This document shows positions 1 through 64,000 of a stretch of 64,000 nucleotides of DNA, piece after piece. Under the pieces are notes generated by a model that ran no database searches, was not told the DNA's origin, and saw only the letters and a list, made by a program, of their open reading frames with translations. Numbering within the stretch: the first letter of the stretch is position 1; each line of letters starts with the position of its first letter. Origin of the DNA: a virus; the IMG/VR virus record IMGVR_UViG_3300046777_001606, positions 1 to 64,000 of that record. One strand, given 5' to 3'. The translations under genes and the position numbers were made by a program.

Positions 1-207
1 GTTCAATTTCTATTTACAGACTGTTGGGCACTCTTTCAAGGATCTGTAAGTTGGAATGAGTATCCTTCTTGGCCCTATATTCAAATTCAATCTGGTGGTA
101 ATGGTCTGCTGAGCATTCTCTTCTGGGCATATAAGTTTGGGTTTGATATTGATTTGCTTTCCCGTACTTGGAGATGGAATCATCTGGAGAACACGGATGA
201 AAACTAA
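1..207 (+). CDS. hypothetical protein, 5'-truncated by window
   Basis: Frame 1 open to TAA at 205-207 (VQFLFTDCWALFQG...NTDEN*), overlaps next ATG at 197. Confidence 0.7.
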   Translation, partial: VQFLFTDCWALFQGSVSWNEYPSWPYIQIQSGGNGLLSILFWAYKFGFDIDLLSRTWRWNHLENTDEN

Positions 208-544
208 ATTAAACTGGTGGGAATACTGGATCGGTCATTGCTTGATGACAGGATGGCAGAGTATGCGAATGACATTTCGCATCTGGGCTGACCTGATGAC
301 TTCCAACTATGATCACTATGCTCTCCCCAGAACAGTAGAAGATCCCGAAGAAGAATGTAGAGATTGGTTCTGGGCATCACTGAATGAAGATGATGTTTAT
401 GATAAAGAGTTCTTGGAATATCTGCTACAAATGGTGGAGGATATTGAACTCGGTAAAGTAGAAACATATTCTATGGATGAAGTGATGGAAAGAGTGAAAG
501 ACACTTTAGAAACTGGTACACCAGAAGACACCGAAGAGTCTTGA
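197..544 (+). CDS. hypothetical cyanophage protein
   Basis: ORF track 137..544; ATG at 197 overlapping upstream gene end is the more likely start. Confidence 0.75.
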   Translation: MKTKLNWWEYWIGHCLMTGWQSMRMTFRIWADLMTSNYDHYALPRTVEDPEEECRDWFWASLNEDDVYDKEFLEYLLQMVEDIELGKVETYSMDEVMERVKDTLETGTPEDTEES

Positions 545-555
545 TGCTCTATAAT
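497..555 (+). promoter_or_regulatory. early promoter cassette (palindrome + -10 box), copy 1
   Basis: AAAGACACTT-TAGA-AACTGGTACA, TATAAT at 550-555 (39 bp after start of right arm). Confidence 0.7.
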
Positions 556-576
556 ATCTTTATCTGAAACACCCCG

Positions 577-834
577 ATGACTCTCAAAGAGAAGAAGGCA
601 CTCCTCAAACGACTTGAGCAGGCAGGCACTACCTGTATGGATTGTGGGCAAAAGTATGGTGTCTATTCAGTCGGTTGTTCATCTGTCTGGAATGGTAAGT
701 GTGGTGTATGTGGTGAGGAAAAACGGGTGACTGAATCCCGTGACTTTGCTTACTTTATTACTGGTATTCGCAAACTGAAACTGGAGATTCAAAATGAGAA
801 GAGTAACAGTCAGACCCAAAAGCAAGAAGGCTAA
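577..834 (+). CDS. small Zn-finger-like hypothetical protein
   Basis: CMDC...CGVC pairs; directly downstream of promoter. Confidence 0.7.
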   Translation: MTLKEKKALLKRLEQAGTTCMDCGQKYGVYSVGCSSVWNGKCGVCGEEKRVTESRDFAYFITGIRKLKLEIQNEKSNSQTQKQEG

Positions 835-994
835 GAACCGCCTTGCAAATATGATGGACAACAACCCTATCTGTATTGTAGAGCAGGACAAAGGTGATGG
901 TATGCTGTTTCTCGCATCAGAGAACCAGAAATACTTTTTCTGGGTGAATGTAAGCAACGATTGTCATTGGGAATGTGATTGGGAGGTGCTCTAA
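794..994 (+). CDS. hypothetical protein
   Basis: ORF track, operon packing. Confidence 0.7.
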   Translation: MRRVTVRPKSKKAKNRLANMMDNNPICIVEQDKGDGMLFLASENQKYFFWVNVSNDCHWECDWEVL

Positions 995-1167
995 TGAACT
1001 ACTTATGCCTTGTTGATGGTGTCGTAGAATACGGCAGCACATCTGAAAGTGATTTCTTTCTCTATCAACTGATGTATGCCGAAGAGCACCAAGATGCTGA
1101 TGTAGAGTATCTGACTCTGACTGACGAAGAGTATGCTACAATGTTCTCTGTGGAGGAAGAAGAATGA
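994..1167 (+). CDS. small acidic hypothetical protein
   Basis: TAATG stop/start overlap at 992-996 within ORF 979..1167. Confidence 0.65.
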   Translation: MNYLCLVDGVVEYGSTSESDFFLYQLMYAEEHQDADVEYLTLTDEEYATMFSVEEEE

Positions 1168-1424
1168 GGTTTCGTAACATAGAGTTTCGTTGGTGCGAAC
1201 TCAACAACAAGTATGAACTCGTTAGGTGGCATCGTGATAATGGTTCTCAAAAAGAATATTGTTATGTAATTGCCTTCTTCAATAAAGGTAAAGAGTATTA
1301 TGATATGTGGACTATTGGTGATCGGTTCTTTGAGGATAAAGATGCTTGGGTCGTGGGTAAGTATGCTCTGGAATTTCTAAATGCTATCTTTCAGATTGAA
1401 CAACAAGAAGAGGAACTGAAATGA
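1164..1424 (+). CDS. hypothetical protein
   Basis: ATGA overlap with upstream gene. Confidence 0.7.
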   Translation: MRFRNIEFRWCELNNKYELVRWHRDNGSQKEYCYVIAFFNKGKEYYDMWTIGDRFFEDKDAWVVGKYALEFLNAIFQIEQQEEELK

Positions 1425-1615
1425 CTGAATTCTATGTGATTATGTTGAAGAGGCAGGATGGTAAGGTCTATGCTGATTTACACAAGACCAATCAAGTCAT
1501 TTACCTTACAATAGAAGATGCCTATGAGGAATTCAATAACACAGAGCATTTCAAAGAAAACTATCACATCGTAAAACTTATTGCTTGTTTGGATGGGGAG
1601 ATTGAAAAACTATGA
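1421..1615 (+). CDS. hypothetical protein
   Basis: ATGA overlap. Confidence 0.65.
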   Translation: MTEFYVIMLKRQDGKVYADLHKTNQVIYLTIEDAYEEFNNTEHFKENYHIVKLIACLDGEIEKL

Positions 1616-1887
1616 CTGACTATCAACCAACTCCACAAACACCAGAGCAAGTAGATGAAGGTCTGCGTGAGGCTATGAAACAATCAAAGAAAGATGGTGT
1701 ATTTGATTGGGATCGTTTAAATGAAATGAACATTCAACCAATAGTAAAATACATTTGTACCTGTGATTTCTTTGGTGGAGGACAATTTTGTATTCACTTT
1801 ACCGAGAAAAATATAATTCCCAATCGTTGGATTAGATTTTGGACACGAGTATTCTTCAATAGTAAATGGGAGTTTCTAAATGAATGA
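1612..1887 (+). CDS. hypothetical protein
   Basis: ATGA overlap. Confidence 0.65.
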   Translation: MTDYQPTPQTPEQVDEGLREAMKQSKKDGVFDWDRLNEMNIQPIVKYICTCDFFGGGQFCIHFTEKNIIPNRWIRFWTRVFFNSKWEFLNE

Positions 1888-2368
1888 AGATATGCCGTGG
1901 GTCAATCTCACCCAAGAAGAAGTAGAAGAACTCCGCAATAAAAAACACGAACTGACTGAATACGGCAAACAGAAGTTGAGAGAACTTATGAATAAGGATA
2001 AGGACTTAATCTTCTATACAAACGGTAAGGAAACATCCCGTATGCCTTCTCCAACTCTTGGAAATCTTACTCTTGGAACCAAAACACCCAAAACCAAACT
2101 TGAAATAAAAAAAACAATGGATTGTGAACCATACCCCGATGAGATGTTTGAGGAAGCTGAGCGTCGTGAGAAACTGAATGCAGGTTTCAAACAAGATGAG
2201 AATGGAAACTGGTATCGTCCTACACTACAAGAACTCACCAGAAATGAGAGAATTGAACTTGCCGAAAAAGAGATTGCTTATATTGTAATGGGTGGGCAAG
2301 ATGGACGAGAGTATGCTAACTCCATTGCTTTTATTCTTCAAGTGTTGGATAGTTTGAGAGATGACTAA
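1880..2368 (+). CDS. hypothetical protein
   Basis: ORF track, operon packing. Confidence 0.7.
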   Translation: MNEDMPWVNLTQEEVEELRNKKHELTEYGKQKLRELMNKDKDLIFYTNGKETSRMPSPTLGNLTLGTKTPKTKLEIKKTMDCEPYPDEMFEEAERREKLNAGFKQDENGNWYRPTLQELTRNERIELAEKEIAYIVMGGQDGREYANSIAFILQVLDSLRDD

Positions 2369-2573
2369 ACTAGTAAGGTGGGAAGAAAATCCTGACGAAA
2401 TTGTGCTGGAAGAGGTGGAAATGTTTCACCTGGAAAGTATGAACGAAAGAACCCTGTGGATTGGGTGTTATACTCAAGATGGTAAAATCTACCACTTGAA
2501 TATTTCTGCTAATGGTGATAAACTGAGATACTACTGGAGCGATGAAACCTGTGAACCTCCTACAACGGTATAA
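2361..2573 (+). CDS. hypothetical protein
   Basis: ORF track, operon packing. Confidence 0.65.
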   Translation: MTKLVRWEENPDEIVLEEVEMFHLESMNERTLWIGCYTQDGKIYHLNISANGDKLRYYWSDETCEPPTTV

Positions 2574-2877
2574 AAACTGGACTCGTAAGCAGTATAACAA
2601 ACACTACTTTGAGTATGACTTCAAACCTCATTTCAAATGGAACCCATTTGATACTAATAATGACTGGGTATATGACCTTGAGAAGTGGAGAAACTTTATC
2701 TGGGGATGGCAGAGTGTAGGATATGCTTGGGAAGCTTGGTCTTATTGGATGAGAGATAAGAAGTATTCTTATAAACTTCCTTATGCGATGTGGAGTGAGT
2801 TGAATGATGGTTGGATGCATATGTATTCTTATTCTTGGGTGAAGAACAGAACACAAGAAAATTGTGATAGAGTATGA
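2542..2877 (+). CDS. Trp-rich hypothetical protein
   Basis: ORF track. Confidence 0.65.
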   Translation: MKPVNLLQRYKNWTRKQYNKHYFEYDFKPHFKWNPFDTNNDWVYDLEKWRNFIWGWQSVGYAWEAWSYWMRDKKYSYKLPYAMWSELNDGWMHMYSYSWVKNRTQENCDRV

Positions 2878-3059
2878 CTTTAACAGAAAAAGATAAAATC
2901 TATCATAATGTTTGGTGTTGTGCTTATCAACGCAGACACAACGCAAAAATTAAACAAGACTGGGAACTGTATAACCGTGAACACCAAACTTTGCTAATGT
3001 GCCTTAAAATAGCAAAGTGGACAACGTTTGATACTGAAAAAACCAATTATCTAAAATGA
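2874..3059 (+). CDS. hypothetical protein
   Basis: ATGA overlap. Confidence 0.65.
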   Translation: MTLTEKDKIYHNVWCCAYQRRHNAKIKQDWELYNREHQTLLMCLKIAKWTTFDTEKTNYLK

Positions 3060-3229
3060 AAGTCACCGAGCACAACCTTACCAATTGGAATCTAAACGAA
3101 GAAGAACTTAATGCACTTATTTCTCTCTCAAAAGAGAAAATGAAGTCTTGTGAAGACAAAATGTGTGAGATGTTTTATGGAATTCTTGCAGGCAAACTCA
3201 TCATTATGAAAAATGACTCCAACGTTTAA
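3056..3229 (+). CDS. hypothetical protein (57 aa, not in ORF track)
   Basis: Hand translation MKVTEHNLTNWNLNEEELNAL...KNDSNV*; ATGA overlap. Confidence 0.65.
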   Translation: MKVTEHNLTNWNLNEEELNALISLSKEKMKSCEDKMCEMFYGILAGKLIIMKNDSNV

Positions 3230-3404
3230 ACAAACTTGTGATAAACCTTATGATCGCCACGATTATAAGGTTATCTTTGAAGATGGTAAAGAGGTCATCT
3301 TTGATAATTATGAAGATGTCCAACTCACTTGGTTTCAACATGATGGAAACTTTTTGAGTCATATTGAAGTATTGGACAAAAAGAAAAGCAAGGGGTTCAA
3401 ATGA
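3213..3404 (+). CDS. hypothetical cyanophage protein
   Basis: ORF track; ends KSKGFK. Confidence 0.7.
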   Translation: MTPTFKQTCDKPYDRHDYKVIFEDGKEVIFDNYEDVQLTWFQHDGNFLSHIEVLDKKKSKGFK

Positions 3405-3595
3405 TCTCAATTTTCGATTTGATGCACGATGAGCGTCGTTATGGTTGGGTAGTGGATAGTCGCTATCAATGGATTAACCTGTTAACTAAAATGGAACAAA
3501 ACAATCCACAACGATTTGAAGAGTTTAAGTATTCTAAAGCAACAATTTATCATCATATAGATAGATTGAATCAGGAGCAAAACACCTACGACTAA
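3401..3595 (+). CDS. hypothetical protein
   Basis: ATGA overlap. Confidence 0.65.
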   Translation: MISIFDLMHDERRYGWVVDSRYQWINLLTKMEQNNPQRFEEFKYSKATIYHHIDRLNQEQNTYD

Positions 3596-4068
3596 TGAGC
3601 GAAGTAACTTTTAAGAAACACAGAGTATTCCGTGAGACTGAAGCAGTTGTCTTCTACGATATCTCTGTAGATGGTTCTAACGCACAAGATCTTGTGTGTC
3701 ACACTGGTGCTGCTATCAGCCCTCCCGATGATATTGTAGGAGCAAAGCAGTTCTATATTCACTACCACCAGATTGACCACAACCGTGTTCTGTCTGGTCT
3801 CCGAACCTTTGAATTGGTGAATCCTGAATGGAGATACCCATATCACATCGTTCACCTGAATCGTTCTTCTGGTGCTCTAGTGATTCCTAAGATGACCTTC
3901 CATCGTTCATATTCTGGTGCCGATGGGTCTATCGTTATCAACCAGGCAATCCGTGATGAAGAGTTTGACCCTGAGACAGAGTTTATTCCTGTATCAGCAG
4001 CAAAGAACCCAGATCTTTATCACATTCTTGCCCACGAAAAACCTGTTATTCATACTCTTGGAGAATAA
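3595..4068 (+). CDS. cupin (RmlC-like) domain protein
   Basis: FYIHYHQIDHNRVLSG and LVIPKMTFHRS His motifs typical of cupin barrels. Confidence 0.6.
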   Translation: MSEVTFKKHRVFRETEAVVFYDISVDGSNAQDLVCHTGAAISPPDDIVGAKQFYIHYHQIDHNRVLSGLRTFELVNPEWRYPYHIVHLNRSSGALVIPKMTFHRSYSGADGSIVINQAIRDEEFDPETEFIPVSAAKNPDLYHILAHEKPVIHTLGE

Positions 4069-4070
4069 TT

Positions 4071-4469
4071 ATGGGCATGTTTGATTACATTAGATCTTCA
4101 TATGATCTAGGACCACAATTTACAAAAGTAGAATGTCAAACTAAGGATATTGAAGAATATGGTATTGGCGGCACGATGTCAAACTATTGGATAGATCCAC
4201 AAGGATATTTGTATTATGTTGATTACTCACACACCGCAGACTTTGTAGAAATCAAAGAAGGTGATGAGGGCTATAATGATACACATAAGTGGTGCAATTT
4301 TCAATGGGTTCCGAATGGTAACAATGGTAAAGTCTCTCCTTGGTATTTGACGAAATACATTGAGGTTTATCCATCAACTTGGGAAGGATCGTGGGAAACT
4401 TGGCCACGTTGTAGATTGCACTTTAAATGTGGTAAACTCATGGACTATGAAACCATCACAGGAAAATGA
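4071..4469 (+). CDS. conserved phage hypothetical protein (MGMFDY...QTKD type)
   Basis: ORF track; recognisable N-terminal motif. Confidence 0.75.
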   Translation: MGMFDYIRSSYDLGPQFTKVECQTKDIEEYGIGGTMSNYWIDPQGYLYYVDYSHTADFVEIKEGDEGYNDTHKWCNFQWVPNGNNGKVSPWYLTKYIEVYPSTWEGSWETWPRCRLHFKCGKLMDYETITGK

Positions 4470-4594
4470 GTGATAAAACAAAAATAACCATTATGTTGTG
4501 TGTTTTTTTCGCACTTGACTTATTAATCATAGGTGGTATACTATGGAAGGGACACGCAAACTTTGCCGAACTTTATAAACATTTAAGAACATGA
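4466..4594 (+). CDS. small membrane protein (42 aa)
   Basis: Hand translation MSDKTKITIMLCVFFALDLLIIGGILWKG...; ATGA overlaps at both ends. Confidence 0.5.
   Translation: MSDKTKITIMLCVFFALDLLIIGGILWKGHANFAELYKHLRT
4515..4542 (+). promoter_or_regulatory. sigma70-type promoter
   Basis: TTGACT-16 bp-TATACT with extended TGn. Confidence 0.55.
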
Positions 4595-4767
4595 CGACAC
4601 GTAACTTTGTTGATAAAAATGGAAATTCTTGGGAGTGGGAAGAAACTCCTGAGACTGTTGAGGCACTTAAACAACTTCATCAAACAGAAGTTAAGTTTGC
4701 TGGTAATTATGAAGGTCCACTCTATGCTCCCCATCCCGATTTGAAGAATGGAAAAGAAACTAATTGA
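4591..4767 (+). CDS. hypothetical protein (58 aa)
   Basis: Hand translation MTTRNFVDKNGNSWEWEETPETVEALKQLH... Confidence 0.6.
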   Translation: MTTRNFVDKNGNSWEWEETPETVEALKQLHQTEVKFAGNYEGPLYAPHPDLKNGKETN

Positions 4768-4954
4768 CGACGCATTTTACGTTGATGAAAGAAAATATGG
4801 ACTCTGGTATTCCACTGATAAGGATGGAAAAGGATTGGTCACATCTCTCACTGAAGAGTCATGTATATCAGCAACCCGTTTTATACTTAAAGGACGGCAG
4901 GAAGGTTTCTCTACGTCCAGAACTTATGAAGGCGAAGTAGGTGGAAAACTCTGA
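4748..4954 (+). CDS. hypothetical cyanophage protein
   Basis: ORF track; ends YEGEVGGKL. Confidence 0.7.
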   Translation: MEKKLIDDAFYVDERKYGLWYSTDKDGKGLVTSLTEESCISATRFILKGRQEGFSTSRTYEGEVGGKL

Positions 4955-5105
4955 TTATCCCTATCACGTATTAGATCCTACAACTCCTTGGTATGAGTGG
5001 TTGTGCTACTGTGAAATCTGTTATCAATTAGATATTCAAGGACAGCCAAATTGGAATCGTTTTATGCGATATAGAAATTATTTGAAAGAGGTTGGGGTTC
5101 TATGA
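4941..5105 (+). CDS. hypothetical protein (54 aa, GTG start)
   Basis: Hand translation ...DPTTPWYEWLCYCEICYQL...YLKEVGVL*; fills gap, ATGA overlap downstream. Confidence 0.55.
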   Translation: MENSDYPYHVLDPTTPWYEWLCYCEICYQLDIQGQPNWNRFMRYRNYLKEVGVL

Positions 5106-5326
5106 TTAAATTGATTAAATGGTTTTTTAAACCATCCAAAAAACCAATTGTAGAAGATATTGATCTATATGCAAAGATTGTTGAGTTAGAAAATCGTATC
5201 ATAAAACTAGAAGAAGAAAACATAGAAACTACAAACGTTCTTTATGAATTGAGTAATTCTTTAGATGCTGTAGATGCTCGCATAGATATATTGACTTTAG
5301 AAAAATGGTCTAACAAAAATGTATGA
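5102..5326 (+). CDS. coiled-coil hypothetical protein
   Basis: Heptad pattern IVELENRIIKLEEEN. Confidence 0.7.
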   Translation: MIKLIKWFFKPSKKPIVEDIDLYAKIVELENRIIKLEEENIETTNVLYELSNSLDAVDARIDILTLEKWSNKNV

Positions 5327-5492
5327 ACTTGATGATTTTGAAAAGGCACTTGCACATTTCGGAACGAGGGTTGATATTATCATTGCGCTGGAAATGGGTG
5401 GAAAAATTGATGGACCTGCTGCCTATAAAGAAATTAAAGCAGAACTCAAAGAACTCAAAAGAGCAAAGAAACAATACGGTAAGGACATGTAG
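5319..5492 (+). CDS. cyanobacterial-like small helical protein (57 aa, not in ORF track)
   Basis: MYELDDFEKALAHFGTRVDIIIALEMGGKIDGPAAYKEIKAELKELKRAKK resembles the cyanobacterial F.QRV..I.ALE.GGK...AY..IK..K.LK family. Confidence 0.65.
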   Translation: MYELDDFEKALAHFGTRVDIIIALEMGGKIDGPAAYKEIKAELKELKRAKKQYGKDM

Positions 5493-5607
5493 TAAGTGTG
5501 GTGAGACTAAACCACTTGATGAACAGCACTACCAACGTGTAAAATACTTTCGTAGCGGATTATCTTACTACTGTAATGAGTGCAACAAACCGAAACCAAA
5601 AGACTAA
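5410..5607 (+). CDS. small Zn-ribbon protein (start uncertain)
   Basis: CSKC...CNEC in 3' part of ORF 5323..5607. Confidence 0.5.
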   Translation: MDLLPIKKLKQNSKNSKEQRNNTVRTCSKCGETKPLDEQHYQRVKYFRSGLSYYCNECNKPKPKD

Positions 5608-6155
5608 TGGAATTATATAATCTATTCTCTACTCCAATAGCAGGATCTTCATTAACTGATATAGATAATCAAACGTTAGAAAATTTTTGCAAAAAGAAAT
5701 CAAATGAATTGAACGGGCAAAGTTTTTTATTAGATTTAGATAAGACACCAGAATTGCATGATTTATCAAAAAAAGTATTAAATCAGGTTAATTGGCTGCA
5801 CAAAGAATGTGGATTAAAATATAAGCAAAAAATATCAGACGTTTGGTGTAATGTTGGTAATCCATCTTTTATTATTAAACCTCATACTCATCCTTCTTTT
5901 TTTACAAGTGTATACTATGTTACTAATGGAAAAGATAAATTAAATATCTTAAATCCAATTAGTTCTATAGAAAATCTAATACCAGAAGATGTTATAGAAA
6001 ATTATAATTCTTTTAATCAATTGGTTTATTTTGTAACTCCCGTTATGGGGCTTTTAATCACTCATCCATCTTGGTTATTACATTATGTGGATAATCAGAC
6101 AGACAAAAACAGAGTATCTATTGTTTTTGACACCATTATCGACTATAATCACTAA
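5607..6155 (+). CDS. 2OG-Fe(II) oxygenase-like protein
   Basis: HTHP...SVYY...PSWLLHYV...RVSIVF; TAATG overlap. Confidence 0.8.
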   Translation: MELYNLFSTPIAGSSLTDIDNQTLENFCKKKSNELNGQSFLLDLDKTPELHDLSKKVLNQVNWLHKECGLKYKQKISDVWCNVGNPSFIIKPHTHPSFFTSVYYVTNGKDKLNILNPISSIENLIPEDVIENYNSFNQLVYFVTPVMGLLITHPSWLLHYVDNQTDKNRVSIVFDTIIDYNH

Positions 6156-6172
6156 CATCCGACAGTACTAAA

Positions 6173-6835
6173 ATGACCTCTGACCCTTATAATGCTAATT
6201 TTGATTACAAAGATTATTCTCTTGAAAAACTCCAAGAGTGGGTTCACGATGCGATGAATAGTGATGCTTCACCACACGAAATCTACTCTGCGATTCGTGA
6301 AGCAGTTCGTGAAGACTATTATTACCATAAAGATTGTATTAGTCGTGCTTCTGGACTTCTGGAACTGTTGAGTGGTCATCGTCCTGCAAAAGATAAAGAA
6401 CTTTTTGAAGCAGCACTTGCAGAGAGGGAATATTATGAGGGAGTAAAGGATGATGGTATGCGTCCTTGGGGACATAGCGATTTAGAATATCAAATTGCGA
6501 ATCAAAAAGATGAGAAATTTGATTACACCGCAACTGGTGAAAAGTTTCCTATTGTTTGCGATAAAGATGATTCTTCACCAGAATGTAAAGAGGCTTGGAA
6601 CGATTTTTGGGAAGAAAACTATTATCCTGAAGAGTATAAAAAAAATAAAGTAAAAAGATGGGTTCTTCCTGTTAATGTTGATGGTTTGACTGGAGATTGT
6701 TTTGTTAATTTCCCCGATGATCTTCTGGAAGCAGCAAATCTGAAAGAAGGTGATGAAGTTGAGTGGGTGGATCAATGTGATGGTTCTTGTTTAATCAAGA
6801 AAGTAACACAACCTCTTGGAATGGATGAGTGCTGA
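6173..6835 (+). CDS. hypothetical protein with C-terminal AbrB/MazE/SpoVT-like domain
   Basis: C-terminal FVNFPDDLLEAANLKEGDEVEW...CLIKKV swapped-hairpin motif. Confidence 0.6.
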   Translation: MTSDPYNANFDYKDYSLEKLQEWVHDAMNSDASPHEIYSAIREAVREDYYYHKDCISRASGLLELLSGHRPAKDKELFEAALAEREYYEGVKDDGMRPWGHSDLEYQIANQKDEKFDYTATGEKFPIVCDKDDSSPECKEAWNDFWEENYYPEEYKKNKVKRWVLPVNVDGLTGDCFVNFPDDLLEAANLKEGDEVEWVDQCDGSCLIKKVTQPLGMDEC

Positions 6836-7080
6836 TGGCAGACCTTTGGTTATGGCAACTATCTTTAGTTGCTCCTTTTGTTGGTGGTCTATGTCTTGAT
6901 AATTTTTTAAAAATGCAGGGAGAACTCTGCAATATTAGACAACCACCTGATATTGTAGTAAAATACGACAAAAAAGACCCCAAAGATGCTTGTTATAAGG
7001 ATGGTATCTATTATCCCCGTTGTAAAGACCTAGAGAACCCAGAGATTCTTTATTATCACAACTTGTTATACAAACAATGA
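6835..7080 (+). CDS. hypothetical protein
   Basis: TGATG overlap within ORF 6829..7080. Confidence 0.6.
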   Translation: MADLWLWQLSLVAPFVGGLCLDNFLKMQGELCNIRQPPDIVVKYDKKDPKDACYKDGIYYPRCKDLENPEILYYHNLLYKQ

Positions 7081-7595
7081 TTCCAATTTATAATAAAAAA
7101 AATTTCTTTGTTCCAAAAGAAAAAAATAAAATTATAGATGTAGTTTTGTATAATCAAAAATATTTCCAAAAAGAACTTGGAGGATACAATTACCCGATAT
7201 TAGAGGATAACAATAATTTTTTTAATCAATTGTATTCACTTTACTATGAATTTTGCGAAAGTAAGTTCAAATTTACTGTCCATCCAAACAATAATAAAAC
7301 TTGTTGGGCTTATGTTAGTGATAAGTTAAATTTTGCTGAGGTGTGGCATAATCACATTGAAACATCGACAATTAATGGAGTGTACTATTTAAATATTCCA
7401 GATAAAACAAGTATTGATTTTGAATGTAATGAAGAATATTCAAATTATGAACCTTCAGAGTTTGAATTAATTATTTTTCCAAACTATTTGAATCATAAAC
7501 CAAATCGCTGTAGTGGTGATGGATATAGAATTGCAATTAATATGGAAATAATTTGCTATGAGTCTGCAGATGAAATTTTTTCAAAATTAATTTAA
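7077..7595 (+). CDS. 2OG-Fe(II) oxygenase-like protein
   Basis: WHNH...NGVYYL...IFPNYLNHKP...RIAINME. Confidence 0.75.
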   Translation: MIPIYNKKNFFVPKEKNKIIDVVLYNQKYFQKELGGYNYPILEDNNNFFNQLYSLYYEFCESKFKFTVHPNNNKTCWAYVSDKLNFAEVWHNHIETSTINGVYYLNIPDKTSIDFECNEEYSNYEPSEFELIIFPNYLNHKPNRCSGDGYRIAINMEIICYESADEIFSKLI

Positions 7596-7626
7596 CGTAA
7601 TTTACTCAAAAAGGAGAAAATAAGTA

Positions 7627-7857
7627 ATGGCTTTATCACAATCTGTTGAAGAATCAATGAGAGAAGCGGAGGCAGCACTTCGTAATGCACTGGCTTATGC
7701 AGCACGTCAGGAAAAACCTTTTGTAGCTAAACATATTGCAGATATGATTATGCAAATTGATAATCTTATTGCTGCAGATCAGTTAATGGATAAACTAGAA
7801 AATAGAAAAGAAGGGGATTCTGGTTTCTTTGGAACATTTTTTGGTAAGGATGATTGA
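7627..7857 (+). CDS. conserved cyanophage hypothetical protein
   Basis: AGGAG RBS; ALRNALAYAARQEKP motif. Confidence 0.75.
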   Translation: MALSQSVEESMREAEAALRNALAYAARQEKPFVAKHIADMIMQIDNLIAADQLMDKLENRKEGDSGFFGTFFGKDD

Positions 7858-8117
7858 TGGCTACCCCAAAAGATTTTAATGGAATAATTAAATTCAATAA
7901 AAATTCTTCGTTTAGGTTTCTAGAAACACTAGAAGATCAAACTGAAGAACCATTTACTATTTTCTTTTATCGTAGAGAAACGGATAAGTATTCCATAGGA
8001 GAATTCATTGATTCTATTGGTAATCAAAATATTGGTTGGGATGCTCCAACTAAACAACTTTTTTATAAAGATGCAAAGGGTGTTACATATAAACTAAATT
8101 TTCAGAGATTAAAATAG
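7854..8117 (+). CDS. hypothetical protein
   Basis: ORF track. Confidence 0.6.
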   Translation: MMATPKDFNGIIKFNKNSSFRFLETLEDQTEEPFTIFFYRRETDKYSIGEFIDSIGNQNIGWDAPTKQLFYKDAKGVTYKLNFQRLK

Positions 8118-8211
8118 TTAAGAACTGTAACGCGATCCCAAAGAAAATATTAAATTTATAGATACTAATATAATGGAATGCTAACATTGTGGGACACATC
8201 GCAAAAACACT

Positions 8212-8418
8212 ATGACTCTTGCAAAAACTGGAACCGAAGTTCTTACTCAAGAAGAATGGGATGAACTTGTAGCTTTAAAAGACGCAATTACGTATCGTCC
8301 AGCATCAGTTTCTGCAGAGAAAATGGAAAAGTTTGCTGAGTTAATGGTTCGTTCTCTTGAAGGTAAGTGTGATCCACCGCCGCCGAAAAACTGGAGGGGT
8401 GGTCCTCTAAGTGAATAG
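8212..8418 (+). CDS. hypothetical protein
   Basis: ORF track. Confidence 0.7.
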   Translation: MTLAKTGTEVLTQEEWDELVALKDAITYRPASVSAEKMEKFAELMVRSLEGKCDPPPPKNWRGGPLSE

Positions 8419-8422
8419 TCTA

Positions 8423-8481
8423 GTGGACACTAAGATAACTGTCACACTCCACCTCTAAAGAGGTGGATTTTTTTGTATAAT
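8423..8481 (+). promoter_or_regulatory. early promoter cassette copy 2 with terminator-like hairpin
   Basis: GTGGACACTA-AGAT-AACTGTCACA; hairpin TCCACCTCT-AA-AGAGGTGGA + T7; TATAAT at 8476. Confidence 0.85.
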
Positions 8482-8502
8482 ACGTTCATACGCAACAAGG
8501 CA

Positions 8503-8958
8503 ATGACCACCACCTTCGCTGACTACGCCGCTGCTGCTGAGGCACGGAAAGACATCGCTGCTGCTGTTCTGGGGCACACCTATGCTCTGTGTGAGGCACT
8601 GCGCCAGAACTACATTGATTACAGTATCAAGATGCATCAGCGTTCGCTTGAGCGTCTGGAGGGTAATACTGATACTGGTATTGCCTATCATCAGGAACAG
8701 ATTGCTAAACTGAAGCAAGGTACTTGTGATTATGACTTTTACCCTGAGACTGGTCGTAAGTATCACAAAATCATTATGAACGCTGCTGGTTCTCGCTCTG
8801 TTCATGCTTTTGTGGACAAAAAGACTGGTCAAGTGTATAAGTCTGCATCTTGGAAGTCTCCTGCTAAAGGTGTTCGTTACGATCTTCGCATTATTGAGCA
8901 GCGTGAATGGTTGCTTCAACACGCTGACTGGGCAGGTGCTTACCTGTACGCTCGCTGA
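8503..8958 (+). CDS. conserved phage early protein (GRKYHKI...VHAFVD.KTG..YK.ASWK.PAK type)
   Basis: ATG at 8503 just downstream of promoter. Confidence 0.8.
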   Translation: MTTTFADYAAAAEARKDIAAAVLGHTYALCEALRQNYIDYSIKMHQRSLERLEGNTDTGIAYHQEQIAKLKQGTCDYDFYPETGRKYHKIIMNAAGSRSVHAFVDKKTGQVYKSASWKSPAKGVRYDLRIIEQREWLLQHADWAGAYLYAR

Positions 8959-8966
8959 GATTTATT

Positions 8967-9260
8967 ATGGCTACCTGGAAAGCAACTTGTTGGCTTGGAT
9001 CTTCATCTGGTTATCAAGAACTTGAAGTTCATGCTAACACCTATCATGGTGCAAAAGAACAACTCATGAACATTTATGGGGCAGAACAAGTCATTAACTT
9101 ACGAGAAGTAAATTCGCATAGTGGATCTTCTGATTCTGGTGATAGTTTATTTTGGTTAGGTGCTATAGCAATTCTAGTTGCAATTTATTATCTTTGGCCA
9201 ATTCTTTTGGGTGGATTGATTATTTGGATTGGGTATTCTGCATGGAAAGCATTTAGGTAA
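8967..9260 (+). CDS. hypothetical membrane protein
   Basis: C-terminal hydrophobic segments. Confidence 0.7.
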   Translation: MATWKATCWLGSSSGYQELEVHANTYHGAKEQLMNIYGAEQVINLREVNSHSGSSDSGDSLFWLGAIAILVAIYYLWPILLGGLIIWIGYSAWKAFR

Positions 9261-9269
9261 TATTTCTTA

Positions 9270-9305
9270 AGGGGGCTTGACGCCCCCTCTTTTTTGCCCT
9301 ATACT
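9270..9305 (+). promoter_or_regulatory. overlapping terminator / sigma70 promoter
   Basis: Hairpin AGGGGGC-TTGAC-GCCCCCT + T-run; TTGACG (9277)-17 bp-TATACT (9300). Confidence 0.8.
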
Positions 9306-9349
9306 ACCTGAGTAGTTGAAACCCGCCAAGTTAGGGCGGTATTCATTTA

Positions 9350-10375
9350 ATGGATTCTATTCTTGTAAATACTCTTCCTGGGCGTATTGCTTATGAAGAC
9401 TTGAAAAATGCTTCTGCAGAGGATTTTGTTTATGAATTTCGTGGTGGTGAGGGTGTAGTTCACGAAACCCGAAAGTTTATTGAATATTCCGACATTTATT
9501 GGGGAGAAACTGAAGATAACCCCGCTCGTGCTAAAGGATCTTCCAAGAAAAACATCAAGGGTCTTGCTAGTTCCCGAAAAGTTGGTATTGATGTTACTGC
9601 ACCTCTTCCTGCTGTAAGTTCTTGTATTATTACCGATTCTAGTGGTAAAGCCTATCGCTACAAGGCTGAGAACGGTATTACTCGCAAAAAAGCAGATTAC
9701 TATAATGACTATAAAGAAGGTGCTTGGTTTGATGTAGTTTCTTTTGTTCCTACTAAAGAACGTTCTGCAGAATATAACCGTGAGATTTGGCTGCAACTGG
9801 AAAACGATGGTCTTCCTCAAGAATCTCATACTATTGATGATTTGGTGTCCTCTTGCTCTCGTATGATTGCTCGTGGAGATCTTGCTAAGGAAGAAAGTGC
9901 AATTCGTAATTTTGTATATGAGGCTGCCCCTAACATGGCTACTCAAGAAAAAAACGAAGCTGTTCGCCAAGTTCTTAAGAATGAAGATGTTCCGACTGTA
10001 ACTATTGCCTGGCGTGATACTGAATGTCGTGAATGGCTTGAAGAAAAATGTCTTGATGAAGTTGAGATTGATTACTGTTTCCCCTTCCACTACTTCCAAG
10101 ATCGTATCTATCCAGTTCTTAAACAATATTATGAAACTGGAAAGATTCAAGAAGTTGCTCAACACTTCGAAAATACTGGAGATAACGATGAGATTGTTCT
10201 TGCTCGTCGGGAAAACTCCGAAAAGAAATGGGAAGAATGTAGAAAAGTAATGGAATCTGTTGCTAAGTACATGGTTCTGAACAACTGGGAGCTTCCTATC
10301 AGCAGAAGGTATGCTTTCCCCCAAATCAAAACGGGTGATAATAAAGAGGATCCGAACCGCCTGGTGGATCTCTGA
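9350..10375 (+). CDS. ParB/Srx-like N-terminal domain protein
   Basis: NPAR...PLPAV...ENGITRKKA resembles ParB box motifs (GxxR). Confidence 0.45.
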   Translation: MDSILVNTLPGRIAYEDLKNASAEDFVYEFRGGEGVVHETRKFIEYSDIYWGETEDNPARAKGSSKKNIKGLASSRKVGIDVTAPLPAVSSCIITDSSGKAYRYKAENGITRKKADYYNDYKEGAWFDVVSFVPTKERSAEYNREIWLQLENDGLPQESHTIDDLVSSCSRMIARGDLAKEESAIRNFVYEAAPNMATQEKNEAVRQVLKNEDVPTVTIAWRDTECREWLEEKCLDEVEIDYCFPFHYFQDRIYPVLKQYYETGKIQEVAQHFENTGDNDEIVLARRENSEKKWEECRKVMESVAKYMVLNNWELPISRRYAFPQIKTGDNKEDPNRLVDL

Positions 10376-10434
10376 TGGACAGTTAGATAACCGTCACAGG
10401 GGGGCTTCAGTCCCCCTGCTTTTTGCTGTATAAT
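10375..10434 (+). promoter_or_regulatory. early promoter cassette copy 3 with hairpin/T-run
   Basis: ATGGACAGTT-AGAT-AACCGTCACA; G-run/C-run hairpin; TATAAT at 10429. Confidence 0.85.
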
Positions 10435-10453
10435 ATCTGTATTGAAACGCCTG

Positions 10454-11686
10454 ATGATGATTCAACTCCGCCCCCACCAAGAACGCGCATTGCATCAACT
10501 GCAACTTCATACAAAAGGTCAGGTAATCATCCCCACTGGCGGCGGCAAGACTAACGTTGCTATTTTTGATGCGAAACTGCAATTTCACTGTGGATATTCT
10601 GAGAGAACCATTGTAGTCGTGGCGCCGCGCATCCTTCTGGCAGAGCAGTTGTCTAGTGAGTTTCTTGAGTTTATCACTAATGCTTCTGTTCTGCATGTTC
10701 ACAGTGGCGAGACTCATCACCAGAGCACGACTCGTCCTAATGAGATTCACAACTGGGTGAATCAAACTAAAGGTCATAAACTGATCTTCACCACCTACAA
10801 CTCCCTGCAGCGCCTGCAGCAGGCAGATATTCATGTCGATACCATTTACTTCGATGAAGCACACAATTCCGTTCAGCGTCACTTTTTCCCTGCTACGGAG
10901 CACTTCGCTGCTAATGCTGACCGCTGCTATTTCTTCACTGCTACTCCTAAGCATTCTGCTACTGTTTCCAAGCCTGGGATGAATAATGGTACAGTGTATG
11001 GTCAGGTGATTTGTAATGTTCCTGCTCCTGAACTTGTTGAGGGTGGTTTCATCGTTCCTCCTAAGGTTGTGGTGCAGCAGTTTGAGATGCTGGGTAAAGG
11101 TCAGATTGTCGCTGATGTTGACTGTGAGAATCTGATTCAGACCATTGATGCTCAGGATGTGAGCAAGGTTCTGATTTGCTCCAAGGCAACCAAACAAATT
11201 GTTTCTCTGGTTTCTCAGACTGACTTCTGCAAGCAACTGGAAGATCGTGGTTTCTCTTGGATGTATATCACTTCCAAGACTGGTGCTGTGATTGATGGTC
11301 AGAAAGTCAATCGTGAGGTGTTCTTCGACACTCTCTCTGCTTGGGGTAAAGATGACGATAAGAAGTTCGTTGTTCTTCATCACAGCATTCTGTCTGAAGG
11401 CATCAATGTGTCTGGTCTGGAGGCAGTTCTGTTTATGCGGTCTATGGATTACATTGGTATTTCTCAAACTATCGGTAGGGTGATTCGCCTGCACAAGAAC
11501 GATGCAGAGGGTCTCAGAAGCGGCAGGATCGCCCCTGGGCGCCTTGTAGACTACACTAAGTCCTTTGGGTTGGTTTGCATCCCTGTTTACTCTTCTGTGG
11601 GCATCAGCACCGCTAAGAAAGTGCAGGCAGTGGTTGATACTGTGTTTAACCAAGGTCAGCCCGCGATTAGTGTTGTGAAGCGTTGA
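10454..11686 (+). CDS. superfamily 2 DEAH helicase (ResIII-like)
   Basis: PTGGGKT Walker A, DEAH, TATP, LSEGINV, QTIGRVIR motifs. Confidence 0.9.
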   Translation: MMIQLRPHQERALHQLQLHTKGQVIIPTGGGKTNVAIFDAKLQFHCGYSERTIVVVAPRILLAEQLSSEFLEFITNASVLHVHSGETHHQSTTRPNEIHNWVNQTKGHKLIFTTYNSLQRLQQADIHVDTIYFDEAHNSVQRHFFPATEHFAANADRCYFFTATPKHSATVSKPGMNNGTVYGQVICNVPAPELVEGGFIVPPKVVVQQFEMLGKGQIVADVDCENLIQTIDAQDVSKVLICSKATKQIVSLVSQTDFCKQLEDRGFSWMYITSKTGAVIDGQKVNREVFFDTLSAWGKDDDKKFVVLHHSILSEGINVSGLEAVLFMRSMDYIGISQTIGRVIRLHKNDAEGLRSGRIAPGRLVDYTKSFGLVCIPVYSSVGISTAKKVQAVVDTVFNQGQPAISVVKR

Positions 11687-11725
11687 TTTTTCTGATATAA
11701 TACAAGAATATAGAGGAAATTTTCA

Positions 11726-11869
11726 ATGCGCTGCAAAGTTCAACTTTATGTTGCTGGTAAAGTGTTTGATGAACTGGTAGAAGCAAGAGATTATCAAGAA
11801 GCACGACAAGTAGCTCTTGCTCGTAACCCAAATGCTAAAGTTATTGGTGTAACCGCTGTATTCAAATGA
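11726..11869 (+). CDS. small conserved cyanophage protein (47 aa)
   Basis: Hand translation MRCKVQLYVAGKVFDELVEARDYQEARQVALARNPNAKVIGVTAVFK*; GAGG RBS. Confidence 0.7.
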   Translation: MRCKVQLYVAGKVFDELVEARDYQEARQVALARNPNAKVIGVTAVFK

Positions 11870-12093
11870 ACATTGAGAACTCTGGTATTCTAAATCCCAT
11901 TCCTGGATTTCCAAATGGTTATGTAACAAAGGATCAGATGTGGGCAGCAGTTCCATGGGGTAAAAAGTTTGTGATTATTCACAATGGACAGCAAGTTCAT
12001 ACTGCGAACAATTACAATACTGCGAAGACATATATTCAAAAACAAGTTAAAATGTCTAAGAAGAAGACAGCATCTCTGGAGAAATTTCTATGA
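11866..12093 (+). CDS. hypothetical cyanophage protein
   Basis: ATGA overlaps. Confidence 0.7.
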   Translation: MNIENSGILNPIPGFPNGYVTKDQMWAAVPWGKKFVIIHNGQQVHTANNYNTAKTYIQKQVKMSKKKTASLEKFL

Positions 12094-13067
12094 GCAAAGT
12101 TTCGATTCTGCATAAACCAGTTGAAGAATTGAATACCATTGACCAAACTTTTGATTTGGTCTATATGGATCCACCATTTGGATTGCAGCGAGACTTTACC
12201 ATGCAAGAAGAAGATGGTCAAGAAAAAGGATTTAGTGATACTTGGAAGTCATTCGATGATTATATTGATTGGTATGCTGAAGTCATCAATAATTGTTTTG
12301 CAAAACTGAATAAAGATGGTTGGCTTTATGCACACAATAATTTCATTGGAAATGCTTTAGTATTGTCTAAGGTTGATCCTAAAGTCCGCGATGCATTCTA
12401 TACCAACATTTCTTGGAAGAGGAGCGGTCCTAAGAATAATTTAAAGAATGGTTGGGGAAACATTGTAGACAGCATTCTTGTGTTGCAAAAGGGTAAACCA
12501 TACTTCGAAGTTGAGTATACTTCATTGGATCCAGTTTATGCTGAAAATAGCTTCAAGAATAAGGATGAAGTTGGTTACTATGCTCTCGCAAAGGTAACTG
12601 GTGAAAAGAGTCGTCCCTGTGCTCGATTTGAATACAAAGGATACAATCCTCAGTATGGGTTTCGTATAACAAAGGAAAAACTGGAATTTCTGGACGCTCA
12701 GGGTCTATTGCACTACGGCAACAACAATATCTACAAAAAAATCTATTCTCATGAGTCCAAGGGTGTTCCCGTACAAAATCTGTGGGATGATGTATACTTT
12801 ATCAGCAGAAGTGAGCAGAATAAGCGTAAATATCCCACACAAAAGCCCCTAAAACTGTTAGAACGTATCATAAAGTCGTCTTGTCCTGTCGATGGATGGG
12901 TGCTGGACCCCTTCTGTGGATCTGGAACCACTGCTATTTCTGCTTTTGGTTTGGGTCGGAATTGTATCACGATGGATGTGAACCCAGACGCAATCCGCAT
13001 CGCCCAGGAGACAGTTGATGAACTGGCACAGCAACAGTCAAATGCCCTGATAGATGCCCTATACTAA
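12090..13067 (+). CDS. DNA methyltransferase, N6-adenine/N4-cytosine, beta class
   Basis: Catalytic DPPF near N-terminus, YPTQKP, SAM-binding VLDPFCGSGTT near C-terminus. Confidence 0.92.
   Translation: MSKVSILHKPVEELNTIDQTFDLVYMDPPFGLQRDFTMQEEDGQEKGFSDTWKSFDDYIDWYAEVINNCFAKLNKDGWLYAHNNFIGNALVLSKVDPKVRDAFYTNISWKRSGPKNNLKNGWGNIVDSILVLQKGKPYFEVEYTSLDPVYAENSFKNKDEVGYYALAKVTGEKSRPCARFEYKGYNPQYGFRITKEKLEFLDAQGLLHYGNNNIYKKIYSHESKGVPVQNLWDDVYFISRSEQNKRKYPTQKPLKLLERIIKSSCPVDGWVLDPFCGSGTTAISAFGLGRNCITMDVNPDAIRIAQETVDELAQQQSNALIDALY
13007..13065 (+). promoter_or_regulatory. early promoter cassette copy 4 (inside MTase 3' end)
   Basis: GGAGACAGTT-GATG-AACTGGCACA; TATACT at 13060. Confidence 0.85.
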
Positions 13068-13090
13068 CAAGGTAATCAAGAAAACCACTG

Positions 13091-13507
13091 ATGGCTACCC
13101 GTTCTCGCATCGGTCTTGAACTTAAAGACGGTTCTGTGCTCTCTGTTTATCACCACTGGGACGGTTATCCTGAGTGGTTGGGTCGTATTCTGAAGACTCA
13201 TTACAATGGTAAGTCTCTTGCTGAAGAACTGATTGATGGTGGTGATATGTCTTGTGCTTGGACTGATGAGCGTTGGGATGATACTGGTGTGAAGGGTGTT
13301 TATGGTCCTCAATACTACTCTCAGCGTGGTGAAGATACTCCTCCTCGCCTTGATGTAGATCTTTTGGGTTATCTGCATCCTGATAAGAGTGAAGAGTACG
13401 CTTATCTCTTCCGCAATGGTGAATGGGTGTGCTATAATATGCATCAGTTTGATGCTAGCAAACTGCCTGAAATTGTTGAAATTCCTTCTGCTGCTCTTGC
13501 CGTTTGA
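13091..13507 (+). CDS. conserved phage protein (YHHWDGYP motif)
   Basis: MATRSRIG...SVYHHWDGYPEWLG...EEYAYLF. Confidence 0.8.
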   Translation: MATRSRIGLELKDGSVLSVYHHWDGYPEWLGRILKTHYNGKSLAEELIDGGDMSCAWTDERWDDTGVKGVYGPQYYSQRGEDTPPRLDVDLLGYLHPDKSEEYAYLFRNGEWVCYNMHQFDASKLPEIVEIPSAALAV

Positions 13508-13510
13508 TTT

Positions 13511-13900
13511 ATGAAAAAACTTGTATTGCTAATTACTTTTCTATTTGTTTCTCCTGCATTTGCACAGACAGCGCCAACTGTTGCTAAACCAAAAGTTTAT
13601 CGTCCATTTACCTATGAAACTCCTTGTGCTTTGGATGCAGGTCTGCAGGCTCAGTTTGATACATGTAAGGTGGTAGAAACCCGTGAGACTGGTGGAGCAC
13701 TGCGAACCCGTAACATTTACTCTAATCGGTTTGGTCTGACCATCAAATCCTGGTTTGATAAACAAAAAGGTTTTATGACTTGGGATAGTCATAATAAGTT
13801 TGCTTATAAGTGGGAGTACAAAGTTACTGGTGCTGGTGAGCAAGGTGCTTGGTCAATGGTGATGCCTGGCTTTCTACTTCAAAATGTATCTTGGGATTGA
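13511..13900 (+). CDS. hypothetical exported protein
   Basis: Signal peptide MKKLVLLITFLFVSPAFA. Confidence 0.7.
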   Translation: MKKLVLLITFLFVSPAFAQTAPTVAKPKVYRPFTYETPCALDAGLQAQFDTCKVVETRETGGALRTRNIYSNRFGLTIKSWFDKQKGFMTWDSHNKFAYKWEYKVTGAGEQGAWSMVMPGFLLQNVSWD

Positions 13901-13903
13901 ATC

Positions 13904-14128
13904 ATGAAAGAAATTGTTTTGTACCCTAGTTTTGTACTCACTGCAATTCTTGGTTTTATTACTGGTGGTGGTTTTTATTCGCAATCATCACATAACGACA
14001 CACTTAAAATGTGCAATCAAAAACCACTTGAATGTAAGTTCAAGTATGATATACTGATGTATAATGAAACTGGTAGGGTTCCTTACACTGCCGCATCTAA
14101 TACAACTAAACCTGTGGAGAAAAAATGA
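13904..14128 (+). CDS. hypothetical membrane-anchored protein
   Basis: N-terminal hydrophobic segment. Confidence 0.6.
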   Translation: MKEIVLYPSFVLTAILGFITGGGFYSQSSHNDTLKMCNQKPLECKFKYDILMYNETGRVPYTAASNTTKPVEKK

Positions 14129-14328
14129 CTGAAACACAAGTAAATTTAAATGTTCACGAAATTGGTGTGATTCTATCTGCATTGCAGGAACTCAACCTCC
14201 GTGAGGAAAATAGAATCGCACGGGAATTTGGAAGTGTTTCTGCACTGTATAATAAACTTTACAGTGTCTGGGAACGGATGGACACTTCGCAAACTGGCCT
14301 ACGCAACGACGTGGTGCCGTCCTTCTGA
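14125..14328 (+). CDS. hypothetical protein
   Basis: ATGA overlap. Confidence 0.7.
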   Translation: MTETQVNLNVHEIGVILSALQELNLREENRIAREFGSVSALYNKLYSVWERMDTSQTGLRNDVVPSF

Positions 14329-14336
14329 CCTATAAT
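14278..14336 (+). promoter_or_regulatory. early promoter cassette copy 5
   Basis: ATGGACACTT-CGCA-AACTGGCCTA; TATAAT at 14331. Confidence 0.8.
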
Positions 14337-14360
14337 TACAAGGTAATCAAGGGAACCGCA

Positions 14361-14741
14361 ATGGTCACCGACACTACCACCGACGCCCAACTGCGCCGCA
14401 CCATTCAGAAAAAAATTGAAAATGAAATGCCGCTGCAACTTCTGAAGCGCATTGTTTATGAGGTGCGCTGTGAAGAGATGGGCATTCGTCCTGATGGTTG
14501 GAAACTCTATCCCGATAAAACTGATACGATCGATCCCATTTTGATGTCCGATTTCTATCATTATGTTCTCTCATTTTATGGTGAGAATGGTATCTACAAC
14601 ATGGGAGCTACGTTGGACATGGTGATGGAAGCCACACGGAAATACATTAACTCTAGCGATGAGTTTTGTGGTGATAGTTTCGACCGTGAAGCAGTTCGTG
14701 ATATTTTGATTGATACCTATCAACTCAAGTTTCCAAACTGA
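14361..14741 (+). CDS. hypothetical protein
   Basis: Downstream of promoter. Confidence 0.75.
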   Translation: MVTDTTTDAQLRRTIQKKIENEMPLQLLKRIVYEVRCEEMGIRPDGWKLYPDKTDTIDPILMSDFYHYVLSFYGENGIYNMGATLDMVMEATRKYINSSDEFCGDSFDREAVRDILIDTYQLKFPN

Positions 14742-14902
14742 TGAAAAACTATCGCATCCAAGTCACCACCTTTGATGGACTTCGCACCGTCTGGTATGAG
14801 AAGTCCAAAGCAAAGAAAGCAACCGACATCATCTGCAAGCGTGTGTATGATCAACTCTGTGGTCTGAATATCAAAGAAATTGATGTGAGCCTTTCCGTAT
14901 GA
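14741..14902 (+). CDS. hypothetical protein (53 aa)
   Basis: Hand translation MKNYRIQVTTFDGLRTVWYEK...; TGATG overlap. Confidence 0.65.
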   Translation: MKNYRIQVTTFDGLRTVWYEKSKAKKATDIICKRVYDQLCGLNIKEIDVSLSV

Positions 14903-15075
14903 AACCCTATCCTCTTGGTTTAGACAATCCCTATGTGATTCGCGGTATTATTGGTACGTCACGTTGGGGATTGTATCACCGCGAAACCTATCAAAAAGTT
15001 GCTGAATTTTCCAATGAATTTTTAGCTTATGATGCTCGCCGTGCAATTCTAAAAATTCAGGGGTATGATGCATGA
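14899..15075 (+). CDS. hypothetical protein (58 aa)
   Basis: Hand translation MKPYPLGLDNPYVIRG...; ATGA overlap. Confidence 0.6.
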   Translation: MKPYPLGLDNPYVIRGIIGTSRWGLYHRETYQKVAEFSNEFLAYDARRAILKIQGYDA

Positions 15076-15254
15076 TGACGAAGAAAAACATTGCTTATCT
15101 TGTTCTTGTCGTTTTGAGTCTAATCGGTTATAATGCATGGTTGATTCAACGTGATGGTAAGATGTTTGATGCATACTATCGTCAGACTGCAAAAGAAAAC
15201 CTATGCAGTTCGTTGTCTCCTTCACACTTTCATCCTGATTGTAATGTAAAATGA
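15072..15254 (+). CDS. small membrane protein
   Basis: Hydrophobic N-terminus; ATGA overlap. Confidence 0.65.
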   Translation: MMTKKNIAYLVLVVLSLIGYNAWLIQRDGKMFDAYYRQTAKENLCSSLSPSHFHPDCNVK

Positions 15255-15409
15255 AGAGCACTATGATTCACAATCTCCTCTATGAGGAATCTGTTCTTTT
15301 ACAGAACATTATGTGGTATGTAAACAATCATACCGATTTCATCAGCACTCTTGATGTAGAAAATCAAGAGATTTTTGATGACTTGTATAATAAAATCATG
15401 CAATCCTAA
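15251..15409 (+). CDS. hypothetical protein (52 aa)
   Basis: Hand translation; ATGA overlap. Confidence 0.55.
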   Translation: MKSTMIHNLLYEESVLLQNIMWYVNNHTDFISTLDVENQEIFDDLYNKIMQS

Positions 15410-15413
15410 GACA

Positions 15414-15596
15414 ATGAACGACTCAGACATTTTAGAATTCATTTCTGCATTTGACGATTTCATGAAGCATTCTGAAGAACAAATTGATGCTTATCACAAG
15501 AGAGAAGAAGCGAAGAAATATACAGAGAAGTTTTATAAGAAAAAAGCTGCAAAACTTGGTGTGACTGTGGATTATTACATTTCGGAGTTTGTCTAA
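15414..15596 (+). CDS. hypothetical protein, C-terminal KAAxLxxxxDYYxxEFV motif
   Basis: ATG 15414 within ORF 15375..15596; motif shared with 19180..19320. Confidence 0.7.
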   Translation: MNDSDILEFISAFDDFMKHSEEQIDAYHKREEAKKYTEKFYKKKAAKLGVTVDYYISEFV

Positions 15597-15695
15597 TGTT
15601 TACTTCACTGACGATTGCTGCTGCATGGTTTGCCTTTGGTTATTCTGTGACTAGTTTGCTGTTGATGATTGCTAGAAACAATCGCAATCGAAACT

Positions 15696-15851
15696 ATGAT
15701 GAATGATAAAAGCAAATTGATTCTCGCATTGCAACAGATTAATAATCTTACATCTTTGTTGCATGAGAATGAATATGAAAAGTTCTTGTATTCTCATTTA
15801 ATTTCAATTGAGGTTGAATTAAAAAGACAATTGACAAATCTTACACGTTGA
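15696..15851 (+). CDS. hypothetical protein
   Basis: ATG within ORF 15669..15851. Confidence 0.65.
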   Translation: MMNDKSKLILALQQINNLTSLLHENEYEKFLYSHLISIEVELKRQLTNLTR

Positions 15852-15859
15852 TTTACAAT
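15831..15859 (+). promoter_or_regulatory. sigma70-type promoter
   Basis: TTGACA-17 bp-TACAAT. Confidence 0.75.
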
Positions 15860-15882
15860 TAAGGAGTCATTTACACATAACA

Positions 15883-16116
15883 ATGAAATTTCTTTATCTG
15901 GTTGATTATTGGGTTCCGTTTCCTTCTTCTGAATATGGTGGTGTTCTGAGCGTCATCGCAGAGAATGATAATGAATGTCATGATCTATTGTTGAATTGGC
16001 GTGATGAATACAACTCTGAGTATGATTCGCGCATTATGGAACGTGTCGTCAATGCTAATAGATATGCTCTTGCAAATGACGAAGAATCTGAAATTGTTGA
16101 CATTTTTACGACTTGA
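15883..16116 (+). CDS. conserved cyanophage hypothetical protein
   Basis: YWVPFPSSEYGG motif. Confidence 0.75.
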   Translation: MKFLYLVDYWVPFPSSEYGGVLSVIAENDNECHDLLLNWRDEYNSEYDSRIMERVVNANRYALANDEESEIVDIFTT

Positions 16117-16391
16117 TGGAATTTCCACACAAAGCTCCAAAAGGAATGTATTATGAGCAGACAGAGTTTAAACGCAATGTTGTTGCTATCTGGATTCATT
16201 ATCAGCGTCGGTTTGATTACAATCTTGGTGATCCCGTCCGTTGTATCTGGGGATTCTACAACACCAAAACAAGAACTTACTATTCCCCCATCAACTCCAA
16301 AAGTATTGGACAATCGGTGGACATAGAGAATACGACTCCGTATTCTGCAATGGTGCCGAAACAAACTCCACTTGAATCTGCATTTGTATGA
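16113..16391 (+). CDS. conserved cyanophage hypothetical protein
   Basis: IWGFY...SPINSK...TTPYSAM. Confidence 0.75.
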   Translation: MMEFPHKAPKGMYYEQTEFKRNVVAIWIHYQRRFDYNLGDPVRCIWGFYNTKTRTYYSPINSKSIGQSVDIENTTPYSAMVPKQTPLESAFV

Positions 16392-16651
16392 GTTACATTC
16401 CACAAGTCAATGATTATGTCCAATGGACAAAAGGTGTTGAAGGATGGGTGTATTTTAAGGATAAGGAGTACATTACGATTGAGCAATCCGTCAAACCCAA
16501 AGATTGTGAAAACTATCAAGCCTGTTGTCTTCACCGTAATGAACGTTTGTTGGTTTTGTGTTATAATAATCAATGGAATGAATTAACCTATATAAGGTCA
16601 AGAACATCAGTTTATGAAGAAGAAAAAAACAGTTTGGAGATTATGGGCTAA
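16388..16651 (+). CDS. hypothetical protein
   Basis: ATGA overlap. Confidence 0.7.
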   Translation: MSYIPQVNDYVQWTKGVEGWVYFKDKEYITIEQSVKPKDCENYQACCLHRNERLLVLCYNNQWNELTYIRSRTSVYEEEKNSLEIMG

Positions 16652-16823
16652 AGCACTTGGAGAAAAAGCCTCCAAATGTGATAGAGAATCCGATCGTATT
16701 GCAGTCATTCGATCTGTTATTTTCATTACCTATTTGATCACAAATCTGTTTATTGTTGCAGGAGTCATTCGCCATTGGAATAGTAATCAACCACAAATGA
16801 ATCATGAGTACAGAAGTTTATAA
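16614..16823 (+). CDS. small membrane protein (WRLWAKALGEK type)
   Basis: Single TM segment. Confidence 0.7.
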   Translation: MKKKKTVWRLWAKALGEKASKCDRESDRIAVIRSVIFITYLITNLFIVAGVIRHWNSNQPQMNHEYRSL

Positions 16824-17394
16824 TTTATTTCCATCCAGAGTTGTTTTTCATGATTGTGAATTGTTTGAGGACTATCAATCCAAGCTGATTGATTATTGCT
16901 ATGAACAACAACGTAAAGAAGACGATGATCGTTATACAATTAGAGGTAATGCATGGCAATATGTAGACTCTGATTTTCCCTTTTCGGATTTTTTGAATTT
17001 GAATATTCAGCAATCTCTGCAACACTATGGTTTTGATACGAATCAAATCACATCCATAAGTAGGAAGATGGTTGTTCTGAATATCGGATCTCCTCAAAGT
17101 TATCATATCGCACACACTCATGGTGAATGTACTCTTTCTGGAGTCTTATGGGTTAGCATACCTGAAAACTCTGGGAAATTCATCTTTCATAATGATCAAA
17201 CATATGAACAATGCGATTTGTTTAATTATCTCAGTGCTGATACCAAAGACTTAAACTTCATTGCCCCATCTTATCACTATCAACCAAAAGAAGGACGGAT
17301 GGTGATCTTTCCGCCTAATCTTAGACATTCTGTTGGATCAAATGAATCGACAAAAGATAGAATTAGTATCACATTCAATCTTAAAATCTCATGA
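16804..17394 (+). CDS. 2OG-Fe(II) oxygenase-like protein
   Basis: HTH...LSGVLW...IFPPNLRHSV...RISITFN. Confidence 0.85.
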   Translation: MSTEVYNLFPSRVVFHDCELFEDYQSKLIDYCYEQQRKEDDDRYTIRGNAWQYVDSDFPFSDFLNLNIQQSLQHYGFDTNQITSISRKMVVLNIGSPQSYHIAHTHGECTLSGVLWVSIPENSGKFIFHNDQTYEQCDLFNYLSADTKDLNFIAPSYHYQPKEGRMVIFPPNLRHSVGSNESTKDRISITFNLKIS

Positions 17395-17987
17395 ACCATT
17401 ATCTGTTTCCACAAACAATAGCTTCTCATGATTGTGATATGTTTCATGCATATGAACGACGATTGATTCGTTATTGTTATGAACTTCATCAATCTGATAC
17501 TGGTAAAGAATATACAGTACCAAGAAATGGATGGCAATCTCATAATTTAGATCTAAGAGAAGATTTTAATCAATTTCAATTTTTCTTAAATTGGAATGTT
17601 CGCAAGTGTATGGTCAAGTATGGATTTGATATGAGTCTAATACCTGATCATAAGTATGAGATTATTGTGATGAATCTTGGTTATCCTGGTAGTTATCATA
17701 ATTACCATGTTCATCCTGGTGCTCATCTTTCTGGTGTCTTATGGATTCATGTTCCTGAGAACTCTGGTAATATAACATTTAGAAATAAAGAGGCATTTTC
17801 TCAGGCTTGTATTATCAATCGTTTATCACTTAAGGAGATGGAAGATCATAATATTATGCTTGCTTATGATTATAAACCAAAACAAGGGCAAATGATTCTC
17901 TTTCCACCCAATCTTGGACATGATGTATCTACTAATGATTCTAACTTAGATCGTATTTCATTAGTGTTTAATATTCGTTTTGAATGA
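17391..17987 (+). CDS. 2OG-Fe(II) oxygenase-like protein, tandem paralogue
   Basis: HVHP...LSGVLW...LFPPNLGHDV...RISLVFN. Confidence 0.85.
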   Translation: MNHYLFPQTIASHDCDMFHAYERRLIRYCYELHQSDTGKEYTVPRNGWQSHNLDLREDFNQFQFFLNWNVRKCMVKYGFDMSLIPDHKYEIIVMNLGYPGSYHNYHVHPGAHLSGVLWIHVPENSGNITFRNKEAFSQACIINRLSLKEMEDHNIMLAYDYKPKQGQMILFPPNLGHDVSTNDSNLDRISLVFNIRFE

Positions 17988-18173
17988 TTTAATGATTAAT
18001 TTTATATTAAAAATGTATTAAAAAATATATGTGAGTGTTTTATCTCTGTTTATGTTTGTATGCTTATTAAGTCTTTATGCGTATACAAGCATAGAAGAAT
18101 AGAAGCATAAATGTGCTGGGGATGATGATTTAGAGTCTTATAAATGTGCTGGGTTCTTGTGATCTTAGCGTGC

Positions 18174-18202
18174 AAGCTACCATAAGACCGAAAAAAAGTC
18201 AA
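18174..18202 (-). promoter_or_regulatory. leftward sigma70-type promoter
   Basis: Minus strand TTGACT-17 bp-(TG)TAGCTT. Confidence 0.45.
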
Positions 18203-18250
18203 GCGCCCCGAAAAAATATCAGAATCCCCACACATAAAACTCAGAGGGAC

Positions 18251-18279
18251 TTGACGTTTTTGCACCGATGCCTTATAGT
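18251..18279 (+). promoter_or_regulatory. rightward sigma70-type promoter reading into repeat region
   Basis: TTGACG-17 bp-TATAGT. Confidence 0.65.
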
Positions 18280-18299
18280 ATATGAGTGGTGGGTCACCT

Positions 18300-18640
18300 A
18301 TAAGATCTCGTCGAGACTCTGCAACACTTCGAGATCTTATACTTTTCAACTAGATTCACATCACACATCTAGATCAACTAGATTCACATCATTCATCATA
18401 CAACTAGATTCAACTAGATTCTCATAATCACAACTAGACATCATCATATCATCATATAACACATCTAGATTCAACTAGATTCTCATAACTAGATTGCGCG
18501 TCATTATGAGCATTTCACAACTAGATGTGTACATTTCATCGAGATTCGCATATATACTCATAACATCATCTAGATACACATCGAGACCTTATGTGCCACT
18601 AGATCATGTGTCTATGAACACTTGACCGTGCATCTAGATT
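18300..18640. repeat. non-coding array of CA(A/T)CTAGAT(T) and TCGAGA repeats (candidate origin iterons)
   Basis: 13 CTAGA and 4 TCGAGA cores in ~340 bp; otherwise G-poor top strand. Confidence 0.85.
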
Positions 18641-18650
18641 CATGTATACT
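18592..18650 (+). promoter_or_regulatory. early promoter cassette copy 6 (degenerate palindrome)
   Basis: TGTGCCACTA-GATC-ATGTGTCTAT; TTGACC (18622)-17-TATACT (18645). Confidence 0.75.
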
Positions 18651-18675
18651 ATACACAGTTACTCAAACGAAACTC

Positions 18676-18837
18676 ATGGTTTACGCGCAGAAGAACAAGT
18701 ATCGTATTACGCTCGAGCTCGATGTACTTGAAGACTTCAATCCACGCGATATCGATTGGGATAAACTCTTTGATCTAGGTGGTGATGAGCGGGTTAATGC
18801 TTATATCGAGGACCTGAACACTGATAGACTTTGGTGA
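18676..18837 (+). CDS. small acidic hypothetical protein
   Basis: ATG 18676 downstream of promoter. Confidence 0.7.
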   Translation: MVYAQKNKYRITLELDVLEDFNPRDIDWDKLFDLGGDERVNAYIEDLNTDRLW

Positions 18838-18874
18838 TCAATATTACCAAAAAATACTCAGGATATCAGTGTGA

Positions 18875-18934
18875 GTAGACAGTTTCGAAACTGACCACTA
18901 ACCCCTGGACAGGAGCGGCCGCAGGGGTTATATT
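18875..18934 (+). promoter_or_regulatory. early promoter cassette copy 7
   Basis: GTAGACAGTT-TCGA-AACTGACCAC; TGGACA-17-TATATT inside AACCCCTG..CAGGGGTT hairpin. Confidence 0.8.
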
Positions 18935-18962
18935 ACCTTCGTTGACGCAATTTCACCACCAA

Positions 18963-19151
18963 ATGTATACCTACACCGCAGAGGATGTGTTGCAGTCTCT
19001 CGCAATTGATTCTGATGTTTATGAGAATCAAGAGGAGTGGGATAAGCTAGATCGAGTGGTGGAACTTTTCAAGTTCGTGAAACAGAATGCTGCGGATGGG
19101 TTGGTAGATCTTACCGAACAGCAGCGTGATGTATACTGGGGTATGATCTGA
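18963..19151 (+). CDS. small acidic hypothetical protein
   Basis: ATG 18963 within ORF 18942..19151. Confidence 0.7.
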   Translation: MYTYTAEDVLQSLAIDSDVYENQEEWDKLDRVVELFKFVKQNAADGLVDLTEQQRDVYWGMI

Positions 19152-19179
19152 ATTCGTTACGTAAACCTTCTGGAGATTA

Positions 19180-19320
19180 ATGATCATGTGTGGTCCTGCT
19201 TTTGAATATACTCGGGAAGATTTCCTGAATGATGCTTCCCCTGAAGAATGGGATGCGTGGGAACAGAAAGCGGCTGAACTTGAGCTGCCTTTGGATTACT
19301 ATCTCGCGGAGTTCGTGTGA
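19180..19320 (+). CDS. small acidic protein (46 aa), KAAxLxxxxDYYxxEFV motif
   Basis: Hand translation MIMCGPAFEYTREDFLND...EQKAAELELPLDYYLAEFV*; GGAG RBS. Confidence 0.7.
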   Translation: MIMCGPAFEYTREDFLNDASPEEWDAWEQKAAELELPLDYYLAEFV

Positions 19321-19375
19321 CGGTCGAGAGAGTGGCACACACCCCCTTGCGGTTTGCCTGAATCCGTTCTACATT
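19316..19375 (+). promoter_or_regulatory. early promoter cassette copy 8
   Basis: TGTGACGGTC-GAGA-GAGTGGCACA; TTGCGG-17-TACATT. Confidence 0.8.
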
Positions 19376-19399
19376 ACATTCGTTCCTGAGAAACACACC

Positions 19400-19525
19400 A
19401 TGTTTGATGAACTCTGGTCCGAAATCCAAGACGCTCCTGGTGAGATTTTTGACCTCGACATTCCTGAACTTGAGAATGAAAAGTTCGATGTGAATGAGTA
19501 CCTGAACGCTAACTACGACTACTGA
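19400..19525 (+). CDS. very acidic 41-aa protein
   Basis: MFDELWSEIQDAPGEIFDLDIPELENEKFDVNEYLNANYDY. Confidence 0.7.
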   Translation: MFDELWSEIQDAPGEIFDLDIPELENEKFDVNEYLNANYDY

Positions 19526-19528
19526 ATC

Positions 19529-19678
19529 ATGGCAGAAGTTCTTGAACTGAATCAGGCAGACATTCGTGCTCTGTTGGATCTCATTGAGTTTCATGATGAT
19601 TGGGATGAAGTGAGTGAAATCGTGGGTGTAGATGTTGCTGCTCTTTATGATAAAATCTCTGCACTCGTGACCTACTGA
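19529..19678 (+). CDS. acidic 49-aa protein
   Basis: Hand translation MAEVLELNQADIRALLDLIEFHDDWDEVSEIVG...; TGATG overlap with next gene. Confidence 0.65.
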   Translation: MAEVLELNQADIRALLDLIEFHDDWDEVSEIVGVDVAALYDKISALVTY

Positions 19679-19872
19679 TGCAGTTCCAAATCACCGAAAT
19701 TGAGTTTGATTTTGATGATGAAGACCTCACAGATGATGAGCGTGATGACATCATTGGTGACACCGTTGGTCAAATCTGGGAGGCAGATGATGAGGAAGAC
19801 CTTGTAGAAGAAATCACCTGTGCTACAGGTTGGTGTATCAAATCCATTGATTATCGTCACATTCTGAACTGA
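19678..19872 (+). CDS. very acidic hypothetical protein
   Basis: ORF track; D/E-rich. Confidence 0.75.
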   Translation: MQFQITEIEFDFDDEDLTDDERDDIIGDTVGQIWEADDEEDLVEEITCATGWCIKSIDYRHILN

Positions 19873-19876
19873 AACC

Positions 19877-20092
19877 ATGACTCTTACTTCCCAACAACTT
19901 GACAAACTCGTTGAAAACTACGCCGAGCGTATTGTTGATGAGATGGACGTTAAGTGTTTGATTCAATTTGCGTATGATACGATTGTGGAAAATTTATCTC
20001 ACATGAATGAGGAAGATGTTCTCAATGAGATCGCCAATGTGTATGATGAAGATGTGATTCAAGAACTGGTGGAGAGTGTGACGGTTGAGTAA
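19877..20092 (+). CDS. acidic hypothetical protein
   Basis: ORF track; D/E-rich. Confidence 0.75.
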   Translation: MTLTSQQLDKLVENYAERIVDEMDVKCLIQFAYDTIVENLSHMNEEDVLNEIANVYDEDVIQELVESVTVE

Positions 20093-20136
20093 GTGGCACA
20101 AGGGGGGTTGCGACTCCCCTTTTTTCGTGCAATACT
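20077..20136 (+). promoter_or_regulatory. early promoter cassette copy 9 with hairpin/T-run
   Basis: TGTGACGGTT-GAGT-AAGTGGCACA; TTGCGA-17-AATACT. Confidence 0.8.
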
Positions 20137-20142
20137 AACAGT

Positions 20143-21039
20143 ATGAAAAACACACACCTCGAACACCCCGAAGATTCCATCCTGACGGGAGATCTTTCGT
20201 GCCTTGATTGGTTCACTGCTCCTGGTAAGTTGAGCGTTAAGGTAGACGGAGCTCCTGCAATTGTGTGGGGTATTGATCCTGCATGTGGCGAATTCTTCGT
20301 GGGCACTAAAGCAGTGTTCAACAAGAAAAAGATTCGTATTGCTCACAATCACGATGAGATTGATCAATTCTATCAAGGTGAAGTCGCAAACATTCTTCAC
20401 GCTTGTTTTGATTGGTTGCCTCGTTTCGAATGTATCTATCAAGGTGATTTTATTGGGTTTGGTGGTACTGATGAGTATACCCCTAATACGATCACTTATA
20501 AATTTCCTGAGGTAGTTTCTCAGAAAATTATCATCGCTCCTCATACTTGCTATTATGCAAAGAGCGATCTTCGTGATGCTGAAGCGTTCCCTGATCGTAG
20601 CATCTGGACTGATACTGAGACGGTGAAGTTCGTGCAACCTGATGCATACATCCTCTACAATCAGGAGTCCTTCGCTGATGTGAAAGAGGTTGTAGATTTC
20701 GCTCGTCAAATGTCTACTGCCTGTGAGTTCGTTTCTGATAAAGAAGCGGCAAAGATCAAACAGCAGATTAACGCTTGCATTCGTGCTGGTGAGCAGATCA
20801 AAGTGGAGGACTTTGATTGTGATGCTAACCTGATTCGTTTGTGGGCGCTTGTGAAGTCGATCAAAGATGATTGTCTGTTCCTGTGCCGTAACTACGGTCC
20901 TGCTGCTTACATCGGATACAACCGAATTGATGCTGAGGGTTATGTTCTCTCCAATGAGTTTGGTATGTTCAAACTGGTGAATCGTGAGGTCTTTGCTTAT
21001 CATAACTTCAACAGCGGGAGGTTCAACGTTGCAGCGTAG
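20143..21039 (+). CDS. ligase-like nucleotidyltransferase (MKNTHLEH type of T4-like phages)
   Basis: KVDG (motif I), YQGDF (III), EGYVL (IV), FKLV (V) of the ATP-dependent ligase/capping superfamily. Confidence 0.6.
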   Translation: MKNTHLEHPEDSILTGDLSCLDWFTAPGKLSVKVDGAPAIVWGIDPACGEFFVGTKAVFNKKKIRIAHNHDEIDQFYQGEVANILHACFDWLPRFECIYQGDFIGFGGTDEYTPNTITYKFPEVVSQKIIIAPHTCYYAKSDLRDAEAFPDRSIWTDTETVKFVQPDAYILYNQESFADVKEVVDFARQMSTACEFVSDKEAAKIKQQINACIRAGEQIKVEDFDCDANLIRLWALVKSIKDDCLFLCRNYGPAAYIGYNRIDAEGYVLSNEFGMFKLVNREVFAYHNFNSGRFNVAA

Positions 21040-21068
21040 GAGTTAGGTATACTCAGGTCGGCTGCCCA

Positions 21069-21127
21069 TGTGCCAGTCGCTGAACTGTCCACACCCCCTT
21101 GACTTTCGTTTCAATCCGCGCCATACT
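21069..21127 (+). promoter_or_regulatory. early promoter cassette copy 10
   Basis: TGTGCCAGTC-GCTG-AACTGTCCAC; TTGACT-17-CATACT. Confidence 0.85.
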
Positions 21128-21155
21128 ACGTTTGTTCAATCAATTTGTCGATCAA

Positions 21156-21908
21156 ATGACTTACAAAACTGACGGTTCTGTTCACCATGGTGGTGTGAAG
21201 AATGAGGACCTCACGGTTCGTATTCTGAATGAGAAAAAGATTTACTCTCACCCTGTAGAGAAGCGTGGTGGCACTAAAGTGAAAGAAGATGCCGTCGCTG
21301 GTTATCAACGTATCAGCATCAAGCGCAAGGAAGGTATCACTAACGGTTCCTTCGATTGGTTCAACACCAGCAGCTACAATGATGTGCTGGGTGATACTTT
21401 TACCCACTTTCTTTCTAACATGAAAGAGTTGCGGCAGATGCCTCAATCGCTGCGCTCTGATGAAGATTTTGTCCTGAAGATTCGGGATAGTTTCAATGCT
21501 CTCTGTGAGTTGGCGTTGGATAGTCTTACCTCCGATCAGGTTGTTGAGATCCTGAAGCGTGGTCTGATTGATGCTAACTCTGGTTTTGATGTTGTGATCA
21601 ACGACACCAAGACTTCGGAGATTTATGTGTTCTCTGCGGACCAACATCCTGCTCACGATTACATCGCCAAGGGTTACACTGCTATTCTCAAAGGCAATGG
21701 TAAATCGTCCCGTATGATCTACTTTGTAGATGCTGCTGGGAATGTGTATGATTGTGGTCTGCGTTTGCGGGTGACCAGCAACAACGGCATCAACGCTTTC
21801 CTGGGCACCAGTAAAGCAAACTCCAACAGTCAAGTTGTCATCAAACTGCAGCAGGATAAAGTGAAGCAACTCCTGCAGCAGATCGGCACCGAGGCGACCA
21901 GTTACTGA
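21156..21908 (+). CDS. PD-(D/E)xK restriction-endonuclease-like protein
   Basis: GVKNE...GGTKVKED...ISIK catalytic-like pattern; ATG 21156 downstream of promoter. Confidence 0.55.
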   Translation: MTYKTDGSVHHGGVKNEDLTVRILNEKKIYSHPVEKRGGTKVKEDAVAGYQRISIKRKEGITNGSFDWFNTSSYNDVLGDTFTHFLSNMKELRQMPQSLRSDEDFVLKIRDSFNALCELALDSLTSDQVVEILKRGLIDANSGFDVVINDTKTSEIYVFSADQHPAHDYIAKGYTAILKGNGKSSRMIYFVDAAGNVYDCGLRLRVTSNNGINAFLGTSKANSNSQVVIKLQQDKVKQLLQQIGTEATSY

Positions 21909-21954
21909 ACTGGCACACAGGGGGGCGACACTGCCCCCTCCGACCCCTTATACT
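21894..21954 (+). promoter_or_regulatory. early promoter cassette copy 11
   Basis: GCGACCAGTT-ACTG-AACTGGCACA; G/C hairpin; TATACT at 21949. Confidence 0.85.
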
Positions 21955-21976
21955 GACATCAGTTCAAAGGAACCCC

Positions 21977-22228
21977 ATGAAAGTCCAGCAAGTCGGCAGC
22001 AACCAAACCGAGGTGACCCTGGCTGACGGGACCTGCGTCCTGTTCTCCTATCAGACTCCCGTTGCCGCGATCGTCCCTGGCAAAGGATGGATGCGGACCG
22101 CTTACAAGTGGAGCGCCACCACCACCAAGCATGTCAACGCTTGGATCCGTAAGAATCGCGGCTCCTATGTGATCGATGAGGTCGCCAGTGTGCCACAGTG
22201 GGATCTGGACCAACTGGTGGCATTCTGA
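21977..22228 (+). CDS. conserved phage early protein (FSYQTPVAA...SATTTKHVN type)
   Basis: ORF track, downstream of promoter. Confidence 0.8.
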   Translation: MKVQQVGSNQTEVTLADGTCVLFSYQTPVAAIVPGKGWMRTAYKWSATTTKHVNAWIRKNRGSYVIDEVASVPQWDLDQLVAF

Positions 22229-22247
22229 CCTCCTGACCCTTTACAAT
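22189..22247 (+). promoter_or_regulatory. early promoter cassette copy 12 (degenerate)
   Basis: TGTGCCACAG-TGGG-ATCTGGACCA; TACAAT at 22242 (39-bp spacing kept). Confidence 0.6.
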
Positions 22248-22268
22248 ACTCTCAGTTCAATCGACACC

Positions 22269-22517
22269 ATGCTGAACTTCCTCCTGGATCACCTGCCCGT
22301 CTTCCTTAACGTAGACTGCCAGGGCAGCTCCGCTTGTGATGCCATCATCCTGTCGCCCCTGACCCGTACCGCGATCGTTAAGTGGCAGTCGGGCAGTGTG
22401 AGCGGGCATCCCTGCCGCCGCCGTGACATGCTGCCCCTGCTGTTCAACCGCGACCTGAGCCGTGGACAGTGGGCAAACCGCACCCTCCTGCAGGATCATC
22501 GGACGGTGACCCTGTAA
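22269..22517 (+). CDS. hypothetical early protein
   Basis: ATG 22269 within ORF 22176..22517. Confidence 0.7.
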   Translation: MLNFLLDHLPVFLNVDCQGSSACDAIILSPLTRTAIVKWQSGSVSGHPCRRRDMLPLLFNRDLSRGQWANRTLLQDHRTVTL

Positions 22518-22520
22518 AAT
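22462..22520 (+). promoter_or_regulatory. early promoter cassette copy 13 (degenerate)
   Basis: GTGGACAGTG-GGCA-AACCGCACCC; TAAAAT at 22515. Confidence 0.65.
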
Positions 22521-22544
22521 TATTCCATACCAAACGAACCGACC

Positions 22545-22721
22545 ATGACCTACGCTCAGATCACTGCCTCCGAACTCTCTGCCTCTGAGGCACGTTGTGC
22601 CATCTTTGACCTGGCAGACGACTTCTCCTGGGAGACCGTCGCCCGTGAGATGATCGCCCGCATGAGTGGCGATGAGGCACGGGAGTTTGTGGACGACTTC
22701 ATCCGCCTCTATGCCGATTGA
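22545..22721 (+). CDS. hypothetical early protein (58 aa)
   Basis: Hand translation MTYAQITASELSASEARCAIFDLADDFSWETVAREM...RLYAD*. Confidence 0.7.
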   Translation: MTYAQITASELSASEARCAIFDLADDFSWETVAREMIARMSGDEAREFVDDFIRLYAD

Positions 22722-22769
22722 GGCACTGGCACAAGGGGGGCTCTGACCCCCCACCCCTGGCTCTATACT
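22710..22769 (+). promoter_or_regulatory. early promoter cassette copy 14
   Basis: TATGCCGATT-GAGG-CACTGGCACA; G6/C6 hairpin; TATACT at 22764. Confidence 0.8.
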
Positions 22770-22793
22770 GATCTCAGTTCAAACAACGAACCC

Positions 22794-22970
22794 ATGCGCT
22801 ACAACCCCGCCACCGACCGCGCCATCTCCATCGATGAGATCGCTGAGCAGTGCCGCCGCGCTATTATGAAAGCCCACACCCCTGTGGAGGCTGCTATCGC
22901 TGCCCAACCGATCTACGATGAGGTTCTGACCTTCTCCCGTTGGGAGGATGATATGCTGGTGGCTGCCTGA
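22794..22970 (+). CDS. hypothetical early protein (58 aa), ends -LVAA
   Basis: Hand translation MRYNPATDRAISIDEIAEQCRRAIMKA...WEDDMLVAA*. Confidence 0.7.
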   Translation: MRYNPATDRAISIDEIAEQCRRAIMKAHTPVEAAIAAQPIYDEVLTFSRWEDDMLVAA

Positions 22971-23143
22971 TGCTCGCCATTCAACCCGCCAGCTGGGGCA
23001 ACCTTGACGAATGGGGTTGCCTCTGGGCTGAGACGATGGAGGAAGCCAAACGCGCTGCCCAATCCCTCCGCGAACCTGCTATGATATGGAAGGTTGGCGC
23101 CGCTGCTGCCTTCCCCCTGACCCTTCACCTTCCGATCCGATGA
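22970..23143 (+). CDS. hypothetical early protein (57 aa)
   Basis: Hand translation MLAIQPASWGNLDEWGCLWAETMEEAKRAA...; TGATG overlap. Confidence 0.55.
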   Translation: MLAIQPASWGNLDEWGCLWAETMEEAKRAAQSLREPAMIWKVGAAAAFPLTLHLPIR

Positions 23144-23280
23144 TCCGCTACGAAGTCCGTTACCAGGTCCCCTACAATGCCTGTGAGTGGCGCTCGCAAT
23201 GGTTCCCCACCTTGGCTGAAGCCGAGCGCATGATTGCCTTCTATCGCAGCTGTGGGTCGCCTGCTCACTTGGCTGCCTGA
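23140..23280 (+). CDS. hypothetical early protein (46 aa), ends -HLAA
   Basis: MIRYEVRYQVPYNACEWRSQWF...SPAHLAA; ATGA overlap. Confidence 0.7.
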   Translation: MIRYEVRYQVPYNACEWRSQWFPTLAEAERMIAFYRSCGSPAHLAA

Positions 23281-23342
23281 TACAATGGGAACGGGTGCGC
23301 CCTTAAAGACGCCCACCAAACCACACTGATACAAACGAACTC

Positions 23343-23486
23343 ATGACCAGCAACCTTGCCGTTTCCCTGCTCCGCCGTGGGCGCAATGGGGATGAGATCC
23401 TGCAGATCCTGGAGACGATCGCCAACGATGAGGCAGACGCAAACATCGCTGATGCCGCTGCCCACTTCGAAGCGATCCAATTCTGA
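23343..23486 (+). CDS. hypothetical early protein (47 aa)
   Basis: Hand translation MTSNLAVSLLRRGRNGDEILQILETI...EAIQF*. Confidence 0.65.
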   Translation: MTSNLAVSLLRRGRNGDEILQILETIANDEADANIADAAAHFEAIQF

Positions 23487-23532
23487 ATCTGACCACTGCC
23501 CCCCACGGTTCGCCGCTGGGGGGTCTTATACT
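23473..23532 (+). promoter_or_regulatory. early promoter cassette copy 15
   Basis: CGATCCAATT-CTGA-ATCTGACCAC; C6/G6 hairpin; TATACT at 23527. Confidence 0.7.
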
Positions 23533-23555
23533 ATGGGGACACAAGCAAACGACCC

Positions 23556-23723
23556 ATGACCCGCTACGACGTGATCTGCCCCTCCGCTCCCTGGGAGAAC
23601 ACCACCACCGATGAGGACCGTGCCTGGGACCTCTGCTACTCCCTGTCCGAGGAGTACGGTTACGCCCAGGTCCGCCACAATGAGACGGGCATCATCATCG
23701 GGGAGTACACCAACGGGCAGTGA
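23556..23723 (+). CDS. hypothetical early protein (55 aa)
   Basis: Hand translation MTRYDVICPSAPWENTTTDEDRAWDLCYSLSEEYGYAQVR... Confidence 0.7.
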   Translation: MTRYDVICPSAPWENTTTDEDRAWDLCYSLSEEYGYAQVRHNETGIIIGEYTNGQ

Positions 23724-23769
23724 GCCCCCCCGATCCGTGCTACAATTCTCTCAGTTCACCACCCGACCG

Positions 23770-23946
23770 ATGCGCCTCTCCCCCGCTACCCGCCTCACCG
23801 ATCGCCAGATGATCTGGGTGGCATACCGCAACGACGGCACCAACTTCAACCGCCTGACCCCTCCCTGGGGGACGACTGCTAGCATGTGGGCGGCACAGTT
23901 CGCTGAGCTCCATGCCGATGATGTGAAGGAGCCCACCTTCGGGTGA
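23770..23946 (+). CDS. hypothetical early protein (58 aa)
   Basis: ATG 23770 after TGCTACAAT extended -10. Confidence 0.65.
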   Translation: MRLSPATRLTDRQMIWVAYRNDGTNFNRLTPPWGTTASMWAAQFAELHADDVKEPTFG

Positions 23947-24005
23947 CCCTTCACCTGCTACAATATTCTCAACCACATCGCCCCGTGTCGATCACGGGTC
24001 ACCCC

Positions 24006-24215
24006 ATGTCCCCCATCCGCATCAAAGACGCTCGCCGCCAGCTGGACCGTTTGGATCTTGTCTGCCGTGAGGGCGGCAAGCATCGGGTTTACACCTGCCC
24101 CCGTCGCCCTGAGTTGCGCCTGACCCTACCCCATCGCGGCTCAGGTTCGCGTCCTACCCTGTCGATCGGCATGACCCACACCTTCCATAAGTTTGTGGAG
24201 GCAGTCGCTGCCTGA
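24006..24215 (+). CDS. HicA-like mRNA interferase (orphan), ends -AVAA
   Basis: IKDARRQL...EGGKHRVY.CP...LTLPHRG...LSIG matches HicA pattern G(S/K)H..Y.HP...VP.H...L..G; own TGCTACAAT -10. Confidence 0.6.
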   Translation: MSPIRIKDARRQLDRLDLVCREGGKHRVYTCPRRPELRLTLPHRGSGSRPTLSIGMTHTFHKFVEAVAA

Positions 24216-24330
24216 TTCGTTCGTGACCCTCTGAGGGCACAGAGGGCAGTTAATCCGCCGCGCCCCCCGTAAGGGCGGCGGGCCGTGTCGATCCCCGATA
24301 TATAAATCGCTAACTACCCTAACCTACAGA
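24216..24330 (+). other. GC-rich hairpin element at the early/late junction (terminator or ncRNA candidate)
   Basis: CCCTCTG-6-CAGAGGG and CCGCCG..CCC-GTAA-GGG-CGGCGG hairpins, then TATATAAA. Confidence 0.45.
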
Positions 24331-24339
24331 GGTGACAAA

Positions 24340-24480
24340 ATGCGAGAGAGATATCATAAAAATAAAAAAATTTCCGGAGGTGAAATAAACTTCATAGAGG
24401 AACTCAAATATATCTTTTTGTGCCTCAAAGAAACTCTAAAAATCCTTATATATAAAGGAAGTTACGAACCAAAAAAGTAA
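24340..24480 (+). CDS. possible small basic protein (46 aa)
   Basis: GAGGTG RBS; MRERYHKNKKISGG...EPKK*. Confidence 0.35.
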   Translation: MRERYHKNKKISGGEINFIEELKYIFLCLKETLKILIYKGSYEPKK

Positions 24481-24504
24481 CAAAAAATTCCGGCAAAATT
24501 TTTT

Positions 24505-24702
24505 ATGCGTGAAAGAAAAATATATAACATCTACTTAAAAGATCATTGCATCTATCACAATCTTTCACAAGAGGAATTTGATAAGGTATGGAGTAGTCTT
24601 GAACACATGGTAGACTTATTAGATACTAAAACACATAAAGAAGAATTAAGATATACGGAAGTATCTGAGGGAGAGGAAACCTCACTAAACCCTATACATT
24701 GA
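24505..24702 (+). CDS. hypothetical protein
   Basis: ORF track. Confidence 0.7.
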   Translation: MRERKIYNIYLKDHCIYHNLSQEEFDKVWSSLEHMVDLLDTKTHKEELRYTEVSEGEETSLNPIH

Positions 24703-24727
24703 CAATTACTAAATAGCACGATAGAAT
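24699..24727 (+). promoter_or_regulatory. dual promoter: sigma70 with embedded late box
   Basis: TTGACA-17-TAGAAT containing CTAAATA (24709-24715). Confidence 0.7.
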
Positions 24728-24750
24728 TGAACTGAAGGTTATTCAAACTT

Positions 24751-25521
24751 ATGGCAAAAGGATTTACTGTTAAGACTGTTGCTCCCAAATCTAAGCCACA
24801 GGAAGATTGGGACTATGCAGCAATTAAGCAAAGAATGCAAGGAAAATCAATTGTATTCTGTTTACCTGGGAGAGGATGTTCGTACATCTTTTTGAAAGCT
24901 TTTGTACAACTTTGTTTTGATCTTGTACAAAATGGTATGAGTATTCAGATCTCTCAAGATTATTCATCCATGGTAAACTTTGCACGTTGTAAGGTTCTTG
25001 GAGCGAATGTTCTGAGAGGACCTAAGCAAGTTCCCTGGGATGGAAAACTGGAATATGATTATCAGCTTTGGATTGATAATGATATTGTATTTGATACAAA
25101 TAAGTTCTGGCAACTCTGCGATTTAGCACTTCCAGAAGAAGGTGAAGAAAAAGAAATCACTGCTGGTTGGTATGCAACAGAAGATGGATTTACAACATCA
25201 GTTGCACATTGGCTCGAAGAAGATGATTTCCGTAAGAATGGTGGAGTGATGAATCACGAAACCGTAGAAACCATGAGTAAGCGTCGTAAGCCTTTTACGG
25301 TTGATTACACTGGTTTCGGTTGGGTTATGATTAAGAGAGGTGTATTCGAAAATCTTGAATACCCTTGGTTTGCTCCTAAGATGCAAGTCTTTGAATCTGG
25401 TGCAGTTCAAGATATGTGTGGCGAAGACGTTTCATTCTGTCTTGATGCTAAAGATGCTGGATTTGAAATCTGGTGCGATCCACGCATTCGTGTTGGACAT
25501 GAGAAGACTCGTGTAATCTGA
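24751..25521 (+). CDS. GT-A fold glycosyltransferase-like conserved cyanophage protein
   Basis: LWIDNDI (DxD), TGFGWVMIKRGVFE, GEDVSFC, VGHEK motifs. Confidence 0.75.
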   Translation: MAKGFTVKTVAPKSKPQEDWDYAAIKQRMQGKSIVFCLPGRGCSYIFLKAFVQLCFDLVQNGMSIQISQDYSSMVNFARCKVLGANVLRGPKQVPWDGKLEYDYQLWIDNDIVFDTNKFWQLCDLALPEEGEEKEITAGWYATEDGFTTSVAHWLEEDDFRKNGGVMNHETVETMSKRRKPFTVDYTGFGWVMIKRGVFENLEYPWFAPKMQVFESGAVQDMCGEDVSFCLDAKDAGFEIWCDPRIRVGHEKTRVI

Positions 25522-25682
25522 TGAAATTTAATATCTTACTTAAAGGATATAAAATTCATGAGAATCTCACACATGAAGAATGTTCTGATATTCTCATGAA
25601 TCTTTCAGAAAGGTATTATGATAAGTATGATTTTGAAGCAGAAGATCTTGAAGTTGAACCAATTTTGGAGGAAAGTGATTAA
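25521..25682 (+). CDS. hypothetical protein (53 aa)
   Basis: Hand translation MKFNILLKGYKIHENLTHEEC...; stop/start overlaps at both ends. Confidence 0.65.
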   Translation: MKFNILLKGYKIHENLTHEECSDILMNLSERYYDKYDFEAEDLEVEPILEESD

Positions 25683-25828
25683 TGGCTGGTAGTAGAAAAT
25701 CTCTGTCGAATAAAGTAATTATTGAATCAAAACCCAAAAAAACCCGACAGGGTGCTGGGAAGCACACAAAGTATGCTTCAACAAGCAGAAACGGTGCTAG
25801 GAAGCGTTATCGCGGTCAGGGGAATTGA
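25682..25828 (+). CDS. small basic conserved protein (48 aa)
   Basis: MAGSRK...KPKKTRQGAGKHTKYASTSRNGARKRYRGQGN*. Confidence 0.7.
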   Translation: MAGSRKSLSNKVIIESKPKKTRQGAGKHTKYASTSRNGARKRYRGQGN

Positions 25829-26043
25829 TTCAATTAAACCCACAAATCCCAGTTGTTACCCCCAAAGGTAATGGCTGGGCATTTTTTTGTATTGACCGTT
25901 CTCAAGAACATGACTTAGAATGGGTAGTCTTTCTTAATACAACTGGAGAGTGTTGGACATTTAAGAATTCTGATATTCGTATTCAGAAAAACTACACATT
26001 GCATAGATATAATATATCAGGCATTGGTACATGTACCATCTAG
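25825..26043 (+). CDS. hypothetical protein
   Basis: ORF track (TTG start). Confidence 0.7.
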   Translation: MIQLNPQIPVVTPKGNGWAFFCIDRSQEHDLEWVVFLNTTGECWTFKNSDIRIQKNYTLHRYNISGIGTCTI

Positions 26044-26705
26044 ACTCGCAGGAAGAATGGAACGCAATTCATCCAGACGATCTGTGGGTTTATAATAAAT
26101 TGTTTTTGAGCCAAAAATTAGGGTATCTTTGCGGTCCAGTTGGAGTTCCTGTGCCTCATCCAGATACTTATATTGTGCGTCCGATGTTCAATTTGTTGGG
26201 TATGGGGCGCTTTGCTCGATTAGAATGGATAGACAAGACAACAGATCACTTTCATCCCTCAGAGTTTTGGTGTGAGGTCTTTGAAGGTGATCATATAAGT
26301 GTAGATTTCTATCAAAAATCACCAATTTTGACTGTTTTAGGTATGAGAGAACCGGAAAATCCTCTATATAAATGGTCAAGATGGGAAAAAATTGAAAAGA
26401 ACATTGAATTTCCCAAAATATTAACCAATCTATCTGGTAATTATGACTATATTAATTGTGAATTTATTGGAAATCGTCTAATTGAAGTGCATTTTAGACA
26501 AAATCCAGACTTTAGATACGATAATGATGTTGCTATACCAGTGTGGGATGATGATAAAAAGCAAAACTATGAAAATTTAAAGTTTATAGAGGACAAAGAC
26601 TACTTAAGAAAAGGATTTTTTATTGAAAAACGGGATAGCAACCCCGTTAAAAGTTCTGATTTAACCAAATCAGGAGAGCAAAATGGGAAAACCCTCAGAT
26701 CGTAA
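26031..26705 (+). CDS. ATP-grasp-like hypothetical protein
   Basis: YIVRP..NLLGMG, WCEVFEG.HISVD, NCEFIG..LIEVHFR resemble ATP-grasp motifs. Confidence 0.45.
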   Translation: MYHLDSQEEWNAIHPDDLWVYNKLFLSQKLGYLCGPVGVPVPHPDTYIVRPMFNLLGMGRFARLEWIDKTTDHFHPSEFWCEVFEGDHISVDFYQKSPILTVLGMREPENPLYKWSRWEKIEKNIEFPKILTNLSGNYDYINCEFIGNRLIEVHFRQNPDFRYDNDVAIPVWDDDKKQNYENLKFIEDKDYLRKGFFIEKRDSNPVKSSDLTKSGEQNGKTLRS

Positions 26706-26928
26706 CTCAGATTACATGTATCAAATGTGGGGAACAGACAAATTAGTCACAGATTATGATTTAAATAAAAAATCTAAGATGCTTCGTGAGATTAATCATG
26801 ATGATATGACTCCCAAAAAGCATGATTTTATTCATCAGAATGAAATTCATGAAAAAATTCGAAATGATGAAGATTATGATGATTGGGAATATGGAACTGA
26901 GCCCATTCCTTCATCTAAATGGCTATAA
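26683..26928 (+). CDS. hypothetical cyanophage protein
   Basis: AGGAG RBS. Confidence 0.7.
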   Translation: MGKPSDRNSDYMYQMWGTDKLVTDYDLNKKSKMLREINHDDMTPKKHDFIHQNEIHEKIRNDEDYDDWEYGTEPIPSSKWL

Positions 26929-26931
26929 ATA
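26924..26931 (+). promoter_or_regulatory. T4-type late promoter
   Basis: TATAAATA upstream of gp25. Confidence 0.8.
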
Positions 26932-26961
26932 AGATAGATTTATAATAACTTTCAACATATT

Positions 26962-27363
26962 ATGCCTCTAGAAAGGGTAAGTAAGGCATTTAAAGATATT
27001 GGGTCATCATTACAGATTAATCCAATCAATCGTGATGTGATTACGATTCAAAATGAAACTGCGATTGCCCGTTCTATACGCAATTTAGTATTTACGGAAC
27101 CAGGAGAAAGATTTTTTAATCCCAATCTTGGTTCCAGAGTAACAAAAATCATTTTTGAAAATTTTGATGAAATTTCTGCTCAACTCATAAAGACAGAAAT
27201 TGAAGAAACAATTAATAATTATGAACCAAGAGTTGATCTCATCGACGTAAGTGTAAATCCAAATTATGATAATAATGAATTTAATATAACGATAAGATAT
27301 AAAATTGTTGGAATTGATGTTTCTCCGCAACAGTTAGCATTTGCACTCCAGCCCACACGATAA
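26962..27363 (+). CDS. gp25: baseplate wedge subunit gp25
   Basis: SIRNLVFT.PGERFFNP.LGS...YEPRV motifs; position before gp6. Confidence 0.9.
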   Translation: MPLERVSKAFKDIGSSLQINPINRDVITIQNETAIARSIRNLVFTEPGERFFNPNLGSRVTKIIFENFDEISAQLIKTEIEETINNYEPRVDLIDVSVNPNYDNNEFNITIRYKIVGIDVSPQQLAFALQPTR

Positions 27364-29277
27364 ATGTCTTTAGTTAATTTTGCTAATTTAGACTTCGATC
27401 AAATCAAGAACTCTATTAAGGATTACCTTAGAGCGAATTCAAATTTTACTGACTATGATTTTGAAGGTTCTAATCTGTCAGTTTTAATCGATGTTTTAGC
27501 ATATAATACATACATTACTTCATACAATGCTAACATGGTTAGCAATGAAGTGTTTATTGATGCAGCAACTCTCAGAGAAAATGTAGTTTCTCTTGCCAGA
27601 AACATAGGTTATATTCCAAGATCAAAAAAATGTGCTACTGCTAATATTTCATTTTTTGTTGACGTATCTGCTTTAAATAATAATCCGATTTCTTTGACTC
27701 TAAAAAAAGGAGTAGTATGCACTACTGCTACAACATTTGGTACTCAGAACTATTCATTTGCAATTGTAAATGATGTTACTGCACCTATTGTAAATCAAAT
27801 CGCAAATTTTACAGTAGATGTATGTGAAGGAACTTATATTACAACAACATTTACAGTAGATTCAAATGATCCAAATCAAAGGTTTATTTTACCCAATACT
27901 GGAATTGATACTGCTACCATTCGAGTTCTTGTGCGAGATACTGAGACAAATACAACCGCAAGAACATTTAATTTAGCTGATAGTTTATTTAAGGTTAACT
28001 CAACTTCAAACATATTTTTCTTACAAGAAATTGAAGATGAAAGATATGAAATTATTTTTGGTGATGGTATTTTTGGCGAAAAACTTCAAAATTTAAATTA
28101 TATTGAAGTTTCCTATATTGTAACAAATGGAAAAGATGCAAACGGAATTGATTCTTTTACCTTTAATGGTAGATTACTTGATAACAATGGTAATGCTGTT
28201 ACTTCAGAAATATCTCTCGTAACCACAAATTCTCCAGCAGGAGAAGGTAAAGATATTGAATCAGTATCCTCTATTAAAAAATTTGCTCCAAGAATTTATG
28301 CATCTCAAAATAGAGCAGTTACATCTGCAGACTATGAAGCAATTGTACCGCTAGTTTATCCAGAAGCAGAATCAGTTGCCGTTTTTGGTGGAGAAACTTT
28401 AGATCCACCAAAGTATGGTAGAGTTTTTATATCAATCAAACCCTTTAATGGTGATTTTGTTCCTGAAACAATTAAAGATAATGTAAAAGATTTATTGAGA
28501 AAGTATAATGTAGCGGGAACAGTTGTTGAAATAGTTGACTTAAAATATCTGTATGTAGAATACCAAGCGAATGCATACTTTAATGTAAACAAAGCTCCAA
28601 GTGCAGATTACGTCAAAGCAATTATAGATGAAAATATTGCAAGTTATGCAGATTCTGTGGAGTTAAATAAGTATGGTGCAAGATTTAAATATAGTCGATT
28701 TTTAAATATAATCGATACCAGTCACGATTCAGTAACATCAAACATTACTCGAATACAAATCAGAAGAGATTTGAGACCCGTTTTAAATCAATTTGCCCAA
28801 TACGAAATTTGTTATGGAAATGAATTTTATGTGAAAAATCCAAATGGATACAACATTAAAACATCTGGATTTTTATCGAGTGGAATTACTGATACTGTCT
28901 ATATTTCCGATTTACCAAATTCTGATCTTAAAACAGGATCTCTGTTTTTATTTAAACTTGGGGGAACTGGAAATAATATAGAACCAACTATTGTGAAGAA
29001 AAATATTGGAACAATTGATTATGTTAAGGGTGAACTGAGATTATTACCAATTAATATTATTTCAACATCAAAGACAAAAAATCAACCAATTATTGAAATA
29101 TCTGCTATACCAAAATCTAATGATGTTATCGGATTGCAAGATCTTTATCTTCAACTAGATACTACAGAAAGTTCATTAAATATGGTATCTGACCAAGTAA
29201 GTTCTGGATCTGACCCATCCGGTTCAACATACATTTTTTCATCAAGCTACATTAACGGAGACCTAGTAAGACTGTAA
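27364..29277 (+). CDS. gp6: baseplate wedge subunit gp6
   Basis: LDFDQIK...FTDYDFEGSNLS.LIDVLAYNT; QNRAVT..DY. Confidence 0.95.
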   Translation: MSLVNFANLDFDQIKNSIKDYLRANSNFTDYDFEGSNLSVLIDVLAYNTYITSYNANMVSNEVFIDAATLRENVVSLARNIGYIPRSKKCATANISFFVDVSALNNNPISLTLKKGVVCTTATTFGTQNYSFAIVNDVTAPIVNQIANFTVDVCEGTYITTTFTVDSNDPNQRFILPNTGIDTATIRVLVRDTETNTTARTFNLADSLFKVNSTSNIFFLQEIEDERYEIIFGDGIFGEKLQNLNYIEVSYIVTNGKDANGIDSFTFNGRLLDNNGNAVTSEISLVTTNSPAGEGKDIESVSSIKKFAPRIYASQNRAVTSADYEAIVPLVYPEAESVAVFGGETLDPPKYGRVFISIKPFNGDFVPETIKDNVKDLLRKYNVAGTVVEIVDLKYLYVEYQANAYFNVNKAPSADYVKAIIDENIASYADSVELNKYGARFKYSRFLNIIDTSHDSVTSNITRIQIRRDLRPVLNQFAQYEICYGNEFYVKNPNGYNIKTSGFLSSGITDTVYISDLPNSDLKTGSLFLFKLGGTGNNIEPTIVKKNIGTIDYVKGELRLLPINIISTSKTKNQPIIEISAIPKSNDVIGLQDLYLQLDTTESSLNMVSDQVSSGSDPSGSTYIFSSSYINGDLVRL

Positions 29278-29281
29278 TAAC

Positions 29282-32200
29282 ATGAGAGATACAAGAGTAA
29301 AAATTAGTTCTATCGTAGAAAATCAACTTCCCGCATATGTTAGGGAAGAGTTCCCACTAGTTAATGATCTATTATCTCAATATTACATATCTTTAGAGTC
29401 TCAAACCTTACCTGCAGATATCTTACAAAATATTGATCAATACGTTAAACTTGATAATATATCATCATTGGTTGAATCGACTAATTTAATCGACACTGTA
29501 GAATTATATGATGATACAATAACTGTTAATTCTAATGCCGGATTTCCAGAGGAATATGGATTAATAAAAATTGATAATGAAATCATCACTTATACTGGAA
29601 AAGAACAAAATAGTCTTACCGATACTTGCACAATTTCAATAGGATCATCTATAGCATATTTGTCGGGTATCAGCACATTATATACGGGACGACCTTTTGT
29701 TCTTAATTCTTTAAGTGCTTCTCCAACAATTACTTCTGTTGGGTCAACTTTTGTCATCTTATCAAGTATTGTAGTAGATTCTGAAAATACTTCCGGATAC
29801 ACCACGACAAATAATTATACATTCAAAATTGATAGACCACAATTTACAGGATGTGTAAGAGGATTTAGTGGAATAACCTCATATATTAGTAATAGTGCTA
29901 TATCTGATCTAGTTTTTACATCAACTAATGCAGATTCTCATGTCAATGGATCTCAAGTTGATAATTTAAGTATTCTTCTTTTTAAACAATTTCTAAAAAA
30001 AGTCAAAGCTCAAGCTTCACCGGGATTTGAAAATAGAGATTTTGATGCAGACTTAAATGAAAATATTTTTATAAAGCAATCAAAAGACTTTTATTCATCT
30101 AAAGGAACTGATCCTTCTTTTAAAATACTATTTAATGTATTGTATGGAGAAGATGCAAAAATTATAAAACCCAGAGACTATGTAATTGAACCATCAAATG
30201 CACAGTATAGAATAACAAGAGATATAGTTGTTGAACCAATAGAAGGATCTATTGATAATATTGTTAACAGAACAATCTTTCAGGACTCGTCCACTATTTC
30301 AGAGCAAGCAAGAGCAAGTGTTAATGGTGTAGAGAAGTTTTTAAGAAACGGAAAAGAATATTATATTGTAAGTTTAGATAAAGATTCTATATTTGGTTCT
30401 TTTGTTATTAATCCTAAAACAAAAGTAGTAACTAATGTATCTATTGGTGCAACTCATATTGATGTTGATACAACTGCTGGATTTCCAGAGACAGGCGGAA
30501 GTTTACTTATAGAACTTACTGATGGAACAACTTTTTATATTACATATGAATCTAAAACATTAACCCAGTTTTTTGGATGTTCTGGCATTGATCGAGTTAT
30601 TCCAGACACTTCAAATATAATTTTTGAAAATTTTGCTTATTCCTATTCTGATATCGAAAGACAAAACAAAATTCAATTTAGAATAACTGGAGTTTTATCA
30701 GATCTAATAGTTCCGCAGGAAACAGATTCATTTGTTAAAGATGATGTTGTTTTTGCAAAGACTTTGGGAACAGAAATTGAAGGATTAAAAGCAAATAATT
30801 GGTTTTTTAATCTATCAACTACGTATAATGTTCAATCTGTTTCTCTTGTCGGTTTAAGTCCATTTATATACAATCTTACTTTATATGACAACCATATTTT
30901 TAGATTGGGTGATGCTATTGAGGTCTACGGATCAGATGGAACAGAAATATCTGGAGAAGTAAGTTCACTTATAAGCGAAAGAGCAATTAGTGTACTCGTT
31001 CAGGGACAATTAAGCACTTCATCAACTATAAGATATAGGATCAAGAGAAGTCTATCAAGAGTAAATGCTGTTGGATATCCCGAGTTAACTGCATACACTG
31101 CAAACGTTCAAAATGTATATTCTGATTTAAAAGGAAATTACTTTGTTGCATCACCTTCACTTCCGTCTTATGGAAGCCAAACTATAACAATTAGAGATTT
31201 AGTTAAAACTTGGTCATCTGATTTTTATGGAACTTCTGTAGAAATTGGTCAACACGGTTTTTATACTGGAGATGCTGTTTATTATACTCCAGGAATTGGT
31301 GCAGATACTGAAGCAGGAATATATTTCATTCAAAAAAATAGCCCAACATCAATTAGTTTAGCAAAAAGTAGACAAAATCTTTTTAGTGGCAAATTAGTTA
31401 CTTTATTTGGAGTTGCTTCTGCAGAAAATAAAATTGAATTACTTGAGTTTGCGGGGCAAAAATTAGAACCTCAAAAACTAATTAGAAAATTTTCTGATCC
31501 AGAGTATGTTACGGGAGATGATTATAAAACTGCGGCAGGAATGATCGGAATGCTTGTGAATGGTGTAGAAATTTTAAATTATAAGTCCAGAGATGTAATA
31601 TACTTTGGTCCCCTAGAAAAAATATATCCATTATCTCCAGGAAGAGGATATGATGTTATTAATCCACCAAATCTAAGAATCAATGATGTAACTGGATATG
31701 GAGCTACAGCGTTCCCCGCAGTAACAGGAAGTCTTGAGAGGATAGATATTTTAGATTCTGGATTCGATTATACTGATATTCCAAAAATTTCAATAACTGG
31801 TGGAAATGGAAATTCTGCAATTGCAGAATGTAATATGATTTCTTTTGAACATGATGTACCATTTTACCCAACATCTGGTGCAGCACCTTTACAAGTAGAT
31901 CTTTCTAATAATACAGTTGCGTTCACGACATATCATAAATTTAGATCTGGAGAAGAAATAATCTATTTGACTGGTGGAGATGTTGCAGTTGGTGGTTTGT
32001 CTACTAATGCCTCGTACTATGTTTCATTAGTTAATGCATATGCAGTAAAATTTCATAAGAGTTTTGAAGATGCTAACGCAGGAATTAATACAATTTCATT
32101 AACTTCTTATGGAACTGGATCTCATAGAGTTAAATCCAAATTCAAAAAGAAAAAAATTGGAAGTATAAGTGTTAAAGATTCTGGATTTGGATATGAAAAT

Positions 32201-35200
32201 AAAAAGATTATCGTAAATTCCTCAGGTATTAGTACTTTTAAAAATACATTATATGCGGAAAATCATGGATATTCGACTGGAGAATTAGTCAGATATTTTT
32301 CAACAGATTCTACAGTAATTGGTGGATTATCAACATCAACTTCATATTATGTGACTGTAGTTGATGATAATAATTTTAAATTATCTCAGGTTGGTTCTGG
32401 ACAAACCACAATTGATTTTTACCAAAAAACAAATCAATTTATAGATCTAACAGACACTGGAACGGGAAATCATATATTTAATTATCCACCTATAGAAGTT
32501 TCAATTAAAGGAACTATTGGAGTAACAACTTTCTCTGGACAAAACTTTGAGGCAGTAATTAATCCAGTCTTTAGGGGAGAAATAAAATCTGTATTTGTTC
32601 AGAATAAAGGTATTTCGTATGGATCCCAAAGTATTATCAATGATAACCGACAACCAGAATTTATTTTAGATTCTGGTTCGGGAGCTGAAGTTCTACCTGT
32701 TATATTAAACGGAGCAATAATCAATGTTATTATTAGATCACCAGGGTCAAATTATAATTCTCCACCAAACTTAGTTGTAACTGGTAAAGGAACTGGTGCG
32801 ATTTTAAGCCCAATACTCATTGATGGTAAATTAAAAGGAGTTTATGTTGTATATGGTGGATATGGATACGAAAATGGGTCAACTTTTATCAATGTTACTC
32901 CATCAGGAACAGGATGTGAACTGGAAGCACAAATAAAAACATGGACTATTAATAAAGTACAAAGAAATATTACAACCAATCAAATTAGTGATGATGATGG
33001 ATTTATTGATAATGGAACCAATACTGACTATGGTCTCCAATATAGTCATGCATATGCACCAAGAACTTTAAGAAGACGTATTCTTTCTTCCAAAATCCAA
33101 AATGGTCAGTATGTTTTTTCACCAGATTTACAATTATCATCTGGTATTGAAATAGCATCATCTTCACACTCGCCAATTATTGGATACGCTTATGATGGAA
33201 ATCCAATATATGGTCCATATGGATATGATACTCCAGAGGGTGGAACAATTAGATCAATGATATCTAGTTATGAGCAATCTCTAAGTATTGAAAGACCAGA
33301 TACCAATTTATATCCTGCGGGGTTCTTTATTGAAGATTTTGTTTATACTGGTTCGGGTGATTTAGATGAACATAATGGAAGATATTGCGTAACTCCAGAA
33401 TATCCAAATGGTGTTTATGCTTATTTTGCAACTATATTTAATGGATCGCCAGATGGTTCTGGAATATTTGTAAGATACAAGAGACCTGTATTCCCATATT
33501 TTATTGGAGATTCTTATAAGTCAAAGCCAATTGATTTTAACTTTGATTATAGATCAAACCAAGATTTAACAGATATTAATGCTACAGGATGGGTACGAAA
33601 TACAACACCATATGGACTTTTAAAGTCAAAAACATCTTATGAATATGTAATTAACCCAACTAAAATAAAACAGCAGAAGACATACATCCAAGGTACTTCA
33701 AGAGGATCTGTAGATAGTATCGGTATTCTTACTGCTGGAAATTTATATCAGGTTAATGATAAAATTGTATTTGATCCCACCGTTCAGTCCAATATCAAAG
33801 CATCCGCAAAGGTATCTAAAGTTAAAGGTTCTTTTGTAACAACAGTTAGTTTAGCATCGTCGGTAACTAACGCGGAATTTATTTTATATAACTCAGGAAC
33901 AAATCTCATTGGTTTTACATCTTCACCTCATGGATTTTCTAACAATGATATTGTTAATGTTGTTATAAACGACAAAGAACAAAAAACTGGAAATATTAAA
34001 ACATCAACAAATAATCTGTACTTAACTGCAGGAGTTCCTATTCCTAGTGTAACAGGAGCAGTAACTTATTTCAAAGTAACTGGTAATTTAAATTATCCAA
34101 ACATAAAAGAAAATGATATTTACATTATCAATAATAAAGAACAAGTAAAAGTTTTAGAAATAGATGCAAAATCTTCTAGAATTAAAGTTCTGAGAAATAT
34201 TACTTCAGCTGGTGGTATAACATCATATTCATCTTCTCAAAGATTGATTGAAAAAACAAGAAGACTTCAAATTGATTTGGGAATTTCAACTACTTATCAG
34301 TATAATTTAAATAAAGAAATTTATTTTAACCCCAGAGAAGCACTGGGAATCGGAACAACATCCGGAGTAGGGATTACAACTACATTGCAATTTAGTGACC
34401 CTGGTGTTGGAATTGCTAGTATTACAATACCAACAAGAGCAATCTATCTTCCAAATCATGGATTGGAGACAAATACTGAACTAATTTATTCCGCTAATAG
34501 TGGAACTCCAATTTCAATATCTACAAATGGATCTGTTTCCTATCAAATTCCAGATAACTCAATAGTTTACTGTGCAAAATTTTCCAACGATTTGATCGGA
34601 ATTTCTACAACAAAATTGGGTATTGGTAGTACGGGGTCTTTTGTTGGGTTAGGATCAGAAGTTTCATATTTGATGTATTTTATTGCTACAGGTGTTGGAA
34701 ACACTCATAGCTTTAAAACTAATTATCCTAATGTATTAAAAGGAAAAATTACAAGAAATGTTGTTACAGTATCAACAGCATCTTCGCACGGATTGAGTAT
34801 AGACGATAAAATTGATTTAACTTGTATTGCAGGAATAACCACAAACGTTAAGATTGTATATAATGATTTTAATAGAAGACTTTTAGTAAATCCAAGAAAT
34901 TTTGTTGCATCTGATATTGACGTACAAAACGATATTATCACAATTCCAAACCATCAATATACGATGGGACAAAAAATTATTCACACATCAACTTCGCCAG
35001 CTAGTGGACTGTCAAATAATAAAATTTATTATGCAATTGTAGTTGATAAAGATAGAATAAAGTTGGCAGATACTTATTATGACTCTACAAATAAAATTCC
35101 AGCAACTGTAGGAATTGCTTCAACTTCTTTTGGAACAATTGCTGCTGTTAACCCACCAATAAAAATTGCAAGAAATCAAAATATTGTATTTGATGTTTCA

Positions 35201-38200
35201 GATTCTTCGTTATCTTTCATTAAAGATAATTTACAGTATTCTGCATTTGATCTGAATTTTTACGAAGACAGTAATTTTAGAAATCCATATCTTAAGAGTC
35301 CATCATCTGCAACTTTTGATGTTATAAAATCTGGAAATATTGGTATTGACTCTACGGCAAAAGTAACTCTTAATATTAAGCAAGATACTCCACAAAATCT
35401 TTATTATCAGTTAGAAGTAGTCAATAAAAATATTAATACTCAGATTAAAAAGGACTTATTTATTGATAACGAACTTGTTAATAATAACAATACATTAATT
35501 TTAGTTGATAGTAAGTATAATGGAACTCATACTGTAAGTGGAGTAACGTCAACTGCATTCACATTTAATATCGCAGAAACTCCAGAAGTTGGAAGTTATT
35601 CTTATATACAATCTAATTTATCGTACATTACGTCATCAGAAACTGCCTTTGGATCTATTGAAAAGATAACTATTTTAGATAGTGGATTTGGTTATGAAAT
35701 CGTTCCTAAAGTTTCTGAAATTATTTCGGATTATGGATTCGGGGCTCTTTTATATCCAAAGAGCGAGACAATAGGAAATATTAAAACTTCTAAAATTGCA
35801 GATATTGGATTTGATTATTCTGCAGATCTAACAATTAGACCATCTAGTAAGTTTCCAGATCTAATTAAAATTTCTCCATTAACTTCGTTTGAATCAATCG
35901 GAGTTACTACATCTGGTAGAAGATATTCAACGGTTCCAGATTTAATTGTTTTAGATGGATATACTGGAGAACTTGTAGATGATGTTGAATTATCATATGA
36001 TATTCGTAATAAAAAAGTCGAAATTATTACAAATACAAAATCTCTTTATAATGTTGAGCCTAGAATTATACCTATTAATAATTCTAATGGTGTTGGTATC
36101 AGTTCCGTATTTTTTGATACATCTTCAAAAGATGTAATTGTAACCTTGGGTTCTAGTTTCAGCAATGCCGCAGATTTCCCATTTGATATAGGCAGTAAAG
36201 TATTTGTTGAGGGTATTAGTGTTGGTGTAAATTCAACCGGTAAAGGATATAATTCTGATGGATATCAATATCAACTTTTTACAGTTACAAATACTGATCC
36301 AAATATTGGAGGAGCGGATCCTACTGTAACATACAACCTTACCGAATTCTTAGGGGTCGGAGAATTACCCGGAAGATATGATAGGGTTAATTCTGTAGGT
36401 AGAATTATACCAGAATTCCAATTAGCTAAATTTAATTCTGTTCTTGTTGATCCAAAAGAAATTGTTTATTTTGTTGGTGAAGAAATTTCTTCCACAGACA
36501 ATACAGGAATTGTAAACTCTATTGATACTAGGACTGATTTAATTAAGGTAACTTCAGGTGGAAATTTCTATATTGGAGATTTGCTTGAAGGTAAAACATC
36601 TGGAACTTTGGGTTATATTATTGATATTAAAAAATTTGAATCGAATTATGATGTTTTCCCAACAAGTTTAGTTAGAAAAGGTTGGAAAAAAGAAACTGGA
36701 ACTTTAAATAACTCATTCCAAAGAATCCATGATAGTGATTATCATCAGTATTTTTCGTATTCAGTAAAATCTCCAATTCCATACGATACTTGGAATGACG
36801 CGGTTAGCGCATTAAATCATACATCAGGATTTAAAAAGTTTAGTGATTTGATTATTGAAACAAATAACTTTGTGGGAATTGATACCAATCAAGATAATGC
36901 AACATTTGTTAGAATTGACTTTATTTCCGAAATGGACTTGAATTGTGTGACGGATTTTGATCTAGCTACAGAAAATAGTCTTCTTGTTAAAAATAAATAT
37001 GTTTCCAATGAAATAAGACCAATATCAAGAATTTTACTTGATTATCAACAGTCAATTAATAACAGAGTTTTAACAATTGATGATATTGGACCACAATTTA
37101 ATTCTGCAGAAAGATTTAATAAGTACACTATAATTGATAGCTTTGATTTATTTACTAATAATACATATAGAGCTAGAAAATACCTTGCATTTATAAGAGA
37201 TAAGAGATTTGTAAACGATAGGGAAGTTTTATTAATTTCTACACTTCATAATTCATTTGAAGGATATGTAACACAATATGGAAGAACAGAAACATCTTAT
37301 GATTTAGGATTTTTTGATTTTCTTGTTTTTGGTACGGTTGGTAATCTTGCATTTTATCCAAGAAAGTTTGCAGTTAATGATTTTGATGTTAATTTACTAA
37401 CCTATGATCTAAGAGACTCATTTGCTGGAATAGCGAGTACAAGTGTTGGAACAATTGCTAATATTAACTCTTCAACTGTTCAAATTGCATCTGGGGTTTC
37501 CACTGCGACTACTATTGTTAGTATTGCATCATCCTATAGATCTGCAAAACTTATTGTAGAGATTTCGGGAATTAATCCAGGAATTTCAAGTACGACTCCA
37601 TATTATTTCAGCGAAATAAGTTTACTTCATGATGGAACAAATGTTTATCAAAGTGAATACGGTAATTTGAGTAATGAACCATTCACTGCATCAGTTGGAG
37701 TTGGAATTTGTACTTTTAATGCATATCTTAGCGGATCTGATATCAAACTAGATTTAATACCAAATGCCGGGTTATCTACAACTATTAACGTTAATACTCT
37801 AGCTGTTTCAATAGGAAATAGCGCATTTACTGGTGTTGGAACTTTTGTCGTAGCAACATCAGAGATTAGTTCAAAATACACTTCAATTGCATCATCAACA
37901 TCACCAATTCAAAATAGCGTAGCTTCTTATTCGTATGATGCATATAGTGGTGGATATTTCATCTTTAGTATTGAAGATACAACAAATAACTCTTATGAGA
38001 TGTGTGAAGTTGTTGTGTGTAATGATAATACAGAAGCATATATTAATGACTTTGGAAATGTCCAATCAAGTGTTGGTCTTGGAACTTTTGGAGTAGGATT
38101 TAGTACATCACTTATAAACGTTTACTTTACTCCAAATCCAAATATTAACGTTCAAGTAAGAGCATATCAAAACGCTTTAGGGAATTATGACGATCAATAC

Positions 38201-41200
38201 CCAACGGAAATTGGATTTACAAATTCATCAATTACTGCAGATTCTGGTGTTTATGTTGGAACAAAACGAGATATTCAAAGAACTTTTAATTTAACTTATA
38301 AAAATAATGATATTTTCCAAAGAGCATTTAGTGGAGAAAGTTCTACAGTTGTTGATCTTACAAAAGATCAAATAAGACTTCCAAATCATTATTTTGTTAC
38401 TGGAGAAGAAGTTACTTATGTTCCTAGAGGAAAAGGAACTGTTGCTCCAATTGGAATTGCAACCACATCAATTCCTGGAATCGGGACTACCGACAAGTTA
38501 CCTTCAACTCTTTACATTGTTAAAGTTGATGAGTTAAACGTTAAAGTTGCAACATCAGCTAGCAATGCACTTAAGACAACTCCAGAGGTTCTTGATTTAA
38601 CTTCAGTTGGAATCGGAACCTCTCATATATTCATATGCAAAAATCAAAATGCTAGGGTTTTAATATCAATTGATAATGTTATTCAATCGCCAATTGTAGC
38701 AGCTGCCATTACTGCTTCATTATCTCAAAGAATAACTCCCGTCGATAATGTTATACAGGTTGTTTCTGGAATTTCATCTTATGCATCTGGAGAATTATTA
38801 AAGATTGATGATGAAATTATGTTGATTGAATCTCTTGGATTTGGTGCAACAAACGCAATACTTGTCCAAAGACCTTGGTTAGGAACTGTTCTTGCTACAC
38901 ACGAAGCAAATTCAGTAATTACTAAAATAACTGGAGATTATAATATTACAAATAATGCTATTAACTTTGTTGATGCTCCATATGGTCTAACACCACTTTC
39001 ATCAACAACCAATATAGCTCCAGAAAGAGATTGGATTGGTATCTCCACAAGATCTTCTTTTAATGGAAGATCTTTCATGAGATCTGGATTTCCAAATGGA
39101 ACTAACACTCCATATGCATTAAATTATGTTTTTGATAACATTTCAGATCAATTTAATGGGTTCTCAACATCATTTATTCTGAAAAATAACAAACAAAATA
39201 TTGCTGGTATTCAAACTAGCAACGCAATAATTCTACTTAAAGACGTATTTCAAGGACCAAATAGGATTGGTGGAGGAACAGTTGATGTAGTTTCAAATTA
39301 TGCGTTAACAGAAAATTCTGGAATTACAACAATAATTTTTAACGCCAGCGCATCACCAACAACTTATGATATTAATAACTCTAACATTCCAGTAGGTGGT
39401 GTTATTATATCTTTGGGATCATCAAGTATTGGGTGGAATGATTATCAAGCTCCTATGGGAGCTGGTGGTACAGCAATTGTCTCTGCTGCAGGAACTATTT
39501 CTGCGGTTCGCATCAATAATGCTGGTGGTGGATACAGAACTGGAATTCAAACCTTTGTTAGGGTTGGCGTTAGAACAAATGCCGAAGCAGGAAAGATTAC
39601 TTATGTTGGATTTGCATCAATTTCGGGAGGAAGAGTTCTTGGTGTAGCAATTACTAATGGTGGTGTTGGATTTGCATCAACCAATCCACCACAAGTAGTT
39701 ATAGAAAAACCTGTTCCCTATTCTAATATTCCATTAATATATTCATCTTCCAATCCTGGTGGTGCAGCGGCTGGAGTTGGAACAGGCGCTAAGATTGATC
39801 TTTATATAAGTCAAGAGGGAGAAGCAAAAGATTGGACTCTCATCAATCTTGGATATGGTTATAAACCTGGGGAAATATTAACTGTAGGTTTAGATACCAG
39901 TGGAGTTTTTGGAATTCCTAAAGAATATCTTGGGCGTTTTGCAGATGGTGGAAATCTTCTTTCTAAGAATAGAGCTTTTGTTCAGGAAGAAGTTGTAGCA
40001 TATGTGGAATTTAACTTCCCAGGAATTTCAACAAGTCCGACTTATGATCGTGCAAAATGTAAGAGAGATGTTGGTTATATTGTTGATGCAATTACATTTG
40101 ACTTAGCTTTTGGTGGAAATTCAGAATCAATTAGCGCAGGATTAGCATATTGGAATGCGGGTGCATCTTATGTTGCAAATGAAAGAGCAGAAACTATTTT
40201 TGCATATGATTATGTTAAGTTCATTGGTCAATATATTATCAACAACCAATCTCCACCAACACTTTATCAATTCCCAATTGTAGAGAATCAGGTTTTTGAT
40301 TTTACATTAATTCAAGATTATGAAAATAATAATGCAAATTATTTTCATAGAAGAAAAGATGCAAGAAATCTTATTGTTGGAAATAGACAGGAAATTATAG
40401 ATAGATCTCTTGCTGCAGTCGCAGTTGGATATACCAATTTCTACTTCCCAGGAGAAGCACAGACTACTCCAAGATCAAGATATTATGATGCACACAGATT
40501 AATTCAACTTAATAAGCAAGAAGTTATTGATAGATCTCTTGCATCCGTAGCAATTGGATATTCTGATTTCTACTTCCCAGGAGATGCTCAAACAACAAAT
40601 AGATCAAGATACTATGATGCATATAGATTAATTCAAAATAATAGATCTGAAATTGTTGGTAGCGCATGGACAGCAGTTTCTACTGCATATCCTGGAGTTA
40701 CAACAACGGCATCAAAATGCCAACGAGATCTTGGATATTTTGTTGATGCAGTTTCTACTGACGTATTTACTGGTGGTAACAATTATGCTAGAGAATTTAC
40801 ATTGCAATATTTTAGCAATGGAAGTTTGATTCCAAATGGAGTTCTTGGCGTTCAAACCGAATCCATTTTTGCTTTCCATTCTGCTCGTGATTTCATGAGA
40901 TTGGCTGTAAGAAATCAATTAACTTACACGGATCTCGGTATTAGTTCTGGTCCTCCAACATATGGAATTGGATCAACCGTTGGAATTGCTAGCACTGCAG
41001 CTTGTTATGATGTACAGTTGAACATTATCAGTTTGACTGGTATTGTTACAACTGTTCTCGGAGCTGCCTCGACAGCAAGCTTACCTGCTAGAAATCTTGG
41101 TAATTTCAATGTTACAGTTGGAGTTGGTAGTACAGTTGGATTTGGATCAACTTCATCTCCTGGCGGTCTTAAGTGTGCCCGAGATCTTGGATATTTTGTT

Positions 41201-43783
41201 GATGCAGTTTCTACTGACGTATTTACTGGAGGTAATAATTATTCTAGAAGCTTTACACTCAAATACTTTAGCAATGGAGCTCCACTTTCGCAAGGATTGA
41301 TTGGAGAAGAAGGTCCATCAATATTTGCCTTTAGATATGCTGGCGGATACATGAAGGATGCACTGACAAATCAACTTTATGTTAAGAATCTTGGAATTAG
41401 CTCTGGTCCAGCACTATACAATGGTGCTGGCGGAAATATTGGAGTTGGTAGCACTGCATCATGTAGAGATGTACAGAGCAATGTCGATAATCTTGTAGGA
41501 CTTGTTACTTCTATTATTGGCGCTGGTTCTAGTGTAGGAATTGCATCTACAAACTTTGGATATTTTAGAGTCAATTCACAAACAAACGTCACTAATGCAA
41601 CTATTGTTGGATTTGGAACTACAGTCGGAATTGGTTCCACCAATGTTGTTGGTGGACGTAAGTGTGCCCGCGATTTGGGTTATATTGTTGATGCAGTTGC
41701 ACAGGATGTTTCTTATGGATCTAATCAGCACATAGTTTATGCAACTAAGAAATATTTTAATGGCGCTGGTGTAGCAATTACTAATGGTCTTGTTGGAGAA
41801 ACACAACAATCTATCACGGCTTTCCATGCATTGCGAGATTATGCAAAACTTGCAATAACCAATCAACTTTATAACCAAGATTATAGTATAATCGCGGATC
41901 CAGTTAGCGGTATTAATAGTTCTCTATTATCTTGTGCGAATATAAGATCTAATATTGATACTCTTGTTGGTATTTTAACCGTCGCTATTGGAAGCAGTAG
42001 TTTGTCTGCAGTTCCAGCAGAAACTCTTGGTACTACTGATTGTGCTGACGTAAGATCTGCTCTTGCATCATATGTCGGAATTATTACCACAATTATTGGT
42101 ATCGGTACTTCTGCATGTCCAAGGGTCAGCAATCCATTGTCTAATCCAGTTTCCTTACCAACAACTTTAGGTGCAGCATCATCCACTAGCCCATTCCCAG
42201 AACTTCAAATCGAAGTTACTAAAACACAAAATACAAAATTTGCTGGATGGTCAATTGGAGATCTTGAAGTTTTTGATCCTCTAGATGATCTATTTGATGG
42301 AATAACTAAAAAATTCCCATTATTCTTAGGTGGTACTAGACAAGATATCAGAACCAAAAAAGGATCTACATTGGATATTCAGTCTAACTTACTAATATTC
42401 ATTAATGATATTCTCCAAGTTCCAGGACAAGCATATACATTTACTGGAGGAAGTGTAATCACCTTCTCAGAGGCACCAAGAAGTGGAGATACTTGTAAAA
42501 TCTTGTTCTATAAAGGAACAGGAACCATTGATGTTAGACTTGTAGATATTCTGGAAACAGTTAAAAAGGGTGATGATGTTCAGTTAGTCTCAGATCAATT
42601 CTATGAAACTGAGGATGAGAGAATTGTAAGTTTTATCAATTCTTCAGATAGCATCCAAACTGTAAACTATCGTGGTCTTGGAATATCCAATGATGATACT
42701 TTCAGAAGATCTTTAACTTGGTGCAGACAAACTGAAGATAGAGTGGTTGATGGTGAAGATGTTACAAAGGATAGAATTCTATACGAACCACTAATTAATC
42801 CATCAACAAATATTATAAGAAACGTTGGTATCGGATCTACAGTCATTTTTGTAGATAGCGTTCAACCATTCTTCAATGCAAATAATGAAAATACAACGGC
42901 AGAATATAGATCGAAACTCATTATGGTTTCACAAGATGTTAATCGTAAAGCAATTGCAGAAGCAGTAGTAAGTGTTGGTGGGACTGTAGAGTCTATTACT
43001 ATGATTGAGGGTGGAGCTGGATATATAACACCACCAGAAGTAAGTATTGCAACTCCTATTGGATTCGGAACCACTGCTAGAGCATATGCTACTGCAGTAC
43101 TATCTGGAGATACTGTAGGATCAATTATCGTTTCTAATGGAGGATTTGGATATATTGCAACATTTACTCCACCAGTAGTACATATTGCACCACCAGAAAT
43201 AATAAAAGAAACAATTTCTAATGTAACTTATCTTGGTGATTTTGGTATTATTGTGGGAATCGCAACAACTTCTGTTGGAGTAGCATCAACTGGTATAATA
43301 TTCGATTTTCTAATACCAAATGGTTCTGCAATTAGAGAGATTCTTTATACTGGAGTTGGAGCAACTGATATTAGTGGGATCCAAACTGGATATTATTTCA
43401 CTGTTAAGAATTCTAATATTGGATCTCCTGGATCGGGGTTAATATCATATGATAGAAGTAATAACTTTATTTCTGTTGGATCATCATACTTAGACAATAT
43501 CTATGAAGCATGTAACGTGGTTTTAGCAACAAAAACAATTGTTGGTCTAGGAACAACTACAATTGCTAGAGTGACTGTTAGTGTTAATGACAATTCTGGT
43601 TTATCTGGTCTTTCGTCTGGTTTTTATGGGGATTTTAGTTGGGGTAGAATCTCTGCAACTGAAAGACCAGTTCCACAATCCTTTAATGCATATACATCAT
43701 ATGGAATTGGTGGTATTTCTACCTCTGCTGTTATTAGAAGAGTTAATCCTCTTAGATATATTGGTTATACAACCACAGTATAA
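29282..43783 (+). CDS. gp7: giant baseplate wedge initiator gp7-like protein (4833 aa) with YHYH-like and phycobiliprotein-like inserts
   Basis: Between gp6 and gp8; KDFYSSKGT..SFKILF and DSDYHQYFSYSVKS...LNHTSGFKKF gp7-type motifs. Confidence 0.8.
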   Translation: MRDTRVKISSIVENQLPAYVREEFPLVNDLLSQYYISLESQTLPADILQNIDQYVKLDNISSLVESTNLIDTVELYDDTITVNSNAGFPEEYGLIKIDNEIITYTGKEQNSLTDTCTISIGSSIAYLSGISTLYTGRPFVLNSLSASPTITSVGSTFVILSSIVVDSENTSGYTTTNNYTFKIDRPQFTGCVRGFSGITSYISNSAISDLVFTSTNADSHVNGSQVDNLSILLFKQFLKKVKAQASPGFENRDFDADLNENIFIKQSKDFYSSKGTDPSFKILFNVLYGEDAKIIKPRDYVIEPSNAQYRITRDIVVEPIEGSIDNIVNRTIFQDSSTISEQARASVNGVEKFLRNGKEYYIVSLDKDSIFGSFVINPKTKVVTNVSIGATHIDVDTTAGFPETGGSLLIELTDGTTFYITYESKTLTQFFGCSGIDRVIPDTSNIIFENFAYSYSDIERQNKIQFRITGVLSDLIVPQETDSFVKDDVVFAKTLGTEIEGLKANNWFFNLSTTYNVQSVSLVGLSPFIYNLTLYDNHIFRLGDAIEVYGSDGTEISGEVSSLISERAISVLVQGQLSTSSTIRYRIKRSLSRVNAVGYPELTAYTANVQNVYSDLKGNYFVASPSLPSYGSQTITIRDLVKTWSSDFYGTSVEIGQHGFYTGDAVYYTPGIGADTEAGIYFIQKNSPTSISLAKSRQNLFSGKLVTLFGVASAENKIELLEFAGQKLEPQKLIRKFSDPEYVTGDDYKTAAGMIGMLVNGVEILNYKSRDVIYFGPLEKIYPLSPGRGYDVINPPNLRINDVTGYGATAFPAVTGSLERIDILDSGFDYTDIPKISITGGNGNSAIAECNMISFEHDVPFYPTSGAAPLQVDLSNNTVAFTTYHKFRSGEEIIYLTGGDVAVGGLSTNASYYVSLVNAYAVKFHKSFEDANAGINTISLTSYGTGSHRVKSKFKKKKIGSISVKDSGFGYENKKIIVNSSGISTFKNTLYAENHGYSTGELVRYFSTDSTVIGGLSTSTSYYVTVVDDNNFKLSQVGSGQTTIDFYQKTNQFIDLTDTGTGNHIFNYPPIEVSIKGTIGVTTFSGQNFEAVINPVFRGEIKSVFVQNKGISYGSQSIINDNRQPEFILDSGSGAEVLPVILNGAIINVIIRSPGSNYNSPPNLVVTGKGTGAILSPILIDGKLKGVYVVYGGYGYENGSTFINVTPSGTGCELEAQIKTWTINKVQRNITTNQISDDDGFIDNGTNTDYGLQYSHAYAPRTLRRRILSSKIQNGQYVFSPDLQLSSGIEIASSSHSPIIGYAYDGNPIYGPYGYDTPEGGTIRSMISSYEQSLSIERPDTNLYPAGFFIEDFVYTGSGDLDEHNGRYCVTPEYPNGVYAYFATIFNGSPDGSGIFVRYKRPVFPYFIGDSYKSKPIDFNFDYRSNQDLTDINATGWVRNTTPYGLLKSKTSYEYVINPTKIKQQKTYIQGTSRGSVDSIGILTAGNLYQVNDKIVFDPTVQSNIKASAKVSKVKGSFVTTVSLASSVTNAEFILYNSGTNLIGFTSSPHGFSNNDIVNVVINDKEQKTGNIKTSTNNLYLTAGVPIPSVTGAVTYFKVTGNLNYPNIKENDIYIINNKEQVKVLEIDAKSSRIKVLRNITSAGGITSYSSSQRLIEKTRRLQIDLGISTTYQYNLNKEIYFNPREALGIGTTSGVGITTTLQFSDPGVGIASITIPTRAIYLPNHGLETNTELIYSANSGTPISISTNGSVSYQIPDNSIVYCAKFSNDLIGISTTKLGIGSTGSFVGLGSEVSYLMYFIATGVGNTHSFKTNYPNVLKGKITRNVVTVSTASSHGLSIDDKIDLTCIAGITTNVKIVYNDFNRRLLVNPRNFVASDIDVQNDIITIPNHQYTMGQKIIHTSTSPASGLSNNKIYYAIVVDKDRIKLADTYYDSTNKIPATVGIASTSFGTIAAVNPPIKIARNQNIVFDVSDSSLSFIKDNLQYSAFDLNFYEDSNFRNPYLKSPSSATFDVIKSGNIGIDSTAKVTLNIKQDTPQNLYYQLEVVNKNINTQIKKDLFIDNELVNNNNTLILVDSKYNGTHTVSGVTSTAFTFNIAETPEVGSYSYIQSNLSYITSSETAFGSIEKITILDSGFGYEIVPKVSEIISDYGFGALLYPKSETIGNIKTSKIADIGFDYSADLTIRPSSKFPDLIKISPLTSFESIGVTTSGRRYSTVPDLIVLDGYTGELVDDVELSYDIRNKKVEIITNTKSLYNVEPRIIPINNSNGVGISSVFFDTSSKDVIVTLGSSFSNAADFPFDIGSKVFVEGISVGVNSTGKGYNSDGYQYQLFTVTNTDPNIGGADPTVTYNLTEFLGVGELPGRYDRVNSVGRIIPEFQLAKFNSVLVDPKEIVYFVGEEISSTDNTGIVNSIDTRTDLIKVTSGGNFYIGDLLEGKTSGTLGYIIDIKKFESNYDVFPTSLVRKGWKKETGTLNNSFQRIHDSDYHQYFSYSVKSPIPYDTWNDAVSALNHTSGFKKFSDLIIETNNFVGIDTNQDNATFVRIDFISEMDLNCVTDFDLATENSLLVKNKYVSNEIRPISRILLDYQQSINNRVLTIDDIGPQFNSAERFNKYTIIDSFDLFTNNTYRARKYLAFIRDKRFVNDREVLLISTLHNSFEGYVTQYGRTETSYDLGFFDFLVFGTVGNLAFYPRKFAVNDFDVNLLTYDLRDSFAGIASTSVGTIANINSSTVQIASGVSTATTIVSIASSYRSAKLIVEISGINPGISSTTPYYFSEISLLHDGTNVYQSEYGNLSNEPFTASVGVGICTFNAYLSGSDIKLDLIPNAGLSTTINVNTLAVSIGNSAFTGVGTFVVATSEISSKYTSIASSTSPIQNSVASYSYDAYSGGYFIFSIEDTTNNSYEMCEVVVCNDNTEAYINDFGNVQSSVGLGTFGVGFSTSLINVYFTPNPNINVQVRAYQNALGNYDDQYPTEIGFTNSSITADSGVYVGTKRDIQRTFNLTYKNNDIFQRAFSGESSTVVDLTKDQIRLPNHYFVTGEEVTYVPRGKGTVAPIGIATTSIPGIGTTDKLPSTLYIVKVDELNVKVATSASNALKTTPEVLDLTSVGIGTSHIFICKNQNARVLISIDNVIQSPIVAAAITASLSQRITPVDNVIQVVSGISSYASGELLKIDDEIMLIESLGFGATNAILVQRPWLGTVLATHEANSVITKITGDYNITNNAINFVDAPYGLTPLSSTTNIAPERDWIGISTRSSFNGRSFMRSGFPNGTNTPYALNYVFDNISDQFNGFSTSFILKNNKQNIAGIQTSNAIILLKDVFQGPNRIGGGTVDVVSNYALTENSGITTIIFNASASPTTYDINNSNIPVGGVIISLGSSSIGWNDYQAPMGAGGTAIVSAAGTISAVRINNAGGGYRTGIQTFVRVGVRTNAEAGKITYVGFASISGGRVLGVAITNGGVGFASTNPPQVVIEKPVPYSNIPLIYSSSNPGGAAAGVGTGAKIDLYISQEGEAKDWTLINLGYGYKPGEILTVGLDTSGVFGIPKEYLGRFADGGNLLSKNRAFVQEEVVAYVEFNFPGISTSPTYDRAKCKRDVGYIVDAITFDLAFGGNSESISAGLAYWNAGASYVANERAETIFAYDYVKFIGQYIINNQSPPTLYQFPIVENQVFDFTLIQDYENNNANYFHRRKDARNLIVGNRQEIIDRSLAAVAVGYTNFYFPGEAQTTPRSRYYDAHRLIQLNKQEVIDRSLASVAIGYSDFYFPGDAQTTNRSRYYDAYRLIQNNRSEIVGSAWTAVSTAYPGVTTTASKCQRDLGYFVDAVSTDVFTGGNNYAREFTLQYFSNGSLIPNGVLGVQTESIFAFHSARDFMRLAVRNQLTYTDLGISSGPPTYGIGSTVGIASTAACYDVQLNIISLTGIVTTVLGAASTASLPARNLGNFNVTVGVGSTVGFGSTSSPGGLKCARDLGYFVDAVSTDVFTGGNNYSRSFTLKYFSNGAPLSQGLIGEEGPSIFAFRYAGGYMKDALTNQLYVKNLGISSGPALYNGAGGNIGVGSTASCRDVQSNVDNLVGLVTSIIGAGSSVGIASTNFGYFRVNSQTNVTNATIVGFGTTVGIGSTNVVGGRKCARDLGYIVDAVAQDVSYGSNQHIVYATKKYFNGAGVAITNGLVGETQQSITAFHALRDYAKLAITNQLYNQDYSIIADPVSGINSSLLSCANIRSNIDTLVGILTVAIGSSSLSAVPAETLGTTDCADVRSALASYVGIITTIIGIGTSACPRVSNPLSNPVSLPTTLGAASSTSPFPELQIEVTKTQNTKFAGWSIGDLEVFDPLDDLFDGITKKFPLFLGGTRQDIRTKKGSTLDIQSNLLIFINDILQVPGQAYTFTGGSVITFSEAPRSGDTCKILFYKGTGTIDVRLVDILETVKKGDDVQLVSDQFYETEDERIVSFINSSDSIQTVNYRGLGISNDDTFRRSLTWCRQTEDRVVDGEDVTKDRILYEPLINPSTNIIRNVGIGSTVIFVDSVQPFFNANNENTTAEYRSKLIMVSQDVNRKAIAEAVVSVGGTVESITMIEGGAGYITPPEVSIATPIGFGTTARAYATAVLSGDTVGSIIVSNGGFGYIATFTPPVVHIAPPEIIKETISNVTYLGDFGIIVGIATTSVGVASTGIIFDFLIPNGSAIREILYTGVGATDISGIQTGYYFTVKNSNIGSPGSGLISYDRSNNFISVGSSYLDNIYEACNVVLATKTIVGLGTTTIARVTVSVNDNSGLSGLSSGFYGDFSWGRISATERPVPQSFNAYTSYGIGGISTSAVIRRVNPLRYIGYTTTV
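40349..40735 (+). repeat. three tandem 129-bp (43-aa) repeats within gp7
   Basis: R..DA..LI..N..E units start at 40349, 40478, 40607. Confidence 0.85.
40724..41229 (+). repeat. identical 50-bp direct repeat pair (40724-40773 and 41180-41229)
   Basis: cgagatcttggatattttgttgatgcagtttctactgacgtatttactgg occurs twice. Confidence 0.9.
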
Positions 43784-43786
43784 ATA
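43779..43786 (+). promoter_or_regulatory. T4-type late promoter
   Basis: TATAAATA upstream of gp8. Confidence 0.8.
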
Positions 43787-43803
43787 AATAAAAAACTGCA
43801 AAA

Positions 43804-45357
43804 ATGGCTGCAATTATAACTGATCAACTTAGAATATTTAATGCATCGAACTTTGTTTCTGTTGCAAATTCTACCGACACTTCATTATATGCCTTTGTTG
43901 GTTTACCAAACCCAATTGATTATAAATCTGATTGGGACTTTAGTCCGCCAGTTCCAAAAGATTCCTTCGAGCAAGAAGATGATTATTGGGACACTATAAT
44001 TGCATTGAAAAGAATTACTAGCGGTGATATTCGTCAGGTTATTAGAAAAATAACTTGGACCTCTGGAGATACTTATGATATGTATCGCCATGATGTTAGT
44101 AGGACTAATACTTCTAAACCTTCTGGAAGTACAAGCTTGTATGGGGCAAATTATTATGTTCTTACTGAAGATTATAGGGTTTATATTTGTATACAAAATG
44201 GAACTGATCCAGAAAATCCAGAAGGCAGACCATCTCTTGACGAGCCGACTTTTACGGACTTAGAACCAAAATCGGCAGGTACAAGTAATGATGGATATAT
44301 TTGGAAATATCTTTTTACTGTAAAACCTGCCGATATTATTAAATACGACTCTGTTGAATTTATTCCTGTTCCATTAAACTGGGAAACAAACACTGAAAAT
44401 GCAGAAGTAAGAGATAACGCTGCAACTAGTGGTCAAATCAAAATCGCAACTATTACAAATAGAGGTGTTGCCCTCGGAGCTCCAAACCAAACATATACCA
44501 ATGTTCCAATTAAAGGAGATGGTACTGGAGCAGAATGCACTATCGTTGTAAATAATGATTCAAAAGTAGATTCAATTACCATTTCCAATGGTGGTTCTGG
44601 ATATACTCATGGTAGAATTGATTTAGTTGCTGGAGGAGTTCCAACAGGATCTACAACTCCAACTTTTGATGTTATTATTCCACCAAGAGGTGGTCATGGA
44701 GCTAACATTTATAGGGAACTTGGTGCTTATTATGTTTCGTTATATGCAAGAATTGAAAATGATAATCAAAATCCAGATTTTATAACAGGAAACCAGGTTG
44801 CTAGAATTGGTATCATTGAAAACCCATTAGCGTATTCTTCAGAAAGTGTGCTTTCTATTGAAAAGGCGAGTAATGTTTATGCTCTGAAATTGATCGGGGC
44901 AGGATATAGTTCCGCAATATTTCTTCCAGATGCAAGAATTACTCAAACAATTGGTGTTGGATCTACTGCTGTTGGAAGAGTTGTTTCTTATGACGAAAAC
45001 ACTGGAGTATTGAAATACTGGCAAGATAAAAGTCTTGTTGGATTTAATTCTGATGGATCACAAAAACAATCGCCTCCATACGGATTAAATATAAATCGTT
45101 TTACTGCAGAGCCAGATGTTGGGGGATCCGTAAATGTTCTTGGTGGAAATATAACTTTGGGTATTGATACTTCTTATACTGGTATATCTACAGTAATAAA
45201 TAATAGAACATACTACCTTGGTCAGTCATTTACAAGAGGAGTTTCTAATCCAGAAGTTAAAAAATACTCTGGAAATATAATTTACGTGGATAATAGACCT
45301 GCCATTACTAGGTCTGCAAATCAAAAAGAAGATATTAAAGTTATTTTGCAGTTCTAA
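43804..45357 (+). CDS. gp8: baseplate wedge subunit gp8
   Basis: MAAIITDQLRI...YDMYRHD...DGYIWKYLF...EDIKVILQF. Confidence 0.9.
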   Translation: MAAIITDQLRIFNASNFVSVANSTDTSLYAFVGLPNPIDYKSDWDFSPPVPKDSFEQEDDYWDTIIALKRITSGDIRQVIRKITWTSGDTYDMYRHDVSRTNTSKPSGSTSLYGANYYVLTEDYRVYICIQNGTDPENPEGRPSLDEPTFTDLEPKSAGTSNDGYIWKYLFTVKPADIIKYDSVEFIPVPLNWETNTENAEVRDNAATSGQIKIATITNRGVALGAPNQTYTNVPIKGDGTGAECTIVVNNDSKVDSITISNGGSGYTHGRIDLVAGGVPTGSTTPTFDVIIPPRGGHGANIYRELGAYYVSLYARIENDNQNPDFITGNQVARIGIIENPLAYSSESVLSIEKASNVYALKLIGAGYSSAIFLPDARITQTIGVGSTAVGRVVSYDENTGVLKYWQDKSLVGFNSDGSQKQSPPYGLNINRFTAEPDVGGSVNVLGGNITLGIDTSYTGISTVINNRTYYLGQSFTRGVSNPEVKKYSGNIIYVDNRPAITRSANQKEDIKVILQF

Positions 45358-45363
45358 AGAATC

Positions 45364-48300
45364 ATGCCCCAAAAAACAAACCTCAATGTTTCTCCATATT
45401 TTGATGATTTTGATCCGAGAGATAATTACTATAAAGTCCTTTTTAAGCCAGGATATCCTGTTCAGGCTAGAGAATTAACAACGTTACAATCAATTCTTCT
45501 CAACCAATCAGAATCCTTTGGTAAGCATATATTTAAGGAAGGATCTGTAGTAATTCCTGGACAAGTAAGATACGACAATCCAATATACGCAGTTGAAATT
45601 GAATCAGAATTTAATGGAATTCCTATTTCATTATATTTTGATGAGATGCTCAACAAAACTGTTATTGGGGCAGATAGTGGAGTTAAAGCAACTATTTTTT
45701 ATTTACTAAAGAATACCGAATCTGAAAGAGGAAATTATACAATTTATGTAAAATATATTTCTGCAGGTGGGACAGACTTTACTAATAAAAAGTTCTTTGA
45801 TAATGAAAATTTAATCTTAGATACTGATTTAACTTATAGTGGGATTACAATTCCAAGTGGACAAGAATTTGTAAAAACAATCCAAACAAATGCTACCTCC
45901 GAAGGATCTTCTGCAACTGTAGCAGATGGTGTATATTTTATCAGAGGTATTTTCGCAAACGTCAATACTCAAACTATTCTTTTAGATCAGTACGGAACTT
46001 CACCTTCATATAGAGTTGGATTTACTGTTGTTGAGTCCATAGTTACTTCAGATGATGATCCAGATTTATATGATAATGCACAAGGATTTTCAAATTTCTC
46101 TGCTCCTGGAGCAGATAGATTTAAATTAGACTTAATTTTCTCTAAAAAAGAAATCACAGATACTGATACAGATTCTTTTGTTGAAATATTAAGAGTAACA
46201 AACGGAGTACCTGAGTATTTAAATTTAAACCCACAATATAATATTCTCAGAGAAGAAATTGCAAGAAGAGTTTATGATCAATCTGGTGATTTCTTTGTAA
46301 AACCATTTACTCTTTATTTAAGAGACAGTTTAAATAATAGAACAACAACAGATGGTCTTTATTATGATGATCAGATTACGATCAATGGTAATAAACCATC
46401 TGACAATTTAATGATTTATGAAATTGGTCCAGGAAAAGCATACGTTAATGGATTTGATATTGAAACCAGATCAAAAAGATTTTTAGACGTAGAAAAACCA
46501 AGAACAACAAATACAATACAAGCAAATAATGTAACATATAATGCAGGGTTACTTTTCCCTGTAAATAATGGATATGGAGCTCCTCCCATAGGATTGGGAA
46601 CAGATGTAACATTAAGTTTGATGAATTCTAGAAAGAATTCTGATCCATCTGTTGCGGCAGGAACTACTATCGGATTAGCTCGTATATATGATTTTGTTCC
46701 CGAATCAAATTATGAAAATGCATCTAGTAGATTATCATTGAGATTATTTGATGTTCAAACTTACACTGTGATTGGTCTAACAACATCTATAACTCAATCA
46801 ACTCCAGCTGTTATAAAAGGTTCCAGAAGTAAAGCAACTGGATATTTGAGATCCAGCGTTACTGGTTCAAGTTCTTTAACTCTATATGACGTATCTGGAT
46901 CATTTATAGAAAATGAAGCGATTTCTATAAATGGCATTTCAAATGGAAGATTAATTAAAACAGTAACTGATTATGATATCTCAGATGTAAGATCTGTATA
47001 CGGAAAAGTTGGAACAACTACTTTTACTGCAGATACTATCTTAGAAAATAAGCAACTAATAGCTCCTGCAGGATCGACATTTCAAATTACCGCAAGATTT
47101 AGTGGTATAAGCACGGTATCCTGTGGATTAAACACCACTTTTATTAATAGTGTAAAAGTAAATGATATTATCACATATTCAAGTCCAAATCCAACTTCAG
47201 TACCAATTTATAATAGAGTAGCAAGTATTGGTGCTGGCGGTACATTTTTTACAATTGCTGGTCTCACCACCGTATCTGGTATTTGTGATGGAACTTTACC
47301 AGCATCTTCGGTTACAGTTTCAAATATTACAAAACTTTATGGTTCTGTTTATAATCAATCAGATGCCTCTTTATTAACTTTACTCCCACAATCAGTAATT
47401 TCTAATATTTCTTTAGAAAATAATATTTTACGCCAAAGAATTGACTTCAAAACGGTAACTATTACTGCATCTTCACTAACTATTCAAATTACTGAACCAG
47501 ATTTATATTTCGAGTCATTTGATGAAGATAGATTTGTTATTAGTTATAGTGATGGAACTATTGAACCATTAAGAAGAGATAAGTATAGTTTAGATGTCAC
47601 AGGAAAAATACTAACCTTCAATGGGTTATCTAAAACAACAGGAACAGCAAACGTAATTGCAACGGTTAAGAATTTAAAACCTAACTCCAAAAATAAAAAG
47701 TTCAATAAAGTTTCAACATTAGTCATTGATAGATCAAGATTAACATCGTCCGGTATTGGATCAACAACATTAAACGATGGATTAACCTATAGTCAAGTCT
47801 ATGGTACTAGAGTACAAGATGAAGATATTTGTCTTAACGTTCCCGATGTTGTAAGAGTTTTAGCTGTATATGAATCGGATTCCACATCAGATCCATCAAT
47901 TCCAAAATTAGAATTATCTTCATTTACAGGTCAAACAAACTCTACAGCAGATTTTAACTTAGGTGAAGAACTTTTAGGAAAAACTAGTGGATCTGTTGCT
48001 TTAGTTGTTAATAAAGTTAATGCAACTAATATAGAAGTTGTGTATTTAAATGCATTTGAATTTGTTGAGGGTGAAGAAATAGTTTCGAAAGAAACTGCTG
48101 TAACTGCAAAAATAACAACGAAATATACAGTAAGTAAAAATATAACACAAAATTATAATTTCGATAACGGGCAAAGAGCTACATTATATGATTATGGTAG
48201 AATTATTAGAAAAACTAATGTTGCTGCACCAACTAAAAAGATAGAAATAATATTCCAATACTATAGTATTGATAGCAATGATACTGGCGAATTTATAACT

Positions 48301-51300
48301 GTAAACAGTTATCCAGAAAGTTCATATAATATGGATATTCCATATTATGAAAACAATAGAGTAACTGATTATATTGATATAAGACCAAGAGTAGATGTTT
48401 ATAATCCATCAACAGCAACATTGTCTCCATTTGAATTTTCAACAAGAAGATTTGACGGAGCAGGAACATATTCAAAATATATTCTTGCACCTGATGAGAA
48501 TTTAAGTCTCAGTTATTCTTATTACCTGGGAAGAATTGATAGGTTGCTTTTGAATCCAGATGGAACATTTGAAGTTGCACAGGGAATTCCTGCAGATGAT
48601 CCAATTCCACCACTATTAAAGGCAAATACATTAGATATTGCGAAGATTAATATTCCACCATACTTGTTTAATATTAAAAACGCACAAGTAGACATGTCTG
48701 TACATAAGAGATACAGAATGTCTGATATTTCAATTCTTGAAGATAGAATTAGAAGAGTAGAAGAATATACGACGCTTTCTATGTTAGAAAGCAAAACAGA
48801 GAATTTAAAAATTAAAGATGCAGCTACGGGATTAGATAGATTTAAGTCAGGATTTTTTGTTGATAATTTTAGCACTCACGATTATCTCGATTTGAAAAAT
48901 ATCTTATTTAGATCTTCTATTGATAAGAGTACAAATACTTTAAGACCAACAAATTATACATCTTCTTTAGATTTACAACTTGGATCAGAAGCTATTCTTG
49001 GAGTAACGACTTCATTTTCGTCAACAGCTGATCATGGATTTGTTTCAGACTTGGGTTCAATTGGAGTCAAAAAAACAGGAGATCTTGTAACTCTAGCATA
49101 TACTGAAAAATTATATTTCCAACAAATATATGCAACAAGAACCGAAAATGTTACGCCTTTCTTAGTCAAATATTGGACCGGAGCCATTACATTAAATCCA
49201 CCAATGGATAACTGGGTAGATGAAGCTGCAGTTAGATCGACTAGTTTTAGAGAAGTAACAGAAATTACTCCACTTCCAGACATTAATATAACAAATGTAA
49301 ACAACATCACAGAAAATAGAGATGTATTTATCGATAATACTAATTTAACAGTTAATCCATCAGCGTCTTTTGATTGGATTGGAAATGCTAACACCTTAAT
49401 TCAACAAAGGGTAGGAAGCGGTAGAGTCTCAATTAATACGAGTGCAAGCAATATTCGCTTAGAAATTAGAGGGCGTATTAATGGAGCAGAAGCAGAATTT
49501 GTACGTAGAGTTCTTCCACCAGATGCCGCTAGAGATTTTATTAATAGATCTAGTAGCAATGGTATTGCATTTATCAATTTTAATCCAAGAAGAGGTCAAT
49601 TTACAAATATTAGAGAAACAACAAATGTATCTACATCTGTAAATACAACCTCAAATACTGTTACTACGGTTATTCCACCGGTTGTAACAACAAATGATGT
49701 CATTACGGAATCAGTATCGCATTATACTCAAATAATAAGATTTTTAAGAAGTAGAAATATTGAATTTGATGTTAAAGGATTAAAACAAAGAACGATTTTT
49801 TATCCATTCTTTGATTCAATAGACATATCAAGATATATCACACCAAAACTTCTAGAGATAAGAATGGTATCTGGTAAATTTGTTGCTGGAGAAACAGTAG
49901 AAAGTGATCCATTATTCACAAGAAGAAAAGCCAGATTTAGATTGTGTAGTCCAAATCATGAATATGGTCCATCGACAAATCCAACAAGTACTTTTGCATT
50001 AAATCCTTATGATCAACAGGTTTTCCCATCAAATTATACTGAGTCTTCAACTGTACTTAATGTAGATACCCACTCATTACAACTTCCATCAGAAACCGAA
50101 TTCTATGGATGTGTTGATGTTAATATGCCTTTGATAGGACAATCATCTGGAGCAAGAGCTGTTGTAACAAGAGTAAGACTACTTTCATCAAATAATGGAA
50201 GATTAGTCGGATCATTCTTTGTTCCTGATCCAAATTCTCCAGGTAATCCACAATTTATTAATGGGACAAATACATTTACATTAATTGACACTCCGACACT
50301 AAATCCTGCTGCTACTGCAGCTGGAACAGAAGTTGTTTCCTCTGAAAGTAGTGCTGAAGAAGACTTTACTTCTAGTGGACAACTTAATATAACTGAAACT
50401 AATGTATTAACTACAAGAAATATTAGAATTACTCCAGCTAGAAATGTTAACACAACAACGATAACAAACACTACAACAAACACTACAACAAGAACTAGAG
50501 CTGGAACACAAATATCTCCAGTATGGGAGGTTTGGGACCCGCTCGCACAATCATTCTATGTTCCCGATGAAAGTGGAATATTCTTAACTTCTGTAGAGGT
50601 TTTCTTTGAAACTAAGGATAATAATGGAATCCCCGTAACATTACAAATTAGACCAATGGTTAATGGTCTTCCAAGTGATATGGTTGTTCCATTTTCTGAA
50701 GTAACCCTGACTCCAGATCAAATAAGACTTTCTGGAAATGGAACTGTAGCTACTAAATTTACTTTCCCAAGTCCGGTATACTTATCGGGACCTCAACAAC
50801 AGGAGATAAGACAAGCTCCTATTGGTAGTCAACAATCTTCCCAATTCTGTGTAGTTTTATTATCTCTTAGTGCAGAATATAGAGTCTTTATTGCTAGACT
50901 TACAGAAAATGATATTATTAGTGGTGTTAAGATAACTAAACAACCAACTCTTGGAAGTCTGTTTAAATCGCAAAATGGATCTACGTGGTCTCCAAGTCAA
51001 CTAGAAGATTTGAAATATAATTTATACAGAGCAGAATTTGTAAATGAAGGTCTCCTCAGATTCTATAATCCAAAATTATCTGCTAAAAATAAAAAAGTTA
51101 CTGTTTTACCAGCAAATGGTGTTGTTCCATTATCCAAAAAAATTATTGTTGGATTAGGATCCACTGGATATAGTGCAACAAATATAGTTCCAGGAGTAAC
51201 TTTGATTCAGGGATCTGCAACGGGAACTTTAACTGCTATTGGCGGAAGTATTACCGCAGGAACAGGAGTAACAGTTACAAATCCAGGGACTGGATATACA

Positions 51301-53007
51301 AATGGAACTTTTACAGGTGTTACTTTAACTACAGAAACTGGTTTTGGAAAAGATGCAACAGCAGATATTGTTGTATCTTCGAATCAAATTTCTAGTGTTA
51401 CTATCATTAATGGTGGTTCTGGATATGCAATTGGAGATTCATTACTTGTTCCAGATATAGGACAAAATGTTGGTTTTGGTGGAAGAGTTGTTGTTACAGC
51501 AATTACATCCAACAATTCATTTGTAATATCAGACGTTCAAGGCAAATTTACTTCTGGAGTATCAACTACACTCAGCTACATTACTTCAACTGGAGTTACA
51601 ACATCGATTGGCGCTGGAGTTACTATTAGTAGTATAGTAGAAGATCAATATAATGATGGTCTTCATATGAAGGTTTATCAACCAAATCATGCAATGCATT
51701 CTACTCAAAATTATGTAACTATTAGTAAAGTTAGACCATCAAGTGATGCAACAAGAACAACATTAACATCTACATTAAGTGCTTCAGAGCTTACAACAAT
51801 TAATGTTGCATCTTCTTCAGGATTTGGTACTTTTGAAGGCAAACCAATTAGTGGATCAAATATTGGTTATGCAATAATTGGTGAAGAAATTATATCATAC
51901 GTTACAGTTTCTACTGGAGTAATTTCTATTCTTGCGCGAGGAATTGACGGAACCAAGTCAATTTCATATCCTTCAGGAACTCCAGTAAGAAAATATGAAT
52001 TTAATGGCGTATCACTAAGAAGAATTAATAAAAATCATACTTTAGCATTAGTAGATAATCTTACAAAACATCCAATTGATGTTAATAGTTATTTTATTAA
52101 GATTGATATGACTTCTTCTGGTGCAGATAGATCAAATGATTTATATTTCAAATCTACAGAATCTATGGGTAATCCGGGTATTAATTTATCCCAAAATCTT
52201 CAGTTCGAAGCACTGACTCCAAATATTAAGCATATTGTTGCTCCAGGAACGAATATAACCGCACGAGTTAGAACATTTTCTGGAACAAGTGTTAGTGGAG
52301 ATGAAGTTTCGTTTGTAGATCAAGGATTTGAAAATATTTCTCTAACGAATGCAAATTACTTTAAAACTCCAAGAATCGTTTGTTCTGCAATAAATGAGTC
52401 TACATTTATCAATGAAGCTCCTGGAAATAGATCTTTAACTTTAGAAACACTATTAACATCAAATGATTCTAGAGTATCTCCAGTTATTGATCTTATGGGA
52501 GCTTCGGTAATTCTAACCACTAACATTTTAAATGCTCCTGTCTCAGATTGGGCTAATGACGAGCGAGTTAGAGATCCTCTGTCTGATCCACATGCTGCTA
52601 TTTACATTTCCAAAACAGTAAAACTGTCGATTCCAGCAAATTCCCTAAAAGTCATGTTGGCGGCAAAGCGAAGATCGCATAATGATGTAAGAGTTTATTA
52701 TCAGCTCGTTAGAGATGATAGTGCAGATACCGCATCTAATTGGGAACCATTCCCTGGATATTCAAACTTTAGGGTTGATGGAATTGGAATCAAGAGAGTT
52801 ATTGATGCATCCAAAAATGATGGATCTGCAGATGTGAGGGTTTCTATTGATGATAATTCAGCAACTCAAGATTTTGAATATACTGTCGATGATCTTCCAC
52901 CATTCACAGGATTTGCAATTAAAATTATTTTATCAGGTACTAATCAAGCTGAACCCCCTATTATTTCCGATTTAAGAGCAATCGCAACGGTAAAACCAAA
53001 TTCGTAA
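45364..53007 (+). CDS. VrlC-like (DUF4815-type) large virion structural protein
   Basis: NLNVSPYFDDF...LFKPGYPVQARELT, APGADRFK, RFKSGFFVDNF, DPLAQSF motifs. Confidence 0.8.
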   Translation: MPQKTNLNVSPYFDDFDPRDNYYKVLFKPGYPVQARELTTLQSILLNQSESFGKHIFKEGSVVIPGQVRYDNPIYAVEIESEFNGIPISLYFDEMLNKTVIGADSGVKATIFYLLKNTESERGNYTIYVKYISAGGTDFTNKKFFDNENLILDTDLTYSGITIPSGQEFVKTIQTNATSEGSSATVADGVYFIRGIFANVNTQTILLDQYGTSPSYRVGFTVVESIVTSDDDPDLYDNAQGFSNFSAPGADRFKLDLIFSKKEITDTDTDSFVEILRVTNGVPEYLNLNPQYNILREEIARRVYDQSGDFFVKPFTLYLRDSLNNRTTTDGLYYDDQITINGNKPSDNLMIYEIGPGKAYVNGFDIETRSKRFLDVEKPRTTNTIQANNVTYNAGLLFPVNNGYGAPPIGLGTDVTLSLMNSRKNSDPSVAAGTTIGLARIYDFVPESNYENASSRLSLRLFDVQTYTVIGLTTSITQSTPAVIKGSRSKATGYLRSSVTGSSSLTLYDVSGSFIENEAISINGISNGRLIKTVTDYDISDVRSVYGKVGTTTFTADTILENKQLIAPAGSTFQITARFSGISTVSCGLNTTFINSVKVNDIITYSSPNPTSVPIYNRVASIGAGGTFFTIAGLTTVSGICDGTLPASSVTVSNITKLYGSVYNQSDASLLTLLPQSVISNISLENNILRQRIDFKTVTITASSLTIQITEPDLYFESFDEDRFVISYSDGTIEPLRRDKYSLDVTGKILTFNGLSKTTGTANVIATVKNLKPNSKNKKFNKVSTLVIDRSRLTSSGIGSTTLNDGLTYSQVYGTRVQDEDICLNVPDVVRVLAVYESDSTSDPSIPKLELSSFTGQTNSTADFNLGEELLGKTSGSVALVVNKVNATNIEVVYLNAFEFVEGEEIVSKETAVTAKITTKYTVSKNITQNYNFDNGQRATLYDYGRIIRKTNVAAPTKKIEIIFQYYSIDSNDTGEFITVNSYPESSYNMDIPYYENNRVTDYIDIRPRVDVYNPSTATLSPFEFSTRRFDGAGTYSKYILAPDENLSLSYSYYLGRIDRLLLNPDGTFEVAQGIPADDPIPPLLKANTLDIAKINIPPYLFNIKNAQVDMSVHKRYRMSDISILEDRIRRVEEYTTLSMLESKTENLKIKDAATGLDRFKSGFFVDNFSTHDYLDLKNILFRSSIDKSTNTLRPTNYTSSLDLQLGSEAILGVTTSFSSTADHGFVSDLGSIGVKKTGDLVTLAYTEKLYFQQIYATRTENVTPFLVKYWTGAITLNPPMDNWVDEAAVRSTSFREVTEITPLPDINITNVNNITENRDVFIDNTNLTVNPSASFDWIGNANTLIQQRVGSGRVSINTSASNIRLEIRGRINGAEAEFVRRVLPPDAARDFINRSSSNGIAFINFNPRRGQFTNIRETTNVSTSVNTTSNTVTTVIPPVVTTNDVITESVSHYTQIIRFLRSRNIEFDVKGLKQRTIFYPFFDSIDISRYITPKLLEIRMVSGKFVAGETVESDPLFTRRKARFRLCSPNHEYGPSTNPTSTFALNPYDQQVFPSNYTESSTVLNVDTHSLQLPSETEFYGCVDVNMPLIGQSSGARAVVTRVRLLSSNNGRLVGSFFVPDPNSPGNPQFINGTNTFTLIDTPTLNPAATAAGTEVVSSESSAEEDFTSSGQLNITETNVLTTRNIRITPARNVNTTTITNTTTNTTTRTRAGTQISPVWEVWDPLAQSFYVPDESGIFLTSVEVFFETKDNNGIPVTLQIRPMVNGLPSDMVVPFSEVTLTPDQIRLSGNGTVATKFTFPSPVYLSGPQQQEIRQAPIGSQQSSQFCVVLLSLSAEYRVFIARLTENDIISGVKITKQPTLGSLFKSQNGSTWSPSQLEDLKYNLYRAEFVNEGLLRFYNPKLSAKNKKVTVLPANGVVPLSKKIIVGLGSTGYSATNIVPGVTLIQGSATGTLTAIGGSITAGTGVTVTNPGTGYTNGTFTGVTLTTETGFGKDATADIVVSSNQISSVTIINGGSGYAIGDSLLVPDIGQNVGFGGRVVVTAITSNNSFVISDVQGKFTSGVSTTLSYITSTGVTTSIGAGVTISSIVEDQYNDGLHMKVYQPNHAMHSTQNYVTISKVRPSSDATRTTLTSTLSASELTTINVASSSGFGTFEGKPISGSNIGYAIIGEEIISYVTVSTGVISILARGIDGTKSISYPSGTPVRKYEFNGVSLRRINKNHTLALVDNLTKHPIDVNSYFIKIDMTSSGADRSNDLYFKSTESMGNPGINLSQNLQFEALTPNIKHIVAPGTNITARVRTFSGTSVSGDEVSFVDQGFENISLTNANYFKTPRIVCSAINESTFINEAPGNRSLTLETLLTSNDSRVSPVIDLMGASVILTTNILNAPVSDWANDERVRDPLSDPHAAIYISKTVKLSIPANSLKVMLAAKRRSHNDVRVYYQLVRDDSADTASNWEPFPGYSNFRVDGIGIKRVIDASKNDGSADVRVSIDDNSATQDFEYTVDDLPPFTGFAIKIILSGTNQAEPPIISDLRAIATVKPNS

Positions 53008-53008
53008 C

Positions 53009-53230
53009 ATGGACAATTATATAAAAGTAAAAGATAGAGAAAAACTAGCAAGAGATAGAGAATCAAATGCAATAGTTAATCTTGATTATGATGATTACGC
53101 TGCTTATGTTGAAAACTACAATAGAGTTCTTTCTGAGAAACAACGAATACAAAATTTAGAATCAAATGTTGCTAATATGCAAAATGATCTAAATGAAATA
53201 AAAGATCTTTTGAGGAGATTAACAAAATGA
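53009..53230 (+). CDS. conserved coiled-coil hypothetical protein
   Basis: LARD..SNAIVN.D...NEIKDLL. Confidence 0.75.
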   Translation: MDNYIKVKDREKLARDRESNAIVNLDYDDYAAYVENYNRVLSEKQRIQNLESNVANMQNDLNEIKDLLRRLTK

Positions 53231-53391
53231 ACCCAGATGATATAACTTTGGATAATATGACTAAATTATTTGAATATGAAAAAATTTCTAGAGAGATAGA
53301 TAGTATAGATGATATTGAAAAATTAAAAATAGTGACCAAATCATATGTTAAATTATTTTTTAAGCATCAAGAAGTAGTTGCTAACCTGTAG
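53227..53391 (+). CDS. NblA-like small protein (54 aa, not in ORF track)
   Basis: MNPDDITLDNMTKLFEYEKISREIDSIDDIEKLKIVTKSYVKLFFKHQEVVANL; two-helix NblA-like pattern; ATGA overlap. Confidence 0.5.
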   Translation: MNPDDITLDNMTKLFEYEKISREIDSIDDIEKLKIVTKSYVKLFFKHQEVVANL

Positions 53392-53396
53392 AGAAA

Positions 53397-54251
53397 ATGG
53401 CTCAACCATCCACAAGACAAGAATTAATTGATTATTGCAAAAGAAAACTGGGTTATCCAGTTTTAGAAATCAACGTTGCAGATGAGCAAATTGATGATTT
53501 AGTGGATGATGCTATACAATTTTTTCAGGAAAGGCATTTTGATGGCGTTTATCAAACATATTTTAAATATAAAATAACTCAAAATGATATTGATAGGGGG
53601 AGATCACCAGGTCCAAAAGGAGCAGAATCTCAAGTAGGAATAGCAACTACATCAGCAACTGCAAATATTGTTGGCACTGCGACAACATTTACTTACTATG
53701 AATCTAGTAATTATTTGCAAGTTCCTCCGAATGTTATTGGTGTAAATAAAATATTCCATTTTGATGGAACAAATTCCATTACACATAACATGTTTAGCGT
53801 TAAATATCAATTATTTTTAAATGATATTTATTATTGGGGAACGACTGAGTTATTAAGTTATGCGATGGTTAAAACATATCTTGAGGATATTGATTGGCTT
53901 CTAACCACCCAAAAACAAATACGTTTTAATAAAAGACAGGATAGATTGTACTTAGATATTGACTGGGGTAGTGTATCTAAGGATAATTATTTTGTAATTG
54001 ATTGCTATTCAACATTGGATCCAAACGATTATTCTAGAGTTTGGAATGATTCATTTTTAAAACCATATCTAACAGCATTGATTAAGCGCCAATGGGGGCA
54101 AAACTTGATTAAATTCCAGGGAGTAAAACTACCTGGTGGCGTAGAATTAAATGGAAGACAACTTTATGATGATGGGCAAAGAGAATTGGATATGATTTTA
54201 GAAAAGATGTCTTCGACATACGAATTACCACCATTAGATATGATCGGATAA
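53397..54251 (+). CDS. gp13: neck protein gp13
   Basis: YCKRKLGYPVLEINV...KRQWGQNLIKF.GV.LPGGVELNG. Confidence 0.92.
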   Translation: MAQPSTRQELIDYCKRKLGYPVLEINVADEQIDDLVDDAIQFFQERHFDGVYQTYFKYKITQNDIDRGRSPGPKGAESQVGIATTSATANIVGTATTFTYYESSNYLQVPPNVIGVNKIFHFDGTNSITHNMFSVKYQLFLNDIYYWGTTELLSYAMVKTYLEDIDWLLTTQKQIRFNKRQDRLYLDIDWGSVSKDNYFVIDCYSTLDPNDYSRVWNDSFLKPYLTALIKRQWGQNLIKFQGVKLPGGVELNGRQLYDDGQRELDMILEKMSSTYELPPLDMIG

Positions 54252-54255
54252 TAAA

Positions 54256-55665
54256 ATGCTTAATCCATTTTTTCTTCAAGGATCTCAATCGGAACAAGGT
54301 TTAATTCAGGACCTTGTAAATGAGCAATTGAGAATGTATGGAGTTGAAGTTTATTATATACCAAGAAAAATAGCAACAATATCTAAGGTAATTAGAGAGG
54401 TTATACGATCAAAATTTGATAGTGCATATCCAATCGAAGCTTATGTAGAAAATTATGATGGGTATGATGGATCAACAACAATATTATCAAAGTTTGGTAT
54501 TCAGGCAACAAATGAATTAACATTGATTATATCAAGAGAAAGATTTGAGTATTACATTACACCATTAATTGAAGGTTTTGCTGATGTTTTGATATCAACA
54601 AGACCAAAAGAGGGAGATCTAATTTATTTTCCTTTGGGAGATAGAGTATTTGAAATTAAATTTGTTGAGCACGAAAAACCATTCTATCAATTACAAAAAA
54701 ACTATGTTTATGAGTTGAGGTGCGAGCTATTTCAATATGAAGATGAAGATATTTCTACTGGTATTTCTGAAATTGATGATACAACTAGTGCAATAGGATC
54801 TGAAGGGTATACTGAAATATTAAATTTAATTGGTGTAGGTATTGCATCCACTGCTACAGCGACATCACATATTGTAAGTGGTGGTGTTAGATTAATTCAA
54901 ATAACTAATCGTGGTGAAGGTTATTCTTCAACGCCAATTGTAGCAATTTCTTCCGCCCCAACTGGAGGACTAACAGCATCAGGAATTGCTACAATGATTG
55001 GTGGTATTATTGCATGTGATGGGTCAAAAGATGGGTTAAAAGTTCAAGGAGTTCAAATTACAAACGCTGGTTATGGATATACTGTTGCACCTGGAGTAGC
55101 TTTTATAGGTGGTGGTGGGTCTGGCGTTGCTGCAACAACATATATTGGTAATGGTGTTGTTGGCGTGATTACCGTTACTAATGGCGGTGGTGGGTACTTT
55201 ACTGCACCTACAGTAACATTTAGTGCTCCAACTGGAATTGGATCAACTGTTACAGCTCAAGGTGTAGCAGTTATTAGTGTTGATGGTGTAGTCACATCCA
55301 TTAAACTTACAAATGCTGGTGTTGGATATACACAAACACCAACAATAACAATTTCTGCACCAAATGCAAGTGGAGTTGGATTAGGAACTTACTTGGTTGG
55401 GGAGACTGTAACAGGAAGTGCAAGCAGTGTAACTGCTAGAGTTAAGTCTTGGGATCTAACAACAAATGAGCTCAGGGTTTCCAATTTAACAGGCAAATTT
55501 GTTGCAGGAGAAAATATTGTTGGAAGCGAATCTGGCGCATCTTATAAGTTAAGATTGCTTAACCAAAATGCGGATATTAATCCCTATGCACAAAACTTTG
55601 AAATAGAAACTGAAGGTGATGCTATATTTGATTTTACCGAGTCAAATCCTTTTGGAGACCCTTGA
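54256..55665 (+). CDS. gp14: neck protein gp14 with inserted ITNxGxGY beta-repeats
   Basis: EQLRMYG.EVYYIPR...RPKEGDLIYFP...DFTESNPFGDP. Confidence 0.9.
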   Translation: MLNPFFLQGSQSEQGLIQDLVNEQLRMYGVEVYYIPRKIATISKVIREVIRSKFDSAYPIEAYVENYDGYDGSTTILSKFGIQATNELTLIISRERFEYYITPLIEGFADVLISTRPKEGDLIYFPLGDRVFEIKFVEHEKPFYQLQKNYVYELRCELFQYEDEDISTGISEIDDTTSAIGSEGYTEILNLIGVGIASTATATSHIVSGGVRLIQITNRGEGYSSTPIVAISSAPTGGLTASGIATMIGGIIACDGSKDGLKVQGVQITNAGYGYTVAPGVAFIGGGGSGVAATTYIGNGVVGVITVTNGGGGYFTAPTVTFSAPTGIGSTVTAQGVAVISVDGVVTSIKLTNAGVGYTQTPTITISAPNASGVGLGTYLVGETVTGSASSVTARVKSWDLTTNELRVSNLTGKFVAGENIVGSESGASYKLRLLNQNADINPYAQNFEIETEGDAIFDFTESNPFGDP

Positions 55666-55708
55666 TTCTATTTTTTGTTAAATAGATATACAATACAATT
55701 TTATTAAT

Positions 55709-56713
55709 ATGTTTGAATATTTTTATCACGAAATTTTAAGAAAAACAATCATTTCTTTTGGTAATCTGTTTAATAATATTACTATTAAGCACAAAGATGA
55801 GGATGATGATGTTTTCAGTACGCTAAAAGTTCCTCTAGCGTATGGTCCTACGCAGAAATTTTTAGCTCGCTTAGAGCAGTCTCGTGATTTAAATAAACCA
55901 GTTCAAATTACATTGCCCAGAATGTCTTTTGAATTTGTTGGATTAACATATGATGGGTCCAGGAAAGTTACAACAACTCAATCTTTTATTGCACCAACAA
56001 CAACAGATAAAACAGACATAAGAAGAACATACATGCCTGTTCCATACAATATGGAATTTGAACTTAGCATCATGGCAAAATTAAATGATGATATGCTTCA
56101 AATAGTTGAGCAAATTTTACCGTACTTTCAACCAACTTACAATTTAACGGTTGATCTAGTATCAACAATTGGAGAAAAAAGAGATATTCCTGTGGTATTT
56201 GAAGGAATAACAATGCAAGATGATTATGAGGGGGACTTTAGTACTAGAAGAGTACTAATGTATACTTTACGATTTGTTGCTAAAACATATTTGTTTGGAC
56301 CAATTTCTGGATCTTCTATTTCTTCGGATATTATCAAAAAAGTTTCTATTGGATATGTTTCGGGAGATCTTACAAAGACACCAACAAGAGAACTCACTTA
56401 TACAGTAGAGCCAAGAGCAACAAAAAGTTACACGGGAAATACTGTTACTACTCTTTCTAACGATATTAGCGAAACTACCACTACAATTACAGTAGCCAGT
56501 TCTTCAGGAATTTCTGCAAACTCATATATTGTTATTGATGAAGAAGAAATGCAGGTCATTTCAGTAACTGGAAATAATTTAAAAGTATCCAGGGGTGCTG
56601 ATAATACATCAATATCATCTCATGTATCGGGATCTGGAGTAAAACTCATAACTACTGCAGATAACGATTTAATTGAAGCTGGAGATGATTTTGGATTTAG
56701 CGGATCACTATGA
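55709..56713 (+). CDS. gp15: tail sheath stabiliser / terminator gp15
   Basis: YFYHEILRK...VPLAYGP.QKFLARL...LPRMSFE...QIVEQILPYFQP. Confidence 0.92.
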   Translation: MFEYFYHEILRKTIISFGNLFNNITIKHKDEDDDVFSTLKVPLAYGPTQKFLARLEQSRDLNKPVQITLPRMSFEFVGLTYDGSRKVTTTQSFIAPTTTDKTDIRRTYMPVPYNMEFELSIMAKLNDDMLQIVEQILPYFQPTYNLTVDLVSTIGEKRDIPVVFEGITMQDDYEGDFSTRRVLMYTLRFVAKTYLFGPISGSSISSDIIKKVSIGYVSGDLTKTPTRELTYTVEPRATKSYTGNTVTTLSNDISETTTTITVASSSGISANSYIVIDEEEMQVISVTGNNLKVSRGADNTSISSHVSGSGVKLITTADNDLIEAGDDFGFSGSL

Positions 56714-57162
56714 AAATGACTAAAAAATATAAAAATTTAGATGATTCTTTCAACGTAGAAACTGAGATTGTATTGGAAGAAAAAAATGGGATTGATTTGA
56801 TTCAAAACCAAACACAAAATAATATAAATTTAAATACAAACTCAGATGATATTAAAAAAGATTATGAATATACCAGAGGAAATTTATATTCAATTATAGA
56901 AAAAGGTCAAGAAGCAATTAATGGGGTCTTAGAGTTAGCACAAGAAAGTGAAATGCCTAGAGCATATGAAGTGGTAGGTCAATTAATTAAAAATGTTGCA
57001 GATGCTACAGACAAATTAATGGATCTACAAAAAAAATTAAAAGATATCGAAGAAACAAAAACGCAAAAAGGACCAACAAATGTTACAAATGCATTGTTTG
57101 TTGGATCAACTGCTGAGTTATCAAAATTATTGAAAGATGGATTAAACTCTCAAGATAAATAA
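56710..57162 (+). CDS. gp16: terminase small subunit gp16
   Basis: DYEYTRGNLY...PRAYEV...NALFVGSTAEL. Confidence 0.92.
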   Translation: MKMTKKYKNLDDSFNVETEIVLEEKNGIDLIQNQTQNNINLNTNSDDIKKDYEYTRGNLYSIIEKGQEAINGVLELAQESEMPRAYEVVGQLIKNVADATDKLMDLQKKLKDIEETKTQKGPTNVTNALFVGSTAELSKLLKDGLNSQDK

Positions 57163-57174
57163 TTAAAAAAACCG

Positions 57175-57510
57175 ATGGCAGTTCCAACAGTAAATATAAC
57201 AATAGAAAAAGGTGCAGATTATGCATCAACTTTTACAATTTCGAATTCGGATGGAACACCATTTGATTTGACAAATCAAAGCGCAGTTGCAAAACTAAAG
57301 AAATTTCCATCCACAACAACATCATATTCTTTTACCCCAAATTTAATCATAGCAACTGGTAAAGTAACTATTTCTATGGGAAATACGGTAACAAATTCCA
57401 TTGAACCTGGTAGATATTATTACGATATAATTTTAACAAATAATATAACATCCAAAAAAGCAAGAGTTATTCAAGGCATGGCTATTGTTACACCATCAAT
57501 TTCTACATAA
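57175..57510 (+). CDS. Ig-like virion structural protein
   Basis: NITIEKGADY...GRYYYDI...RVIQG; ATAAATA late box at 57155. Confidence 0.65.
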   Translation: MAVPTVNITIEKGADYASTFTISNSDGTPFDLTNQSAVAKLKKFPSTTTSYSFTPNLIIATGKVTISMGNTVTNSIEPGRYYYDIILTNNITSKKARVIQGMAIVTPSIST

Positions 57511-57535
57511 ATAATTAATATGGTTTTTAGTCTTT

Positions 57536-57865
57536 ATGGCGGAATATAACGTAAGACTTGATGACCAAGGAGCATTGTTCACCCCAGAACAATATTCAAT
57601 ATCTGTAGCACGAGGAGCTGTGGCAGAAAATCTTTCAAATCTCAATGATGTTTTAGTTTCTGATCTTGGAAATAAAGATCAGTATGTTTTAGTTTATGAT
57701 GCTTCTTTACAAAAATATAAATTAGTAAATCCTGATGTTATTTTAAATTCCGCAGCTTCTACAGAAACGAATCAACCAGGATTAGTTGGTTACGCAACGG
57801 CATTTATTAATAGACTTGATACAGATCTTGATGATAAAATTGATATTGATGCTGGAACTTTTTAA
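57536..57865 (+). CDS. tail-fibre-associated protein, ends IDAGTF
   Basis: LSNLNDV...VLVYDA repeat type; late box ATAAATA at 57507. Confidence 0.6.
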   Translation: MAEYNVRLDDQGALFTPEQYSISVARGAVAENLSNLNDVLVSDLGNKDQYVLVYDASLQKYKLVNPDVILNSAASTETNQPGLVGYATAFINRLDTDLDDKIDIDAGTF

Positions 57866-57901
57866 AACTAAATATTAATAACGGAATATAGAGAAAGGAA
57901 A

Positions 57902-59392
57902 ATGCCTTCACCAGTTATTCAGTTTAAAAGAGGATTATTTGCAAACTTACCTGGATTGCAAGCTGGTGAACCTGGATTTACAACAGATAAATATGATCTT
58001 TATATTGGATTAACATCAGAGACTTCCACAAATAAATTTTTTGGATCCCATAGATATTGGAGCAAAGAAACAACTTCTACAGGTAGTGGTGTAAATCTTG
58101 TAGAAGGAAGCGTCAATGGTACAAGTTTTATTACACTTGCATCTCCAGCATCTCTTGTAGGAATTGTTACATATTATTTTCCAGGAACACAGGGAACTAC
58201 AAGCACAGTTCTCACAAATGACGGAAATGGTAATTTAAGTTGGTCTAGTGGATCTTTAAATCCAGTATTTACTGGAATTTCAACATTTATGGGACTTGTT
58301 GATGCTAATGGTGGTGCTACGATTGATAATATTCAAATTGGAATTGTAAATGATAACACAATTGATACATCTACAGGAAATCTAACAATTGATTCTGCAG
58401 GTGGAACAATTACTGTAAATGATCAATTAGTTGTAACTGGAATATCTACATTCAATGGTAATGTTGATGTTGATCAATCTCTAAATGTTGATGGAAATGT
58501 AAATGTAACTGGAATTTCTACATTTACCGGAATTACTACCGTTACTGGACCAACATTATTTACTACTCAATTTAGTTCTTCTGGAGTTTCATCATTTAAG
58601 AATAGTACAGATAATACTTTAGGAAATGCAGATACTGGTGCAGTTCAAATTGATGGTGGAGTTGGCATCAATAAAAACGTAACCATTGGGCAAAATCTTT
58701 ATGTTGGTGGATATTCTGAGTTTGTTGGTGTTGTAACATTTAAAGGTGGAACCATTAGTCTTGGCGATGAAGATACTGATAGTATAACGATCGGTGCAGA
58801 ATTTGCTTCAGATTTAATTCCAAATGCTGATGCCGGTTACAATTTAGGTAACTTTAATAAGAGATGGAAAAACGCCATTTTTTCTGGAATTGTAACAAGT
58901 AACACTTTTGTTGGTGAAGTTAATTCGCCAACATTCGATACCAATCAATCTGGTGTTGTTGTTACAGGTATTGTTACCGCAACTACTGGAAATATTACTG
59001 GAAATTTAACAGTTGGTGGTAATCTTTTTGTTAATGGATCAACAACTCAAGTCAATACACAAACATTAACTGTTGAAGATGCTTTGATTGAAGTTGGTCT
59101 TGTAAATGGATCAGCACCATCAACAGATCTTGATCTGGATCTCGGTTTACTTTTAAACTATTTTGACGGATCTGCTAAAAAAGCGGCTGTTTATTGGGAT
59201 GATAGCGCATCAAGAATTGTTCTTGCTTCACAAGTTTCTGAGTCTTCTGGAGTATTGGCTGCCTCTGGATATGCAGGATTGGAAATTGGATCACTCTATG
59301 TCAACGATTGTGCAGGTCAAACTCAGGTTATTTCTTGCACGGGATCAACAAGAAATCTAATTAATATAACAATAGATGCTGGTTCTTTCTGA
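57902..59392 (+). CDS. tail fibre protein, ends IDAGSF
   Basis: IQFKRG...GEPGFTTD N-terminal motif, G/T/V-rich beta repeats; CTAAATA at 57868. Confidence 0.7.
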   Translation: MPSPVIQFKRGLFANLPGLQAGEPGFTTDKYDLYIGLTSETSTNKFFGSHRYWSKETTSTGSGVNLVEGSVNGTSFITLASPASLVGIVTYYFPGTQGTTSTVLTNDGNGNLSWSSGSLNPVFTGISTFMGLVDANGGATIDNIQIGIVNDNTIDTSTGNLTIDSAGGTITVNDQLVVTGISTFNGNVDVDQSLNVDGNVNVTGISTFTGITTVTGPTLFTTQFSSSGVSSFKNSTDNTLGNADTGAVQIDGGVGINKNVTIGQNLYVGGYSEFVGVVTFKGGTISLGDEDTDSITIGAEFASDLIPNADAGYNLGNFNKRWKNAIFSGIVTSNTFVGEVNSPTFDTNQSGVVVTGIVTATTGNITGNLTVGGNLFVNGSTTQVNTQTLTVEDALIEVGLVNGSAPSTDLDLDLGLLLNYFDGSAKKAAVYWDDSASRIVLASQVSESSGVLAASGYAGLEIGSLYVNDCAGQTQVISCTGSTRNLINITIDAGSF

Positions 59393-59559
59393 TGGCAACT
59401 GAAACTGATTTAAAATATTTGTTAAATTCATATCAAAAAAAATCTATTGACTTATTAACTCAACTTGTTGTAGTCGAAACAAAATTAGAACAGTCTCTTG
59501 TAAAAATTCAAGAATTAGAGCAAAAAATAAAAAAATATGAAGAAGATTCTTCATATTGA
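59392..59559 (+). CDS. small coiled-coil protein (55 aa), possible fibre chaperone
   Basis: Hand translation MATETDLKYLLNSYQKK...EEDSSY*; TGATG overlap. Confidence 0.6.
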   Translation: MATETDLKYLLNSYQKKSIDLLTQLVVVETKLEQSLVKIQELEQKIKKYEEDSSY

Positions 59560-59644
59560 AATTAACTAAATATTTTTAATGCTAATGAGAGTTCAATATA
59601 TATTGAACTTTTAAGGTATATACCAAAAATTTTAATTCGATTCA

Positions 59645-62600
59645 ATGGCAGATCCAAACATTAAGATTAAACGATCATCCGTTCCGGGGAAAAGGCCAAC
59701 GCTTGATCAAATATCTTTGGGTGAGTTAGGATTAAATACATATGATGGACAATTATTTACGCAGGTTGATACCTCTGGTGTTGGAATTGCAACTACAATT
59801 GCATCACTTACTCCTTGGAAAGAGAATTATGGTGGCGCATCAATTTTTTATGCAAATTCCGTTGGTGTAGGGACCACAAATCCATTAGGAACTTTTCAAG
59901 TTGGAACTGGCATCACAATGTATGGTGCCACAGGAATTATTAGTGCAACAAGATTTGATGGTGGATTGAATCCTTTAGGAAAATCATATTATGTTGCCAC
60001 AAATGGAAGTGATAATAATACGGGAAATAATATTAATGAGCCATATTCAACACTTAAACATGCTTTGAGTGTTGCAACTTCTGGAGATACAATTTTTGTT
60101 CAGTCAGGTACATTTACAGAAGTTTTTCCCCTAACAGTTCCTGTGGGAGTAACTGTTAGAGGCGTTAGTCTTCGTGGAACTTTTATTCAACCAACGTCTG
60201 GCACACAACAAAATGATGGTTTCTTATTGAATGGTGAAACTACAGTTGAAGATCTAACGATTGGTAATATTTACGAACCTGGATATGCGTTTAAATTTGC
60301 AAATAATGCAAAAACTACAACTCGTTCTCCATACGTTCAGAGAGTTACTGTATTAAACAGAGGATCAGTAACTTCTGCAACAGATCCATATGGATTTGAT
60401 ACTGCACACTCTCCACCGACCTCATATAAAGCAGGACGTGGTGTTCTGATTGATGGTAGTGTTCAAGACCCAACAACTCTTGAACCCGCAATGTTGTTTA
60501 ATGAGTGTACTTTCATCACTCCAAATAATACTGCGTTGGAGATGACTAATGGCGCAAGAACAGAGTGGGTCAATTGTTTTGCGTATCTTGCAGATAAAGG
60601 AGTCTATGCATATGACGGAAATGTTGGTCTTGCAAGTGCTGGATATGTAAGAATTAAAACTTCTGGATTTTCTGGAACAACTCCTGCAGCAAATGATGAA
60701 CTCTATTATCTTGAAGCAAATTCTCAATCGGGTACTTATGCTCAGGTTGGAACTGCTCTCACGATCACAAGAGTTGGTCATGGATTGACTGTTGGTGATA
60801 GAATTTTTGCAGATTTTACATCTGGAACAGCAACGGATGGATTTTATCGTGTTACTGGATATGTAGGAGTCAATACATTTTCAGTTACAATGGTTGGGTC
60901 AGCCACTACTAGTGGAAATGTATCTTATAAAGAAGCCTTAGGATTTGGTACAGTTAGAAGTTATACATCGGCAACTGGTTTATCTTCGATTACCGCAAAA
61001 GGTGAAGGTTTGTTTGAAATACCTTCATCAAGACTTGGTAAGACTGTCACTGGTTATGGTAATGCTTCATTATCATCCTCTCAAGAGAAGTTTGGAACTG
61101 CTTCGTTAGTTTTAGATGGAACTGGTGATTATATTAGATGTGAAGGTGGAACTGATTTTGCATTTGCTGGAAACTTTACAGCAGAAACCTGGATTTATCC
61201 AACAAGTGTTGCTGGAAATAGATATCTTTTTTCACTTGGATCAGAAGCAGCAGGTAGATATAATCTTTTTCTAGTAAGTGGTGTTCTAACTGGTAATTTT
61301 TATGGCGCTTCTTCCACGACTTTTGGTGGATCTATTTCCACTAATACTTGGACACATATTGCATTAGTTCGTTCTGGTTCAACCATTACTGTATATGTAG
61401 ATGGAACTGCACTTGGAACAACCGAAACAAACTCTTCTGCAATTGGTAACACCGGACAATTAACAATTGGTGCTGATACCAGTGGTGTTAACACCTTTGT
61501 TGGATATATTGATGAATTAAGAATTTCAAATACCGCAAGATATACTGGTAACTTTAGTACAGCAACATCTCAATTCAATTCTGATGGAAGTGATAAATTA
61601 CTTCTTCACTTTGATGGCGTAACAGGAAGCACATCATTTACTGATAGTTCAATTCCAACTCAGGATATACGTTGGGTTCGTTCTGGAGTAGGAATTGCAA
61701 CTGCAACCAAGATTACACTTGCCGATTATCAGCAGTTTGGTGCTGAAATGAGATCGATTGGATCTGCTGTAGTCTTCGGTAATACTGGCATCAGTGCAAG
61801 TGGACCTGGCGTTGGACTAAGAATGTTTGCCTTTAACTTTGGGCATATTGGATCTGGTAAAGATTTTAGTCAGGATGTATCTCTTGTTAATCAGGCAGCA
61901 GAAGTTGTTAAGACTAACAATGCTAATGTTTATTTTGTATCGATTGATCAATCTGGCGATTTTAGAGTTGGTGATGCTTTCTACGTTAACCAAGAAGCAG
62001 GAACTGTAAACTTTGGTGGACAGAATTTTACACTGAATAGTCTATCGGATCTTAATATTACTGATGGTGTAAACACAAATACAATTACACCAACAACGGC
62101 AACGATTGGTAATATTCAAATTTCTGGAAATGAGATTACCTCAACTTCAGGTAACATTAATATTAATCCATCTGGAACCTCAGAAACTAATGTTGATGGT
62201 AATTTAAATGTTAGTGGTATTTTAACTGCCTCTGTATTACAGACTGGTGCCTTGCAATTAGGAGATACTTCCATTGCTCTTGATGATACTGGTTCTAATG
62301 GGACCATCAGACTTAATACTGATAATGTAGAAGCATTAAGAGTTACAAATAATCAAAGAGTTGGTATTGCTAGCATTGCACCAACGTCAAGATTAGATGT
62401 TGGTGGCGATGTTAAAATTAGTGGTGTTATTACAGCTACAACATTTAGTGGTCAGGTTAATTCTGGTGTAGCTACTATTACAACACTTAATACTACAACC
62501 GGAAATATTGTTACTGGTGTCGTAACAACCTTAACAAGCACTAATGCTAGTTTAACCAATATTAACTCTACTGGAATCAGTACTCTTGGAATTACCAGTA

Positions 62601-63265
62601 CCACTAATCTAACAACACAACAATTAGTCGTTTCTGGAGTTTCTACTTTTGTTAGTAATGTTAATTTAAGTGGTGAATTGAGAGGTCCTGCAGAATTCAT
62701 CATTGATCCAGCAGCAGTCGGTGATAATACTGGTGCGGTTAGAATCAAAGGTGATCTTTATGTTGACGGTACAACCACACAAATTAATTCGGCATCTTTA
62801 GAAATTGCAGATTTTATAGTTGGAATAGCTTCTACTGCAACAACTGATTTACTTGCTGATGGGGCTGGTATCAGAATTGGACCTGACAATACATTACTTT
62901 ATGATCATTCTAATACTGCATTAAAGTCTAGTGAAAACTTTAATCTTGTTTCTGACAAAACTTATAAGATCAATGGAATTGATGTCCTCAGTTCAACTTC
63001 TCTTGGAACGGGAGTCACCAATTCATCACTGACTTCTGTCGGCACTTTACTAACATTAAATGTAACTGGTGACTTGGCAGTTGATACCAATGTTCTTAAA
63101 GTTGACACTACTAACAATAGAATTGGGGTAAATAAAACTTCTCCCACCTATCCTTTGGATGTTGTGGGCGATATAAATAGTTCAACCGCAGTTAAGGTTA
63201 ATGGAGTTAGTGTTGTTCAATCTGCAGTCGATGAAGCACTAGCATTAGCAATTGCATTAGGATAA
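59645..63265 (+). CDS. tail fibre protein with LamG/concanavalin-like and beta-helix-like domains
   Basis: IKIKRS...GELGLNTYDG head; YYVATNGSD..G; FTAETWIYP...WTHIALVR...GYIDELRIS; ends ALAIALG. Confidence 0.75.
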   Translation: MADPNIKIKRSSVPGKRPTLDQISLGELGLNTYDGQLFTQVDTSGVGIATTIASLTPWKENYGGASIFYANSVGVGTTNPLGTFQVGTGITMYGATGIISATRFDGGLNPLGKSYYVATNGSDNNTGNNINEPYSTLKHALSVATSGDTIFVQSGTFTEVFPLTVPVGVTVRGVSLRGTFIQPTSGTQQNDGFLLNGETTVEDLTIGNIYEPGYAFKFANNAKTTTRSPYVQRVTVLNRGSVTSATDPYGFDTAHSPPTSYKAGRGVLIDGSVQDPTTLEPAMLFNECTFITPNNTALEMTNGARTEWVNCFAYLADKGVYAYDGNVGLASAGYVRIKTSGFSGTTPAANDELYYLEANSQSGTYAQVGTALTITRVGHGLTVGDRIFADFTSGTATDGFYRVTGYVGVNTFSVTMVGSATTSGNVSYKEALGFGTVRSYTSATGLSSITAKGEGLFEIPSSRLGKTVTGYGNASLSSSQEKFGTASLVLDGTGDYIRCEGGTDFAFAGNFTAETWIYPTSVAGNRYLFSLGSEAAGRYNLFLVSGVLTGNFYGASSTTFGGSISTNTWTHIALVRSGSTITVYVDGTALGTTETNSSAIGNTGQLTIGADTSGVNTFVGYIDELRISNTARYTGNFSTATSQFNSDGSDKLLLHFDGVTGSTSFTDSSIPTQDIRWVRSGVGIATATKITLADYQQFGAEMRSIGSAVVFGNTGISASGPGVGLRMFAFNFGHIGSGKDFSQDVSLVNQAAEVVKTNNANVYFVSIDQSGDFRVGDAFYVNQEAGTVNFGGQNFTLNSLSDLNITDGVNTNTITPTTATIGNIQISGNEITSTSGNININPSGTSETNVDGNLNVSGILTASVLQTGALQLGDTSIALDDTGSNGTIRLNTDNVEALRVTNNQRVGIASIAPTSRLDVGGDVKISGVITATTFSGQVNSGVATITTLNTTTGNIVTGVVTTLTSTNASLTNINSTGISTLGITSTTNLTTQQLVVSGVSTFVSNVNLSGELRGPAEFIIDPAAVGDNTGAVRIKGDLYVDGTTTQINSASLEIADFIVGIASTATTDLLADGAGIRIGPDNTLLYDHSNTALKSSENFNLVSDKTYKINGIDVLSSTSLGTGVTNSSLTSVGTLLTLNVTGDLAVDTNVLKVDTTNNRIGVNKTSPTYPLDVVGDINSSTAVKVNGVSVVQSAVDEALALAIALG

Positions 63266-63269
63266 AGAA

Positions 63270-63599
63270 ATGGCAAATACTTTTAAAAGTTATACTAAAG
63301 CAAGTATTGGAACAGTTACTCAAGATGTGTATACTGTTCCTGCTGCAACCACTTCTGTAGTAATTGGTTTTTGTCTGACAAATAGAACTGCGAGTACTGT
63401 AACTGCAGATGTCTATATTAATAAATCTGCGGCAGTCGATGATGTTTATATTGTAAAGGGAATTGAAATACCGACTGGTACGCTATATGATTTTAATGCA
63501 GGAAATAAAATAATTTTAGAAACTGGAGATAAAATACAAATTACTTCAAATACATCCACTTCTGTTGATGCGATAGTAAGTGTACTTGAGCAAACATAA
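63270..63599 (+). CDS. small virion protein (MANTFK type)
   Basis: Follows ALAIALG-ending fibre; KIILETGDKI motif. Confidence 0.65.
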   Translation: MANTFKSYTKASIGTVTQDVYTVPAATTSVVIGFCLTNRTASTVTADVYINKSAAVDDVYIVKGIEIPTGTLYDFNAGNKIILETGDKIQITSNTSTSVDAIVSVLEQT

Positions 63600-63618
63600 G
63601 TAAGGAGTAAGTAATAAA

Positions 63619-64000
63619 ATGGGATATTTAGGAAAACAGGTAACAAGATTAACTGGTCCACTTTATGACTCAACTAATAAAGTAGGAACTGCAACTTCTG
63701 TTCTTGTTGGATCGTCTAGTGGAAGTGTCGAATGGCAAGCAATATCTCAAGCTTCTTTACAAGGAATTCAGGGTACACAAGGTTTACAAGGAGTTCAAGG
63801 TTTACAAGGCACTCAAGGTACTCAAGGACTTCAAGGTGTACAAGGACTTAATGGTATTCAAGGTGTTCAAGGAACTTTAGGTCCTCAAGGACTTCAAGGT
63901 GTACAAGGACTTAATGGTATTCAAGGTGTTCAAGGACTTCAAGGTGTACAAGGACTTAATGGTATTCAAGGTGTTCAAGGAACTTTAGGTCCTCAAGGTT
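63619..64000 (+). CDS. collagen-like (Gly-X-Gln) fibre protein, 3'-truncated by window
   Basis: MGYLGKQ... then uninterrupted G-X-Y triplets from ~63763; AAGGAG upstream. Confidence 0.8.
   Translation, partial: MGYLGKQVTRLTGPLYDSTNKVGTATSVLVGSSSGSVEWQAISQASLQGIQGTQGLQGVQGLQGTQGTQGLQGVQGLNGIQGVQGTLGPQGLQGVQGLNGIQGVQGLQGVQGLNGIQGVQGTLGPQG

Follow-up and report, generated by a model that had tools for sequence, protein, structure and literature searches.

Do the small genes clustered in one region of an uncultured cyanophage encode a set of built-in ssrA-like degrons, or do their look-alike termini have separate origins? Cyanobacterial tmRNA tags end in VAA or IAA, and the original prediction held that four open reading frames (ORFs) between positions 20143 and 24215 of the stretch analysed here (64,000 nucleotides, hereafter the window) end in (V/L)AA-stop. 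The stops and tails of all four were verified (NVAA at 21039, LVAA at 22970, HLAA at 23280 and AVAA at 24215), as were two near-matches, LVAF (22228) and ALAV (13507). All four tails fit the rule for ssrA-type ends, namely Ala-Ala at a free C-terminus with a nonpolar residue at -3, and ClpXP is the principal protease to recognise an LAA end in ssrA tags (PMC9382460). On balance, we think that the four tails do not represent one phenomenon and that they have separate origins, comprising one conserved family and three unconserved variants.

Genomic setting of the Ala-Ala termini

The contig (107.8 kb) derives from an uncultured T4-like cyanomyovirus, and 826 ORFs of at least 30 amino acids were counted over its two strands. 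An independent parse of 20143-24215 yielded 12 genes, the number originally given, and composition profiles delineated a GC-rich island. The features of the region are:

20095-20142, + strand: PeSL-like unit, G-rich stem-loop with T-run and a -10-like box right before the g1 ATG; terminator-like match at 20100-20121
20143-21039, + strand: g1, DUF6267 protein, 298 aa, ends NVAA (GTT GCA GCG TAG); Pfam PF19782, E=5e-78
21156-21908, + strand: g2, 250 aa, without family match, ends TSY
21900-24300, + strand: GC-rich island, ~60% GC in a contig of 30-45% GC, ten small promoter-led genes
21909-21976, + strand: PeSL-like unit, GGCACA, stem-loop, TATACT and CAGTTCA leader; promoter-like match ends at 21954
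21977-22228, + strand: g3, 83 aa, phrog_5643, ends QLVAF
22269-22517, + strand: g4, 82 aa, phrog_7365
22545-22721, + strand: g5, 58 aa, ends LYAD (DYAA in some relatives)
22722-22793, + strand: PeSL-like unit, GGCACTGGCACA, stem-loop, TATACT and CTCAGTTCA leader
22794-22970, + strand: g6, 58 aa, ends LVAA; MRYNP N-module and RWE[DN]DxL[IV]AA C-module
22962-22971, + strand: 10-mer GCTGCCTGAT, copy 1, g6 end
22970-23143, + strand: g7, 57 aa, phrog_6036, absent from the 80 related loci
23140-23280, + strand: g8, 46 aa, ends HLAA (HLAP in most relatives)
23272-23281, + strand: 10-mer GCTGCCTGAT, copy 2, g8 end; copies 1 and 2 flank the g7-g8 insertion
23343-23486, + strand: g9, 47 aa, ends AIQF after an acidic linker
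23556-23723, + strand: g10, 55 aa, homologue in S-CREM1
23770-23946, + strand: g11, 58 aa
24006-24215, + strand: g12, 69 aa, HicA-like (phrog_18430 'toxin'), ends AVAA; 24006 is the likely true start
24207-24216, + strand: 10-mer GCTGCCTGAT, copy 3, g12 end

The g1 protein scores 263 bits against PF19782 (cut-off 27) and belongs to DUF6267; the likely true start of g8 is 23140, with ATGA coupling to g7. The island lies at the same position in 80 of 80 related IMG/VR loci (every related viral contig fetched), and its gene order is mosaic between them. Ala makes up 12% of its proteins versus 5% elsewhere; the g6, g8 and g12 tails lie inside it and the g1 tail outside. Island ORFs were grouped by community clustering and a codon-position test, in which a coding family shows substitutions mainly at third codon positions. 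We interpret 20143-24215 as a probable hyperplastic early-gene region, in which the DUF6267 gene precedes a ~60% GC island; the island's genes are tiny, each apparently with its own -10 box, some with a putative terminator stem-loop ahead, and their order is reshuffled among relatives. These genes are presumably expressed early; the extended -10 box pattern showed no significant enrichment in the window and sigma-70-type matches there were just modestly above shuffled sequence, so the label 'early' rests on architecture. A search of the contig for tmRNA, ClpP, SspB and NblA found none of them.

PeSL modules mediate indels in the hyperplastic regions of T4-type phages (PMC2839356, PMC4122927). 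The array resembles such cassettes in its stem-loop plus early-type promoter units between small genes, and in the indels and reshuffling seen there among close relatives. Terminator stem-loops followed by early-type promoters occur at 20095-20142, 21909-21976 and 22722-22793, the other genes having a -10 box only; indels and reordering at the modules are evident from the mosaic order across the 80 loci and from the g7-g8 insertion. However, unlike known PeSL cassettes, the array belongs to a cyanophage and forms a 60% GC island, and the edge of its module takes in the last codons, so that it can pass Ala-Ala-stop to a neighbouring gene.

A conserved C-terminal tail in the g6 family

The original prediction would have been undermined if homologues failed to keep the tails, and this proved true of the g8, g12 and g1 families but not of g6, where 109 of 120 homologues end in AA (L[IV]AA). 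Among 98 canonical members the last residue is Ala in 96, the penultimate residue is Ala in 93, and position -3 is I or V in all 98; representatives at 50% identity with the C-module retain the AA end in 8 of 9 cases. Variants that are 2-9 residues longer at the C-terminus keep it in 15 of 20 cases (11/12 of those with six extra residues, 3/3 with nine), some of the insertions containing prolines. As three classes of longer C-termini thus retain AA at the physical terminus, the free terminus of g6 itself appears to be under selection. Furthermore, the AA end is maintained before at least 8 differing downstream contexts. At the codon level, 41 of 42 distinct ends of the g6 gene have GCC as the last Ala codon, as against 52% of internal Ala codons, and the penultimate one is GCT or GCC with equal frequency; the bias at the last codon leaves room for nucleotide-level constraint, and synonymous variation cannot prove selection at the protein level.

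Searches for relatives returned no tblastn match in cultured phages, no Atlas neighbour and no PDB relative of g6. A search of genome contigs for g6 recovered one phage-like MAG contig and no host copy; two other contig matches were rejected as spurious, lying inside an oxidoreductase gene.

Judged from its sequence, the g6 tail is a credible ssrA-type candidate, and the degron interpretation originally offered for all four proteins is a fair one for g6, though not for g8, g12 and g1. We propose that g6 carries a selected, position-independent [IVC]-Ala-Ala-COOH placed after an acidic RWE[DN]D patch. On the most likely reading this tail would serve to dock g6 in the pore of a host AAA+ unfoldase, ClpX foremost, and would either set a limit to how long g6 persists or, as part of an abundant early protein, enable g6 to compete with host ssrA-tagged substrates. 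That the tail is in fact read by ClpXP we suggest only tentatively.

A less probable account is that the tail is not a degron but either docks the protein to a different partner, from host or phage, or forms the hydrophobic tip of a helix engaged in binding. Per-position conservation shows that the final 10 residues of g6 are conserved as a unit, and as the whole RWE[DN]DxL[IV]AA module is conserved, such a helix could terminate in this tail. The AlphaFold2 model, itself of low confidence, is a helical hairpin (mean pLDDT 68; 56, the lowest, in the last block) with residues 31-57 in one helix, and neighbouring families keep termini that are not ssrA-like (QLVAF, IQF), as if conserved ends were a general habit. 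However, the [IC]AA end persists even where insertions containing Pro separate the last three residues from the helix, which argues for recognition of a free terminus over a helix, and under the docking account so exact an agreement with the ssrA rule (nonpolar, Ala, Ala-COOH) would be coincidence.

The neighbouring termini also admit a more speculative idea, to which we attach little probability: the island may be a toolkit of tiny early proteins whose C-terminal motifs each imitate the ligand of a host 'hub'. Here L[IV]AA of g6 would address ClpX, QLVAF of g3 (LVAF in 29 of 30 members of its family) would resemble a beta-clamp-binding motif, and the acidic linker plus IQF of g9 would resemble an SSB tail. 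With the cassettes reshuffled among phages, down to their final codons, C-terminal mimicry could then act as a modular take-over strategy.

Ala-Ala termini across the island

Could all four tails and the near-matches nevertheless be selected ssrA-like degrons that time or target early takeover proteins? Their clustering within 4 kb is highly non-random. Among the 826 contig ORFs AA ends occur in four, all of them those originally flagged, which bears out the statement that no late gene ends this way. A null model that samples the final residues of every protein from its own amino-acid composition predicts 0.21 AA tails in the 12 genes, and four are seen (P(>=4)=2.7e-5), and the probability that any one dipeptide ends at least 4 of the 12 is 4.5e-5 under the same null. 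Alanine content alone thus does not account for the tails. In the 14 island families passing the coding test, AA ends amount to 17% versus 1.4% for internal AA dipeptides (family-weighted). AA-ending ORFs number 135 of 4576 in sense versus 9 of 4694 in antisense. The AA ends also recur across island families and relatives, as if gain of such a tail were often advantageous.

Despite this, we consider it improbable that all four are degrons. Three of the four families lack tail conservation, and their commonest forms break the ssrA rule by a terminal Pro, Asp at -2 or Ser at -1. Counts of AA tails per related locus (none in 2 loci, one in 42, two in 26, three in 9 and four in 2) have their mode at one, and in most relatives the single AA tail is that of g6. 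The expectation that early genes in general are enriched in AA ends was not borne out: the 45 non-island families of the same loci have 0.5% AA ends, all of them in DUF6267, and early-type small genes outside the island have none. Moreover, the three island tails are identical in DNA, and one lies at an insertion boundary. It had been argued that different codons point to selection on the protein; one tail does use GTT GCA GCG, but the argument is weak because the other three share an identical GCT GCC TGA T.

Separately, we observed AA ends in at least 6 other island families (g1, g5, g8, g12, f61 and f193). Such recurrence could reflect weak recurrent selection and not hitch-hiking.

Variable tails of g8, g12 and g1

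The 10-mer GCTGCCTGAT shared by the tails of g6, g8 and g12 occurs on the + strand of the 107.8 kb at three sites only, the ends of these genes. The block 22971-23281 (g7-g8) is an insertion at the g6/g9 junction between two of the copies: in three related loci (L058, L044 and L030) the 200-nt sequence that follows g6 matches that following window g8 at 85-90% identity, but that following window g6 at only ~50%. A search of IMG/VR found no relative of g7. Most of the g8 family has LAP or longer tails, LAA being present in 7 of 83 clusters, and we found a natural chimera in which the g8 N-half is joined to the g6 C-half. Given this insertion flanked by two copies of the 10-mer, cassette recombination is the best account of the AA tail of g8, which was most probably acquired by recombination at a cassette boundary, since the last codons move with the intergenic promoter/terminator modules. 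Of the g8, g12 and g1 tails, it is for g8 only that this reading is firm.

The g12 family shows RDA (commonest), SAA, SVA, RAA, RNA and VRS tails, with AA in 4 of 12 members; close relatives have VGS in two loci and AVAA with a TAA stop in one. The notion that the g12 tail is a 10-nt patch copied from g6 was dropped, the same-length VGS and AVAA alternatives arising by substitution. The HicA assignment of g12 comes from a PHROG 'toxin' match (phrog_18430, E=4e-6); there was no Pfam match at E up to 0.1 and no PDB relative, and an informal look at the neighbouring genes saw no HicB-like one. In the clade of g1 (n=51) the tails are CAS in 26, VAA in 9 and CAA in 4, AA ends totalling 13 of 51, and DUF6267 homologues in cultured cyanophages have unrelated tails (NKK, GRV, FQR, EKV). 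The AA tails of g8, g12 and g1 would accordingly be lineage-specific alleles of variable C-termini without a family-wide function.

It is hardly probable that a nucleotide signal explains every tail, that of g6 included, with GC[CT] GCC TGA as the left edge of a mobile module or a favoured termination context and Ala-Ala as a by-product. The triplicate 10-mer and the GCC bias at g6 ends are in keeping with this, as is the use of TGA for 94% of island stops. GCC preceding TGA is likewise associated with common downstream modules, being the last codon at 50-73% of junctions before the three common intergenic modules versus 17% elsewhere, but this association is confounded by gene family. Against such a signal, the g6 AA end holds before downstream sequences that are unrelated to one another, whether or not they contain a promoter or terminator, its penultimate Ala codon is GCT as often as GCC, and g1 tails use GCA GCG TAG. 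Finally, although the island is Ala-rich and three of the four tails are unconserved, it is very improbable that composition or pure chance produced meaningless AA ends in GC-rich DNA, given the Ala-matched null (P ~3e-5), the conservation of the g6 tail through indels and the rarity of AA ends in antisense ORFs of the same DNA.

Comparison with known tag systems

Like tmRNA (ssrA) tags and natural ClpX substrates, g6 presents a nonpolar residue and Ala-Ala with a free carboxylate, with acidic residues ahead. Unlike tmRNA tags, its tail is encoded by the gene and not derived from trans-translation, and belongs to a 58-aa phage protein. Genetically encoded ssrA-like phage tags are already known from mycobacteriophages, whose Int and Rep are described as carrying them at their C-termini, with proteolysis deciding how infection proceeds (PMC9635641, citing Broussard et al. 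2013). The likeness to this integration-dependent immunity is that of a phage protein with a gene-encoded ssrA-like C-terminal tag. However, those phages are temperate and integration cuts the tag off the repressor, whereas g6 is neither Int nor Rep, belongs to a T4-like lytic phage, and shows no sign of tag removal and no integrase in the region. Nothing in the stretch points to that form of immunity, and we do not assign the window to it.

Biological implications

The conservation of a ~60% GC island within a phage of 35% GC is puzzling, and the island lends itself readily to study. Should ClpXP indeed read the g6 tail, g6 would become the first known case of a built-in ssrA-type tag on an early protein of a lytic cyanophage, and would offer a handle on the timing of take-over proteins in cyanomyoviruses or on competition for a quality-control protease of the host. 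The negative part of our findings is equally important: as the final codons of genes move together with the intergenic modules, cassette recombination in a hyperplastic region can give rise to a striking local cluster of look-alike termini.

A conserved GC-rich island

The 107.8 kb viral contig, with an estimated completeness of 53%, has a GC content of 30-45% over most of its length, and the only stretch reaching about 60% lies at 21.9-24.3 kb. This island carries ten genes (g3-g12) of 46-83 aa each, most of which have a TAYAMT-type -10 box 20-60 nt upstream of the ATG; in three units a G-rich stem-loop stands upstream of the -10 box. The block at 21900-24300 has a host-like GC content inside a cyanomyovirus of 30-45% GC. 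The stem-loop and -10 units, each combining GGCAC(TGGCAC)A, a G-run/C-run stem-loop, TATACT or AATACT and a CAGTTCA-type leader, are as follows:

20095-20142, PeSL-like unit
21909-21976, PeSL-like unit
22722-22793, PeSL-like unit

They resemble the PeSL (promoter plus terminator stem-loop) cassettes carried by T4-type hyperplastic regions (PMC2839356, PMC4122927). In the case of g1, the DUF6267 gene, the ATG lies only about 7 nt downstream of a -10-like box, so its mRNA may be leaderless.

A search with the 58-aa g6 product (22794-22970) yielded 80 related loci in IMG/VR. Because all 80 have an island of 56-65% GC in the same position, bounded by the DUF6267 gene on one side and by the gene starting at window position 24751 on the other, the island is a feature that an uncultured clade has kept, and is neither a recent import nor an assembly artefact. 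Its position is fixed and its gene order is mosaic between loci. The island is absent from phage S-SRM01. In S-CREM1, two island genes have homologues, with a GC content of 48%, and none of 30 annotated neighbours carries an Ala-Ala tail.

Ala-Ala enrichment is a property of the island

The original prediction had interpreted four C-terminal Ala-Ala (AA) ends among the 12 genes at 20143-24215 as ssrA-like degrons of early proteins. Our own parse recovers the same 12 genes and the same four tails at the same coordinates (g1, g6, g8 and g12), and none of the other ORFs of 30 aa or longer in the whole contig (826 in all, both strands counted) has an AA end. When terminal residues are drawn from the composition of each protein itself, 0.21 AA ends are expected in the 12 genes (P for four or more = 2.7e-5; for any one dipeptide at four ends, 4.5e-5). 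Hence Ala content, which had been named as a possible refutation, does not account for the cluster.

We also called and clustered all ORFs of the related loci, retaining families with substitutions mainly at third codon positions.

AA ends in families of the related loci (weighted by family)
14 island families: Ala 12%; AA ends 17%; internal AA dipeptide 1.4%
Island families minus g6: AA ends 11.5%
45 non-island families, same loci: AA ends 0.5%, every one from DUF6267

Across all loci AA ends occur in 135/4576 sense ORFs as against 9/4694 antisense ORFs. The enrichment is a property of the island and is not general to early genes. Most loci have one (42 loci) or two (26) AA-tailed genes, nine have three, and two, the window among them, have the maximum of four.

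The conserved terminus of g6

The g6 protein has no relatives in Pfam, PDB or Atlas, and its AF2 model is a helical hairpin of low confidence. Its N-terminal segment, MRYNPxTDRAxSIDEIAAQC (window 22794-22880), is a portable module heading dozens of small metagenomic proteins.

An AA end is found in 109 of 120 g6 homologues in the database, mainly as LIAA or LVAA. Among the 98 members of canonical length, Ala occupies position -1 in 96 and -2 in 93, and I or V occupies -3 in all, preceded by an almost invariant R-W-E-[DN]-D-x-L. The AA end also recurs in variants lengthened by six C-terminal residues with a Pro-containing insert (11/12) or by nine residues (3/3), with 15/20 for all lengthened C-termini pooled, and is retained ahead of eight or more distinct 3' flanking sequences. 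When 1.8 billion representatives are searched with a profile, 8 of the 9 that carry the g6 C-module end in [IV]AA, and none of the proteins combining the MRYNP module with an unrelated C-terminal half has an AA end. Taken together, these patterns argue that selection acts on the free terminus of the C-module. The last Ala codon is GCC in 41/42 ends, as against 52% of internal Ala codons, so that a constraint at the nucleotide level may contribute.

Lineage-specific tails and an insertion

The other three tails are not conserved in this manner. Only 7/83 clusters of the g8 family (23140-23280) end in LAA; HLAP is the commonest end and many relatives have a longer tail. The family of the HicA-like g12 (24006-24215; PHROG 'toxin') ends variously in RDA, SAA, SVA, RAA, RNA or VRS, and of its three close relatives two end in VGS and one in AVAA. 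The 3' end of g12 is a hotspot of change, with VGS, AVAA, AVEAVRS or RDA in relatives, and no HicB neighbour is visible. Among 51 clade members of g1 (20143-21039), 26 end in CAS, nine in VAA and four in CAA, and homologues in cultured cyanophages have unrelated tails beyond the conserved core. DUF6267 is widespread in cyanomyoviruses, to which almost all of the 469 phage records with g1 homologues belong; the best homologue is from the freshwater Synechococcus phage S-SRM01 (67.5% identity). A K-V-D-G near residue 33 of g1 is like motif I of nucleotidyl-transferase ligases.

Differing codons had been cited for selection at the protein level. One tail is indeed encoded by GTT GCA GCG. An identical 10-mer, GCTGCCTGAT, however, underlies all three island tails, and on the + strand of the contig it occurs only at these gene ends:

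22962-22971, +, GCTGCCTGAT at the end of g6, reading Ala-Ala-stop-T
23272-23281, +, the same 10-mer at the end of g8, reading Ala-Ala-stop-T
24207-24216, +, the same 10-mer at the end of g12, reading Ala-Ala-stop-T

In loci with g9 directly after g6, the junction reads GCT GCC TGA and runs straight into the g9 TACAAT box; the window has this junction after g8 instead. The 200 nt 3' of g6 in three related loci (L030, L044 and L058) are 85-90% identical to those 3' of the window g8, versus only about 50% to those 3' of the window g6. This match indicates that the g7-g8 block (22971-23281) is an insertion between two copies of the 10-mer, and most simply the Ala-Ala-stop of g8 would be a copy of that of g6. 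The g7 gene is missing from all 80 related loci and from IMG/VR, and in one chimera from the databases the g8 N-half is fused to the g6 C-half. The last codon is GCC at 50-73% of junctions leading into the three common intergenic modules versus 17% elsewhere, a difference confounded by gene family. We do not claim copying as the origin of the g12 tail, because its closer relatives differ by ordinary substitutions. The tails of g1, g8 and g12 are lineage-specific, and that of g8 most probably arose by recombination.

Two neighbouring genes have C-terminal motifs of other kinds. The g3 tail (21977-22228) had been listed as a near-match to the degron, but WDLDQLVAF is kept in 29/30 family members and is more likely a distinct C-terminal motif; its QLxxF end resembles the beta-clamp-binding motif. 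In the g9 family (23343-23486; also 8618-8776 of locus L088) a terminal [EP]-I-Q-F is kept after acidic linkers of variable length, and the S-CREM1 homologue ends in QEIDF, an arrangement reminiscent of bacterial SSB, with its acidic tail and C-terminal Phe.

A candidate ssrA-type tail

The g6 tail fits the rule for the end of ssrA tags read by ClpX (PMC9382460), and genetically encoded ssrA-like tags are established for mycobacteriophage Int and Rep (PMC9635641). On these grounds we infer that the g6 C-terminus may be an ssrA-type tail which a host AAA+ protease recognizes, and through which g6 would either limit itself or compete for that protease. Neither a tmRNA nor any Clp component, SspB or NblA is encoded on the contig. 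A general degron code of early proteins is not borne out, as only one family in four conserves its tail and AA ends are so rare outside the island; the degron reading is supported in part, as a candidate for the g6 family, and does not extend to g1, g8 and g12. The conserved g6 terminus is a good and cheap lead for experiment.

What the first reader, a model, noticed from the sequence alone, without database searches (positions are those of the whole stretch)
39935..42100. Phycobiliprotein-like (bilin-binding globin) domains built into the virion baseplate protein gp7
Seen: four KCxRD(V/L)GY motifs (AKCKRDVGYIVDAITFDLAFGGN, SKCQRDLGY, LKCARDLGY, RKCARDLGY; Cys codons at 40058, 40718, 41174, 41663). 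There are also four helices of type R..DA..L..N...IV..A..AV...YP and four later helices starting with Cys (e.g. TTDCADVRSALASYVGII; Cys at 41003, 41462, 41933, 42041). Known: phycocyanin/phycoerythrin alpha chains read LEAA..L..N....V..A..AV..KFP...KAKCARDIGYYLR..TY.L..GG around bilin-binding Cys84. Beta chains carry a second bilin on Cys155 in GDCSAL.SE.ASYFD, the site served by CpcT/CpeT lyases. T4-like cyanophages often encode ho1, pebS/pcyA and cpeT with no established substrate, and adsorption of some cyanomyoviruses is light-dependent. Inference: the baseplate may carry phage-made apo-biliprotein domains that are chromophorylated, giving a pigmented or light-sensing virion. Alternatively they could mimic phycobiliproteins.
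Basis: partly seen in the sequence, partly recalled or inferred. Interest (0 to 1): 0.92.

Follow-up and report, generated by a model that had tools for sequence, protein, structure and literature searches.

The report
Phycobiliprotein-like domains nested in cyanophage baseplate
A giant baseplate protein of a marine cyanobacterial virus carries four nested domains related to the host's light-harvesting pigment proteins; they keep both pigment-attachment cysteines and travel with the phage pigment lyase CpeT, so a pigmented, perhaps light-sensing, virus particle is now testable.

Summary

The structural inference holds. A profile of the ~180-aa unit hits only phycobiliproteins (PBPs) in the PDB (best E 4.7e-4). 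hhalign against CpcA/B gives 95% probability (P 4e-8; shuffled controls P at least 0.27). An AlphaFold model (pLDDT 85.5) has only PBPs as top fold matches (Z 15-16, rmsd 1.9-2.0 Å over 130-138 residues).

The 751-aa block is a clean insertion in gp7, absent from the closest relatives' gp7. Its pieces are arranged like balanced brackets, that is, nested domains.

C-x-R-D is kept in 93% of 704 copies. The second Cys maps to beta-Cys153/165, the site served by T-type lyases.

Among 29 complete cyanomyovirus genomes, 19 have the domain and CpeT, 9 have neither and 1 has the domain only. cpeT lies next to a domain-bearing fibre gene in several lineages.

Bilin attachment is not shown. A one-Cys subfamily occurs in uncultured jumbo phages without bilin genes.

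This scan noted the same kind of domain before on other DNA (e1-5773434). I found no publication.

The parts
29282..43783 (+). gp7-like giant baseplate wedge protein (4833 aa)
   Evidence: phrog_2885 'baseplate wedge subunit', E 0. Same gene order as P-HM2 gp7-gp8-VrlC. The neighbours are gp25-, gp6- and gp8-like.
39929..42181 (+). 751-aa insertion cassette holding the four PBP-like domains
   Evidence: In SynMITS9220M01 and S-SM2 gp7, the residues before and after this block align to directly adjoining DNA (65995/65993), and those ORFs are about 760 aa shorter.
39911..40339 (+). Unit A, helices h1-h4 (CxRD Cys codon at 40058); its last helix is the orphan h5 at 42023-42154
   Evidence: HMM positions 16-130, 113.7 bits. 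The pairing with the last h5 is inferred from the bracket-like architecture.
40292..40441 (+). Orphan h1 helix pair, inferred N-terminal part of unit D
   Evidence: HMM positions 11-47. Counts of orphan h1 and of h2-h5 units match across loci.
40430..40567 (+). Orphan h1 helix pair, inferred N-terminal part of unit C
   Evidence: HMM positions 1-44, E 8.8e-10.
40559..41122 (+). Unit B, complete PBP-like domain (Cys codons 40718 and 41003)
   Evidence: HMM positions 1-178, 223 bits. Pfam PF00502 20-21 bits. AF2 pLDDT 85.5. PBP fold matches with Z up to 16.
41129..41584 (+). Unit C, helices h2-h5 (Cys codons 41174 and 41462)
   Evidence: HMM positions 52-179, 137 bits.
41579..42040 (+). Unit D, helices h2-h5 (Cys codons 41663 and 41933)
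   Evidence: HMM positions 51-177, 126 bits.
42023..42154 (+). Orphan h5 helix headed by Cys (codon 42041), inferred to close unit A
   Evidence: HMM positions 140-173. Loci that lack unit A mostly also lack this helix.
26962..29277 (+). gp25-like and gp6-like baseplate wedge genes upstream
   Evidence: phrog_261 (E 1.7e-51) and phrog_219 (E 1.3e-188).
43804..53007 (+). gp8-like baseplate wedge gene and a 2547-aa VrlC-like gene downstream
   Evidence: phrog_438 (E 1.6e-161) and phrog_358 (E 0). Same order in P-HM2.

Best explanation
Shown: nt 39929-42181 is a 751-aa cassette inserted into the gp7 baseplate wedge protein. It encodes four PBP-type globin domains that lack the X-Y dimerisation hairpin.

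Inferred from architecture: three of the domains are split and wrapped around the next one, in the order A{D{C{B}}}.

Shown: each domain keeps the two bilin-attachment cysteines of a PBP beta subunit. One is the Cys82/84-type in K-C-x-R-D. The other is a Cys at the N-cap of the last helix, which maps to beta-Cys153 of phycocyanin and beta-165 of C-phycoerythrin.

Inferred mechanism: late in infection these domains fold in the host cytoplasm, where PEB or PCB is present. Phage CpeT, a T-type lyase specific for the beta-153/155 site, attaches bilin to the second Cys. The CxRD Cys is served by a host S/U-type lyase or attaches bilin by itself, as ApcE and the BBAGs do. The baseplate and fibres would then carry covalently bound bilins.

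More speculative: the pigment makes fibre or baseplate deployment respond to light, which would explain light-dependent adsorption.
For: Fold and homology:
- Pfam PF00502 scores 21.2 bits against a cut-off of 22.2.
- The profile of the domain, searched against PDB sequences, gives 45 hits and all are PBPs, best E 4.7e-4.
- hhalign gives 94.9% probability, P 4.3e-8. Twenty column-shuffled controls give P 0.27-0.93 and the reversed control P 0.6.
- The AF2 model was made without templates, from phage sequences only (pLDDT 85.5).
- The Foldseek top 50 are all PBP beta subunits.
- VIA gives Z 15.3-16.1, rmsd 1.9-2.0 Å over 131-138 residues. Other globins fall off in the order RsbR and photocobilin (10-11), sensor globins (~10), haemoglobins (6-7).

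Motifs:
- Among 704 copies, Cys is kept in 97%, Arg in 95% and Asp in 99%, at about 15% identity to PBPs overall.
- CXRD is the bilin-binding motif of PBPs and of BBAG-1/3 (PMC10151467).
- The second Cys maps to beta-153/165 by end-anchored arithmetic on two independent structural alignments. Its local motif in isolates, G/D-D/N-C-A/S-D/N-V, resembles the PBP motif G-D-C-S-A-L.

Link to CpeT:
- Of 29 complete cyanomyovirus genomes, 19 have domain and CpeT, 9 have neither, and 1 has the domain only.
- cpeT lies 1-3 kb upstream of a domain-bearing giant fibre gene in Syn1, S-H9-2, S-PM2 and the IMG/VR contigs G008 and G013.
- T-type lyases are specific for Cys-beta155 (PMC2327270).
- The role of phage cpeT is unresolved (PMC3037559).

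Light:
- P-HM1/2 and S-PM2 need light to adsorb, and this does not depend on host photosynthesis (PMC6628666). They carry the domain.
- P-SSM2 adsorbs in the dark and has neither the domain nor cpeT.
Against: - No chromophore has been shown, and I know of no report of coloured cyanophage particles.
- The one-Cys subfamily (85 of 145 representative proteins, 552 of 704 copies) is in jumbo-phage contigs. Their capsid protein is 70-78% identical to those of phages of Sinorhizobium, Vibrio, Pseudomonas and enterobacteria. These contigs show no psbA, heme oxygenase, bilin reductase or CpeT.
- Phage B23 and the complete contig G007 have two-Cys domains but no detectable CpeT.
- In many isolates the Arg of CxRD is replaced (C-x-D-D, C-x-T-D), and P-SSM4 has lost the first Cys.
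- The co-occurrence is not corrected for shared ancestry.
- The window's own contig shows no cpeT, though it is only 53% complete.
- The residue-level mapping of the second Cys is arithmetic on alignment ends, not a printed alignment.
Confidence: 0.45

Rival explanations
1. Pigment-free structural or adhesive module. An ancient PBP/BBAG-type globin domain was taken over as a compact helical knob that can be nested and multiplied to decorate or lengthen baseplate and fibre proteins. The conserved Cys, Arg, Asp, Asp and Tyr hold the fold together or bind a host surface ligand. The link to cpeT reflects shared ancestry.
For: The cassette moves between different virion proteins: gp7, 'short tail fiber', 'tail fiber-like' and 'structural protein'. 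Copy number runs from 1 to 32 per protein. The domain is abundant in jumbo phages without bilin genes. B23 and G007 have the domain without CpeT. The Arg of CxRD is often lost in isolates.
Against: Three bilin-contacting residues (Lys, Arg, Asp) and the attachment Cys are the residues best kept, at about 15% overall identity. A lone, 97%-conserved Cys is unusual for a purely structural extracellular domain. Domain and cpeT are gained or lost together in several lineages: the S-SM2 group against ACG-2014f and S-CAM7, and also S-N03, BUCT-ZZ01 and P-SSM2.
Confidence: 0.38
2. The conserved Cys serves a different chemistry. It might form disulfides between subunits or domains after release into oxic seawater, or bind another cofactor such as heme, another tetrapyrrole or a metal in the old globin pocket.
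For: The fold is a globin, and many globin relatives bind heme. The virion proteins end up outside the cell. S-SCSM2R's homologue is annotated 'involved in heme utilization or adhesion', an automatic name only.
Against: 433 of 704 copies have exactly one Cys, and the second Cys is absent from a whole subfamily, so a disulfide within the domain cannot be the general role. No conserved His for heme ligation appears among the conserved columns. The conserved motif is the bilin motif, not a heme motif (PMC10151467).
Confidence: 0.12
3. The likeness to phycobiliproteins is chance or convergence of a generic helical bundle.
For: All single-sequence scores are below threshold: Pfam 21.2 bits against 22.2, and phmmer E 0.17. 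Helical bundles often give middling Z scores (note).
Against: All 45 profile hits and all top fold hits belong to one family. hhalign gives P 4e-8 against at least 0.27 for shuffled controls. Z of 15-16 stands well above the next globin classes. The motif register is the same in the sequence and structure alignments.
Confidence: 0.03

Closest known systems
Phycobiliprotein beta subunits (CpcB, CpeB; Pfam PF00502)
   Same: Globin-type fold from helix A/B to helix H (Z 15-16, rmsd about 2 Å). K-C-x-R-D at the Cys82/84 position. A second Cys at the beta-153/165 position. G-G after helix E. Found together with a T-type lyase gene.
   Different: About 15% identity, and below the Pfam cut-off. No X-Y hairpin, so no alpha/beta dimer of the classical kind. 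Embedded, nested and repeated inside giant virion proteins. No evidence of trimers, linkers or energy transfer. Chromophore not shown.
ApcE (core-membrane linker) PBP domain
   Same: A PBP domain built into a large multidomain polypeptide (fold match 4xxi, Z 13.7). It is interrupted by an inserted loop, between helices B and E by my recollection, the same place where the phage domains are split. It attaches bilin autocatalytically (PMC2327270).
   Different: ApcE has one PBP domain with a loop insertion, not whole domains nested in each other. It is part of the phycobilisome, not of a virion.
BBAGs, bilin biosynthesis-associated globins (Rockwell et al. 2023, PMC10151467)
   Same: PBP relatives found outside the phycobilisome, partly in heterotrophic bacteria. 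Some have CXRD. They bind bilins without lyases and their function is unknown.
   Different: BBAGs are small stand-alone proteins encoded next to heme oxygenase and bilin reductase genes. No such genes lie near the phage domains. I could not test the relationship by sequence, because no BBAG sequence was on hand.
T4 gp7 baseplate wedge protein
   Same: Position in the gp25-gp6-gp7-gp8 module, and the PHROG family.
   Different: Four to five times longer. It carries a YHYH domain and the 751-aa PBP-like cassette, which even the nearest cyanophage gp7 orthologues lack.

Membership tests
Phycobiliprotein (PF00502) | Score above Pfam's gathering cut-off (22.2 bits) | tested here: not met
   21.2 bits for the whole protein and 20.0 for unit B alone. 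Units A, C and D alone give no hit.
Phycobiliprotein (PF00502) | Homology detectable by profile methods | tested here: met
   Profile against the PDB: only PBPs, best E 4.7e-4. hhalign 94.9% probability, P 4.3e-8, with controls at P 0.27 or more.
Phycobiliprotein (PF00502) | PBP-type globin fold (helices A, B, E, F, G, H) | tested here: met
   AF2 pLDDT 85.5, pTM 0.84. Foldseek top 50 all PBPs. VIA Z 15.3-16.1, rmsd 1.9-2.0 Å over 131-138 residues.
Phycobiliprotein (PF00502) | N-terminal X-Y helical hairpin that forms the alpha/beta monomer | tested here: not met
   The Pfam match starts at profile position 29. The best structural alignments start at chain residues 29-33. Some looser alignments place the preceding orphan helices there.
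Phycobiliprotein (PF00502) | Cys82/84 in C-x-R-D on helix E | tested here: met
   Aligned in register by HMMER and hhalign. C-x-R-D is present in 658 of 704 copies.
Phycobiliprotein (PF00502) | Covalently bound bilin | not testable with these tools
   Needs spectroscopy or mass spectrometry of virions or of recombinant protein.
Substrate of a T-type (CpcT/CpeT) lyase | Cys at the beta-153/155 (165 in C-PE) position, before helix H | tested here: met
   In the large model residue 365 corresponds to beta-153 when model 384 is matched to chain 172. In the unit model residue 149 corresponds to beta-165 when model 168 is matched to chain 184. This is arithmetic on alignment ends and assumes an ungapped last helix. 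The local motif resembles G-D-C-S-A-L.
Substrate of a T-type (CpcT/CpeT) lyase | Lyase gene present in the same genome | tested here: inconclusive
   None found on the window's contig, which is 53% complete. Among 29 complete relatives: 19 with both, 9 with neither, 1 with the domain only.
BBAG (bilin biosynthesis-associated globin) | Encoded next to heme oxygenase or a ferredoxin-dependent bilin reductase | tested here: not met
   No PF01126 or PF05996 match on G000 or on the jumbo contigs G001-G005. All of these are incomplete genomes.
T4-type gp7 baseplate wedge | Family match and position between gp6 and gp8 | tested here: met
   phrog_2885, E 0. gp25-, gp6- and gp8-like neighbours. P-HM2 gp7 has the same gene order.

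The most novel reading that the evidence does not exclude
Cyanomyovirus particles are pigmented. The nested PBP-like domains in baseplate and fibre proteins are loaded with bilin in the infected cell, with phage CpeT serving the beta-153-like Cys. They act as a virion-borne photoreceptor that gates adsorption by light. This would give phage cpeT its missing substrate and would explain light-dependent adsorption.
Probability: 0.25. Interest if true: 0.97.

Novelty: new variant of a known kind. Interest (0 to 1): 0.88.

Why it matters
Two old puzzles of cyanophage biology become directly testable.

First, it is unknown why most T4-like cyanophages carry a lone T-type bilin lyase gene, cpeT, with no known substrate; Sullivan et al. 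2010 (PMC3037559) call its role 'unresolved'.

Second, it is unknown why some cyanomyoviruses adsorb only in the light, independently of host photosynthesis (PMC6628666).

A PBP-type domain with both attachment cysteines sits in the adsorption apparatus, co-occurs with cpeT and is often encoded next to it. That makes it a concrete candidate substrate and sensor.

Even without pigment, this is a large unnamed family of PBP relatives: 555 representative proteins, with up to 32 copies each, in virion proteins. It shows an unusual Russian-doll way of nesting domains. It also bears on where phycobiliproteins came from.

Tried and rejected
- Disulfide within the domain: rejected as a general role. 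433 of 704 copies have a single Cys, and a whole subfamily lacks the second Cys.
- Chance similarity: rejected by the shuffled and reversed hhalign controls.
- tblastn with S-PM2 CpeT found only 112 records against 389 with the domain. That seemed to break the cpeT link, but it was a sensitivity artefact. Pfam-based searches and Sullivan's gene table recover CpeT in Syn9, Syn19, Syn33, S-SM1 and others.
- ho1, pebS and pcyA as partners of the domain: not supported. P-SSM2 has ho1 and pebS but no domain.
- ESM Atlas look-up gave no usable hit.
- The AF2 model of the whole 748-aa block (pLDDT 66, pTM 0.62) could not confirm the nesting.
- Literature searches for PBP-like domains in cyanophage virions found nothing.
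- Gasper et al. 2017, on the phage CpeT protein, is not held in the library.
Full report
**What is in the window.** The region lies in one ORF, 29282..43783 (+), of 4833 aa. The ORF matches PHROG 2885, 'baseplate wedge subunit', with E 0, and carries a YHYH domain at aa 1290-1384. Its neighbours are gp25-like, gp6-like, gp8-like and VrlC-like genes. This is the order found around gp7 of Prochlorococcus phage P-HM2. The contig is an IMG/VR fragment of 107.8 kb, estimated 53% complete. Its capsid protein is 89% identical to that of Synechococcus phage SynMITS9220M01 and 85% to that of S-SM2.

**The observation.** Composition predicts 0.0002 such motifs, and no other frame of the window has one. 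An HMM built from 106 homologous copies has 181 positions. It describes five helical elements: h1 (a helix pair), h2 (carrying K-C-x-R-D-x-G-Y), h3, h4 and h5. In the window it finds these pieces, in order:
- h1-h4
- h1
- h1
- a full unit, h1-h5
- h2-h5
- h2-h5
- h5

**The units are phycobiliprotein (PBP) relatives.** Three independent lines of evidence agree.
- *Sequence.* Pfam PF00502 scores 21.2 bits against a cut-off of 22.2. phmmer of unit B against PDB sequences lists seven C-phycocyanin alpha chains first, at E 0.17-0.6. A profile of 38 complete copies (alignment A1) raises this to E 4.7e-4, and all 45 hits up to E 10 are PBPs or proteins derived from them.
- *Profile against profile.* I took CpcA and CpcB sequences from cyanobacterial genomes. 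hhalign of A1 against them gives 94.9% probability, P 4.3e-8. Twenty column-shuffled controls give P 0.27-0.93 and a reversed control gives 0.6.
- *Structure.* AlphaFold2 was run without templates, on phage sequences only. It gives pLDDT 85.5 and pTM 0.84. The first 50 Foldseek matches are all PBP beta subunits. An all-against-representatives search with VIA-align ranks eight PBP-family chains first; the best is Z 15.3, rmsd 2.0 Å over 138 residues. RsbR and photocobilin globins follow at Z 10-11, sensor globins at about 10 and haemoglobins at 6-7. This order mirrors the globin phylogeny in Rockwell et al. 2023 (PMC10151467).

The matches start at PBP residue 29-33, so the X-Y hairpin is missing.

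**The attachment sites.** I examined 704 near-complete copies from 151 representative proteins.
- Cys is kept in 97%, Arg in 95% and Asp in 99% of copies. A later Asp and a Tyr are each kept in 99%.
- According to PMC10151467, CXRD is the chromophore motif of PBPs and of BBAG-1/3: the Cys makes the thioether, and the Arg and Asp bond to the bilin.
- 433 copies have that single Cys only, which excludes a disulfide within the domain as the general role.
- The second Cys splits the family cleanly, with no mixed proteins. Sixty proteins (152 copies) have it and 85 proteins (552 copies) never do.
- In the structural alignments the last aligned pairs are model 384 with chain 172 for C-phycocyanin beta, and model 168 with chain 184 for C-phycoerythrin beta. 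Counting back along the last helix places the second Cys on beta-153 and beta-165. Beta-153 is a Cys in the CpcB sequences I fetched, within G-D-C-S-A-L. Beta-165 is the corresponding site of C-phycoerythrin by my recollection.
- In isolates the phage motif reads G/D-D/N-C-A/S-D/N-V.
- T-type lyases serve exactly this site (PMC2327270).
- All four units of the window have both cysteines.

**Nesting and insertion.** Across IMG/VR loci the pieces are balanced like brackets. There are n orphan h1 pieces, then a full unit, then n pieces of h2-h5, for n = 2, 3 and 4 (L008, L005, L006). An h1-h4 piece is closed later by an orphan h5. The window's order therefore reads A{D{C{B}}}. Domains C and D are split in the h1-h2 loop, and domain A between h4 and h5. 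This is inferred from architecture; the whole-block model could not be inspected.

The block is a cassette. In the gp7 of SynMITS9220M01 and S-SM2, the residues before nt 39929 and after nt 42181 align to directly adjoining DNA. Those ORFs are about 760 aa shorter.

**Distribution.**
- tblastn of the block against 50,697 phage genomes finds 389 records, and all are cyanophages. A divergent query finds 158 records, again all cyanophages.
- In 1.84 billion representative proteins there are 555 family members, with up to 32 copies each.
- The one-Cys copies that I could place are on contigs of jumbo-phage size. One contig, G001, is 270 kb and estimated 76% complete. Its capsid protein is 70-78% identical to those of phages of Sinorhizobium, Vibrio, Pseudomonas, Erwinia and Cronobacter. 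These contigs have no psbA, bilin reductase, heme oxygenase or CpeT. Their hosts are unknown.

**The link to cpeT.**
- In the 16 genomes of Sullivan et al. 2010, 13 have the domain and 3 do not: P-SSM2, S-SM2 and S-SSM7.
- CpeT is absent from exactly those 3. P-SSM7 and S-ShM2 pass the cut-off only when their pieces are summed. Sullivan's Table 3 agrees, except for Syn1, where the record annotates cpeT.
- In 11 further genomes, sampled along the capsid-similarity ranking, 5 have both and 6 have neither. The weak ACG-2014f protein is confirmed by its match to S-CAM7 CpeT.
- Of the two best tblastn hits, S-SCSM2R has CpeT and B23 has none. The complete uncultured genome G007, 243 kb, also has none.
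- The total for isolates is 19 with both, 9 with neither, 1 with the domain only and 0 with CpeT only. Fisher's exact test gives about 1e-6, not corrected for ancestry.
- The genomes with neither fall in several lineages: the S-SM2 group next to ACG-2014f and S-CAM7, which have both, and also S-N03, BUCT-ZZ01 and P-SSM2.
- cpeT lies 1-3 kb upstream of a giant fibre gene that begins with these domains, usually with a 2OG-Fe(II) oxygenase gene in between. This holds in Syn1, S-H9-2, S-PM2 and the contigs G008 and G013.
- ho1 and pebS do not follow the domain, since P-SSM2 has them.

**Light.** P-HM1 and P-HM2 do not adsorb in the dark, whereas P-SSM2 does. For S-PM2 the dependence on light does not need host photosynthesis, and 'light-sensitive ... 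phage tail fibers' have been suggested (PMC6628666). P-HM1, P-HM2 and S-PM2 have the domain and P-SSM2 does not. That is three or four phages, so it is a lead only.

**Verdict.** The fold, the homology, the motif conservation, the cassette nature and the association with cpeT are shown. The nesting is strongly implied. Bilin attachment and any role in light sensing are inferred. They are weakened by the one-Cys subfamily in jumbo phages without bilin genes, by B23 and G007, and by the frequent loss of the Arg in isolates. I found no publication that describes these domains.

Noticed in passing
window 33149-33433 (gp7 aa 1290-1384): A YHYH domain (PF14240, E 7e-24) lies inside the baseplate protein. 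Its role there is unknown.
   Followed up: no
L006, L005, L008, L011 (IMG/VR loci): Up to four levels of domain-in-domain nesting, with equal numbers of orphan h1 pieces and h2-h5 pieces. This is an unusually regular 'Russian doll' architecture.
   Followed up: partly
L087 (Syn1 19938-33236); L088 (S-H9-2); S-PM2 154417-160883; IMG/VR contigs G008 and G013: Conserved gene order: cpeT, then tRNAs, then a 2OG-Fe(II) oxygenase, then a giant fibre gene that begins with PBP-like domains. The oxygenase might act on the same protein.
   Followed up: partly
L070-L081; G001 (270 kb): Uncultured phages of jumbo size have a T4-type capsid protein close to those of Phosso, PA5oct and GAP32. They carry giant proteins with many one-Cys PBP-like domains. 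No isolate of that group in the phage collection shows the domain by tblastn.
   Followed up: partly
MN695335.1 (phage B23); G007 (IMG/VR contig behind L008, 243 kb, terminal repeats): Complete genomes with two-Cys domains but no detectable CpeT. These are the only exceptions found to the co-occurrence.
   Followed up: partly
L225 (P-SSM4 70400-75800): All three copies in P-SSM4 have lost the first (CxRD) Cys, while one copy keeps the second Cys. In Syn9, Syn19, Syn33, S-SM1 and S-SSM5 the motif reads C-x-D-D or C-x-T-D.
   Followed up: no
window 42116 (Cys 4279): One more Cys (A-C-P-R-V) lies just after the last helix of the cassette and still inside the insertion. No homologue was assigned to it.
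   Followed up: no
L254 (S-SCSM2R 91411-101622): The homologous giant protein is annotated 'large exoprotein involved in heme utilization or adhesion'. This is probably an automatic name.
   Followed up: no
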